DNA of 64,000 bases. Origin: Takakia lepidozioides (Eukaryota > Plantae > Bryophyta). Location of the stretch: assembly GCA_030704615.1 (NCBI GenBank), contig CM060733.1, positions 8,184,001-8,248,000 of the forward strand. The letters are read 5' to 3'. A program made the position numbers and the translations under genes. The notes under the pieces are model-generated. The model was given only the letters and a program-made list of their open reading frames with translations. It had not been told where the DNA came from and made no database searches. Below, in pieces: positions 1 through 64,000 of this stretch. How positions within the stretch are numbered: position 1 is the stretch's first letter; every line of letters starts with the position of its first letter.

Positions 1-1129
1 TTTAGGATTAAATGTTGAAGATGGAAGCCAACTTGACAAATGTGCAGGGGATTTCGTGGACCTCACTCTACAATCCTCACCCTCCGTGTTAAGTGTCACT
101 GATGTGAAATCTACCTCGAGAATGTCATCCGTTGAGGACGCGGCTGCGGCTACGGCTCCGCAACACAATGTTGCATCTTTTCCCTTCTTCTCTCCCCAGC
201 ACGAAGGTTGGACAGCCCAAATCAGAAGGAGTTAGGTAAAATTACTTATATCTGAATTCTAACTCGTCCTTTTGTTTTCCTTAGTACTGGGTCTGATGTT
301 CTTGTTTTACTCCAGGACAGAAAATCTGCGGATTGTGACCTTCCTGACAAACGACGTCTTCATTGGAAATCTGTTCCGAGGTAATCCCTTCGTTACGTGT
401 GAATTCCATTCAAGATGTGGAGTGCTCAAGGGACAATTTCCATTCCGTTCCCCTTCTCCGAAACCCTTTCGACGAGGACAAGGACGAAACTTCAATTGCA
501 ACTTCTGGGCTTCCCGACCCTGCAATGTTGGCGCAATGTTCTGCACCGAGGAAGCGGAATAGGGCCCCCAAACCATTTCCATCTCTTCTACAAATCGGTT
601 CCACCGGAAAGAAGTCCTTCGTCAGAGACAAAGCAGACTCGAGGAAGAAAAGGAATACCTCGGATATACCGGGGTCTCATCAAAACACGTCCATTGGGAT
701 GCCAAGCCCGCCAGCGAGACTTTCCAATAAGGCGACATCGGTATTATTCGATATCATTTCTCCACTTTTTTCTTTTTTTTGTTCGTTTGGTTATGCACTA
801 ATTAACTCCATCTTTTTTTCAACAGGCGGGGATGCAGCACAATACCTTCATCAATTTCCCTCCGTACAAGGTACTTTCCTGAACCTCCACTTGGCAGTCG
901 ACGTTCCTCTTTTTAGCAATATTCACCCTCTTCTTGAAACATTCCAAGCCCACAACATTGTGCACTATTTTGCCATTTTCTGCACAATCGAGTGATCTTC
1001 ATTACACTCAATCATTCTGGGTCGTGGGTATTTTTCATGGCAGAAACACTAATGTCAGTGTGTGATTAACCTGCTCAGGATAATTTTGTCTCTCATCCTT
1101 TACATGCAATAGCGGGGAAGAGGAAACGG

Positions 1130-2160
1130 ATGTTGTTAATTTTGAGTGTCAACGGACTCCTCTGCTACCGGCCACCCCCAACCGGCGGTGAACTGTTTAA
1201 GGAGAAATTTCGTTTTAGGAATGTGACACTTCAAGTTCCTGACAGACCGTTTGTGGTGCCTTGGCCTGGAGTCTTGGAGTTTCTGGACCTTGCATTGAAG
1301 CATTTTCACGTGGCCATTTGGTCATGTACTGATAGAGGTGTTCTTTGTAGGATGTTGGAGAGCTTCGTCCCCACGAAAATAGCGAAGAAGTTTTCCTTCA
1401 TATGGTCTGCTGAGGATTGTAAGGATACCACCGGTTACATCAGGCCGGGGATGAAATATCTCGTGAAGGATATTCGAAGTGTTATTGTCAGGTACCCTGG
1501 TAGACCGTTTGCTACGCAGGGGCAAATACTTCATGTAGATGATGAGCCATCAAAAGGCCTGCGAAACCCACAAAATACTGGATTCTTCCCTTTCTCATTC
1601 AAGCCTTCACCAAACGGATTGCATGACCGGGATTATATGACAAAAGCAGTGTGGCCATATATATCGGAGATGGCTGGAGCTTCAACAGTCGTTGATTACA
1701 TTAACGAGAACCGGGCAAAGTGTTCTCATAAGCCTATTGGTCGAAACCATGCCTGCTGGGGCGGGTATGGAAGATATCTTGATCCTCGCATTTGGATCCC
1801 ACAACAAAAGGAACCTGATTACCTTGGTAGGCACGTGGATCCCACTCTTCTCTTGTTTGTTCATAATTTGATTTTCCAATTCTTTTGCAGCTGCATTTGC
1901 ACTCTTACCTCAACATATCCATATGCAAAACTTCCACTTTGGGCCTAACATTTGTCATTTCCATCGCTTGTCCCCAGTTACATTCAAGGAGGCAGTACAT
2001 TTCAGATGACAATGTCAGCCGGTTTCACCTTCCTGAAAGTATCTCCGTGTCATCTAGAGCGGAGACCGTTGCAAGTGGCTGTGGTAACCGGAGGCGTCTT
2101 CGGACACATGCCTTGACTGCGAGCCGTTTGGGAGGAGGCTCAGTATTATTAATGACTTAA
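1130..2160 (+). CDS. FCP1-homology / NIF (HAD-superfamily phosphatase-like) domain protein, spliced, 5' exons upstream; catalytic motif degenerate
   Basis: ORF 1130-1948 reads KRKRMLLILSVNGLL...PWPGVLEFLDLALKHFHVAIWS...HVDDEPSKGLRNP, matching the plant FCP1-like pattern LLVLDLNGLL...RP...F...VWSS...DDSP.K...NP. The first Asp is replaced by Ser. Probable donor at ~1827 and last exon ~1978-2160. Confidence 0.6.
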
Positions 2161-2844
2161 TATAAGCCGTAACGGTTCTATGGCTTCAGAATCTATGGCT
2201 TGTATGGCATTAAGTCCATGAACGGATGGACAGTTGACGTTTATTTTTCTGTTGGTCAATCGCCTTGAATAATATAATCTCAAATAAAATATGAATGTTT
2301 CATATCATCAATCAGGTCCCGACAGACTCGTTTTTTCCATGTTGTCCTCTTCATCACATGCCATCATTGTTTCATATTTGGTTCTGCCATTATTCCATGT
2401 TTGTTTCTGTATGTCATTTTGGATATCGGAGCTCTCATCATTGTTTGATTCATTGCATCCTCCCATTCCTTTTAATGAACGTCAACTTGGCAGTGGATGT
2501 TCATCTAAGACCACAATACATACTTGTGTTTTTGCGTAGAATGTGTGGAGGATTACATAATTTGTTGTTATATAGTGCACAAATAGTCAAATAATTATAG
2601 ATATATATCTTTATTTCTATTATAGATTATAATTATTCATATATCTTGTATTATTTCTGGACCAAACAAAAGTCCAGAATTAGTTAAAATAAAGTTCATT
2701 ATGAAACCACCACTGTGAAGCATCTGAGAAAAACTCCAGTCAGAACTGTTTGTTGCTCATTGCTTGATCTGCAGAAACTACAAGAGCATGCAAGCTCTGT
2801 CATTTCCCTTACTCCGAGGAAAATCCTGGTAATACCACAATGAA

Positions 2845-3083
2845 TGTATGCACTTCGGTATTGAGCTCAATGCAGCTGTGGCCTGGCTCCTTCTGCACAA
2901 CTCTGGCCTTCATCATTTCTCAAACTGTTGCCAGCTGCACCATAGACGTTGGACAACTGCCTCCTCTCGATCCCACTTGAGAATTCATTTTGCCGCACGT
3001 TCTGTCACCTCCACATTGACGAATTCTGCAGGCACCAAGCAAGCTGGCCTTCCACACCACAATATCTGATGAAGTCCTCAGCT
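2845..3083 (-). pseudogene. Degenerate PLS-class PPR protein fragment (last repeat, E/E+ domain)
   Basis: Across frameshifts reads AEDFIR..DIVVWKASLLGACRI..NVEVTERAAK..LSNVYGAAG..EMMKARVVQKEPGHSCIELNTEVHTFIV, the E/E+ signature (WxxLLGACR, LSNIYAAAG, KKEPGCSWIE..VH.F). Contains stops and small deletions. Confidence 0.8.
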
Positions 3084-5339
3084 GACACACACATCTTTCT
3101 GTCTCAATCTGTAGGGTATGGAATTGATATTTGAAAGCACCCATGCCCAATGAAAGAAGGAAAGATAGAAACTTCACATTGTCCCATGATAGCTGGGTGG
3201 GAAAGTGGGTGGGGGTTATATTGTGTCGACATTCCGTGCCACATTTGGTTTGTACATTATTCCACTAACCCCCCCAGCTCTGGCCCCACTCCGTTGCCAC
3301 CTCAGCTTTGTGCAGCTCTCCAACTCACTGGACCCACACCATGCCCAGCCCGATGCCCCTTGCTTACTTTCTGAAGACATCGTGTGCTCACCTGCAAGCC
3401 CGGCCATCCAGTATGCAACCCTCTTTAACTATTTACCACTTCTGAAGGTTGGTGCTCTCATTAAACATTGAAACAGACTTTCCTGTTGTAGCAACCAAAT
3501 TCAGATGTAATGAAAAAGCATACCAGAGGGTCATGTCGGGCTAGGGATCGAAGAATCCCCTCCTGTCTCTCAAGGGATTTTACAGCTGATACTTCACCCC
3601 CTTTGGGCAAGCCGCGTCCAAATGTTGTTAGACTTCCAAACTGGCGTGCCTTCTTCAACTCATCTGCAAAATCTGTTAACATGATTTGCAAATGAAGTAT
3701 CTGATGTATACCATGTCTGAAATCTAAATGTGCCCTACCTCTTACTCATGAATCATTTTCAATGAATCGAGCTTCTCCTCAGCTGGAATGGAGCTGTTTC
3801 TGAGCAGCTGGACCTTTGATGAGCAAGAGATTAGGATACCCGCAATGATTGAAGGTGAAAATGTTCCTGGTGAAAGCACTTCTTTCATCGAGCTACATTG
3901 CATTCATCTCCTTCAAACCAGCATCCAACTTGCTCACCAGCACCTCCAACTGCAATCCCAACAATGGCCATCTCATCACCACCTGTTGTCCATAGATAAG
4001 ATGCAAGCTCTTTGGGAATCTGGCCACTAGCAGTCTGTACAGCACCCTGAAAAGTATGAGTGCAAAATAACAACTGCACCACTCGAAACATTCCAAACTG
4101 ATGTATGGGGCCTCTAGGCCATCATAGTTAATAATTAAGAGAGTCAAAATGATATGATAGATCAGTATGCAACTCACACTGCTATGAGTAGAGAATTGTG
4201 GTCTCGCCTTGGATGAACACAACTTTGGCTTGTACCTGCCTCCGGATGTGATCTGATTGCACCCCTCCCTGACTCCAGCAGGCTTTCCCTCCTCCAACAG
4301 AAGTGCTCAAGGAGTCCATTGAAGTTGTTTTGTCTTCGTTGCACAGCTCCCTGTCAGTTGCCTTTGATTCTTGTACAACTTGTTCCCCAACTAACCGCTC
4401 ATCTGCTTTACTTACCAATTGCACTAGCATCTCCGTTATGGTCTTCTGATCCACAGAGACTCGCCTCTACAAGTAGTGAAGAAGTGGAAGGACTCAGGGT
4501 AATGTCTAGAAGTCCTGCTGTTGTGAGTCAGTAGCGTTATAGCTGTGCAAACATTTGAAACACACACATTCCTGCATTGTGCACATTTTAGACAAGTGAG
4601 TAAAAGACCCTAAGTCTCCCCTTTGCAGGAGTTCCAAATCTTTATCGTCAGTACTCATTATGGTAATGAATCAGGACTTGTGGGATAGATGGAAGGAACA
4701 ATATGGCTTTGAGCAGCAAACTAGAATTTTGAGGCAGAGGACATGATTGAAAAACATCCAACAATATTTGACAGCCACAAAAGCTAATCCATCAATTGTA
4801 TTGGAATTTTGCCGGGATCCAACAACCTGCAACCTGACATCACCAAAATCAGGCAAATTGTTCAATTGAATGCCTTTGATGAGGATGGATCTATAGGCAA
4901 AAACAGAAAGAGAAGAGGTGTGCTTGCCCTACTTTGATATTCTGTGTCCCCTTCAACAGCGGAAGGACAAAGGTGTGAAGGGTTGGGGCTTCCAGTGCAA
5001 GTGCTCTCGCTGCCTTCTGGAGGAAGGCATGCAGCCAAATCTAGCCAATGTGACCACAATTCACCATATCCGTGAGTCAGATCTATGACACGTCAATTCA
5101 TGATCTACCATATTTCGTGTCAATAGTGACAGCATATGGTTATATCCAAATTGCATCATTATCACCACGTTTGATAAAACAATGGTCACAAAAATAATGG
5201 CCAAGAAGGCTAAAACATGGAAAAAGAGCAACCTTCAGCTTTGAATGTCAGTCTCACAGTTTGCATTTATTGTTTCCAGTGAACACTGGTTATAGGGAGG
5301 TACTGCTACCCCGTCCAATTTAGTGCTCCTAGGCACTCA

Positions 5340-5445
5340 CTCTATTCCGTAATCCTCACAAGCATATCTACAGTAACCTTTGACAAGTTTCACAATGCAT
5401 AGTCTTGTGACTAGACTGCATGCCTGCAAATTCACATATGTGGGC
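5340..5445 (-). pseudogene. Possible second PPR fragment
   Basis: TYVNLQACS...KGYCRYACEDYGIE resembles PPR TFVSLLSACS...EG..YF..M.EDYGIEP; short and weak match. Confidence 0.3.
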
Positions 5446-5981
5446 ACACCCCCACAAAACTGAGAGAGATGCTCAGGCAGGCAAAGAGCAGGCTTCGTAA
5501 TCAGAAACCTCTTTATCCAATCATGGTGCAGCCAGAACAATAAATAATCTTGGCCTCCCAAACTGTTATACATGCAGTCATCAACAGGTATGCATTGCCA
5601 CTGTTCAGAGATGAACAAAGCCTGACCTATCCAAAGATACTTGGCGCATGTCAAACACCAAGCCCTTCCACTCATATCATCCCACCATTAAGTACAATTC
5701 AAACCAGTTTCCAACTTCCTCAAGACATCCCCTCTGTTACTCATGTGGGCAGACCCACAACTTTAAATTAACATTTCCAAACTTGCCAATTGCAAGGCAA
5801 AATGCAGCAGGTCTGTGTGCAGATGTGGTTTGAGCACTGACCTCAAGCCATTTGCAAACCACCCCTTCTAATAAAACCCTCAATGCCAAACACAGACTAG
5901 GTACCCAAGGTTTTTGGACTCCATGCAAGCACTAAATCAAGAATCTAATAACATCACACAGACTTGTTACTCTGCCGATGG

Positions 5982-6098
5982 TCATGCTTGTGGTGCAGGC
6001 CTTGAGGTTAGAAGCGGTTGCAGGGCTTTCACCACGATAGTCATGTTGGGGCGAAAGTCCCCTTCGTACTGCACACAGAGTGCTGCAACTGCTGCCAT
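5982..6098 (-). pseudogene. Isolated last exon of a PTI1-like receptor-like cytoplasmic kinase
   Basis: [30 protein letters not shown] matches the PTI1 C-terminus and is preceded by a CAG acceptor (6099-6101). No upstream kinase exons seen. Confidence 0.8.
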
Positions 6099-6344
6099 CT
6101 GCCATTCCAACTCAAACTTGCATCGGTAACCTTTATCCAGTTGTTGAGAGAACCTAAATACGGAGCTAGGGGCTGCCATAAGCCAGCCAGTTGCTGAAGA
6201 GACCATCTACTATGCAATCTCTTGCAATGAGAATGCAACTCAAAAGGTTGACACAAAAACCTACCTTGGCAACTGCCTTCGGAATATCGATCTCATCGGC
6301 AAACCATCAACCTGGGAATGAGTGTCGACATTGTTGATACAGGC

Positions 6345-6582
6345 ACTAGTAAGTTGGCCTGGAAGGGGCACCAGGCAAGTGCTTTCAGAGTTGCTTGGTG
6401 GTTGTCCAGCATGTGTAGATAGACTGTTGACTCAGGTGATGATGATGTGACAGCTGCATCCCAAATGTAGAGCAAGTTGTCATTGCCTCCACTTGCTAGT
6501 TGTTGACTTGACGATGACCACTTGAGGCCACACACCTCCTGATTGTGCCCTATCAGACGGGAGGTGACATGATCTCTCACCC
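6345..6582 (-). pseudogene. CDC20/Fizzy-family WD40 fragment
   Basis: [42 protein letters not shown]...[18 protein letters not shown] is the characteristic CDC20 WD40 stretch. Only ~80 codons are present. Confidence 0.85.
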
Positions 6583-8557
6583 GTGTTGCCAATTCAAAAC
6601 ACACTCTTTAGCAAGTCATATTTTGAAGGAAGACATGTCTGCAGTATCCATTTAAGCCTCTTTCTCCTTCTGGTTCTTTCATTAATGTCCACTGCCTTCA
6701 AAGTTCCCCGTCTGAATGCTCAGTTAGTTTTTTATCCTTGAATGTGTCTGTGACAACCATTGTTGAGTTTCAGAAACATCTCACTCCATCAGAAAAACAT
6801 TGTTATGCCGATCAGCATACTTTGTATCACTTCTTGTTGATTCCTTACCCCAAACTTTCTCTGCCTCACAGAAGCTATTCAATGCTTGGAAAAGGGCCCA
6901 AAAGCAAACAACCTTACCATCATGATTGATGATGAGGCTGTCACGACCAAAACACGTTCACAAGCCTAAGCAAGCAAAATGATGTGATCTGCGGAGCCCT
7001 TGCACGAAAACTGAAGCTGATCGAATGAGGGAAAGGCCACGGTTTGCATTGAGCAGCGAGACTGTTGAGAGCTTGCAAGGTGCACGATGGCGGAAAACGC
7101 AGAGCTCCTGCAGTTCAAGAACTTCAAGAACCGGGCAGTCCGGGCAATTCCAAAACAACTTGGCGCTTTGGGGTTTTTCGCGCGGGCCGTCCGGGCAGAT
7201 TCCAAAGAAATTGACGACGACGATGACGTGGCGATAAAGACATGGCACTATGGCACCCTATTCCTGCTCTATGCTAAACTAGCTTTCGACCTTCGGTCGC
7301 CGCTAGAATATATATCAAGTTCATCATAACAAAGTATAGAAATGATACCTTAAAATGAAAAAATAGAATGCAATCCATCCAGGGCCGTTTTAATTTTTGT
7401 GTGCCATGTTTCACCACCATAATAGCAGGCGCGTTCCATTCGTTGGCTTGCAAGTCCTAATCAAACATATTATGTTTCATAATGTGCTAGGGGCAATAGC
7501 CCTAGAATTCTGCTTTGTAATCCTCCTCCACAGCGCCATACCAGGCAGGCAATTTCCTCTGCAACCCAAAATTGGAGAGTCTGTAGGGTCCGTGTCTACA
7601 CTGATCATTATCAGTGCAAAAGTGCATGTGCCCGGGCCTATTCCAGAAATGAAGGTGCATTGAAGAGATTCGCAGTTCCTTGCACCTGCCTGGTCGTGAG
7701 TGAGTTAGCAGTCCTGCATCACAGTGACTGCATGTGGCCTTCCTTTCAAAAGCTCTCGGAGATAATCTTCCCGCAGAACTCAGCTGCCATGATGACTCCA
7801 ACTCTCTCCGGTATCAAGTTTCTATCAATCTTACTCCTGACTCTCTCATTCCCAGTGCCTCTGGCATCAGGATTTGGAAAGGATAGTTACTTGGACATCA
7901 ATTTGGGGGCTCGTGTATCTTCCTCGGTAGCCTCAGTGTTGGCTACTATGCCCAACATGGTACGGTTTCTTTGGTTTTTGGAGTATTTAGAGGCTTCTTC
8001 GCTGGCTCTCTCACAAACAAGGGTTCGCAAGTCTGGACGACCATTGTAGCTAGGTGTATAGTAACGAGGATTTAAGGCTTTGTGAAAAACTTCGACCCAT
8101 TTGTCTCCTATTATGAGAACTTTTTCCACGAACAGGGGTGACGGCCATCCGCCCCACTTTTGGAATGGTGGGACGATCATGGGTGATGTCCCTGTCAGAG
8201 AGCTTAGTAAGTATATCCAGGGGGTAGGGAGGTAGGGGGAAAACAAACACAACTATAACTTTTGCAGTACTCTGGACAGAGTACTTAGATTTAACATCAC
8301 CAGAAGAAGTAGAAGAACAGCTTTATCCCAAACTAGTGCATCTTATTGTGCGTCCTTGACCTATTATACAGTGCAAAGAGGGTTGAGGTAATGACTGTCA
8401 GGTAGCCCACATCTAATCCTGACCTCTGACTTAAGCCTAGAACACCTGACCTGGCCTTAACGACTGCAATGTCTTCAAGGTCTCAGTCTTTTGTTGAACT
8501 TTGATTCTGTTTCTGTTTTATTTAAGCAGTCCGTTCATTCGTCGGGATGTTTTGCAG

Positions 8558-10060
8558 GACAAAGCAGGCCCGTTCTGCCGAAGCGCAGTAGACTGTGCTA
8601 TTATTTTGGATGTAATTCGAGGCAGGGACCCCCACGGCCTTTCCTCTAGAGACATCCATTTGGAGGACCCTTTCTCCATAGACATTACCAAGCTGACTGT
8701 GGGCTATCTAGCTGACGCTGACATGGGGGTAATCTCCCTTCTCTTTCTTTCTTTCACACAGACAACTCCCAACCATTGAGGGGCTTTCCCTCTGCTCCTT
8801 GATGGAAATTTGAAGGAAGCTGCTTTGACGCATTACAATTTTGTGAATGGGATTGTCCAATATCTGCCCCATGTTTATGCAATATGTACAAAAATGGGAA
8901 TTATCAAAAGCATTCATCCACCTACATGTCTCATTAGTAGAGGTTTCCTTTTGATGTTGCAGGTAGTACAAATGCTGGCCTCCAGAGGGGTGACAATGAT
9001 TGAGCTCAATTACAGCATAACCTCAGCACAAGCAATCCTCAATTTCACCATGGATGTGGACTCACTTTGACCACTGGCAGCGAGCAGGTCTGGATGATGT
9101 TTATGAAGCTCAAGATCAACGGCCGGTGGAAATCCGCCGTGCCGGCCTCATTCCTGCTGTTGATTACATGCAGGTATAGTTGATGAATTTGAAAGGGAAG
9201 TCTTTTTTTCTCTTCCTCCTTAATGTGATATATTGGTATGAAAAGGAGGACAGGACACACTGCTTTGTACTAGGGGCCGCCTTCACACTCACCTCTCTTT
9301 GCTCATTTCTTGAGTCCAGAGACAGTTGGAGCTGACCCTCTTTGGATCTGAGAAGGAGATTGCACACCCACCAAATTGATGCAATACTGAAGAGCTTTCT
9401 TGAGAATATCTGAAAATGGCCGAAATCATCTTCATTTTATGGGTAGGTAACACTACTAGAGGGAGCCTCCTAAGATGGTAACTCGGCAGACATTTTTTAC
9501 TATGATCAATGACATAAATCAGCTACATGGAGTAACCAGCAATGTTGGTGATGGTGCACAAAGACCCCGGGGGAAGTTGGCGCACGATGTATTGGAGATC
9601 CTGAGAAGCCAACAATTGCATGCTTTCATTGGAAATGCAACTGACTGGGAGAAGGTGTGTGTCGGAAACCTAGTGGGTTTGCCTGTCATTGTGATCCCCA
9701 CAGGCCTCAAGCCCATTTTGAATCCACCACCAGCGGGCACCAGGTGGCGGACAACTGTAACTACAGGCATCTATGCTGCTCCATTTGATGATGCGAAGGT
9801 ACAGATCCATCCAATCACATCATATCGAAGTGTATGACATGTCCAAATTTCATTCAAGGGTACTGTTGATTAAGGATCCATATATCCCAAGGGAGGCAAC
9901 CCTGGGCCTTAGTGCCTGTACCATTGATCAGGCACGACAATTGTGGCAAGTGTAATTTGCAGCATTGTATGCTCCATCCACCAAGGTTTCATAATCCCTC
10001 ATTACCCAATACTGGGTACTTGGGTCAATGGGGACAGGCACTAAGGCCCCCAGCATATGA
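8558..10060 (+). pseudogene. Amidase-signature (GatA-like) family pseudogene, 3' exons only
   Basis: Exons 8558-8728 (DKAGPFCRSAVDCAIILDVIRGRD..), 8963-9173 (frameshift at ~9062), ~9556-9798 (AFIGNATDWEKVCVGNLVGLP..; acceptor lost) and ~10038 (AL-RPP, internal deletion). N-terminal catalytic exons not found. Confidence 0.8.
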
Positions 10061-11477
10061 TTTCAGGTGCTTAATTTCATGCCCTCCTTTATGCTTGGTA
10101 AAATGCCTGTACTCCTAGATTTGGCACCTAGATTTGTATATCATGGATTCGGACTTACCTACTGATGCCTTGAAATTCCTCTGCAGACCCTAAATCACTT
10201 TTAAGCTGTTGCACTCCAATGTCATCAGAGAGGAATTCACTGGTTGAGAACTCAACTCTCCAATGTATGCAGGTGCTGGCATTGGCAATGGCTTACCACT
10301 CAGTGACTGATCATCATCTCCAGCGGCCACCTTTGGATTAAGGAATGGCCCGGAGATCCAATTCATCTTGGGCTTCACACGTGGGAGCAGTGCACCCTAA
10401 AAAGTTGGAACGCATGGAAATTTTGTGCCCAAAAGACCAGGGTCATTGGCCAAAAACACCAAATAGGAAGGCTGCATGTTCCTTACAATCTTGAAGAAAA
10501 AATGAAGTTGGCATGTACACTTGAGTGGTTGGATTGAATGATGAATTTTGACAAATCTCTCCATGCCAAGCTGAAATTTGGATAGATTGTCCCTGCATTT
10601 ATTACAAAGACATGATATTGAATACATTCCACTCAATCAACAGAGACCGAGTACTCCAAAGATACAAACAGAACATTAGCTGGACAGTCTGCCTAAAATG
10701 GAGCCATTGAGATCCACCTTTTTCATGGAGGCTTAGGCTTCAAATGACTTAGGCGTGTGTTTTCCATACCAACTTGTCACAGCATGCAAAAATTGGACCA
10801 ATGCTGCAGACTGGAGACCACAGAGACAGAACAAATGAAAATGGAAAAGAGAACAATTTGCATTACCGCATAATATCCAGAAGCTTACGTGTGCCGACAA
10901 ATATGCTCAGCCAAAACTCTATCGCCAGATTGAATGTGCTAGTCGAAGGTGCTGAATAGGGTGTTTGCATACCGTCAGAACTTCTACGACCTGCATATAC
11001 TTGTTGCAGGAAGAATATACACATGCCCTTGAATGCAGCTCGTCCAATTGACATACCCCAGGAACTTGGGCATCGCTACCTCCATATCTTCTGAAACCCA
11101 CATTGCCGCTGTGATGGGGTAGGCGCAAACTGTGTTCCTTTAGCCATGGTCTCGGACATCTTAGGATGTACCCACATAGTGGAGAGGTCTTGCATTTATA
11201 TGATCAAGCAGTGCTCTTGAAGGACTTGCTGCTGCCATCTTCACACATATGCAACCAAACTCTCAAAAAACTAACCTAACGATACTGGGACCAACCCGAA
11301 TTTTGTGAGATCACAGATTCAAAATCCTCCGATATGCAGGGAATAAGACCAGAACAGGATTCTAACCTGTGATAAGAGACTCATTAATCACTGTTGTGTC
11401 AAATTGCTCACCATGCCGGATGAGTACAGTCCGTCCAAATGACCCATAGAGCTGTCAGCACTCAGTTTGTGTAATAC

Positions 11478-11591
11478 AGACTAGGCTAAGTCCACACTAA
11501 AAATTAGCCTTGTGTGATCCACAAAGATTTTAAGGCATATAATATTTTGCTGAAGTATAACTTCAATGCCAAGGTAGCAGATTTGTGCCTT
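11478..11591 (+). pseudogene. Receptor-like kinase subdomain VI-VII fragment
   Basis: RLG*VHTKN*PCVIHKDFKAYNILLKYNFNAKVADLCL versus RLK consensus [35 protein letters not shown]. Confidence 0.7.
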
Positions 11592-11952
11592 AAAAGTGGA
11601 CGCTAGATCCGAAAACTGCATGAAGTGACACACGATGCCCCATATGCTCTCGACGAATATACCCATCAACCACTTAGTTTTGGGGAGGCGGCACCTTTTC
11701 AAACCGCGGCTTAAACCTGCCTCGGCCTTGTCCTTGACTTGCCTGCGCTCCAGAACCATTGTCCGTAAAATTTGTGTCCCTTCTGAGAACCATTGTGACT
11801 TAGTGTAACCGTAATCTGTCTGGAAAGGCCATGGCTTTCCAGAAAGATTACAGCCACAGCTTCAAAGTCAGTTTGAGAACCAGGATGGATACAATGTTCC
11901 AGCGTACTCCAGTTGCCAGGAAAGGCACCCAAAACCATCCTAACCAAAATTA

Positions 11953-12456
11953 TCAATTTTGAGCACCATCTGCAGGATTGTTGGGCGCATTATCGTCCGG
12001 AAAGTGAAACCCAATCGTCCCCCGCTTCTCTCCAGTGCCAACGCAGCGCGTGCAATACCCCATTCCGGAGCCTCGGCAATCCCAGCACCATTGTGGCCAC
12101 TCGCCCTTTGGCAGCATGGCCTGTTCTTTGTAATTCAGCCGCCCACATCCACAGCATCTGTGGCAACGAACCCTACCTGTCCCCCTGCAAATTACACATG
12201 GAGGGTCTGGCAGTTTTTTTTCCTCCCTTGTCACATTCGACTCTGTTCTCACATACCAGCGGCGCGATGGACGCAGCCACGGTCCCGCCATCAAATTGAA
12301 TCCCTCCAGACCTTCATGGGCTCGCACAGTAAGCGAGCTCACAGCGCCAGATGGGGGCTCCCCATACACCATTACCATCCTGTCAGAGCTCGGAATTGTG
12401 AAGCATGGTGTCATCGTCCTCGAAAAATTCACCAAGCTTGCTGCAGGATTCCCCAT
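11953..12456 (-). CDS. DnaJ/Hsp40 cysteine-rich zinc-finger protein (DnaJ-like, no J domain; probably plastid-targeted), intronless
   Basis: Four CxxCxGxG repeats (CVICRGTG, CHRCCGCG, CWDCRGSG, CTRCVGTG) plus MLPKGEWPQWC and GFHF motifs. Open 167-aa ORF. Confidence 0.75.
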   Translation of the reverse strand: MGNPAASLVNFSRTMTPCFTIPSSDRMVMVYGEPPSGAVSSLTVRAHEGLEGFNLMAGPWLRPSRRWYVRTESNVTREEKKLPDPPCVICRGTGRVRCHRCCGCGRLNYKEQAMLPKGEWPQWCWDCRGSGMGYCTRCVGTGEKRGTIGFHFPDDNAPNNPADGAQN

Positions 12457-12755
12457 GGCTGCCGCTCTGAATCTTCCCAGCGCATTGCATCAAAGCTCAC
12501 CAGCCCAGCTCCTCTACTCTCCACCTCCATAGCTATGAGCACTCACAAGACAGAGCGAGCAGGATGACATCCATTCGTTCGTTGTCATGCATCATTGTCG
12601 TGATGGATGTTGCAGCATTCATCCAGTAGAGGACTTTCTATTCCATTGATTCCCTATATTTGCAGGATAATAAACTATCTGACTTTTATGAACAAGTTAA
12701 TTGAAGGCCCTATTGAGAAGTTACAAAATACTATCAGGAATAAAATCAAGTCATT

Positions 12756-14585
12756 TTACATAATAATACACTGTGTTTTCTCAAGTTGATGTTTTTCATC
12801 TTTGTTCAGGGACTCTGATTTTAATTTCTTTCCTTGGTGCCTGCTATGGCCCTGCTCATTCCTCCTCCTTCTCATTCGTCGCCACTCGCGGTGTTGGTGT
12901 TTATGTCTTGATTGGCTCTGGCGCTTTTTCCTATGGATTTTTGCCACAGGAGGAGGACGCCGAGGCTTTCTCCCTTTAAGCTGCAAGAATTAAAAGATGA
13001 TTTGTGTTTAAAAATTTGCTTGAAAATTCGCATCGCATCGGGTATTTTTCATAACCAATTGGTTTTTTTTTTCCTCATATAATTATTAATAAAGATTTAA
13101 TCAGGGCCACTGTCCCCTGTTCTGTTAACAAAAAAAAAGAAAAAAAAGGTTTATGGTAACTGAAATTTAGATCTATTTATGTAGACTTCAGAGGGGGTGT
13201 ACTAACCATCTTTTGAACTGCTGCATGAATTTGAATGTACACTTGATCAGGTGGTGGCACAGCTGAAATCTGACAGAAATCAGATGCTAGAGTGAGTAGT
13301 TGTGACTCAATCAAACAGATAGGATTATGTAGGTTGGAAGTATGCCGAAGAATTGAGATACTATTGTAAGCTAAATAAACATATATTTAAAGGAGGGATG
13401 GAAAGCAAAGGTGAACATTGGAGAAAATTTCACTTTTTTTTCATATATTGCTAGTGTGGAATAGTTTTTTTTGAAAAAAAACCTTCTTAACAAGGGAAGG
13501 TGATAATTTTCGGTAGAAGGAAACCACAGGCAATGACTCCTTCTGAAATATTTTGAACCGTTTCTTAATTGTTTCACTGTTATCGTCACTGCGTCCACTG
13601 CTTTGGCTACGCTTCATTAAACGTTCTTCCATCACCTCTTTTGGGCAATCCAAGTATATTACTAGCTTGGGCCTTCCCACCTACACTTTCCAAATTTCAG
13701 TTATTATTATTAGTGAAGAAAAAGGTGAGCTACAGGCACAAATTATGTCAAGGATTTTTATTTTTTAAATGTCACTTAAAACAGCTAAACACCTTTTTTT
13801 TAAAGGCCTTTGCTTGATTAATGGCCCGTGGAAACCCATCAATAAGGAAGCCATTGCTTTTGCTTGAGGCATGCATTGCTGTCTCCAACAACCCAAGTGA
13901 TACTTCCACAGGTACTAACTTCCCTTCTTTCATCAATGCTTCACACTCTTGGCCAACCTTGGATCCCTTTTTCACCTCATCTCTCAAGAGGTCACCTACA
14001 GACAAATGTAGAAATCCAAAATCTTGTACCAAGCGGTCACATTGGGTGCCCTTTCCACAACCAGGACCTCCTGCAAAATACCATAATTATTAGTGAAGAA
14101 TTGCTAAGTATATGTTGAAGATTAACTTTTCAAATAAGTTTCAAATATTGAAATCATCTAACTCATCAATGACATTGACTTATATAGTTGGAAGATTGAT
14201 ATATAAATCCATATTTGATAGAAGTATAAAATTAACACAACTTGTTTCTTTGCATTATACATAATATGAATTGTTTTTGCATCATTCGAGTATGCACCAA
14301 CATTCAAAAGCTCAATTAGTAAAATTAAAATAATAATCTTAAGTTCATTTAAAAAAAGTTGTTCGCACGTTATAACTTCGAGGAAAGAGATGACTCCGGC
14401 CATAGCTTGCGTGGGGCTCAGAGCCACTTTGCCTCATGGCTACTGCCTCCTTTCAAGGTTGGGCCTATAACATTGGATACAAAATGTATTTACATACCAA
14501 GTACAAAGATAACTGGACGGTTTTTCTTTGGATTTTCATTTGATGTTTCTCCTTCTTCGTGATGTTTTGAATTACTGTTCCCCAT
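12756..14585 (-). CDS. Adenylate kinase / UMP-CMP kinase family protein, 5 coding exons
   Basis: Phase-compatible GT-AG exons 14585-14498 (MGNSNSK..VIFVLG), 14070-13793 (GPGCGKGTQC..HLSVGDLLR..GFLIDGFPR), 13680-13483 (SGRSDDNSETIKKRF), 13269-13207 and 12980-12756 (basic tail). If the last intron is retained, the stop is at 13177. Confidence 0.85.
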
Positions 14586-16535
14586 GGTAAGACGTGTACT
14601 ACAATGTCATCATCAAATTCGTACTTTCTGATCTACAATAACAATCAGTAGATTTTAGGGACGATTGTTTTTTAAAGAAACTTAGTACATGTGATAGATA
14701 GTGTTTGATATTGAACGTAAGAATTTGCAAATTGTTTGTTTCAAAAATAATAATTGTTGTAAGTTGGACATTGAGGGTGAACTACATATTTAGTGAAAGA
14801 TTGTATCCTCTTAAATGGTATCTCGTTTTAACACTTTAGTTGACAAATAATTTACGACATTGTGAACATATTCAAAAGTTGGGTAAATGAATCTTCAAGA
14901 TGTGTTTAGTGAAATTAAGAGATTTCTCTCTTACGAAGTAAACATGACACAATGTCATGTTTGTATATTAAAAGGTGATGTCTTGGCATCTTCAACTAAT
15001 ATTTTTATATTTATTTATGGACAAAAGAATTAGAAAATTTATGGAAAACAAGATCATAAATTTTTAATGACTTCGTAGCTCCACAGAAAAATAGTTTTAT
15101 AAAATAATGTACATGAGTCGAAGTTGAAAGTATGTGGAAAGTGACTGAAAAAGAAGAGACACGATGACATTGGGATAGAAGGATGACATTAATAATGAAG
15201 AGGCAAACACCTTGAAAGGACATATATAACCCCTAAGTTTGAGGATATACTTTGGGAACCAAGGGCAAAGACTCTTCAATTATTTTAACTTTTTATTTGA
15301 AAAACAAAATCCCTTTTACTAGATCTTAACAGACCTGGCCCTTTGTTACTAAATTAGTTACCATCCCTGCATGTTGCAGCTTAGTAAAAACTTGATGAGG
15401 ACAAATAGCCAGCAGATACTCTTTGTCAAAATGCATAAGCTCCCTTGGATCCAACATGATATAATACTAGACATAGTTAGCTTTCTCTTTTGAGAGAAGT
15501 GATAATATTTATGCACCTGAAGTATGAACCGAAATGTATATGTGTGGTTTTGATCAAGCCTATGCCTTTCTAAATGAATTATATTTTTTAATATTTGATG
15601 GAGATCCATTTAGAGCTGAGTAATGTGAGTTTATGGCAATTCTCCTAATTAGTGAGCTTCAAACGCATGACCGATCCGGCAAGATAATAATGATTAATTA
15701 TTGAAGATGAATTATATTTAAAAAGAACACATACGTCAAGGTTTAAATACGTTTGAGCACTCTCTGGGTGGATTTGCAGCACAATCTTTAACTCAAACCA
15801 ATATCGTGCCGCAAAATATATCAAGATGCCTCTGCTTCTTCTTCATTGATTTGTAAAGTATCACCATCCGACTGCCTATTCTGAAATACAAAATAGCCGG
15901 CTATGAAGATTGTTACAAACAATAGAATCATACGCAATGGACACATGATGTCTCTTTTGATTTGCTCCTTCCTCCTCACGATAAACTCACATTATGTTAG
16001 TCAAATCTCGTTTTCCAATGAGCTGCTCAAGTGTTAATTTGTCATTTTCTTTTTTGTCAAAGAATTCTCTCTAAATACCTCCAAAATGCAATGTATTCCA
16101 GTCACATCTAATTATCATGAAAGAACATTTTTGTCAATTGAAAGTCATTGCAACATGGAGTTTTTTTTCTTTGTTTCCTTTTTCCTTCTTTTTCAGAGTG
16201 GCGTTACTGAAATAATTCTCCATCGGATATGGATGAACAAATACAAAACAAATGTGCTAGAAATATGACAATATAACTTTACAAAGATTAGCAAACAGGA
16301 TGTTGCGAGATATGACTGTATTGGCTATGTCAAGTTATTTTACCACTAGTGTGAAACTAGCTAGGAAATAGCTAGTTTTTACATTATTGACATTTGGGAT
16401 TGGCCCAAGTGTCAATCCAGGGGTCAAGGCAGATTTAGGCCCTGGAGTGGTTATCTTCACGGCAAGCGCGGGAGGCTCATCTTTCTCGAGTTGAGCCTCA
16501 CCGCGCCTAGCTTTCTGGTTCTCTGCAGCTCTGCA

Positions 16536-16835
16536 GCGGACTGACTCAGTCCGGTAGACTGACGAGTGGACTCACCAGCAGACCGGTGATTGACGAGCAG
16601 ACTGACGATTGGCAAGCGGACTGACTCAGTCCGGTAGACCGGCGAGTGGACTCACCAGCAGACTGGCAATTGGCGAGCGGACTGACTCAGTCCGGTAGAT
16701 TGGCGAGTGGACTCACCAGCAGACCGGTGATTGACGAGCAGACTGGCGATTGGCGAGCGGACTGACTCAGTCCGGTAGACTGGCGAGTGGACTCACCAGC
16801 AGACTGGCGACTGACGAGCGGACTGACTGGCGACA
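16536..16835. repeat. Higher-order tandem repeat (80+61 bp) x2 in the 5' terminal region of the retroelement
   Basis: GCGGACTGACT starts at 16536, 16616, 16677, 16757 and 16818. The four full units each contain the palindrome GGACTGACTCAGTCC. Confidence 0.9.
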
Positions 16836-19800
16836 GATTCCAACTATTGGACGGGATGAGAGCATGCTGGGTTAGGCATTGCTTTAGCTTCTCTTCCTCG
16901 TAGTTTTCCACCCTCTCATTAGGCCAAGACCTTTCCGTAGGTGGAGGCAAGAGTCAGTCCGGGTTTGGGCTGGGGTGTCCTTGCAGGTTCAACACCGTGG
17001 AGTTGTTTTTGGTGTGGGGGAGTTGTCGTTCTGATTTCTTGTGTTTGGATCCCCCCCCACACCTACATGCTTGACTGTGCGCCATGTTGGTTTTATGTGG
17101 GCGCTTGCTTTCATAGGGATTAGGCCGGATTTGATCACCGGCCAATCCTAGAGTATGCTGTCGGTGGTGAGGCTGGAGTGATGACCAGCAAGACCACTAG
17201 TGTTTCTTCTATGGTGAGACTGGGTTGATGACCAGCCAACCATAGGAGTTCTTGCGGTGGATGCAGGTGCAGGTGCCCTGAGCCACTGGGATATGACCCT
17301 TAAACTGCAACAGGTGCCCACCCATGTCACTATTAGAATTAGTACTAGAGCCTTATAGTGTCACGTGGGGGAGGTGCACATTGTGAGTGTCATCACGGAG
17401 TTACCCAAGGGTTTTGAGGGGGTTATAGACATGTTCATGACCGGTTGAGTGACAGTTTGTCAACACGGAGGTGTCACTAGTTGCTGGGGAGAGTGCCGGT
17501 TCGAGCACTAGCGATACTAGTGGGTACACGAGACGAGGTGTGCGGTTTCACCTTCACCTCCTGTGTCTTCTATGGAAGGTTCTGATTCGGATTGTGAATC
17601 AGGATGACTCACACCGGCGGTGCAAGTTGTTTCCTTGCCATTGTTGTGGGACACAATGGAGGAGATGTATGGAGCTACCAAGGGGCCACGAAGGTACTCT
17701 GGGGTGGTGGGCACCATTGAGTTGGATGATTGTATCCAAGAGTTTGATAGTTGGTGTGATTTGCAGCAAATGCGCAATCCACAACTATTTACACCTTTCA
17801 TGGCATGGAAGGGGCTGTTTCAGCACCTTGAGGGGCCGCCTATGGATGATTACCATGAGTTCAGGCGGGGGCATGAGGTTGAGATCGAGGAGTGGAGGAT
17901 GTACTGGTCACCCGACTACGTCTCCATTACTAGGGGCACTAGAGCCACAAGGGCAGTGGCTACACCGGCAGCTTCAGCAAGCAGCAGTGGGACTGGTGAT
18001 ACCATAGCTACAACGTCCATCTAAGCTACTGCTGCACCAGCACCAGTGGCGGTGCCTGCCTTCAACCCTGTTGTGGAGTTCTTCGAAGAGTTAAGAGGGA
18101 ACTACCAAGGGGTGAGGACAGAGAAGTTGCGGAGCTTGCAAGAGTTCCAACGGAAGCGACTGAGAGCTTGAGGGAGGCTTTCACTCGCATGAGGCGCTTG
18201 ATAAATGTAACCCAAGGGGTTACGGAAGCTCAGGCAGTCCAATTCTGGTATGGGATATTGGACAAGGAGCTGAGGAGAAGGGTGCGGGATGCAACTCTCC
18301 TACAAGCGGCCCAACCCACCTTAGCAAATGTGTTTTTGCTGGCAGAGCGGATAGAGCTCAACATGGTGGAGGAATGAGTGGTCATGGTGGGATTTGCTAA
18401 GGAGACACCACGGGGTAGTGGTGCTCCTAGCCAACCACTACCTCAACGTGCTCAAGGCAACAAGGGGGTCCAGGTGAAGCCAAGGGAAGGACAGAGAGGA
18501 CCTCAGATGCAGGGGTCTCTCCCTTCATTTGTAGGCCAACAACGGGCAGATGTGGTGTGTTGGACATGTGGAGGACCCCATGTCAAGAAGGATTGCCCAG
18601 AGGGAGGCAAAGGGCTAGCATATGCAGAGCCTGCACAGTTGCAGTGTAGGCATTGTGACAAACACGGGCATGGAGAGACCCAGTGTTATGGTTTGCATCG
18701 TGAGTTGCGCCCAGGCCAGTTCCAAGGGAACAATGGTGGCCGGGGGCGAGGTGGAGCAGCCCAGAGAGGACGAGGTGGCCAGGCACGAGGTGCAGACCAA
18801 GGACAAGCTCAACATGGCCAAGGACATGGGGGTCAGGGTGGTGACCAAGGCATGGCCAACCAGCTTCAGCAGCTAGAGCAGAGGCTCGCTGCCATGGCTA
18901 CAGCTCAGGTGGTACCGGCTCCAAGGCCGGATGGTCCACCTCCTGCTCCTAAGGGAGGAGATATGGGAGGCATGGGATTCATGTGCGGAGCAGCACTACC
19001 ACTAGTGCAGGTGGAGTCTGCTGCAGCCGTGACTCGAGGAGCAGCTGAGCCACGAGGTGCAGAGGTGGAGTTGGATCCACAGCGTGGGAAGGCAAGCCGT
19101 CAGGCTAGGCTTCCTCAGTCATTCACATTGGCGGAGACAGTGTCGACGCCATCCATGGCACCTAGTTCTCGCCCGACTGTTACCGAGGCGGAGGTTACTA
19201 TGCCATTGGGGAGAGCTACACGGGTAGCACCACTACCTAGTGTTGCCAAGGCTACGGCAGCTAGTGTGCTGCTAGGAGCGGCCACATCTGTGTGCCAGGC
19301 TCCATTGTTCTCGGCTACCATGATTGCGACGCCGGGGGTAAGACCAGCTGAGGTGTTCAGGCTAGCAGCTACACTCTGTGAGAGTGGGGAGGTTACTTCA
19401 TCTTCTGCGGAGATAGTGGGAGGTGTAGTGCCGGAGAGATCCTCGGATTTGAGGGTCAAGACTGCCACGGCGGCGCCATGGCAAGCTGCAGCTGCCAGGT
19501 TGATGGAGCTGCCAACTAGGCCAGCCATTGAGCGCGCCATGGTGACACCTGGAGTTGTCTTGTTAGACAACCGGGATGACATTTTCTGTTTGAGTGGACC
19601 GGTAGGCAAGAGGTACCGACCACTGCGGGTCTTGTTGGACTCGGGAGCTTAGCCATTGATGTTGGGGAGAGCTGCTATTGCAGGCTTCGGCCTCACGGAG
19701 GCGGATATGGAGCCTTGTCCTTTCCAGATACAGACGTATCTGGGAGGATCGGAGCAGGCTCGGGGCATGACACGGCGTGAGTTGGCTATCAGACTACGGC

Positions 19801-20342
19801 TGGATCATCCTATAGATGGCTCAGTGATGCGAGCCAAGGCCATTGTGACAGACGCGGTCTCGTACGATGTCCTGGTTGGTGGGGCAGTATTGTACCCCAT
19901 GGGCTTCACCCTGGATTTTTGGGAGGAGTCAGCTTCCTATAGGTGGCAGTCAGGGGAGGGCCGGCGTGTGCAGCTCCCTATGACATTCATAGGAGGAGTT
20001 GCGGTTGCCCAACGGGGCAAGATGCCGACACTGGCAGCATTCACATCTGCAGTGACTTGGCCTGGAGAGTTGCTGGAGGGCAATGCCCATGCAGAGGATG
20101 TGCCACCTCTAGCAGATCAGGATGACATACATGGTACAGCGGAGGTGCCTGCCATGGTTGCTCACACTCCATTGTGGGGTACGAGCAAAGATTTGCAGCA
20201 GGTTGCTGATTGTCGTATGCAACAAGCCTGGGTAGAGGCTTTTGTACCGTCAGGAGAGGAGGAGAGTGCGGGTATTGCACCAGGACCACCTCACTTGTCA
20301 CCATTGGATACCACACCTATTGTGTGGCAGTATCCGGATGAA

Positions 20343-21296
20343 GGCATTTGCCTTCTGGACTTGTTTGGCGGGATCAGCACCGGATTGGCTGCTGTGCTAC
20401 AAGCAGGTGTGCGGGTAAGGCATTACTTGTATGTGGAGAGGGATGAGACTGCACGACGCGTCTCACTACGTCATGTTGCTCAGATGGTGCAGCAGTACCC
20501 TGAGTTGTTGCCGGTGTCTGCAGTTCATGGATATCAGAAGGCCTTGCCAGCAGACATTTCGTTGCTAGGGGCGCAGGATTTGGACCGGGTTGGCTCCATT
20601 GATCTAGTAGTGGCAGGTTGGCCCTGCCAAGGGCATTCATCAGCCGGGCATGGCAATGGATTGCGAGACTCGAGGTCGGGTCTGTTTTGGGAGATGGTGC
20701 GGGTTTTGCGCCACTTGCAGCTTCATCAAGATGTATCTCCAGCATACATCTTGGAGAATGTGCCACTGATGGGCGATTCTCGGGCCAGGGTGATGGCCAG
20801 TGTGCATCAAGTCCGGTCGTGGCTTGGGTCAGCAGTGTTGCTGGATGCAGCTGCAGTGGGGTCACGGGTTCATCGTCCACGGCTATGGTGGACTAACTTG
20901 ATGTCACCCGCACTGCTCAAGCGTGCATTTGATGGGGTGCAGCGGCCAGCACACCTCATAGTGGATAGCATTTTGGACACAAGGAGGCAGTCTCAACGTG
21001 TGAGACACGATGACCGTTCGCCTTTGGCAGTGGTCAACAGGGTGGGTCAACCACGAGCAACACTACCTACACTGCTCAGCTTCCGAGGATCGCATGCTTT
21101 CCGGGATAGTGGACCTGGCCTCATGTGGGATGCTTAGTTGCAGCAGTTAGTGGAGCCTAATGCTGACGAGCATGAGCGGGCAATGGGTTTTACCATTGGT
21201 ACCACGGCGGTGCCGTCTCTTTCTGAGGCATCACGTCGTCAGGTGTTGGGGCAAGCAATGGATCTCAATTGCTTGACCTGGATTATCAGCTTGGCT
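20343..21296 (+). other. C5-cytosine DNA methyltransferase domain (DNMT3-like) embedded in pol
   Basis: Motif I LDLFGGI, II YVERD, IV GWPCQGHS (Cys codon 20625-20627), V DSRSGLF, VI ILENV (ENV at 20754-20762), VIII HRPRLWWTNL, IX-X EHERAMGF..RRQVLGQAM. In frame with the protease; one TAG at 21135. Confidence 0.92.
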
Positions 21297-24200
21297 ATGG
21301 CTGAGCAACATAGAGTGCGGAGTGCACTTCCCTTTACGGTCTCTCTGCCTACCGAGACGGTACAGGCAGCGAGTGGGGGCAAGCCGGTGAGGACCACGGG
21401 GTGTAGACATCCATGGCACACGTGGGAGATGCTCGAGATTCAAAGGGAGTTGGCAGTCAAGGCAGCTGTGATGGATAAGGTTGGGGATTCTTCTCGGGTT
21501 GAGGAGGTTCTCAATGATGAGATGATGGGGCAGGATGAGGCCTTGTCATTGACTGAGCAGGCAAGGAGTACTGCTCAAGAGGTTGCGGCATAGCAACCAC
21601 GGGACGCATCCTCTACCTCTAAGTCTGCTGGACTTAAGGTTGTAGTTACGGAGGACAATTGGGAGCCTGACATTGGACCCATTGTCACCTGAGGAGAGAG
21701 ACGACGTATACGGCGGATCCTGAGGGCTTACAGGAATTGCTTTGCCTTCAGTTTGAAGGACTTGGGAGCACTGAAGGGTCAAGAGATCCGTATTGCGTTG
21801 GCCACTGACACGCCAATCTTTCGGAGACCCTATAGATACAGTGACATGGAGAGGTCTTTGATTCAGATGAGGACTCAAGATCTCTGGGAGGCAGGTTTGG
21901 TGGAGCTCTCTGGTGGAGAGTATGCTTCAGCCACAGTGATGCCAGCCAAGAAGGATGTCTATGGCAATTGGACGGAGAGACGTATATGCGGTGATTACCG
22001 GCCTGTAAATCGTCAGACCAAGTCTGACAGGTATGCCATGCCGACACCAGAGGAAATCCTTGATGCCATTGGGCATGCCAAGGTCTTTAGCACCTTGGAT
22101 TTACGATCCGGATATCACCAGTTGCCGATCAAGGAGGCGGATAAGCAAAGACGGCATTCTGGGGGATCAATGAGCACGGGAAGGATTGCCTATACCAGTG
22201 GCGGTACTTACCATTTGGGCTTAAAAACGCTCCTGCTGAGTTTCAAAGAGTCATGGACAGGATTCTAGCAGGGGTGGAGTTTGCTCGGTGCTACATAGAT
22301 GACATCATCATCTTTAGTGCTACGGTGGAGGAGCATGAGAGACACCTTCAGGGGGTATTTGAGCGCTTGAGGGCGCACGGATTGAAGTTACATCCGGGAA
22401 AGTGCAAGTTTTTCCACAACCAGATTGAGTATCTAGGTCACATGATATATCCTGGAGGATTGGGGGTACAGCAGACTAAGGTAGAGTCCATTGCACAGGT
22501 TCCACGCCCCACGGATGTGAGCCGAGTTCGAGCTTTCATGGGGTTAGCAAACTATTATAGACGGTTTGTTAAGGGATTTAGTGCCATTGCAAAGGCTCTA
22601 ACCAAGCTGACCAAGGTGGACCAGGAGTGGCAGTGGGAAGATGAGCAAGAACAAGCTTTTCAAGAGCTCAAGGCGAGGTTGACCTCGGCGCCCATCTTGA
22701 GACGACCTATCAGGGGGCGTCCTTTTTGCTGCATATAGATTGGAGCATGCTGGGGCTTGGAGCGGTGCTCACACAGGTGGATGATGAGGGAAGAGAGTTC
22801 GTAGTGGCTTATGCTAGCCGCTCAAACAACGCTGCAGAGTCTAAGTATAGCTCATATGAGGGAGAATGCTTAGCTGCAGTGTGGGCCGTGGCACACTTCA
22901 GGTGCTATCTATATGGCAATCTCTTCACCCTTGTCACGGATCACCAACCACTCAAGTGGTTGATGGAGTCAGACAAGCTTATGGGGAAGCTTGCACGGTG
23001 GGCACTCATACTCCAGGAGTATGACTTTCAGGTTGTGCATCGACCAGGTTTGGTCAATCGGGAAGCGGATGGATTGAGTCGCAATCCATGCACGAGCCAA
23101 CAGGATGACACTGGAGCTCGGTGGCATGGTGAGACGGATGAGGAGATGGTGCCGGGATGGCACGCATCTGTATTTTTGTGTATCTTGGCATCGGGAGGTC
23201 AGGTTGGACCTACAACAGGGATGACTGTAGACGGAGTGTCTGAGGACCCTGAGGCTAGTGATGAGCCAGGTGGTGCCAAAGATATACATGAGGATTCAGC
23301 TGTGTTGGACTACCTCCGCACGGGAGACACGGCAGCCACTGTGACTACTAGGGAGAGGGATCGGATCCTGCAACGAGCCAAGAGGTTCAAGTGGGAGGGG
23401 ATATACCTACTTTGAGTGTGGGAGGATGGTCGGGTGAGGATTGTGCCTCACCCCACACAGCGTGCACGGTTAGTGCGGCATGCCCATGAGGAGTTGGGGC
23501 ATTTTGGAGTGCGACGCACTCACAGTTTACTGCAGGGGCAGTATTGGTGGCGTGGTATGCATACAGAGGTGCAACAGTTCGTGGCTAGGTGCATGGTGTG
23601 TGACAGGGTGCGTGCTTCATTCAACGCCCCTACACCACAGTTGTATCCTTTACCAATCATGGGATTGGGCTACAGCTGAAGTCTTGACTTCGCAGGACCG
23701 TTGCCACTGACTATGCGCCACCACAGATATGTGTTGGTGATGGTGGAGCACTTCTCCAAGTGGATTGAGTTGGTTCCATTGCCTGACAAGGCTAGTGATG
23801 GGGCTGCGTATGCATTCTTGGATCGTGTGCTTAGCCGATTTGGTGCTCCAGCTGAGGTACTCACGGACCAAGGGAGAGAGTTCTTGGGGGAGTTTCAGGC
23901 TTTGTGTGATAAAGCCTTGATAGACCACCGCACCACTTCTCGGGATCATCCTGAGGCCGATGGCTTAGCAGAGAGAGTTGTTCAGACGGTGAAGAGGGGT
24001 TTGCGCAAGTATGGCTTGCAGAAGGGACACCTAGGAGATTGGGATCTTCAGGTTCCTTGGTTAGCCATGGGCTACAGGTTCAGCAAACAAGCATCACTTG
24101 CCTCCTTCTCACCATATTTCCTTCTCTTTGGCCGAGAGCCGGATTTGCCTGCAGCCATTCGTAGGGACACTGCTCAAGTCCTTAACCTTGACGATCCGGA

Positions 24201-24582
24201 CGTGTGGGTACGTGCATGTGATCAGCGTGCAGAGTTGTTCAAGAAAATCATGCCCATGGCTTTTGAGAACCTTGCCATTGCACAGCACCGTGATACGTTG
24301 AGGTATGCCACTATACGTGGTGGAGGATATCGTCCTGGGGTTCGGAGGTTTAGCCCTGGTGACTATGTTTATTTGCAGCAGACTGCTCCTACGACTCTGG
24401 ATGTTACTGCAAGGCGTGTTATTCTGAGAGTTTGAGAGGTGTTGCCCTCAGGGGTCCTGATCTTGGAGGGTCGGGATGGCATGACTTGGAAGGACCATGT
24501 GCGTAATTGTGCGCCATGTCACCTTCCCAATGTCGATGGCAGAGTTGACCCAAACTTGGCAGTGGTACCTGCAGGTTTGAGG

Positions 24583-24717
24583 TGCATGCTCTGTGGGTCT
24601 GCCAAAGGGGCAGCCACCATGCTGGTGTGTGATCGATGCTCAAGGGGTTGGCATATGGGATGCTTGACACCACCTCTTGAGAAGGTTCCTGACGGAGATT
24701 GGTTGTGTCCACACTGC
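24583..24717 (+). other. PHD finger at the integrase C-terminus
   Basis: CMLC..MLVCDRC..WHMGCLTPPLEKVPDGDWLCPHC is a complete C4HC3 PHD, in frame with integrase across a TGA at 24433. Confidence 0.92.
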
Positions 24718-25641
24718 TTGGGATAGTGGCAGTGGACATGACTGGAGGCAGCTAACAAGACATGGGAGGCCAAGCTCATAGGAGTCAATACATGAGATCC
24801 TAAGCTCAAGTTCACAGGTTGCAAGACAGCGACTAACGATGGGGCAACTCTTGCACCCGGCCTCTTGATCTATCGAGTTTGAGTGTAGTAGGGATAGTGG
24901 TGGAGGACTTAGTGAGGCTATGGTCACTATCACATCTTGTGGCTACCTGGACTTAGAGGGACCTAAGCACCAGCTAGGGGGGCGATTGTGTGGACTAGTG
25001 ACTGCCATAGTGGGCAGCATAGTGGCAGCCTAGTGACTGACTAGTTATAGCCTAGTGGTTGGACTAGTGGCTGGACTAGTGGTGGACTAGTGATATACTA
25101 GTGTGTGTGGCGTGCACATGTGTTGTGTGGTTTTGGACAGCGATGTAGTTGTGTAGCGATATGTATGCGCACGACAGCTACTTCATCCAACCATCAAGAC
25201 CTTTGGATGGATGAAGAATCTCCTACCACCAGATTTTCGAAGTTGAATTTTTTGCTTTATGAATTGCACCATCCGATACATCGAATTCATGTACTGTCAA
25301 GATCTCTACGGAGAACAAGCTCTCCAAAATAAACACAAAATATGCGCCCCACTCATCATTAGCCCTCCCTTTTTAGGCGAAAAAAACCTAAAAGCACCAA
25401 AAACCAAGCGCCTGCAACACCCCTTTGCAATTTTCAGGGGCAAAAATTAAAAAAAACGCGGAAACGGGGCGGGCTCTGGCCAGCTGGTGCTAGAAAGCAC
25501 CATGAATAGAAATCCGCTCCTCCAAACTGGAATACTGCCTCATTTGCACACTGTAAGTAGCACACTGCTCTCAAAAGATATTTGAGACGTGCTCTGTCTT
25601 CTACTAAAGCATATCTCTGATTGGATAGAAATATTGATCGA

Positions 25642-26370
25642 AGTGTTGTTAACCGTACATCACATTGACAAGAAGCCTGGGACGACAGAGGGAATCTTGA
25701 AGCTTTATGGTAGTCATTCAGGACTTGGATCATGGACTACATCATCGTTGGGCTAAGAATTTTCAAAACTACCCTCCACCTGAGTTTCGCACATGAAAAT
25801 AAAACAATGCAATGATTAAAAGTGAAGTTCTTCTTGCCGAGAGAAGGAAAGGCCAAGGAGACCCCGGCCTCTCTTGCAAAGCTAACCAGCAAAGACAGGT
25901 TAGTTTGAGTAGTCTCCCGGTCTCGCATATGCTCACTACTTGTCAAATCCCTTATAATGCTAACAAAAATCCCAGCATCTTCAAAACTCCACGGAACTAG
26001 AGCTCCATCAAAAGCCTGAGTGTGCTGCGCTTTCTCGTGGCCCGCGAGCTCCGGTCTACACCAACCTCATCACCTGTCTTTCCAGGGAAAAACATCTTGA
26101 GTAGCCCTTGTAGGAGGGTGGGAGAAAAGTATTTGTATCTTTGGTGCAGTAGGGAGCACACCTGGCTCCACACACACACAGACAGTGTTGTTAACCGCAC
26201 ATCACATTGACGACGACAGAGGGAATCTAGTGAAGCTTTATGGTAGTCATTCAGGACTTGGATCATGGACTACATCATCGTTGGGCTAAGAATTTTCAAA
26301 ACTACCCTCCACTTGAGTTTCTCACATGAAAATAAAACAATACAAAGATTAAAAGTGAAGTTCTTCTTGC
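25642..26370. repeat. ~190-bp direct repeats (25642-25837 and 26184-26370)
   Basis: Near-identical AGTGTTGTTAACC...GTGAAGTTCTTCTTGC copies with small indels. Confidence 0.9.
25838..26165 (-). pseudogene. UPF2 (regulator of nonsense transcripts 2) MIF4G-1 fragment
   Basis: QVCSLLHQRYKYFSPTLLQGLLKMFFPGKTG..RKRSTLRLLMEL*..LTSSEHMRDRETTQTNLSLLVSFARE matches the plant UPF2 N-terminal region. Stop and frameshifts present. Confidence 0.75.
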
Positions 26371-27936
26371 TCTTCAAACAGATAGATTTTTGATGACTAG
26401 GACTGAAGTTTAGATATAGTCTAGTTCAGATCAAGAAATGGAGTTTGAAGTGGTGCACACTTCAAACTCTAAGTATCATCTGCCTTGTCATATCGTTAGT
26501 TGCAGGGGTAGGTTCAGTGGTTATCATTGATCTCAAGCACTACACCCCCCTCAAAACTGCAGTGATGAGGGTTGACTACTCCTCTCATACTTATTGATTG
26601 CGTTTGAAGTTTGAAGCTTATTTGTCGACAAAGAAAATAGTCTCTAAAACCAACAAATTTGTAGTGCATTGAATGGTTGTAGATGTCTTCTTTTCTGGCT
26701 CATAGTTATCCTGCACGGTTTTCTAAACCACACATGTTTTTATAAAGCACATGAGTGAATGGTATTAGATGGACCAGACGTCGAAAGAAATTATTGATTG
26801 CTTTCCTTAAATATTGTTTTCTCTTATGTGACCACATTGACCACTCAAAGTGTCATAGAATTCAATGCCGATGCTTATGTACAACCCATCAACTGTCCCA
26901 GTGTTATAAAGAAGGTTGCAACAGTTATGGATGGTTATAATGAGACTATTGACCTCATGAGCTCTGTTTTCGGACGGTGGACCCCTTCTCCTTCAGATAG
27001 ATATAAAATTCACTAATCTTGTCTAATACAAATATCTTGCAGTCATTTTAAAGTCTATGTTACCAGCTTTGTGATGAACTTTGAATGGATGAAATTGATT
27101 AAGAACTTCATCCCACAAACTTCCTTAAGTGTTTGGTCATAGGCCAACTTATCCAAACAATATGTATGTAGTCCTTTACATGTGACCTCTGTAGAAAGTT
27201 GCAACTTTTGGTCTATGACCAAGAGGTGCACAAATAAGTTGAAGTTTCATAATCTCTAATATGTTTTTGCCTCTGAGCTGTAATATGATTTTTTTTCCCA
27301 TTATTTTGCTCTTGTAGATTCGATCTTGTCTAGGCCGCTGTGTTTACTCTTGTCTTTCGCTCATATCAAGCTCAATTTTTTTCTCAAAGATCCAAGGGAA
27401 ACATCCAAAAAGATGGTGCAGTCTAGGAGGAGCAAAAGTCACACAATTTTCTTTTGGCAAGTTTGCAACGCAAGCAACAATTCTTTCATCGAGACTGAAG
27501 TATAATACTACCTTCTCTTTCACTTGCAAATACAACATAGAATGGATACCCGTGTCACCATAACCACCAGGCTGGAGTTTCCTCCTAACTGGGCTGCATA
27601 TGGGAGAGTGGTTAATTGGAGCGTTTTGCTTCACAAAAGTGAGGGAAGTGGAAGCTAGATTTGCATATTGTAAGCATAAATTCGATAGTGGTTTTGTAAT
27701 GCAGCAAACAAAACAATATATCACTCACAAAGTTAGCACAACTAGCAGAGATTAGTATGACATTTTGATGATGAGACATTGACATACAATGGGTACAATA
27801 CTCAACCCTAATATTTTTGTCATGCACAATGACTACATGAGTTGATAAATGAGCACAATTCACGTGGATAATTTGTCAAAGGAATCTCAAGAGATTTGGT
27901 ATGAATGACATTTTCACTTACATCATGAGGAATGAA

Positions 27937-29109
27937 CTAGACGTATTCATCTAGCCTAGGCTCAAAGCTAATTCCTCGCAACTGCCAATTGTTGATATCT
28001 GGAAGTCGCGGACAATTAGGCAACCAATGCCAAGATCTTTTTTGCAAATCATACAACATGGCCGGAGAACTTTCAGAGATGGTCAAACAAATGAGATTGC
28101 CATTGCCAAAACAAAAGAAATGTCTGGAGGGACGCAACATCTCAACAAACTCCCTACGAAGTTTGCGTGGCATCCTCTCAACTTCCGTCCACAACATTTT
28201 TGGTTTTTCAAGCTCCCAGATTCGGATGCCAAGAAATGTTCCTTCTTCAGAACCTCCCACCATCATCAGTCGGCCATGACACTCCACTAGTGAGGGGGAC
28301 ACAATGTTAGGGGGCATTCTTACATGCACTTCAGTCCATAGACCTTTTTTTAAGTCATATGCAATCACACCAAAGGGGGAGAAGGTTACGCAGTAAAACA
28401 ATCCAGCGCACCAAACAGCGTAGCCTGCCCCGAGCTTCCAAGCAGCAGCCATGATCGGCCAGGGTGTGCCACCAATTATCCATGAGTTTGTGGTAGAATC
28501 GTAGATCTCTGTTGCTAATCTACCATTGTGAGCATCATCAAAGAAGAGACCAGCCACAAGGATTTTGTATGAGTTTGTCGAACGGTCTCTTGCCATGCCA
28601 ACCACATGTATCGTCTTGATGAATCGCATAGGAGGTAAATGCTGCCAAAATTTGGTCATCGGATTGCTTACGAATAGATTTGGCCATGGGAAAAATTCAT
28701 TTCCATAGCAAAGCAATCCTTCCGCCGCAGCCAACACACATTTCTCTGGAGAAGCTGAGGGAATAGGAATGTCATGCCATCTTCTCAAAGCCGAGTTGTA
28801 AGCGGACGATATTTTCCCCGCTGTGTACATGATGATCCAAGGTTTTTGAGGAGAGATTTTTGAGTATCTATCTACAAACCTGTCAGAAAGCAAAATAGAG
28901 TACCATAGTTTGCAGACAGTGCGCATTCGAAAGAGACTATGGATTGGTAGACACGCAAGAATTCTTTCTATTAGATCTTCGGGAAGCAAGTGCCAAAGGT
29001 TTTCATCCATAGTTATTTCCTGGTCCTCACTAGTTGAAGCTATTGTTCCCATGGCCACATCAATCAAACAGTCATTGTTCATCACCCTTTCTTCCTTCAA
29101 TACAAGCAT
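27937..29109 (-). CDS. F-box protein with kelch-like/beta-propeller C-terminus (intronless, 390 aa)
   Basis: LWHLLPEDLIERILACLPIHSLFRMRTVCKLW F-box, then GLLC..NPMTKFWQHLPPM, TEIYDS, LVECHGRLMMVGG, IWEL and FEPRLD. Intact ORF. Confidence 0.9.
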   Translation of the reverse strand: MLVLKEERVMNNDCLIDVAMGTIASTSEDQEITMDENLWHLLPEDLIERILACLPIHSLFRMRTVCKLWYSILLSDRFVDRYSKISPQKPWIIMYTAGKISSAYNSALRRWHDIPIPSASPEKCVLAAAEGLLCYGNEFFPWPNLFVSNPMTKFWQHLPPMRFIKTIHVVGMARDRSTNSYKILVAGLFFDDAHNGRLATEIYDSTTNSWIIGGTPWPIMAAAWKLGAGYAVWCAGLFYCVTFSPFGVIAYDLKKGLWTEVHVRMPPNIVSPSLVECHGRLMMVGGSEEGTFLGIRIWELEKPKMLWTEVERMPRKLRREFVEMLRPSRHFFCFGNGNLICLTISESSPAMLYDLQKRSWHWLPNCPRLPDINNWQLRGISFEPRLDEYV

Positions 29110-29467
29110 ACATCACTCGTCTATAAAATGCTTGAAGTGTAATTTGGAAGATTATCACTTGGTGAAGATACCTACCGTGACTGGAAAAAAATCAACAAAC
29201 ACAGGGACACCCAAGGCACCTTGAACTTTACTGCTACGTGTGAAGATCGAAACTGCAAGAAAGAAAATCAACCAATACCTGAAAAAATATCACAGGTGCC
29301 GAGACAGGAAAAGAGAGAAGGAAAGAGTCGCATTGAAAGGGTGCACTGCTTAGGGACAGTCACCCTTGAAGAGTAAGATCCTTTTAGTTTACAACTTACT
29401 ATACTGCTTGTGGTTTCGGGGACTGACAAAAGGATTTATAGTTATTTCAACTACTGTAATTACATGT

Positions 29468-29484
29468 GCTGGAGTAGCTCAGTT

Positions 29485-29517
<33 letters not shown>

Positions 29518-29541
29518 GAGGTTCGAACCCTCCTTCTAGCG
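29468..29541 (+). tRNA. tRNA-Asn (GTT)
   Basis: GCTGGAG..TAGCTCAGTTGGTTAGAGC..CTGTTAA..GGTTCGAACC..TTCTAGCG folds as a cloverleaf and matches plant cytosolic tRNA-Asn. Transcribed divergently from the F-box gene. Confidence 0.95.
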
Positions 29542-30455
29542 CCCATGCAGTATCTTCGGACTGCTTAGTTTCTGGAGTGCTGATGGTTCATCTTTTTGAG
29601 GTTGCGAGTTTTTTTTCTGATTTAAAATATCCGATCGATAAGGAGGTTACCAGTGAAATGCTTATTAAGGGCGATTGACCCACTGTGCAATGTGGTATCC
29701 CGCATTTGAACCCAGGACCACTATCCCACTACCACTGGTGGTGTTGCAGGTTAATTAATTAAGCAATTTACGGATAGGTGGGTTGCAGGTTTTTTAATCT
29801 CGCATACTTTTTTAGTTCTTGTTTCTGCAGACCTTTTTATCTATATCCAATTGTTTTCTGAACTTTGAAGGAAGACTTACATAGTCTCAATCCACAGGGT
29901 TATGGAACTGACATGAGGTACAGAGGACTGAATGCTATACTTGAGTTCTGATCTCAGTGCACTGGACACCATGAGAGAATTAGAGACAGTCTTCAAATCA
30001 TGTATCACTTAAGGAGTGGTGTAGTATTTTCAAGAGTGCTCCCATTCCAATCCACAAACATGCAAAGCCCTGAACTGTTAGGCAAGTTGTGAACTTGACA
30101 AGGGTGACAAAGCCACAACCAACCTTCCATGAATTCAACATGGAATCAAAAGTCACAGACTCAACACAAAGTAATTTCATGTTGGTGGGGCACGGGCACT
30201 CTTCAGCTTCTTGTTTCAAAACTCAGTTGTCCTCTTTGAAATCAGAACAAAACCAAGATTTGCAATAACCTTGAAAGAGCGACAAATTCACTGATTTGGA
30301 GGGTTAAACCTTTGGCATTGCGTAGATAACTTGAAGTCTTAACCACAGGATAACCCTGAAGTAGAAACCTGAAGCTGTTTTTGAAGATTTAAAAAAGAGC
30401 TATTGCCCTCTGTATCCTAAAACCAACCCTCTACCCAATATAATGTTGGAAACAG

Positions 30456-31490
30456 TCATCTGTGGCCGACCCAGTTCCACTTACTCCACCTGACTCTGAG
30501 TAAAAGGTGCAAGGCTGTACAAGTACACCACACAAAAAACATGCAGACAGCCATACCAATGCTTCCAAAAGAGAACCAGAGGAATACGAAAAAGCTTAGC
30601 AAAGCTGTCCACCATGCCAGCACCATATGTATGAAAGAGAGAGGGAGAAAAATAAGCATCACTGTCAGAGCCCACGCGACCTTTGCAACATCCGATAGCT
30701 TGCCCTCAACTACCCTGGGGACAAGCTCGGTAGCTAATGCTGCAATGTGGGAGACTTGAAGGAAGACAGGGACTTTGGTCCAAATACTTGGTGTGCCATT
30801 GCAAGATGATTGTACAGTGTGGGTGGGTGGTGAAGAGCTGAGAACGCGCAGCAGTATGTAGTTTTTGGGTAGCTCTTGGAGAGCCCGCCATGCACATACA
30901 CTCCTGCATTCAGGGCAACGAACACATCGCTGCCCCAGACCTGCATCAAAGAAAAGGTGCTCGAGGCAACCCTGTTACAACAGACAGGAAACAGAATCAA
31001 CATTACAACATTTAAATGACACTAAATGACTACCAGAGTAAATGAAATTCAAGGAATCCTGATATGCTATAGAGACTTCATAAGGCCTGAATTGCTGTGC
31101 TGTTGCATTTGGAGGTCTCACAAAAACTGACTGTCACTGGTAATTTCACTTCCTGACGGTAAACTTTGTGTTTCCTGGAAATGTTCTTAGCAAACTGTTG
31201 CTGTTTCCTTTTGCATCTCAAATTCACTCACCATCCCAATATGCAGCTTTGTGCCACTTGACAGTCTCTCTCACAAATTTCATTCAAAAGCATTGGAATT
31301 GATGTCCTTCCAAACTTTTGTCACAAAGAAAGCTGAAGACTGGAACCTGGCATATGGTGTGGCCACAATGAAGGAGGCGAGGCGTGTGGGCACCAGCATC
31401 AAACCCATCCCAGCACACAGGGCAGTCTGGCAGCTGTATGGGGAGGCCCCCCCTTGCCTGGCCCCTTGTTAGAGGGCCACTTTTCTTCAT
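30456..31490 (-). CDS. RING-HC (C3HC4) E3 ubiquitin ligase with C-terminal transmembrane helices, 2 coding exons, ~219 aa
   Basis: Exons 31490-31347 and 30971-30456 splice in frame to CPVC..PRLLHCGHTICQGCLEHL..VRCPECR..LPKNYILL, followed by a long hydrophobic tail. Confidence 0.85.
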
Positions 31491-34146
31491 CTCTATTTCA
31501 CCAACACCCACCTAATGGACAATGCCTGCCTCACCAGACTTTGCCAGCGAGATCATCTGCTCAAAGACAAAATGCCTGGAAGAATCTCTCTGTCAGGGGC
31601 TAGTTTTGTTAGCTGGTTTTTCTGACCTAGAGGTGATCAACCGGGAACAGTAACGAGTGAACACTACTCTCGGCAACCACTGATCCTTCACGCATGCGGG
31701 CATAAGAAATAAGAGAAACACATGCTTCACTCTACATTCATCGTCATATACTACATACATATATTGGACCTTCGTAGGAATAAATCCAGACTGATAACAG
31801 CACAATGTGAAAAAACCTATTCGTACAGTGCAAAGTGGGAAAAATCTAATCCCACTGCCACTTTCCCACAAAAAAAGTAGGGCACATAAACGAAGCTCAA
31901 CGCATGCTGCCAACTGGGTCTGCCTGTGCAATCTTACAACACTTTAGTTCCAAAGCCTCAATGAAAGTTTGCTACAGACTACATGAGGATCAATGCAGAA
32001 ACATAATCATCAACACCTTATAGATCATTGAAGTTGTAAGAATGTCCACCGTTAGCATTGCATTTCACTTTGGAAAAGAAATGGAAAATCGTGTATGAAA
32101 AGTAGAGTACCCTTGACGGTACACAGCAGTATAGTGGAGAAAAGTGCTCGCCCACGACTACGACAGGCAACCTTCTAGCAATATTGCTCTTCATTGATCA
32201 ACTCCCGGGCATATCCACTCCGATCTTGCCCTAGATATACCATAACTGCAGCAGATGATATCCACTGTCTATTGAGCTATACATTCGCCCTCGACTGACT
32301 GGTCTGTCTTTTGTCGCCTCATGCCTTGATTTCTCCCTTCATATCAGAGCCTTGGATCAGCGTGGCATCTGTCGACAGATGCAACAATGTAGACCCACTG
32401 AGGCAACGAATCACAATCACAACACAGTAATTGTGAGCGCATATTATTATAATTACGACTCGAGATGTCGTAACTCAAATTGGCGGAGACATATCTCCAA
32501 ACAGCCAACTTGGGAGTGGAAGTAATCAGTGTAGAACATCACGGAAAACCCAGTGATACTTCCCCCAACACCAACAAACAGCCGAGATGGAGCCCAATAA
32601 CTCCAATTGGAAAAGCTCAAGATTTGAATTACAAAACTCCGAGCCGACGATCACTCCAAACGAAAATGCAGACCTTGGCGCATACTCTTAAGAAACATTA
32701 CGAGAAAACGTGCTCGGAGAGAAGCCGGAAGAGTGCAGTAGTCGTCGACAAGCACAGTTCCAATACCCGGAGCCACTTGAGAAGCTGTCCAAGCCCAAGA
32801 TGAGACCCTAACTGGTGCGACAAATGGCAGCAAGCCAGCAGCAGGCCTGCAGAGTTCCAGGTGTCGATCCCCATTGTTTGTGCCTTGTCTTGTGCATCGC
32901 TCCACGCCCCACGCCACGTGCTATGCCTCCGCCTCCGCCACAGCGCTGCCGTGACGCCATTCCGTAAGTACATATTGGCACAACACTGTGCACGCCCGCT
33001 TCTCTCCCTCACCCACGTGCCATTCAAATCTTCTCACCTTCTCACTTAGGGTTCCGTTTCTCCCAAGCCTGCACCTGGTTTTGTTCATCCTTGTGACTTT
33101 GCATAGGGTTCCATGTTCCCTCCCCTGGACCACACACTTTCTAGAGCTCCATATCTCCTCTTTGGTAGGGAGATTGTTCTTCATGTGCAGAGCAGACAGG
33201 CAAACTTAGACTAGATGGCCTTTGGAGGAGGTTTGGTGATGGGTTTCTTGGAATTTTTCCTGAGGTTGTTTGGTCTCCTTCAGCCTTACAAACAAATGCC
33301 TCCTCCAAAGAAGGGTGAAGATATACTCGTCACGTACGTACAAGGGAGTCCATGTTAACATTTGGGCAGTTGTGGGATTGCCATCGTCTTCTCATCCCCT
33401 TTTTCTTTGCTCTTTGTTGCACGTTGGTACGTATTGTCCCGGGCGATGGCCTGAGTAAAGTTCAATTTTGTAGATGGGTTTCTGATGCAGCTATGGCAGT
33501 TCAACACTGAGGTTGTGATGTAACATACAGGTGGTTTGGTCCGCGGGATCAATTGTTGCAAGGGTGCTATTGTACTTGTTGCTCTTTTTAGTGGCCCCCG
33601 CTCTTCTCTCCATTCCTCCCATAATGCATGAGCCTTACATAAATGACTATTGATGGAGAACATCTCTCTTGTTAATATTTTCTCTATTTTCGAGGAGGAG
33701 AAACACTCTAGAACAAACACCATAAATGGACATATGATTATTCAACCTCTTGGAGTTCATAGGCATCTTGGCTAGGATATGACTTGAAGATTTAGTTGCT
33801 CCCAAATTGCAGTGATATTTGCTAGATACATATCTCAATTCTTAAGGTATATCATTTTCTCTCTTGTGGGCATGGGGAAATAGAAAGTTTATTGCGATGC
33901 ATGAGCAACAATCCATGGACAACCAACTCAAAAGGCGAATGTGCATTCATAGTGGATGGATCATGAGGAGCTCTTTGGAACATTTCCTTCATGAAAAATT
34001 TATTATATTCCCACCTAGAAGCATACAGATCAATAAGAGGGAGGGAACGGTACCATAGAGGTTAAAATTCCACATTCCCTCACTCCTCAGACAGAATGAG
34101 GGAAGTTTACATTTTCATATCCTTAAGATTAATTACAGGGGGATAA

Positions 34147-34315
34147 CCAACATGTAGCCCAGTGGTAATGGGCACATACCACGTTGGATGTGGTTGTAGG
34201 TTCAAACCACGGTCTGGTGTGTCATGAAGGTGTCAACCTTTCAGCTGGAAGGCAGTAGCCCTTGTGGTGAAGAGACACCATAAGTTACGCTTCCTTCGGG
34301 AGGCGTCATACTTTC
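34147..34315 (+). mobile_element. tRNA-derived SINE (~170 bp)
   Basis: A-box TAGCCCAGTGG, B-box GGTTCAAACC, ~17-bp TSD TTAATTACAG(G/A)GGATAA (34129-34146 and 34316-34332). Absent from the paralogous site near 41340. Confidence 0.8.
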
Positions 34316-34602
34316 TTAATTACAGAGGATAAACTGTTACATTTTATACCTTTTTTTGGGGATGAATTGCTTATTCCATACCTAGCAGTGGATACGTGGT
34401 AAGTTTTTTATGATTCTTGAAGGCATAACTACCATTCTATTACCTGTATGAAAATGGAAGTAATGGTCATATAATTTGAACATCACCAGAAGCGATGAGT
34501 ATTTGTTTTCTACAAAACATAATTGTAAAGTAGTCCATTCCACCTTGAAAGAGGTTATGAATTGAATTTATACATCAAAACTGTATCAACGACTCTTCCT
34601 AC

Positions 34603-35099
34603 CAGTGTTGTACCGGTATATAGGGTATTGTCTGGTCTGTGCACATGTATATGCACTGGTATTAGATACCAGACCTAGTCTGGTATCATTTGGGAGAATA
34701 CTTGGTCTTATACCAGGACCAGGCTGATATCAGTTTTTTCATACCAGCCACAATACTAGTATTCCTCCCCACGTATTCTTCTATTACTTTGGTATGTGTA
34801 ATATATTAATTTATTGTCTACATATTTGTACTTAAATATATTTATTTCTTTATTATATTGTATTTGTTTCCACTTGATACTTGTTATTTGATAAACTTGC
34901 TATTCAATGATGGCTTTGGAATGATACCAGAATTGATATCTCATACCAGCTGGTACTGTGGTCATGATACTCATACTCATACCAGTCTCAAAACAATACA
35001 TCTATTATTATATAAACCAAACTGGTATGATTTTTTTTCGATATTTCGGGTACCAAGACAAGTTTGGTATGTCCTAAAACTGATACCAGTACAAAACTG
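34603..35099. mobile_element. Non-autonomous hAT-type element (MITE), 497 bp
   Basis: 8-bp TSD CTTCCTAC (34595-34602 and 35100-35107), imperfect 17-bp TIRs CAGTGTTGTACCGGTAT / ATACCAGTACAAAACTG, subterminal TACCAG repeats. Absent from the paralogous site near 41615. Confidence 0.85.
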
Positions 35100-38000
35100 C
35101 TTCCTACAAGGTGGAAATATACCTTTTATTCCATATCCAAAAAGATAAAGATACCCACTACTTATACACAATGTCTTTAACTACACTCGACACCCAGTAG
35201 TCCCACTTGGATTTCAATTGGCCGTACCTCAATCAAACTTTAGTTGAACCCTTCACTTCTGAAGACCCCAATCTCCGTGTCATATTGAAGGTTCTTCGGA
35301 CCGGAGCTCATGTACGAATTCTTTTGTGTTCAACTAAAAAAGCTAGTAATCCTAATACTCAAAATCCTTAGGAGTTCAGATCGCGATATTTTCATTGTCC
35401 ATCTCTTTAACCGCTTTAGCGACTTACAAATCTACATTCTATGCACATGAAATTAAGATAAAATATTGTCAAGAGCTTTGTGATTGATCCCCCAAAAATG
35501 CGACTACAGAAAACACATATTCTTGCAATAGTACCTCCACCCCCCACAAAACATTTCCACATAGTTAGCAATTAAGAGCACTCACCACATTATTTCAGAT
35601 ATTTTCGACAAAGAATTGTTTGAGTATATGCTTTCCAAAATCACAACCCTACCAAAACCACAATGCACCCATTTTCCCTTGCAAATACAAGTAGCGCACT
35701 TTTTTTCTCATCCCTCCTTGAAGGGGAAACACCAACACGAGTGGTCACCCTAAAAATGGAGATAATATGGTGAAAAGGATGTGAGTTGTCAATCACAGCT
35801 CCTGACAGAGACCATGGTGTTCACCACTCTCATCCTGAAAATAAACGTTGATCAATTTGTAACATCATTTTGATAGGAAGTTTTAGATTGACATGTACTT
35901 CTTCCTTTTCTGTCTTAAAATCCTTCTTGGAATGTTTAATGAAAAAAGGTAGTACCAAAAAGTACTTTGTACTTTTGTACTTTTTGCTTTTCTGTCTTGA
36001 CATCATTCTTAGAGTTGTGTTCAGTAGCGTCTTTGTTAAGTTTCTTTCCAAATGGCTTGTGTGCCAACAGACATGGACTCTACAAAAGACATCTAGACAT
36101 AATATTCAAAGCTATGTCATCCCTTGATAATAACCCCTCCATGTAACCAGATATAGTACTTGCAGAGTGATATATCTAGAAAAAGCTTTGACAGTACTTG
36201 GGTCATGTAACACAATTCCAAAACCACTTGACAGAGGCCTACTATTGAGAGTAGAAACATCACAACCTAAATTAACTTCAAAAGAAGCCATAGAAAGATT
36301 GCAGAAGACAATCCATAGTGATTAGTTCTTATTCACAAATACAACTATTGTAGAGCTGAAGATGCACATCAGTCTATTCCTTAAATCAAGAATCTGTTGC
36401 AGCTACCTCCACGATGGAACAGAACTCAGACTTGATGTCCACGATCGTGACCTTGCATCCCAAAGTCTTCAAGTTCTTGCATAAGCTAATGAAGGTTGAA
36501 GCTTTGGCATACTTCTTCAACCAACATGAGCCACTTATTTTCATTTTCTCGAATCGCTAGTGTCCAAATCCATGTCTGTTTCTGAAATCCTGATATTCTC
36601 TGAGCTACAGGGATAAACTGAACCCTCCTAATCCTCCATCCTTGAGAGCATCACCTACCCATTCATCCCTCGCTGCTCAATATCATGTCCAGAAGTTCAA
36701 CCTCCCTCTTGATTGCATCTTTCAATTTCGTTTGGCACATGTGGAAAATGGTTGTCTCGAAGTCAATCAAGGAGGCCTAGTCCACTTTGCTCCCAAAACA
36801 ACATATTGCTCGCAGATCATTGTGCATGACTCCATGAGTTCCGCGCTCTGCAAGTGTACAAGTCTGCTAGGTCACTATTTGGCTCACCTATGTGAGATAA
36901 GATGATACAACCCACATGCTCGTCCCATGCTGACCCAACCTCCACCACCTTTGGACCAACACTCTCTTGCGGGTTCTGTACCCCATGGATGTCGAGTGTT
37001 CTTATGTGGCCTCAATCATATCTATACCAGTCACATTTGCTTTGACCAATTGCTTATGATACACTGCGGATTTGAACAATAATCATATTATCCGCTAGCG
37101 TCTTGATGTCCCATCTCGTAACTTCAGCTTTGGATATTGGAGTACTACAGTAGCTGTCACCATGCATCGTACTATCAGATTTTCAAGTATATGATTTTTA
37201 ATGTCAATGAAGAGTAGTAATTTTGGAGGAATGTTTTTGACGACCAAAGATATAGTTCGATATCCAAATGGATATTTGTAGGATTGGGTGTCTCAGATTT
37301 TATGTAACATGGCAGTTTCTGCAGTCACCTCCCTCCATGGTTTTACCCATATTTGTCCAACAACTCAATATTTCATCTAAATTTATATGGTATAGGGTTT
37401 CTAACTACAATAAGTATGTGTACCAATTGTTAGATTGCATGTATCAGAGAGCCATGGACTTTTAAAGTTGATTACTGTGGAGTGCAAATGTTACACATAA
37501 AATCTTATGGACTGAAAAAACATCATGTACACCACAAAGGAAAACACACTAGGGATGTCATTTTTAAATCCAACCCAACTACACTTTTATATGGACTAGT
37601 TATCTTAGGAATTGAGAACTATGGACTATTTTGCACATAAAAACATGTTGATTTGCTCTAGTCCATAGCATCTTATGTTTTGGGTTCTTGAGGTGTCGTC
37701 TTTTACTAAAAATGCATACAAACCTATAATCTAGAGGTGTCAGGTGGTATATGGACAAGTGGTTGTAAACTCTAGATTTTGACGTCTAAATATTTTTTCA
37801 AATTAAAGATTAAAATATCTAGTAAAAAATGTTTTCAATATTTGAGGATGGACTCTTTACTAAAACTGTTAGGTATACTACTATCTATCTTTCAAAAATA
37901 AACTGAAAGCAATAAACTCAACCAAAAAAATAAAAAATAAAAAAATCCATGGACTTCCAGTGGACTCAACATGTGCTGCTTTTGATCCACCCAATCCTGC

Positions 38001-40481
38001 AATTGCCCAAATCTTACTCATACTTCCACTCAATGATAAAATCCCATGGTCAGCGGTATTTGGTTTTTGTGAAATCAATATACTCATCAAATCCACTTAC
38101 AGATTCATAGAAGAACCTGAACTTGTCCCAATCAAGTTCTATTTCTCCTCCACTTTTCAATAGGCACAATCCACTCTTCTTCAAATACATACTCATTGAA
38201 ACCCCTTTACACACAGTTTTACGATCATTGTACATACCAAAATCTTTCTCATACAATATGGTTATGGCTTCCATGTCAATCCAAGAAGAGAAACGGTAGT
38301 TGAAACTGTCATGATCATGATTCCTTGGATAAACAAAGAGAGTGAGATAATAGTAGTCTTTCATTGACGCAACCTATGTGCGATTATGGATTATGAGGCA
38401 AACAATATGGATTATGTTTGTTTGTTTGTTCATCATGTTGATTGTTGGCATTTTATGGTTTACAATTAACATCTTTAGAAGTACTTCACTGTCTAAGCTA
38501 TGTTTGTGGATCTTTCGGGTTGGTTTTTCCCCTTTCCCTTTGTTGCTCTTTATCATATACCTCTCTTTTTTTGTTCATGAATAACATGTATTAGCCATTT
38601 CTATAGCTATTGGAGATAATGCAGCAATTGAAAGTATTAGTTATGGTGGTTTGTTTAACATAAATTGCCTGTTTTAGTCTAAATTTGATTACTGTAACAA
38701 CCAGGTTTCTTGTCACCATTCGAATGGCAAGCTTGACTGTCATGATATTGGATTTAAGGACACATTGTGGAGAGGCCTTGATCATGCGCCATTGGGGTGT
38801 TAACTTCTCTTGGATGTTCCATCTTTGTTTTTTGCACTTATTATTTTTTGAGAACTAGATAGGAGAGCATGCGACAATCAATACACACATATCATCAATA
38901 GGGTAGATGCAAGATTCAGACATGCATAGAGAATAGACAGACAATCAATTATATTCATGTAATATTAGCTAACAGTGCTGCTAGCTAGCAACCTTGTTAG
39001 CTATCCGCTAATTAACTACAAGTGCAACCCAAATGGAGAGATTGGGTAGCATGTGTGACCGTGCTCATGTGAGCATAATGCAATGTTCTATATATTTTGG
39101 CATAGAATAGATTATAGCGAATCAAAACTATGTCCTTATAAGAAAATTATCAACAAAGGCGAAGCCATCTAGTACTACTACAATGTCTTCGCCTGAGATA
39201 ACTATCTGAAAAAAAAACTTCAAAAACGTTTTTGTAAGTAAAATCATTTGTTTTTTTTTTTTATTAAGTTATTTTTATCCATAAAGTAAAATTGAATCAT
39301 TCCTTCTCTGCCAAAACCATGTTGTTCATGATGTATCATTTAAATACAAAATATTTACCTTATTTGGTGGCACTACGTAATTGATCCCATTGATGCAACA
39401 ATAACCTTATATTTGCCTATGACTCATATTTCCATTTGTAGATATATTATCCCTATCACCATGGATTGTGCTTATGCGGATGTTTTTTATTTGCAATCCG
39501 CGCTTGTGCTCACGCAATACACATCCCTAAAATGGTAATCATTTTGAGGGTTTAAAGGTGGCTTTCCCTCTACACCAACTCACGTTGAATCCACCAAATA
39601 AGGGCATCTTTCCAATGTGACCCCGTAAAATATGCTTTGTCATGTGACCCTGAGAAACCATTTTGGGTGAGGGGGTTTGTAGCCATTGCAAAAGGTGGAC
39701 TCCTCCGCTCCACTAATAGTTCTATACCTCAATTATGATGTCATTTTATGGGACAATAAATGACTAATACAAGGATATATTTCAAACCTTAAAACCGGGC
39801 ATAAGAGGGAACGGTAGCCGCTATTCACAACGGGTTGCACCTGTTGCAAGCGTTGGTGGCCTTGACCTTTGAAGTGACCCGATCTTTGGGCGCCTACATC
39901 ATCCACTCTTGAGGAGGTCACATGAAAAGAGGCCCTTTGTGGGTGAGGAGGTTCCATCAAACACCACATTCACCCATTATCATCAACCCCTCTCCAGTTG
40001 ATGGACACACACCAACTTAAATTTGGTCGAATTTTATGTGGCAATCCCTCATTTGTCATGAACATGTAGTGGGTGAAGACAATGATATCTAGGTGGTGAT
40101 CCCACTATTTCATTGTTGCCATCCTGAATTTGAAGGAGTATATTGGAAAGGCTCCCTAACGGTACATCGACCCTAGTCACCCATTTGAGTGCGCGTCCAC
40201 ATAGTATGAAAGAAAAAATTAAATTAAATAAAAATAGTGGTGTGATGATCAGGATAGTTTACTATAAGGGGCTACATTCTTGTATGTTGTTTGTTGCATT
40301 TTTGTGTGAATCTACCACCGCGACAATATATAAAGAGGATAAGGGCTACATTTTTATAGGGTTTCTTTGGCCTCCACTCACTTTGGTGGGCTCTACAAGA
40401 AAGGCCCCTCTTAAAAAATGTAAAATTGGAACCTAAACTATTCTCAAATGAATAGAAATGTCAAAGAAATGAATAGAAATG

Positions 40482-42290
40482 ACAAATGCCTCCTCCAAAG
40501 AAGGGTGAAGATATACTCGTCACGCACGTACAAAGGATTCCATGTAACCCTCGGGCAGTTGCGGGCTTGCTATCGCCTTCTCTTCCCTTTTACTTTGCTC
40601 TTTTGTTGCACGTTGGTACGTATCATCTGGGGCGATGGCATGAGATGAGAAATTCTATTCGAGATCAGCTAGAGTAAAGTTCAATCTTGTAGATGGAGCT
40701 ATGACAGTTCAACACTGAGATTGTGATGTGACATACAAGTGTTTTGGTCCATGGGATCAATTGTTGCAAGTGTGCTATTGTAATTGTTGCTCTTTTTAGT
40801 GGCCCACTCTTCTCTCCATTCCTCCCATAATGCACATGAGCCCTATGCAAAATGGAGAGCATCTCTCTTTTGTTAATATTTTCTCTCTTTTCGAGAAGGA
40901 GAAACACTCTCGAACAAACTCCATAAATGGACATATGATTATTCAACCTGTTGGAATTAGTAGGCATCTTGGCTAGGGTATGATATTGAAGGTTTAGTTG
41001 ATCCCAAGTTGCGCTAGATGCATATCTCAACTCTTAAGGTATTTCATTTTCTCTTTTGTGGGCATGGGAAAATAGACAGTTTTCTGCGATGCATGAGCAA
41101 CATTCCATGGACGCAATGCAATCAGAGGCCAACCAACTCAAAGGCGACTGCTCATTCATAATGGAGGGGTCATGAGGAGCTTTTTGGAACATTTCCTTCC
41201 TAAGAAATTCATTATATTCCCAGCTAAAAGCATACATATCAATAAGAGGGAGGGCACCGTACCATAGATGTTAAATTTTTTCACATTCCCTCACTCTTCA
41301 GATGGAATGAAGGAAGTTTACATTTGATATCCTTAGACAAATTATAGAGGATAAACTCCAATATTTTCTACCTTTTCTTTGGGGTGAATTGCTTATTCTA
41401 CACCTAGCAGTGGATACATGAATTGCATTTTTTATGTTTCTTCAAGGCATACTACCATTTTATCACATGTATGAAAAATGGAAATAACGGTCCTATTGCA
41501 CATCACCAAAAGCGACGAGCATTTGTTTTCAACAATTTTTTTTATAAAATAGTCCATTTTCCACCTTGAAAGAGGTTATGAATTGAATTTATACATCAAA
41601 CTGCGTCAACGTCTCTTCTTACATGGTGAAATGTACCTTTTATTCCATATCCAAAGAGGTAAAGCTACCACTATTTTACAACATACATGATGTATTCAAC
41701 TACATTCCACACCCAATAGTCCCACTTGGAATTCAATTGGCCGTACCTCAACCAAATTTTAGTTGAACCCTTCACTTCTGAAGACCCCAATCGCTGCGTC
41801 ATATTGTTCTTCGGACCGGAGCCCATATACGAGTTCCTTTGTGGACATGAGATAGATTAATGTGGGATGAGAATCTGATGTGGTAAAAATGTCCCTCTAA
41901 AAAAAGCTAGCATCAAAATCCTTAGAAGTTCATATCGCGATATTTTCATTGTCCATCTCTTTAACCGCTTTAGCGAGCAAATCTACATTCTATGCACATG
42001 AAATTAAGATAAAGTATTGTCAAGAGCTTTGTAACTGATCCCCTAAAAAAACGACTACAGAAAATGCGTCTGCCCGCAATAGTACCTCCACCCCCACAAA
42101 ACATTGCCACGTAGTTAGCAATTAAGAGCACACACCACATTATTTCAGATATTTTCGACAAAGAATTGTTTGAGTATATACCTTCAAAACATCACAACCC
42201 CACCAATACCACAAATGCACCCATTTGCCCTTGCAAATACAAGCGTATTTTTTTTCTCATCCCTCCTTAAAGGGGAAACAGGAACAAGTG
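40482..42290. repeat. Local duplication, copy B (left part; interrupted by the MULE)
   Basis: Aligns to 33292-35741 without the SINE and MITE, and resumes at 61734. Confidence 0.9.
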
Positions 42291-42873
42291 GCCTCTCATT
42301 TTAAGATAATAGGGTCTTCAATGGGCACGTGCGATGTGGCCGGTGGGCCCCGCGCACGGACGCCCGGCTCCCCAGCACCCGCCCGCCCCGCCCGCCCCGC
42401 CCGCCGCTGCGCGCGGTCGCCCAACCGCGGGCGCGCCTGCAGCAACCGCGCCCGCGCCCCCGTCCGCCGCGCGGCCAGTCCCCCGCCCATGAGTCCGCTA
42501 CCCTCCAGTCTGCCAGTCCGATGCTGGCCAGTCGGCTGCCCAGCAGTCTGCCAGTCTGCCAGTCTGCCCGCCAGTCCAGTGCTGGCCAGTCCGCTGCCCA
42601 GCAGAGTGCCAGTCCGCCAGTCTGCCCGCCAGTCTGCTGGCCAGTCCCCTGCCATCCAGTCCGCTGACGGCGCAGGATCGCCACCGTCCATTCCCATAAC
42701 CCATCCGAGCCCTCCATTTTTAGGGCTGCAATTCAAACCTGCATCCCTGCCGCCTGCCACTTGCCAGCAGCCGCGAACGTGCGCACTATTCTCCTGGCAC
42801 GTTGTCGATCGTGTCTTGTACTATGGCGCGTTTCTTGCATGTTCAGAAGCGTGTCCTTTGTACTGTATAGGGC

Positions 42874-45800
42874 ATGGACGTGGAAGAAAAACCCGATGAT
42901 ATACTGATCACGGAAAGCCCGCTCATACGGCCTCTTCGACAATGTTTGCAAACAACAAAACCAGGACCCTTCAACAGGAAAGATCCCCATTGGAAGAGTG
43001 AGACGCAATATGGGTTTATGGGTGTGCGAGTGAATGTCTAAAAGGCCTGCATACCTTGGGATAGAGTTGGTGACTTCGTCCTGGAAGAGGAGAGTTTGGA
43101 GGACTACCCCACTCAGTTTGGGGTGAATGTCCATTCTAAAGTGGAACCCGGCTTGCGAAAAGCACCCAGAGCCAACACATTTCTGTCCAGTATTATGTGT
43201 GCACCATCCTCAGTCCTGTTGACGTTTTATTGCATGTCTGTTGCCATTTTTTGTTTCACGAGTTCTCTGATTTTATGCTTCCTCAAGTCGTTGGATATCG
43301 ATTTTAGAATTTTCTGTCCAGGTATCAATGCTGCTACGGTCATGATGACAAGCGCACCAACAAGGCAATAGTGGAGGATCCAAAACAGAAGCGTGGAGGA
43401 CCTCTTGTGGGTGCTGGAACATCTTGCCCTCATAAAGGCCCAAGGAGAAAGAAGTCGGAGTATGGAGAGTCTTACAAACGTGGTTGCCAATGCTGTTTCA
43501 AGTTCCAGCAATGCTATCTCGCCCCTGACATCTGTGTCCTCACGTACTACAACAACATGAAGCATACAGATGAGCAAGGGAAACCCTCGCATGGGAAGTC
43601 CGCAGAGTTCAAGAACACCCGCCACGCCTATGCACCATACATTAGCGAGGAATTGAAAGCCTGGGTCGTCGAGTGTTTGTGCCGAGGCCTGTTGGTCGTC
43701 CAAATCATGATGGAGCATAAAGAGCACGTGATGAACAACACCGGCTTGGGCGATGCATGGACCCGCAATGATTTCTTGTTGGAGCAAGATGTTCTCAACC
43801 TTGCCGAGAAACGTGCGTGGCAAACCTTCAAAAAGCACGCCGATGATGCAGAGAGTGTGCGCATGTGGAGAGACCAGAATCCTGCGTCCGTTTTTTCTAT
43901 CAAGAGGAGAAATTAGAGCCAACATTCGAGCATTTTGATGGAGATTTGACATTCACTATTGGCATACAGACTCCGTGGCATAAACGACGAATGCTGGAAC
44001 TAGGACATGACTGTATCGTTGCATGATGCAACCTTTGGGACAAATCATGACAAGGTACTATTCGAACGATTCCATGGACTTGTACGAGCATGATAACATA
44101 GTACCATGCAACATTCACATAATATTTGGTGTGCTGACCCTTTCTATATGTTTTCATGTGTACGTTGCGGAAGACCGAGAGGCAGACCCATTGTGAACCG
44201 CTACAGACCTCATCACTTTTATGAAGTCTTCTCGTGCAGAACTGAGCGGAATTTGAATGCTCTGACCATCTTACATTGTGCATTCCAACAGTTCCCATTG
44301 TACATGTTGATGGTCTTCGACGAGTGGTTGAACGGTATACCAGTTGTCTATATCCTATCCGCGAGGAATCGGACAAGAGACCTGGTTCCGTGGATGAGAG
44401 CCTTGCGCGATTCACTCCTCGCAGATTTGCCGAGCTGGTGACCCAATGCCTTCATTGTGGACGATGTGGTCCACAACACCGGTCCATTGTCGAGGTCCAC
44501 TGCAGCAGTCCATTGCTACAGTCCACTGACAGACTCCTGTGGCGAAACCCGATGGCAGTTCGCTGGGCAAATCCACTGGTAGTCCGCTGTCAAGTCCGGT
44601 CATCAGTCCCTTGACAAGTCCGCTGGCAGTCCCCGGCAAGTCCGCTCGGCAGTCCGCTGCCAAGTCCACTCAGCAGTCCCTGGGGTCGGCCGTCCACTGC
44701 CAAGTCCACTCGGCAGTCCCTGGCAAGTCCGCTGTGGCAGTCCGCTGTGGCAGTCCAATGGGGCAGTCCGCTGCCCCAGTCCTAGCTAGGGGAAGTCCAA
44801 TGGGGTTATTCCAGCACATCAACGTCATGGCATTGTACTGTCCACTAGGTGAGTCCAGTGGCTCTGCCCGCTGATACAGGTCGCTGTTACAGTCCACTCC
44901 GGCAGTCCACCATTGCAGTCCGATCCCAAGACTCTAATGTGTACCATGTGTGTTGTGCAGAATTGTTTTTGAAGGAGTACTCATTTTCCTCTGCCTTTGG
45001 CATGTCCGCAAGGCATGGGTGAAGCAATCATGCAAGAAAACGAAGGATCCGGTGACCGCTGTAAACTTGTTGAAGGATATGGGAGACCTCATGTACTGTA
45101 GAGGGGGACCACGCAACGAGAAAAGAGCGCTTCGGTGGGTTGCAAGGAGAATCCGTCGTATGAGGTCAAAATACCCGAAATGACATGAATTTCTTGACTA
45201 TATCGAACAGTACTGGAAGCCCAAAATAGCAATGTGGTGTACAGCAGCCCGCCATGTCCCTCATGCAAGCCAAGACACAAACGCAAGCATTGAGGCATAC
45301 CATGGAAATTGAAGGCAAGACTTGCCATGGGGAAAGGCAAGATGAGTGGTCGTAGAGTGGACTGGCTTATATGGGAATTCACTGGCCGTGTGCTAACACA
45401 CTACTGGTACGCAATCCATTTGAAGACCCACGGGTTCATAAGAAATGACAAACACGAAAAGTACATATCCAGTTCTATACTTGCGGCACGAGACATTCCT
45501 GCTGAGAGTGTTACTCTTCCCTTGGGTCCTGGTGAACCAGCCTACGTTCTCAGCAACAACTATCCTGGCACAACATACATTGTTTACAATCCTGATTGCG
45601 ATTGGGGTTGTTGCACGTGCCCATGGGCAATGAAGGGAAACTTATGCAAGCATCAGGTCCGTGTCCTGAAGATGTTTCACCCTGACCTGCAGGATGGCCT
45701 CCTTGTGCGCGCTTGTGGCACGGCGCTGGGAACCATTCATGGAGGATTACCTAACTTGCTCTTGGGCAATGGTGCCGGCGGCAATGACAAATCCAATCAG

Positions 45801-46214
45801 TTCATGGAAAGACATCCTCCGGACGACTTCCCCTACGACGAGGCACCTCTGGAGGTCTCAGCCTCATTGGAACAAGAATTCGCGGACATACTTCGCATTG
45901 TAGGTGATGACAAATACCTGGAGGCACATGCCCGATCTGCTCTTCATATGTGCAGAGGGCAGCTCGTTGATATCCTGGCAAAAAGTGCGGCTGGAATGTT
46001 GCACCCTGCGGCAGCGAAGGCTTTCCGTCCTCTGAACGACAACAACAACATGTCTCTGAAAAGGAGACGAGATTTCGTGGAGGCCTGGAAAACCCGGCCT
46101 AGGGTTTTGTGGAGAACCAGCAAGAGGGTGTCTGCACCTGCACCTGCAGCACATATATACTCGAAAATTCGCAAGTTTTCAGGTCGTGTAGATGTCACGA
46201 AGAAGACAATATAA
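42874..46214 (+). pseudogene. MULE-type DDE transposase with SWIM zinc finger (multi-exon, disrupted)
   Basis: IPWDRVGDFV, KRGCQCCF, APYISEEL, GIQTPW, DATFGTN, VFDEWLNGIPV, FIVDD, LCLWHVRKAW, TNASIEAYH and SWIM CTCPWAMKGNLCKH. Several stops and frameshifts. Confidence 0.88.
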
Positions 46215-46357
46215 GTCTGCAATGCCTCGAAAAGAGACAAGGTTTCACGTCGTGTAGGTGTCACGGAGAAGACAATATAAGTCTGCAATTCCTCAAAAAG
46301 AGACAAGGTTTCATGTCGTGTAGGTGTCACGAAGAAGACAATATAAGTCTGCAATTC
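46183..46357. repeat. 66-bp tandem repeat, ~2.7 copies
   Basis: GTCGTGTAG starts at 46183, 46249 and 46315, between the convergent MULE genes. Confidence 0.9.
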
Positions 46358-46902
46358 TTCTGGTAGCATTGTCCCTTTCTGAAATACAAGTCCGCAATGG
46401 ACTAATGCACAGTCTCCCAATGGACTCCTCCAGTCTCCCAACTGACTCCCACACAGTCTCCCAAGCATAGTCTCCCAACGGACTCACGCACAGTCTCCCA
46501 ACAGAGTCACAGTCAACAGATTGCGAGCGCCAGTAAGCTAGTCTGCTGGTCAGTCTGCTGCCCACTCCAAAAGTCTACTCACCACACTTCCACCTCATCC
46601 CTGCAATTTATGCCAATCCAGCGTCCCAGCGGACTCATGGACATGGTGCCTCCCAGACTAGGTACCAGACCCAGCAGTCCTAGCCTCGGCAGCGTACTGC
46701 TCGCACATTCAAGCTCAGCAGACTCGGGTGCACAGTGCATGGAAAAATTGACACCATTGTGTCCATTGAGTTTAGTGACAACATTACAAAACATGCCAGC
46801 ACCCACAGTACACAAAAGTGTTCATCACCACTGGAATAGTAAGCGAAAAGACTTGCATTTTTTATTTCGGTACATAGACTTCACAGGACAAGTACATCAT
46901 AC

Positions 46903-47958
46903 TCATGAGAGCAGTTTCTCTACATTGTCCAACCCCCGCACGATATACTGGGCACACTGCATTCGCTGCCCAAGTGCAAACTTGAAAGTAAACCAGTCCT
47001 TCGTGAAAGGTGTTCCTCTCTCTGGCTTTGCAGTCTTGGAGACATTTGCTCTGACTTTTACCCACTCATAAAACACTTGAATGAATGACATGACGTAAAA
47101 GCCACACTCCCAGCTGAATGGTTGCTGGGGCACATCAGGCGCGTGGAACTGAAATGCTTGGACAATCTCATGCCACTCTGGTGAGTCCATCGAGTACCCT
47201 AAGCACTCAGCATGAAGCTTCCAAATCCACCCTAGAACAAAGGGACATTTATGCGAGTCCCTGATAGAGTTCAGGTGAGTGTAACAGCCCTTGCGGAGGT
47301 CGATGATACAAACACTCCAGTGCCCCCTGCAATGGTATCAAACAACATGGCGTCATTGCACAATCATGATGGGCAGACTCAGCAGACTGACACTCAGCAG
47401 ACCGACCACTCAGCAGACTCAAGCTTCAAACCCAGTCCACTGCACAAATACAGAGGTCAACTTAATCGCTCAGAGTCAAGACGACACTGCGAAACCAGAC
47501 TATGACTCAGGAGACAGTCTCAGCAGACTCGGAAGAGTTCTTACTCGTCCCCAATTGGCACCAAAATGAAATCGCACTCTTTCAAGTCCTTGCCCAGTCG
47601 TTCAGTGCTGAGGCAACCTTTCAAGACCTCCAGAAGGCTTTCATGTTGCCCCACCCCCATGTGACTTCAACACCGTCCACGTCGACGTTGGAAGAACAGC
47701 AATAGTGTTGGTGAACGCAGCCTCAACCGACTTCTCATAGAATCGACACCACAGCTCCAGGAGTCTATCTGTGCACTCCGACTCAACCTTCTGGAGCGCC
47801 TTTATGTCATCCGGCGACAGTCCGCATTCAAACCGTGGGTCCCCTTCAAAAAACATCAGCATGGAATTACCCGCCTTCACGTGCAAAGCATGTGCTTTGC
47901 CAAACTGAGCACCCATCATGCACAGAGCAGACCATTCTTCGGGAAGCCTCATGTACTG
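46903..47958 (-). pseudogene. Ulp1-like (peptidase C48) domain of a MULE accessory gene
   Basis: Exons give DFILVPIG / GHWSVCIIDL..HLNSI..VPQQPFSWECGFYVMSFI, i.e. His, Asn (in place of Asp), Gln and Cys of the C48 site. Frameshifts at G-runs. Confidence 0.8.
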
Positions 47959-48142
47959 AACAGACTGACGTCAACATGGTACCAAACACTCTATAGGCTG
48001 AACAATTCATCAGACTGACAAGACTAACCACAACAGACAATGATGAAACCAGCAGCAGACTGACCAGCGTGCAGACTGACCACAACAGAGCGCAAAGCAC
48101 TTAACGACAAAGACAGACGAGGAGACTGAGCACAGTACTCAC

Positions 48143-51100
48143 CTGTGCTGCTCCAGGAAACGACCCACATCTTTGTCCATGTCCAAGGCCAGCTTGCGGT
48201 TCTTGTTCATAAAGACGCCAGACTTTTTCTTCGCCGGTCTCTTGGTACTCGGACCCTCCTCGACCTCCTCAGCATGGTCCACGACAGTCCGCTTCTTGGC
48301 TTTGCCTCTCCCCTGGGAAGCAGGGACAGCTGTAGGCGGGCTGGAGCAGACAAACGCAGCGCTGCCGCCTTACTTCGCAACAGAGGCTGGTCAGCAGGTT
48401 TGTTTACACTTGCTGGACCTGTCTTTGCAGCTTCGTGGGTCGCATGTGTAGAACTGACCCCCGCATCGGGGGGCGTGCTCACCCCCACACCTTTCTTGGT
48501 TGTCGATCCCACGTTTGCAGCATGGGCGGAAGATGTCATGTCCTCAGAAGTAGACAGTCTGCCGACGGAGGGAACATCCTGTGAGGATACCGAGCAAAAT
48601 GTCGAATTAGCCCAATTTCACAATGTGCTAAAACATAAACAACAGTGCTGAAAGAGGAAATGGCACAACCTGCCCAAGGGGTGAGGGAGCAGACTCCATG
48701 TAATCCAGCGCTATACCAGACGGTGTCTGCGCCGCATGTGGTTCCTTGTCAGTGTGCCTGCCAGCATGTTCAGTTTGTTGCTCAATGTGGGCAGTCTGCT
48801 CGGCCGCCGGTTCTTCGTCAGTCCTTTCGTCTGTGAACTGTGCAGTCTGCTGGCAACTCTGCGGTTCAGTCTCTTCCTCAATGTGGGCAATGTGCTCGGT
48901 GGCAGGTTGGGTCGTCAGTCCTTCCCTCTGTGAAGTGTGCAGTGTGCTGGTCAGGCCGTGCAATCTGAACTGTGCAGTCAGAGCTGAGCTGTGCAGTCTG
49001 CCGCTCCGAGCCATCCTGGTCAGTCCTTCCATCTGTGACCTGTGCAGTCTGCTGGTTAGTCTGCGGTTCAGTCTGCTCATCAATGAAGACAGTATGTTGC
49101 CCCGCCACAGGTTGCTCGGCAGTCCTTCCATGTGTCCACTGTTCAGTGTGCTGGTCAGTCTGGTGGACAGCCGGCTGGGTGTTCGGATCTCCATGGACTT
49201 GGGAAACATCAAGAACATGTATGGAAGACCCACCGGCAATTGCTTCCTCAGACTCTTCTGTAAGATCTATGATACGGTTTTGCGTTCCCAGATTGAGTTC
49301 GGTCATCACGTAAGACTCATCTATGGCTTTCGCCACTGAGCGCACGAAAACGGGACTAACCTGGAAGGTCATAGAAGGCAGGCCACGGGGAGCTGGATAA
49401 GAATGCTTTACCGGTGACCTGATGACGTCGTCAGTGAATGTGCCTGGGGGAAAAGTGGACTCGGTCAAAACACTCATACTGGCAGATCCAAAAACATGTT
49501 GTTGGGAACTCAGCAAAAATTCGTCCACAGGGTCCCGGTGAGGCCAGTGCATCCGAGTCTGTTGCACAATCCAGGGAACAGACTGGCTGTTAGTCTCCTG
49601 GATAGTCTGCTCGGCCATCTGCTGAGTGGGTTCGCCAGTGTGCTGCACAGTGTGCTGAGGGGCAATCTGCTGGCTAGATTCGTCGGTCTGTTGCACGGTC
49701 TGTTGCACGGTCTGCTGGGGCATCGGCTGGTCATGTCTGCACAGGTCTGCTGAGGGGCAATCTGCTGGCTGGATTCGTCGGTCTGCTGCACGGTCTGCTG
49801 AGGGGCAATCTGCTGGCTGGATTCGTCGGTCTGCTGCACGTCTGCTGAGGGCAATCTGCTGGCTGGATTCGTCGGTCTGCTGCATGGTCTGCTGTACAGT
49901 GCTGAGGGGCAGTCTGGTGGCCATGTTCGCTGGTCTGCTGCACACAGTCGGCTGAGGGGCAGTCTGTTGGCCGGTCTGTTCTCCGGTCTGCTGCAAAGTC
50001 TGCAAAGTTCGCTGCCCGCTCAGTACTGTTTGCACATATTGAGTATGTGTGTTGGGGCAGTCTGCTGGGAGTGATCCGGCCTATTACCCGGGACGGTCTG
50101 GTGCACATGCTCGGTCTCCAGCACTTGGGCAGTCTGCCCACATGTGTCGTGGGGAATATGTTGTTCGACATTCTTGTGGCCAGTCTGCTGGACAGTCTCC
50201 CGAACTCCTTGTAAAGCCAGGACAAGGTCCCTTGCACCTCTGGCAAAAGAGTCGAAAGCAGCCTGCACTTGCTTGTCTCCCAGATCAACTCGCCCTGCAA
50301 CACATGTTTATGCAAATGTGAACTTCTAAAAAAGTTGGCAAAAGAAATTGAGCTGAAACACGAAAGTTGCCCATAACATTTTACCTTCCAAGAGATTTCC
50401 GACGAGGCCAATGTCCTTGATTTGCCGGCACAGGCATGCTCCATCGAGATGAGCAATGGCGCCGATGCGGTCTTCAGTTGGGATCCCACACCACAGGACT
50501 TTGAAGACATTGGGATTCTGCAAAACAATGTCGAATACTGCTCGCTCCATCACCAATGCAAACCAGTGCAATGCGTCATCCACCACAAACTTCTGTGAAT
50601 GGTCTGTTCCATGGAGTAAGTCCATCCTCAAACTATGCAGATCCTTCATCAACTTGTTGTATGAGCGGAAATTGCCAAATTGCATCCATCTGTGTTGTAG
50701 GAAGGAAGCTGCCATGCGCTCAAAGTCCTCCTCAGTCAATCGAACAAGTGCTTTCTTCGCACCCCAAAGGTTGGATGTGCCATAGGCATATGTCTGAGGT
50801 CTTCAGGCCGTGGGTCATCCATGAGAATCAGCTGCACAAGTAGAGGCGGCGCATTTTGGTCGCTTGTGGCTTCAATGGCAACAGCAGAGGCGGCTTCTAG
50901 AACATGGTTGGCTTCTCAATAGAAAACTCCATGGAATAATGAAAGGGTACAAATGACCACCGGCGGTCCGCAACAATCCGGTGGAGCTCATTATGCCAAT
51001 CCAAATGGGGATTAATTTCTCCCACCCTAAGCCGGGGAAGTGTGAGGTCTTCAGCTCCGGGTCGAATTACCGGTGATGGCGATCGCCAAACTGCAAAAAG

Positions 51101-52780
51101 CGCCGTGCTATGTGAGAGAAAGGCAGTCTGCTGGTCCGCAGTCTGTTGGATGACAGGACTTCCCATTGGCATGGGCTGCATGATGGGCTCCTGGAGAGGA
51201 GTCTGCAGGATGACAGGCTGCTCGTTGGGAGTCTGCTCTGTTGGAGTCTGCTGGATGACGGCCTGCTGAATGGGAGTCTGCTGGATGGCAGACTCGGCTG
51301 TCCCAGACGCATTCCCCCCCGACGCGTCTTGAATATGTAATGCCGCTATAGCAGCAGATGACCCAGGATACTTCAATAATATGTACTCTCGCACGCGGTC
51401 CACTTCCGCACTACGCACTTGTAAAGGAGCATCATTGCTAGGTATCCGCCAAGCCTGAATGGCCCTACGAATAGAAACACGTTCATCCTGGTACACGGCA
51501 AGAACTTCGACGTCAGGAACATGGACGTGGACTCTATATTCACCTCATGCAGCGGACTGGACTCACAGACCAGCAGACTGTAACGTGCGTACGTAGGGTG
51601 GAGGCAACTAGTAGACTATACCAGTGGACTGGACCAGCGGACTGACAAACGGACTCAGTAAGTAATGCAGCGATATAAAACAGACTAACTGACGAGCGGA
51701 GTGAGCCAGCGGACTGAGGAGAGAACGCAACGGGACTGACCAGACTGAATAGGCAACGTGACCCCGATGATGGACTCAAACAGCACAGAGAACAGACTGG
51801 GCGGTCAGACTGACCATTACCTCCTCTACTTCATCATCATGTCATCTTCATCTTCAAAGCTGTTCAACCAGTTCTGTTCCGCCTGTCGGATGAATGTGCG
51901 TAGCAGACCTGACTGGGCAACTCTGTAGAAATAACGGAAGAAGTCTGGATCCCAAATTGGTGGGCACTCTGGTGGGAAAAGCCCAAAGTCAACGAGGCGC
52001 AATGTGCCAGGGCAGACTGGCCCTTCAGTGCTCTGTTGAGTTTTGGTTTTGACCCTAAACCGATGGCATGGGTCGCGATATTTGTGTGAGTCTGCTGCCG
52101 AGTCTGGTCAGGCAAGTCAATGTCCACTGGACTTGTCACCCCTTCCAGGCCCTGAGCAGATTCACTTTCAGTATCAGTACTGATGGTGTGGGTCTGCCGC
52201 CCAGGACGGGGTTCAGTCTGTTGCGTGGATTTTGCCCTTGCCTCGCGAGACCTTGCAGCCTTCTCTTTTTTTTGCCTCCTTTTTTTTGGGCCCCATCACT
52301 CAGTTTACGTTTTCTGGAGCGTCCGGCGTTCCCTGCACTTGCAAATCCTCCATTGACGGGCCACCACATGGACGCCATAACCGTGCGCGCACTTCGTCTA
52401 ATTCCAAAGTGCGGGGGTCAAGCACTGATCCGCGCAAGCGCATTGTGGCCTCTTTGACAATCGACATTTCTTTCAGTATCGGCCAAGGCTTGAAATCCCG
52501 TGGAATCATTGCAACAGTCTCCTTGCAACCCGTGTCAACACAATGCCGATTTAGTTGGATTTTGTCCTTGATTACCTCTTCACAGAAGGGACAGAAGAGC
52601 TTGTCCTTCTGCCAATTCGAGTTTTTGGGCTTCCGGGCGCGGAGGTCTACAAATGCTTCCACTATTTTATGATCAAACTCGTCTGGTGAGTACCAGTACC
52701 TTCGCTCCTTCTTCAGTCTGGTTTGGTGCACAAAATCCACCAGTCCGCTCCACCCTTTTCACAAGCATCCTCCATCGCTG
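48143..52780 (-). pseudogene. Upstream exons of MULE accessory gene(s): zinc-finger-like, unknown globular and Gln/Thr-rich repeat regions
   Basis: ORFs 52300-52740 (FCPFC-x12-H-x5-C), 50897-51496, 50326-50739, 48878-50035 (48-bp QQTDESSQQIAPQQTV repeats) and 48207-48539, all on the same strand as the Ulp1 domain. Confidence 0.55.
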
Positions 52781-54560
52781 CAGAATGAAACGAAGGTGCA
52801 AGACAATGAGCGACAAAGCGACAGATAGAAGTCCTATGAAAAGACTCACCCTAAGCAAGAAGAGGACACAGAATGGAATGGAAACACCGCAGCAAGTGAG
52901 AACCTCACCAAGCCGATGAACTTCGACTTGTTACGAAGGCGAGCGTGTTTGCGACGCTTCACGGCTCACCGCGACTCTCTACACCTGGGGAAGAACGGTC
53001 GTCTTTCGTTACGGTGACGGAAACGCAAAGAGGAAAACAAAACAGTGCAAATTTGTGCGAAGAAACAGACGCGAAGAGAATGGAGTCGATCGCACAGGGA
53101 ACATGAGAAGAAAGTAGAAGTAGAAGGGGGAAAGCGGGCATGGCACTGCCAACGTGGCGCGATTTCACAGGCGCCAACTATCTGCCGTCATCGCATTGAA
53201 TACGTCCACCGAACGAACGCATCGTACTAAATTCATCCACGGTCCTCGCAAGTGTAGCAGACTCATTTCCCATCAGGCCGAGAGTCCACCGGACCGCCAG
53301 TCCAGCGGACTATTCGCTTTGCTGAGGCGAAGCGGCTTCATATTGGAGGCACTTCCCTGCCAGTGGAATGAAGACAAAAGAGAGTAAGGGGAGAACAGGA
53401 AAGTCGAACACACCCATTGCGAACAGACTGATGCATGCACAGTCCAACAGACTGATGTCCATAGAGGAGAACTGTCCAGCAGATGGATGTTTCGCCAGAC
53501 TGGCGGGAGAACAAGCCAAAAGATTGACCGGAGGGAAAATAAGAAGTCAAACAGACTTAGTGCAACAGACTTCCGACACAACAGACTGATAAATTCACAA
53601 GTGCAACAGACTGATATCCCAACAGACGGACTTCCAGCAGACCGCCTCCAAACTGACTGTTATGCACGCGATAAGGGGAATATCCGGAGCACTGACGGGC
53701 CAGTGGACCCACTGTGAACAGACTCGCGACACAACGGACCTCAAACATCCACGCGTATTTGCAGATGCAATTGTCTCAGACATCTCCCGTCGTGGCTCAG
53801 ACATCTGCATTCAGCAGGTGCGTGTGGATGTTTGCCGTAACGACTCGAATTGTTTTTTTGTGCTGCCATCCCTTATATAATACCATGTGGATCCATCACA
53901 AAGCTGGGTTTCTTCATATTCTCCACCCTTTTCCACAACTTATGCACGACGGATGCAAGCCGCTATACTTGGTCACATAAACAGTCCCATCGTCCGATAC
54001 GAAATCTGCAATACACGCCCCCATGTGCATACGCTTCCACCATTTTCGCGCCCATGTGTACCCATGGGTTCCTTAACGAACTAAATTTGTGAAGGCTCTC
54101 ATGAGGGATGCAGTACGGAGGGGCTAAACGTATCATGACGGATCACAAGCAGAGGACGTTATCGACGACAGATGTCCGCATTTTCCATATTTATGACATA
54201 GAACCAAACCATAAAACGAAGGTTCCCGAAAGCACAACAAGAAGGCAAAAATAGTGGAAGCATATGCACGATGGTGGCTGTAGTGCCGAGACAGTCTTCT
54301 CATGTTCAAGCACACGCTTCATCATCATCATGAACATCGCGCGCAAAAGAGGAGCAGTCGCGTGCATGGAAACGCCTACCGCAACATCGGACAACAAACG
54401 GCCGTCAAAAGAGAGCGGCCGAGATTTGGTGGGAAGATCATTGCCATTTCGCAGCCCTAAAAATGGAGGGCTCGGATGGTTATGGGAATGGACGGTGGCG
54501 ATCCTGCGCCGTCAGCGGACTGGATGGCAGGGGACTGGCCAGCGGACTGGCGGACTGGAG

Positions 54561-55285
54561 TGTCGCGGCCCTTTGCCTTGAGGGCAGGGGGTCGGGACAC
54601 ATGAGGGGCTACCCCTGTGTGGGGGGCAGCGGCAGCGATAGGTAAGGGGGGTTGAAGCACCCTTGAGTGCCCAAGGCACTCAGGGAAGCGGAGGCGCTCA
54701 CTAGGTGGAGCCCCGCACACCGGGTTGCGGTGGGGGTGGCTCCACAAGGGGTGGTGGTAGCTTAGTGGGACTTAGTGGGGGTGGCATAGGACTCACCATG
54801 GGGGCGGAGACCTCGTGGTGGGAGTCGTGGGGAGTCTTGGGACTCATCACGGTCCATAGGGGCCGTGGTGAGCGGGCCAAGTCTCACCGCGACTCACCAC
54901 CGGGAGTCGAGGGTTTTCGTGGTGGTTCGCCATAAAATGGCATGGCTGGTTGTGGAACCCCCGCGGACAGCTACAGAAGTATATATAGGGAGTAGTAACC
55001 CCGAGAACGGTGCAAGCCCGTTGGTGACCAAAAACTAGTGAGTAAGCGAGCGAGCCGGAAAGCGACCAAAGAGTGGGGAGCTGTTCCGGACTGCCATCTA
55101 CCAAAGGGAATTCTCCTAGTCCCAATTAGGTGGAGGGTTTTAGAGGGAAGCGAAGGGGACCGTTATGTCCCGGTGAGCAGCCGAAACTCCAAGTTGGCCC
55201 GGCGGCCAGGTTGGGAGTCAGGCGCGCGCATCAAAGCGAGTAACTATGATTTGAAGGGGAGTTTACCGAAGTGAGGTGCGCGACA
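54561..55285 (+). repeat. 5' LTR
   Basis: TGTCGCGG...GCGCGACA; TATA-like TATATATA near 54980. Confidence 0.95.
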
Positions 55286-55287
55286 CT

Positions 55288-55299
55288 TGGTATCAGAGC
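55288..55299 (+). promoter_or_regulatory. Primer-binding site (tRNA-iMet)
   Basis: TGGTATCAGAGC, 2 nt after the 5' LTR. Confidence 0.9.
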
Positions 55300-55339
55300 T
55301 TAGAGTTCAGTACGCGATCGTCCTTGGGATTGGCCTCAT

Positions 55340-58300
55340 CATGGGGTCGGGCAAGCCGAAGCGAAAGCGGAACGGCCCAAAAGATGATGATCCCGGTGAG
55401 CCCGATGGGGGCGACGTGTCACCGAGGCGGCCGTTTGAGGAAGCGATGAATGTTTCCGAAAACGAGGCCGCTCAGGAGCGGGAGGAATCCGAGGAGTCGA
55501 AGCCCGAGGAATCCTTGAGAGCTCCGACAAACCAAGAGATGCCTCCCATGCCGGCAGCCTTTTGGGAAGGGTTGTTGGCGCAGTTTGGCGGGACGTTGAA
55601 AGACGTGTTGAAGGCGGCTAATGCCACTTCCACTAAGGCAAAGTTTAAGGTGAAGCCTAAGGAACCCGGCACCTTCGAGGGCGTTTGAAACCGGAAGGCA
55701 CTCAACACCTGGCTCCTGGAGCTAGAGCAGTACTTCCGGGCGGCCAAGTTGAGTGACGAGGATCGGTGGAAGTGGCTCCCACCTATTTGAGGGGCTATGC
55801 TCAACAATGGTGGCAGAAACGCCTTCACGACCGAGGCCCAAGCCCGGAAACCTTGAACTGGAGTGGGTTCAAGGAATTGATGAAGAGACAGTTTGTGCCC
55901 CTCAACGCATCCTGGCTTGCCCGGGACAAGATGAGGAATTTGAAGCAAACAGATGACATTCGGGGTATGTCCAGGCTTTCAATGTGCTGTTGCTCGAAGT
56001 CGCGGACATGGCAGAACCAGAAATGGTCTTCAACTTTGTGGCGGGACTGGCCCCATGGGCTAGGCGGAAGTTGGAGGAGAAGCCACCCAAGACTTTGAAC
56101 GAGGCAATTGAGAGAGCCGAATGTTTCTCGGATGTCCCTAAGGGTGAGAGACAAGGCCGTACGGAGCTGAACCACAAGAAGACCCGGCGGGAAGGTGACT
56201 CCTCCCGACCGGAAAAAAAGTGGGATAGGCCACGCGGCGAAAATGGCACGTGGAAATCGAAGAGAGGTCCTTCACACGTCAAGGCGGCACCCGGTGCTTC
56301 GAAAGGAAAAGCGGGTGGAGCGGCTTATGGCGGACAGAAGGCGACCTTTGATGGAGTGTGTTTCAATTGCGGGGAGCCCGGGCACATGGCCAAGAAGTGC
56401 ACGAAGCCCCGGCAATTGAACATGACTCGGGCGACCACGGAGCTGTCGGAAGATACCATCAGTCGTTTGGTGGAAGCGGTAGTCGCCAGGACTTGCAAGG
56501 TAGGCAACTATTCTTGTGAGTTGTATCAGGAAACTGGCGCCCTGCGTAAAGGGAGTCAGTTATTGTTCGTGGATGGGATAATATCCGGAACTAACGTGTC
56601 GTTGTTGGTGGACATAGGAGCGTCGCACTCCTTCATGACGCCGGGCGGCGCGAAAGTTGGGACTCCCGACAAGTGACGTGGGGGCCTCTATTGAGGTGCG
56701 CTCTGCCAAAGGAGAACCTCAGTTGGCGACAAGGTTGGCGTTTGATGTTCCTCTTCAACTGGGGAGTTGGGAGGGACGTGAGAACTTCACTATCTGCGAG
56801 ATCGATGGAGTGGATCTCATTTTAGGGATGACCTTTTTGAGCAAATCCGGAGCGGTCATAGATGGCCGCAAGAGAGTAGTCACGCTGCCATGTGGGAATG
56901 GTGGCGAGGTTTTACGAGTGTCGGAAACGCCCAAATCCGTGGGAGGGCGAATAAACCTTCTGTCAGCAAAGGAGTGGGCCGTGGAGGAGGCACACGAGTC
57001 CCAGTTTTTGCTTTACATTAGAGAAGTGAAAGGAGAAGGCGATGGGGAGCCGAGCCCAGATTGGATCAAGGGGATTTTGGAGAAATACCAGGATGTGATG
57101 CCGGAGGATTTACCAAGCGGCTTGCCACCGCGAAGAGGAGTTGACCACAAGATTGAGGTGATACCGGGATCGGGACCGCCTGCCAAGGCGCCCTACCGGT
57201 TGAGCCACAAAGAGTTGGTCGAGCTGAAGACTCAGCTCAAGGATCTAATGTCAAAGGGGTACATCCGGCCGAGTAAGTCACCTTACGGAGCCCCGGTGCT
57301 ATTTGCAGACAAGAAGGATGGGACGCTGCGGATGTGTGTCGATTACAGGGCTCTGAATAAGGTGACTATCAAAAACCGGTACCCTTTGCCAAGGATCGAC
57401 GACCTCTTCGATCGGTTGGCAGGAGCGAAGTATTTCAGCCGGATCGACTTGCGCTCCGGCTATCACCAAATTCGGGTGGCAGAAGGAGATGAGGAGAAGA
57501 CCGCGTGCAGGACAAGGTATGGTTCATATGAGTTCTTGGTGATGCCTTTTGGGCTCACCAATGCACCAGCGACATTTAGCACGCGATGAACAGCCTTTTC
57601 CAGGAGTGGTTGGATGACTTTGTGATCGTGTACATCGACGACATCTTGGTGTACTCGAAAACAAAGGAGGAGCACCTGGAGCATCTCAAAAGGGTGTTCC
57701 AGAAATTGCGAGAAGGGAAGCTGTATGCCAAAGCTTCAAAGTGCGAATTCGGGGTCACAAAAGTGGAGTTCTTGGGGCATGTGATTACACAGGATGGGAT
57801 CAAAATGGATGACAGAAAGGTGAGGGCGATCTTGGACTGGGAGCCTCCGACTTCGGTCCCGGGAGTGCGATCCTTCCTAGGACTCGCCTCCTATTACCGG
57901 AAGTATGTGAGAAATTTCGCCAAGATCGCGGGGCCGCTGTCGGACCTTCTGTGTAAATCCAAAGTCTGGGTATGGAACACATTTTGTGGCCAAGCTTTTG
58001 CTGAATTGAAGCAGCGGATGACGGAAGCTCCAGTCTTGAAAATCCCGGAGTTCGATCGTCCGTTTGAGATTCATACAGATGCATCGGACTTCGCAATTGG
58101 GGGTGTACTTATGCAAGATGGACGTCCAGTGGCTTACGAAAGTAAGAAACTGAATGAAGTGGAGCGACGGTGGCCAACGCACGAAAAAGAGATGAAGGCG
58201 GTGGTGCATTGCCTTGAGCTCTGGCGCCACTATGTTGGTTCCAACCCAGTGAAGGTGTTCACGGACAATGTCACAGTGAAGTATTTTGCCACGCAGCCCA

Positions 58301-59897
58301 AGTTGTCCCCAAAACAACTTAGGTGACAAGATACTTTGGCAGTGTTCGACGTGGATATCCAGTACAAACCGGGACGGGACAATATGGTGGCCGATGCTTT
58401 AAGTAGAAAGCAACAGCTCTTGTTGGTGTACAAGGGCGAGACGGCACTCCAAGGAAGATCCGGAAGGCTTGTCGGAAGGATGAGCTGGCGAAGTCCGTGA
58501 TGCAGGACTTGAGGATGGGGGTTAAATCGCAGTTCCACTTGCAAAATGGACTGCTCCGGTATAAGCAAAAGCGTCTCTACGTGCCGAAGGGAGGGATCAG
58601 GGATAGTCTCTTGAGAGAATGCCATGATAGCCCGCTTGCGGGCCACGGTGGAGCCAAGCGCACTGCGGCACTCTTGAAGAAAGAGTATTTCTGGCCCAAA
58701 CTGAGGGAGGAGGCAGAGGAGTATGTCAAGACATGCACCACATGCCAACAAAACCGGAGCGAGTACAAAAAGCAAGCGGGGCTGTTACAACCCTTGCCGA
58801 TTCCAGAGGGGACTTGGGAAAGCGTCTCGATGGATTTCATGACTGCTATGCCGCTGTCAAAAGGATTCGATGCAATCATGGTGGTGGTAGATAGGTTCAG
58901 TAAAATGGCCCATTTCATCCCCACCAAGGAGACGGCAACGGCGCAGGAGACAGGGCGACTTTACTTCGCCCACGTCTTAAAGCATCATGGAGTCCCGAAG
59001 GATATTGTCTCGGACCGCGATCCAAAGTTTACGAGTAAATTCTGGAGAGCACTTTGGAAGAAGATGGGGACGAGGCTGAAGATGAGCACCGCCTTCCGAC
59101 CTACGACGGACGGCCAAACGGAAAGAGTGAATTCCGTAGTGAAGCAATTCTTGCGGAATTACGTGTCGGCAGACCAATCAGACTGGATGGAACACTTAGA
59201 TGCGGCAGAGTTCTGTTATAATAACACAGAACACTCCGCGACGGGAGTTTCCCCTTTTGTGTTGGTCTATGGAAAAGCACCTCTGGTGCCGACAAGTTGG
59301 GCCGCCCAGGACGTTGAGGAACCGGCAGTAGCGGCGGTACTGGAAGAACGCGAGCGTTTGTTGAAGCTCGCAAAGTACAACATTGCCAAAGCTAGGAAAC
59401 GGTATGAAAGGCAGGCGAATCGGAAGCGGAGGGAAGTGAAGTTTGAGGCAGGCACAGAGGTCTGGTTGAACATCAAGAATTTTCGACTACCTCCGGAAGT
59501 GAGTCCGAAGTTCGTACCTCCGTATGCGGGTCCCTTTCGCATTCGGAGGGTTCTGAATGAGGATGTGTATGAATTGGAGCTGCCGGCAAATAGCAAGGTG
59601 CACCCAGTATTCCATGTCTCCCTTTTGAAGCCTTACTTCAAAGATGAAGCACGTCCGAATCGGCAGCAAGTGTTGCGTCCGCCACCTATGCTGTTGGATC
59701 ATGAAAATGAACCTGAGTACGAGGTGGAGGCAATACTTAAGTCGAGGAGGTTCAAGAACCGAGAAACGGAGTATCTCGTCAAATGGAAGGGCTATCATCT
59801 TGTGGAGGCATCTTGGGTGCGTGCCTCAGAAATGGGAAACGCATCCGAGGCAGTTGCAGCGTTTGAAAGGCGACCTCAAAAGCGGAAGAAACGTTGA
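55340..59897 (+). pseudogene. gag-pol with C-terminal chromodomain (few frameshifts and stops)
   Basis: [71 protein letters not shown] motif and YEVEAIL..EYLVKWKGY..SW chromodomain. Confidence 0.93.
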
Positions 59898-60804
59898 TGG
59901 GGACATCAACCTTGGAGCGTGGGAGAGGAAATGCATACTTAACCCGGTTTAGCTAGCTCAGGAATCCGATTGCAAAAACTTGTATTGTACAAAAATTTGT
60001 TATAAAGGAAATGGGTTCCAAATATTGTGCGTCCTATTGTGTTTGGAATGGTGATGCATGGTGCGGTTGGCTAGTGTGTAGAATGCATGCTAGCTTACAA
60101 AAGTGGGAGAGGTAAATTGGGTTAATCGTGTGTTTGCGCAGTGCCGAAATCGGGTGACTCCCATCCAAGGGGCAAGGAAACTTGCGCCTTATTTTGGGAG
60201 TTCGCGTGCTAGTGCGCACCTGGCGCGTGCGCGTACTATAACTGCGCTACCGAGGGGGTTGCCTTGTAGTGCGGGCTAACGCGGAAGCTACGTGCTTCCG
60301 TTCACGTACTATAATTGTGTAGCCTCGGGACGAAGTCGTAGTGCGGCTTCGGCGTGTTCCCGTACCTCAGGCCAGCATTCCAAGGCGGACCCAATTGTAG
60401 TGATTGGGGCGCATGGTTGGTTCAAGGTTATCTTCCTAGTCAAAGAGGGTTCCAGGTGAACCCTTGCTCAAGGTGATGCCAAAAGCGGCATCATGAGCGA
60501 TCGCAAGCAATGTTGTTGCAGTAAGGCGATTCGATCCTCGGGGAGGATCGTTCCTTGGCCTTGAAGTAGGCCAAGAAGAGTGCACTGGGAGGAGCTGGAG
60601 AGGCTCCACCCTTGGCCGGGACTTGGAGGAAGTCGGCCGAACTAGCTAGTGGAGAGTAGAGTCAAGTGTGGGGTTTGGTTCTTTGCCATGGGACGCCATG
60701 GTACAGAAACAAACTCCTTGATGTGGGACGCCACAACTTGGATGTTCGTTTCTACAAAATGGACAAGTCGATGAGGACATCGACTCCCTGTTGGTAGGGG
60801 TGTG

Positions 60805-61530
60805 TGTCGCGGCCCTTTGCCTTGAGGGCAGGGGGTCGGGACACATGAGGGGCTGCCCCTGTGGTGGGGGCAGCGGCAGCGATAGGTAAGGGGGGTTGAA
60901 GCACCCTTGAGTGCCCAAGGCACTCAGGGAAGCAGAGGCGCTCACTAGGTGGAGCCCCGCACACCGGGTTGCGGTGGGGGTGGCTCCACAAGGGGTGGTG
61001 GTAGCTTAGTGGGACTTAGTGGGGGTGGCATAGGACTCACCATGGGGCGGAGACCTCGTGGTGGGAGTCGTGGGGAGTCTTGGGACTCATCACGGTCCAT
61101 AGGGGCCGTGGTGAGCGGGCCAAGACTCACCGCGACTCACCACCGGGAGTCGAGGGTTTTCGTGGTGGTTCGCCATAAAATGGCATGGCTGGTTGTGGAA
61201 CCCCCGCGGACAGCTACAGAAGTATATATAAGGGGAGTAGTAACCCGAGAACGGTGCAAGCCCGTTGGTGACCAAAAACTAGTGAGTAAGCGAGCGAGCC
61301 GGAAAGCGACCAAAGAGTGGGGAGCTGTTCCGGACTGCCATCTACCAAAGGGAATTCTCCTAGTCCCAATTAGGTGGAGGGTTTTAGAGGGAAGCGAAAG
61401 GGGACCGTTATGTCCCGGTGAGCAGCCGAAACTCCAAGTTGGCCCGGCGGCCAGGTTGGGAGTCAGGCGCGCGCATCAAAGCGAGTAACTATGACTTGAA
61501 GGGGAGTTTACCGAAGTGAGGTGCGTGACA
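60805..61530 (+). repeat. 3' LTR
   Basis: TGTCGCGG...GCGTGACA, followed by TSD TGGAG. Confidence 0.95.
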
Positions 61531-62685
61531 TGGAGACTGCCGGGCAGCCGACTGGCCAGCAGCCGACTGGCAGACTGGAGGGCAGCGGACTCATGGGCGG
61601 GGGATTGGCCGCGCGGCGGAGGGGGGCGCGGGCGGGAAGCTGGGGAGCCGGGCGTCCGTGTGCGGGGCCCACCGGCCACATCGCACGTGCCCATTGAAGA
61701 CCCTATTATCTTAAAATGAGAGGCAAACAAGTGTGGTCACCCTAAAAATGGAGATAATGTGGTAAAGAGGATGTGAGTAGTCAATCACTGCTCCCACGCT
61801 TATCATGGTGTTCACCATTCTCATCCTATAATTAAACGTTGATCAATTTGTATCATCACAATATGAAGTTTTAGGTTGATATGTACTTCTTCCTTTGCTA
61901 TCTTTAATGAAAAGAGGTAGTACCAAAAATTGCGTAATCTTTTACCGCTTCCCTTGGGCCTTGTGTTTGGCGCCTCATGGCGAAGTAACTTTGAAGGAGG
62001 TTATATATATATATAAGAAAAGGGGACAAGTGACCCTTTAAAATTTTATTAATCAACGAAAACATAACCTTGCATATGCCAAGTAGGCTGATAGATCAGA
62101 CTCCACTCCGAACCAAGTGCAGACTAAGAGAGAGAGAATCAAAAGGAAGCTACAGAAGCGTAGAAGCTCCGAAGCAAGTCCAGATAGAAGAGAGAGAGAA
62201 CCAAAAGGGAGCTGCATAATCCGCAGCAAGACCAGATTGAAGAGCCAGGGAACCAAGAGGGAGCTACAGGATCCTAAAGGCAAACAATAACCCCACCACC
62301 CACCCCATTCACCCATGTGATTTTAATTCTAGGAGTTGTGATTCACTCCTTTTGAAAATGGGGGGGTCTTGTGATGCTGAGTAATTTCTGAGTTACCAGA
62401 ATTACTCTGTGGATATGGCTTACTACAAATGTCTCTACAAAATGTTTAGTGGAAATTTTTCTGTGATGATGCTTTGGTTTAAGTCTGTATTGTCCTTTCC
62501 TGTTTTGACAAGACAAACGCTATCTCTCTCTGACAGCATATTGTCTCCCGGTTGAAGAAGCCAGGCTTCTGCAGACTTGTCAGTTAAGTAGCACTTCTGA
62601 GAATTAACCCTACCCATCTCCTCACATGATCCATGGTGTTGAGGTAACACCAATTCTGCAAACCCTTTCTCTTGTGGCTCTCTCC

Positions 62686-63468
62686 TCACCTTGCCTGAAG
62701 GAGTGAACTGTGTATGATTGAGTTGTACTGATTGGTAAGAGAATTCTCGAGGTTGCTGTAGAGCCCAAAGAGCGAATACTACCCAAGATTACTAGTTTGG
62801 TACCATGAATTGAGCACTTGGTAACGACGGTCAGTGCCAGACCATGTGAGTTGAATGCTAAGACTGCAGTCCACTTTGCCTCCAGTATCTTTGCAGGTTC
62901 CACTTTGGATAGCACACTCCCCATCCACACAAACAAAAGAGGAGTTCCCTTTGCATGACTGGCAGCCATCATTCTTCCAGAGTAGATTCTGGAGTCTGCC
63001 TTGGTCAAAATTTAGTACCTAAATTCATGGACATCATTAGTGTTTTGTGTGAGGTCGCTCAATTAAGTCTGAGGTTTTGTCAAAAACAAGCTGACAGTAT
63101 CTTTCCTGCAATGTCATCTATTGTTCTTTCAGTGTTCAGCCACCCTTCCCATCAAGAAATTAGTCACTTGTTCAGATTCCATTGGGATGTAACTTTGATT
63201 TTGGGAGCCTGTATCAAATAAGATCTAACCCGGTCACAGTCAAAACAAAGAGAGTCAGGGTTTGGCAAAACGTCTGGTGTGTGCCTGAAAGTAAGAGAAT
63301 TTTATTATAAGCTTACACTCCCTCCAACATTCCCAGTGACAAGAGAGAGTGTACCAGTGAGAGACTGGTGATCCGATAGCTAGTATTAGCTAAGAACTGA
63401 GGCCGTGATGCAGCTGCAAACGTGCTCCCTGCAAAGGCTGTAATATATGCTCCATTTGGAATGTATTC
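62686..63468 (-). pseudogene. Expp1-like plant protein, last two exons; premature TAG near the C-terminus
   Basis: Exons 63468-63355 (AYITAFAGSTFAAASRPQFLANTSYRITSLSL) and 63018-62686 (VLNFDQGRLQNLLWKNDGCQSC..VDCSLSIQLTWSGTD..LNSWY..G*YSLFGLYSNL). 5' exons are probably beyond the window. Confidence 0.7.
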
Positions 63469-64000
63469 CTAGAGAAATAGAGCATGCAGCCACCCTGCTC
63501 ATCAACAAATAGCAAGACAAGACGGACATATGCAAATAAAGTACCATACCATGACGGAAACCTCAATAATAAACATGGCAGAGCAGGTTGCAGGCCAGCA
63601 GGCATCTGGAGTCAGCAATGACGAATGCAGCTAAGTGCCAGACTTCCAAAGACCTTGATTCTTTGCAGCCCTCTGGTTCTGTCACTCGCCATTCTTCAAT
63701 TGGAAATGCAGAATAGGGTCGACAGACTTCAGTATTACTCAAACTAATATCATATCACAGCTACATTCGTGTAAGGCTATGCTCAATTTGATTACAGCAG
63801 AGAAAGCGGGGACAAAGAGATGGCCTGCTGTCAAGGCCAAAGCTTCATAAAAATATGAAGATGGCACTGATACAGTAAAAGTCATGCGGTATGCAGAAGC
63901 ACTACAGTCTTCATTTGACACCATCTTTTTCTTGCCAGTCAAGCGCAGTCCCACCACAAAAGACGGAAAACTTACAGGATTAAATTCAGTGTATTTGACA

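Follow-up and report, generated by a model that had tools for sequence, protein, structure and literature searches.

A Ty3/Gypsy retrotransposon of Takakia lepidozioides with a DNMT3-like methyltransferase domain in its Gag-protease frame

Related elements and enzymes

Plants silence retrotransposons through cytosine methylation. Retrotransposons that themselves carry a C5-cytosine methyltransferase have been described in Symbiodinium and Klebsormidium (PMC5890265), as was noted in a preliminary description of the locus studied here. KnitGypsy-Dnmt3 of Klebsormidium nitens is reported to have the domains of a Gypsy element plus a DNMT3-like domain that lacks introns, is not permuted and is under purifying selection, together with DIRS-like terminal repeats in the order A1-ORFs-B1-A2-B2, while the host DNMT3 gene of this alga is multi-exonic (PMC5890265). 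The Symbiodinium elements SymbioDIRS-Dnmt3 and SymbioLINE-Dnmt belong to other retroelement classes and are independent captures according to the same paper. In yeast, the SymbioDIRS-Dnmt3 enzymes showed de novo CG methylation; the Klebsormidium enzyme was inactive in the single published test, as was human DNMT3B, and the authors regarded this outcome as inconclusive (PMC5890265).

The locus lies in a window of 64,000 nucleotides of the Takakia lepidozioides genome (contig CM060733.1, positions 8,184,001 to 8,248,000). By domain content and arrangement, its element is of the kind described as KnitGypsy-Dnmt3, a comparison made by description, with no Klebsormidium-named protein among the named relatives found. 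All features listed above for KnitGypsy-Dnmt3 are shared, the DIRS-like repeats being seen in the relatives L037, L041, L056 and L057. However, the present family ranges over mosses, liverworts and Closterium, and chlorophytes have a second arrangement. PMC5890265 places the methyltransferase domain in the Pol ORF, whereas here it ends the Gag-protease frame; a PHD finger is unmentioned in the main text or three supplements of that paper, and its passages on the element describe neither a palindromic junction nor short and long forms. With the Symbiodinium elements the likeness is confined to a retrotransposon-borne C5-methyltransferase, as the window element has a DDE integrase. A literature search, with most subscription journals and Repbase reports outside its coverage, found no description of land-plant members, in line with the preliminary description, to which no characterised land-plant family was known.

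Structure and decay of the Takakia element

The element extends from 16328 to 25176 on the forward strand of the window, as do all features given below, and is flanked by a 4-bp target duplication, GCTA (16324..16327, where read depth rises, and 25177..25180). Its domain order is gag-protease-DNMT3-like-RT-RNaseH-integrase-PHD. The protease-RT-RNaseH-integrase order, the DDE integrase, the TG...CA ends and the short target duplication identify it as Ty3/Gypsy. A tyrosine-recombinase element of the DIRS/Ngaro type was excluded: PF00665 and PF17921 are present and no recombinase family matched in the frames scanned.

The 5' end (16328..16512), starting with TGTC, holds the start of an A-type terminal repeat. 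This segment is marked out by read joints from 25176-25178 to 16328 in three runs and by the loose ends that four runs show at 16512; relatives start with TGTCA. It is followed by a leader stretch with 61/80-bp tandem repeats (16513..17007), of lower depth and with loose ends at 16512 and 17007, which is apparently a variant of this copy. Translation places gag at 17659..19544, with two CCHC-like knuckles, an RG-rich tract, stops and a frameshift near 18156; it aligns with the N-terminal part of the Marchantia proteins P0002 and P0003, and a Pfam scan gave no family match for it. The aspartic protease (19545..19955, by translation) bears LLDSGA at 19632-19649, and the relatives P0021, P0023, P0031 and P0035 have an Asp_protease_2 match at the homologous place. 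Downstream of the methyltransferase domain lie reverse transcriptase (21693..22737; YIDD; PF00078, E 3.4e-24), with frameshifts near 22146 and 22720 recognised as indels relative to other copies, RNase H (22738..23130; PF17917, E 7.8e-35) and a DDE integrase with an H2C2 zinc domain (23416..24530; PF17921, E 1e-17; PF00665, E 1.3e-12; stops at 23413, 23677 and 24433). The C-terminus of the integrase is a C4HC3 PHD finger (24577..24723; PF00628, E 1e-11). A polypurine-tract-like CTAGGGGGGCGA (24974..24985), found also before B1 in L037 and L056, stands immediately 5' of a B-type terminal repeat (24986..25176) that ends in CACGACA and agrees, over its final 40 bases, with the B ends of about 20 loci at 82-88%. 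An Rfam scan of 16000-26000 gave no match. Neither the PHD finger nor the absence of an LTR pair had been noticed in the preliminary description.

The window copy is dead. Its protease-to-RT frame contains four stops (19650, 21135, 21591 and 21690). The stop at 21135, inside the methyltransferase domain, is private to this copy: it is absent in >99% of run X1 depth and has a homologue in 0/65 other loci. Run X8 had zero coverage over the domain.

The methyltransferase domain

The domain (~20334..21305) matches PF00145 with E 8.9e-13 (Pfam), has no introns and shares one frame with the protease and the start of RT. It carries the catalytic Cys and Glu and the RxR, and its motifs run linearly: LFGG (I), WPCQ (IV), ENV (VI), HRPR (VIII), ERAMGF (IX) and LGQAM (X). 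The preliminary description had proposed an intronless C5-methyltransferase with PCQ, ENV and RxR, a non-permuted order and a resemblance to DNMT3, and all three points hold. Its placement of the domain in frame between protease and RT stands as regards the frame, but not the four interrupting stops.

DNMT3A was the closest solved structure in a single-sequence search (E 2e-10) and led the profile search against solved structures (2e-19, versus 3e-7 for DRM2, 3e-6 for M.HhaI and 2e-5 for DNMT2); it was also the top structural match of the predicted fold (pLDDT 75; E 3.6e-16, TMq ~0.6). ESM Atlas returned generic C5-methylase clusters only. On sequence and modelled fold, the domain is thus DNMT3-like and not DRM-like, where nearness to DNMT3 over DRM, DNMT2 and bacterial enzymes refers to scores against solved structures and not to a tree. 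The DNMT3-type catalytic domain is shared with PpDNMT3a/b and MpDNMT3b. Host plant DNMT3s bear a C-terminal DUF3444 (PMC6453930) and DRMs are permuted, whereas the window domain is intronless and linear, and no DUF3444 was matched by Pfam in this element or the relatives scanned. A host plant DNMT3 gene was excluded on this absence and on the embedding of the domain in a retroelement frame.

Distribution and abundance of the family

The preliminary description had called for further copies with the same order, and the domain is present at 81 other loci, a few of which are the same insertion counted twice; L081 (viral contigs, one weak 36% match) is excluded from all counts. Among loci reaching far enough, a protease lies upstream in 61/67 and RT downstream in 60/68, and 16/81 show the complete gag-to-PHD order. 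The arrangement recurs in named proteins of Marchantia polymorpha, M. paleacea, Calypogeia, Sphagnum and Closterium, while in chlorophyte relatives the domain falls between RNase H and integrase. The annotation of M. polymorpha includes unbroken Gag-PR-DNMT frames (for instance, Mp4g09160 and Mp8g17980). Judged from these named proteins, such elements are present in land plants. Prokaryote genomes yielded one contig, L082, within a cyanobacterial metagenome assembly, which we read as eukaryotic carry-over.

In run X1, summed contig depth reached 0.6-1.3 million over the element and 52-105 in most flanking bins; runs X5 and X6 covered the element and hardly its flanks. We take the family to be very abundant, in terms of summed contig depth only and not of copy number.

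These data support the domain as a family trait. That a single neutral event captured a host DNMT3, or that the locus is an assembly chimera or algal contamination, is highly improbable and mainly refuted, even though the copy shows decay (of the 19 changes unique to its domain, 15 alter the protein), the methyltransferase tree was built without a host DNMT3 sequence, and the contigs crossing the element ends overlap by 26-27 bases, below the 31-base threshold. Opposed to it are the arrangement common to the 81 loci and the Marchantia, Calypogeia, Sphagnum and Closterium proteins, the intact target duplication and the bryophyte-like flanking genes (an F-box gene is 80% identical to Ceratodon). 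Moreover, the six Marchantia Mp gene numbers matched do not include the host gene MpDNMT3b (Mp5g09290).

A conserved stop behind the methyltransferase

At the place homologous to the stop at 21591 (21591..21599, TAG CAA CCA), 42/43 bryophyte-type loci and all five more distant ones likewise have a stop. The unbroken loci L063 and L082 contain exactly two in-frame ORFs, of 1369 or 1162 aa and then 1047 aa, separated by TAG CAG TTA or TAG CAA TCA. The methyltransferase therefore ends the Gag-protease frame, and the conserved stop separates Gag-PR-DNMT from RT. As this stop is a conserved feature of the family, the domain cannot be counted simply as part of Pol, and the preliminary view of a continuous pol polyprotein enclosing it has to be given up. 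In the distant relatives P0176 and P0044, the domain continues into RT without a stop.

The window context fits TAG-CAR-YYA, and CAR YYA is found also in 4/5 distant loci. The commonest context in bryophyte-type loci is CAA CCC (37/43), which departs from CAR YYA in its last base, and 13/43 have TAA as the stop. UAG followed by CAR YYA is the signal for readthrough in TMV, and plant reporters that carry it gave 6-32% readthrough (PMC2754532). By this analogy Pol likely needs stop readthrough, perhaps at roughly 5-30%, and a separate Pol transcript may be an alternative; in Candida Tca2, the junction by itself gave no readthrough (PMC2194720). In-frame stops are shared with TMV, SIRE1, Tca2 and MuLV as described in these two sources, but the stops of the three retroelements lie behind gag and the present one lies behind protease and methyltransferase.

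We put a probability of roughly 55% on the following reading: the window holds a dead copy, of the short form, from an abundant bryophyte Ty3/Gypsy family whose Gag-PR-DNMT frame ends in a leaky stop, and whose enzyme is packaged at coat-protein level and methylates new cDNA before insertion. The first frame would yield Gag, protease and the DNMT3-like enzyme, and readthrough would yield RT-RNaseH-integrase-PHD. With the domain ahead of the likely leaky stop in the Gag frame, the enzyme would enter the particles in bulk, together with the coat protein. The protease would then free it from the polyprotein, and the enzyme, if active, would methylate the element's cDNA prior to insertion.

Selection and phylogeny

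Across 159 full-length relatives, the catalytic Cys is kept in 157, the ENV Glu in all, one RxR arginine in 155 and the other in 158; the motif IV Pro is replaced by Glu in 68. Between the window copy and bryophyte-type loci, dN/dS was 0.10 for the methyltransferase, 0.08-0.11 for RT and 0.10 for integrase, and the linkers flanking the methyltransferase gave 0.27 and 0.64; the methyltransferase value within the distant clade was 0.10. Such between-lineage values are rough because dS is near saturation (35/62 methyltransferase pairs saturated), and 14 near-duplicate loci (>=97% identical) were left out. Among the decayed bryophyte-type loci, dN/dS was 0.57-0.61 for the methyltransferase, 0.29-0.52 for RT and 0.44-0.59 for protease and integrase, which we read as decay after insertion. 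The comparison across copies that the preliminary description had suggested thus supports purifying selection on the domain between lineages, as far as these sequence estimates go.

The methyltransferase and RT trees each separate the two architectures (SH-aLRT 98 and 96), so the domain appears to have travelled with the element. The RT tree came from a quick search with 28 DNMT-after-RNaseH proteins, 12 DNA copies and a single long-branch outgroup. The methyltransferase tree had no outgroup and no host DNMT3.

The conservation of the catalytic residues bears on a different role, in which the domain acts on element RNA, or binds nucleic acid or has a structural function within the particle, DNA methylation being secondary or absent. 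Co-production with Gag, beside nucleocapsid-like knuckles, would suit such a role, as would the variable motif IV and the negative yeast result for the Klebsormidium enzyme (PMC5890265). Nevertheless, all DNA-type catalytic residues are kept across lineages 36-50% identical, and the match to DNMT3 is far better than that to DNMT2 (E 2e-19 vs 2e-5), and we consider this role decidedly unlikely.

Terminal repeats and integration

The window copy has no LTR pair and no direct repeat at the element ends; it is a short form (A-ORFs-B). Split repeats A-ORFs-B-A-B occur in L037, L041, L056 and L057 and in L008, where they are interrupted by the contig end. They contain a palindromic junction, GACA-GC-TGTC; in the form CA-nn-T(G/A)TCA it is present in L008, L037, L041, L056, L063, L069 and L082, with GC as the spacer in 5/7. 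Read joints in the runs of the host also show the B-to-A junction, at a depth of ~5000 in X1, which is no measure of the share of long forms since the shorter side spans just 27 letters (43 in X5). Leftover leader or purine-tract bases at the A2/B2 joint of L056 and L073/L074 are as expected of joined cDNA ends. The target duplication is an exact 4 bp in five of ten other loci with both ends and has one mismatch in three more. No TGG-type primer site was found directly behind A1 in the loci examined.

There is a precedent in foamy virus, whose integrase cleaves a palindromic junction between two LTRs (PMC1180852). The viral 2-LTR junction likewise joins a CA end and a TG end in a palindrome, whereas here the predicted cleavage junction is stored within the integrated element, inside the split repeats. 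By analogy, the integrase likely cuts the GACA-GC-TGTC palindrome. In this scheme B-GC-A would serve as the 'LTR', plus strands would be primed from the purine tract that precedes B, and a cut at GACA^GC-TGTC would leave two ends, each with a 3' CA and a 5' overhang of 2 bases. The long copies (A-ORFs-B-GC-A-B) would act as templates, and short copies (A-ORFs-B), lacking the second A, would be dead ends. B ahead of the first A was found at none of the 24 listed 5' ends, though a simple circle-cutting model predicts such copies.

A broader reading is tentative, and we hold it to be possible rather than probable. It envisages an ancient Gypsy lineage of green plants, reaching from chlorophytes to mosses and present in Marchantia, that supplies every particle with its own DNMT3 by encoding it ahead of a leaky stop, pre-methylates each new copy in this way and integrates through the internal palindrome cut instead of through cDNA ends. 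Such cutting would deprive most offspring of the second repeat and leave them sterile, making the element self-marking and self-limiting. If so, a self-marking retrotransposon exists in a model liverwort.

Target of the enzyme

A PHD finger closes the integrase in both the bryophyte-type and the chlorophyte architecture. It could serve an enzyme that is active mainly on chromosomal DNA, reached through Gag-level nuclear import or integrase-PHD tethering, with the insertion region or competing elements as targets. Gag-level quantity, which far exceeds the need of one cDNA per particle, would also fit, and an effect on insertion-site chromatin was raised by de Mendoza et al. (PMC5890265). However, the domain itself comes with no partner for chromatin targeting (DUF3444 was not found by Pfam), and the Klebsormidium methylome is reported to be plant-like despite such elements (PMC5890265). 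We consider a mainly chromosomal target rather unlikely. The preferred cDNA target is favoured by the chlorophyte relatives, in which the place of the domain, after RNase H and before integrase, points to action on the cDNA complex.

The retention of an element-borne methyltransferase across algae and bryophytes raises the question, posed by de Mendoza et al., of what the enzyme does for the element. Unbroken copies in M. polymorpha, a model with methylation mutants, make it testable. The family is also a natural pairing of a DDE integrase with DIRS-like split repeats, with a precise substrate prediction, and its genes add DNMT3-like sequences to bryophyte annotations, a contribution so far unrecognised. 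The CpG ratio at silent sites was 0.24-0.41 in the window element and L063, 0.61-0.77 in L082 and L069, and 0.59-0.74 in a neighbour without the methyltransferase; depletion is thus no clear mark.

Structure and decay of the window copy

The first element of the window, a Ty3/Gypsy copy at 16328-25176, begins with TGTC and ends with GACA, with GCTA abutting it at either end. Contigs from public runs heap up over 16328-25178 and fall to background level outside. The adjoining F-box gene matches a Ceratodon protein at 80% identity and Marchantia at 69%, making a moss the likely host. Repeat self-comparison and translation of the copy revealed no LTR pair within it. Translation of 17401-24800 gave a single frame, at 18378 to ~22140, that extends from the end of gag through the protease (LLDSGA) and a C5-methyltransferase domain into the beginning of the reverse transcriptase (RT). 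The preliminary description of a full methyltransferase in frame between protease and RT holds as to the shared frame, but this frame is broken by stops at 19650, 21135, 21591 and 21690. With these stops and frameshifts near 18156, 22146 and 22720, the window copy is dead.

The PF00145 scan proposed earlier gave a match (E 8.9e-13), and Pfam further assigned RT, RNase H, the core and the zinc domain of the integrase and, at E 1e-11, a PHD finger. The enzyme had been called linear and DNMT3-like, and both points were confirmed: its motif order is linear, and DNMT3A ranked top among solved structures by both sequence and profile, followed by DNMT3C/3B and then DRM2 and bacterial enzymes. DNMT3A was also the top fold match of the AlphaFold model (pLDDT 75, pTM 0.79; residues 208-268 unsure).

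Relative to one public sequencing run, the window methyltransferase has 19 sites unlike at least 90% of the depth, and the stop at 21135 belongs to these private changes. Fifteen are protein-altering, and C-to-T or G-to-A substitutions account for 13 (8 CHG, 3 CG and 2 CHH), a pattern that would fit neutral decay of a host-methylated copy. At 16513-17007 the window copy carries 61/80-bp tandem repeats with a weak resemblance to the LTR-like repeats near 42630; other copies diverge from it at 16512 and continue with bases starting ATGGCGCCGTAG, which may represent a tRNA primer site.

Family range and domain arrangement

Protein relatives at 57-78% identity were found in Marchantia polymorpha (many genes), M. 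paleacea, Calypogeia fissa and Sphagnum, bearing out a land-plant family that carries the domain; those at 36-41% include Closterium, Haematococcus and others, with one gappy Sphagnum model at 41%. A profile search returned 456 clusters at E <= 1e-30. Among 309 proteins, the methyltransferase precedes RT in 14, follows gag/protease with nothing after it in 45, follows RT/RNase H in 65, precedes integrase only in 19 and stands alone in 166. Named members of the first type are bryophytes and Closterium, while those of the type following RNase H are Scenedesmus, Hariotina and Haematococcus, most members being nameless. In chlorophyte-type proteins (P0039, P0042, P0046, P0246 and ~80 others) the domain sits between RNase H and integrase, a position from which it appears that the methyltransferase either moved or was captured twice among related Gypsy lineages.

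Rather than being confined to this copy, the domain is present at 81 other DNA loci (80 metagenome contigs and one prokaryote-assembly contig). The order protease-methyltransferase-RT recurs there as anticipated, with protease upstream in 61 of the 67 loci with enough upstream DNA, RT downstream in 60 of 68 and the whole order in 16 of 81. A single branch parts the two arrangements in both the RT-RNase H tree, a quick search, and the methyltransferase tree (SH-aLRT 96 and 98, respectively), both trees lacking a usable root and host DNMT3. In the methyltransferase tree, the window copy clusters with Marchantia, Calypogeia and the main locus set (support 99).

Family members also occur in prokaryote metagenome-assembled genomes, namely the locus L082 (1-9285), with a 127-base terminal overlap, in a cyanobacterial assembly and the Obscuribacterales protein P0083. 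These are likely a carry-over of the eukaryotic family.

Selection on the methyltransferase

Of 159 full-length relatives, 157 retain the catalytic Cys and all retain the ENV Glu, and the two RxR arginines are conserved in 155 and 158 of them; the motif IV Pro is replaced by Glu (WECQ) in 68, with the catalytic cysteine retained. Nei-Gojobori dN/dS between the window copy and 62 non-redundant bryophyte-type loci was 0.10 for the methyltransferase (35 of the 62 pairs saturated). RT gave 0.08-0.11, integrase 0.10 and protease 0.18, and the linkers flanking the methyltransferase gave 0.27 and 0.64. Inside the distant clade the methyltransferase value was again 0.10 (5 of 10 pairs saturated). Neutral evolution, considered in the preliminary description, was not borne out between lineages, the domain behaving like RT and integrase. 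A neutral capture or an artefact is highly improbable. Among the bryophyte-type loci, the methyltransferase ratio was 0.57-0.61 and that of RT 0.29-0.52, with integrase and protease at 0.44-0.59, and 60 of 67 methyltransferase copies contain at least one stop. Low ratios between lineages, together with high ratios and stops among loci, indicate that the domain was conserved in active lineages and that the majority of genomic copies are decaying.

A conserved stop ahead of the reverse transcriptase

We compared 48 non-redundant loci holding both methyltransferase and RT (43 bryophyte-type and 5 more distant). A stop lies 84 bases ahead of the RT anchor in 42 of the 43 bryophyte-type loci (29 TAG, 13 TAA), with CAA CCC directly after it in 37; all five distant loci have a stop, four with TAG-CAR-YYA, and the window context is TAG CAA CCA. 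At the unbroken loci L063 and L082 the conserved stop separates two in-frame ORFs, the first ending past the methyltransferase and the second encoding RT, RNase H, integrase and PHD. By protein comparison, some distant relatives have no stop between methyltransferase and RT. The readthrough signal of TMV is CAR YYA following UAG (PMC2754532), and by analogy the stop may be read through, although an in-frame stop need not act in this way, as in Tca2 (PMC2194720). If it is, the methyltransferase would be made several-fold over RT and integrase. Its Gag-linked position ahead of a conserved stop adds to what is known of such elements.

Terminal repeats and their junction

Locus self-comparison showed the split terminal repeats in the order A1-ORFs-B1-A2-B2 at four loci (L037, L041, L056 and L057), and likewise at L008 as far as the contig end. 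This arrangement agrees with the legend of Fig. 4c in PMC5890265, which gives the Klebsormidium nitens element KnitGypsy-Dnmt3 DIRS-like repeats and Gypsy-like domains. Sixteen independent insertions end after B1, as in the window. The B1-A2 junction reads CA-nn-TG, mostly as the palindrome GACA-GC-TGTC, and is present in the distant loci L069 and L082 too; the joint was seen in three runs of host material. A purine tract lies immediately 5' of B1. Three loci have an exact A2-B2 joint; in L056 and L073/L074 the joint includes extra leader/purine-tract bases. Among ten loci with both ends, the target duplication is an exact 4 bp in five, has one mismatch in three and is absent in two.

Foamy virus integrase cuts 2-LTR junctions (PMC1180852). 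In a similar scheme, B-GC-A would be the working terminal repeat and the integrase would cut the GACA-GC-TGTC palindrome, so that short copies ending after B1 would be dead ends. B was found ahead of A1 in none of 24 listed 5' ends, which counts against a simple version of junction cutting. Alternatively, the short forms could arise through B1-B2 recombination.

Described elements and predicted function

The observation of a methyltransferase-bearing Gypsy element is real, and its kind is already known from Klebsormidium, where de Mendoza et al. (2018) described DNMT3-bearing Gypsy elements under purifying selection (PMC5890265). The words 'Marchantia' and 'PHD' are absent from the main text and three supplements of that paper, the single one to use the term KnitGypsy within the literature searched. 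In the accessible portions, a 2025 survey only restates the existence of such elements in streptophytes and dinoflagellates (PMC12344493), and a Marchantia sperm preprint mentions just the host gene MpDNMT3b. No description of bryophyte or chlorophyte members was found in the literature searched, most subscription journals lying outside its reach. The sequences add to the known kind a range spanning land plants, Closterium and chlorophytes with two domain positions, a PHD on the integrase, and a palindromic junction within split repeats.

We favor, with a probability of roughly 0.55, self-methylation of the cDNA by the element's predicted enzyme. The Symbiodinium DIRS enzymes methylated CG, and the Klebsormidium enzyme was without activity in yeast, a result its authors deem inconclusive (PMC5890265). 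Action of the predicted enzyme on chromosomal DNA seems unlikely, and an RNA-directed or structural role of the domain slightly less likely still.

Neighboring repeats

The second Gypsy element, at 54478-61724, lacks a methyltransferase. Its two LTRs form an ordinary pair (98-99% identical), a TGGTATCAGAGC primer site lies near 55288, and its RT is 33-43% identical to that of the first element. Inverted copies of its LTR-like repeats occur at 42291-42701. The region 42291-54553 also holds tandem-repeat tracts (46160-46360, 48814-49943 and 51138-51312) and unexplained open frames, e.g. 45294-46211. A dispersed duplication links 33484-35639 and 40692-42189 at ~87-94% identity and 6.5-7.2 kb spacing.
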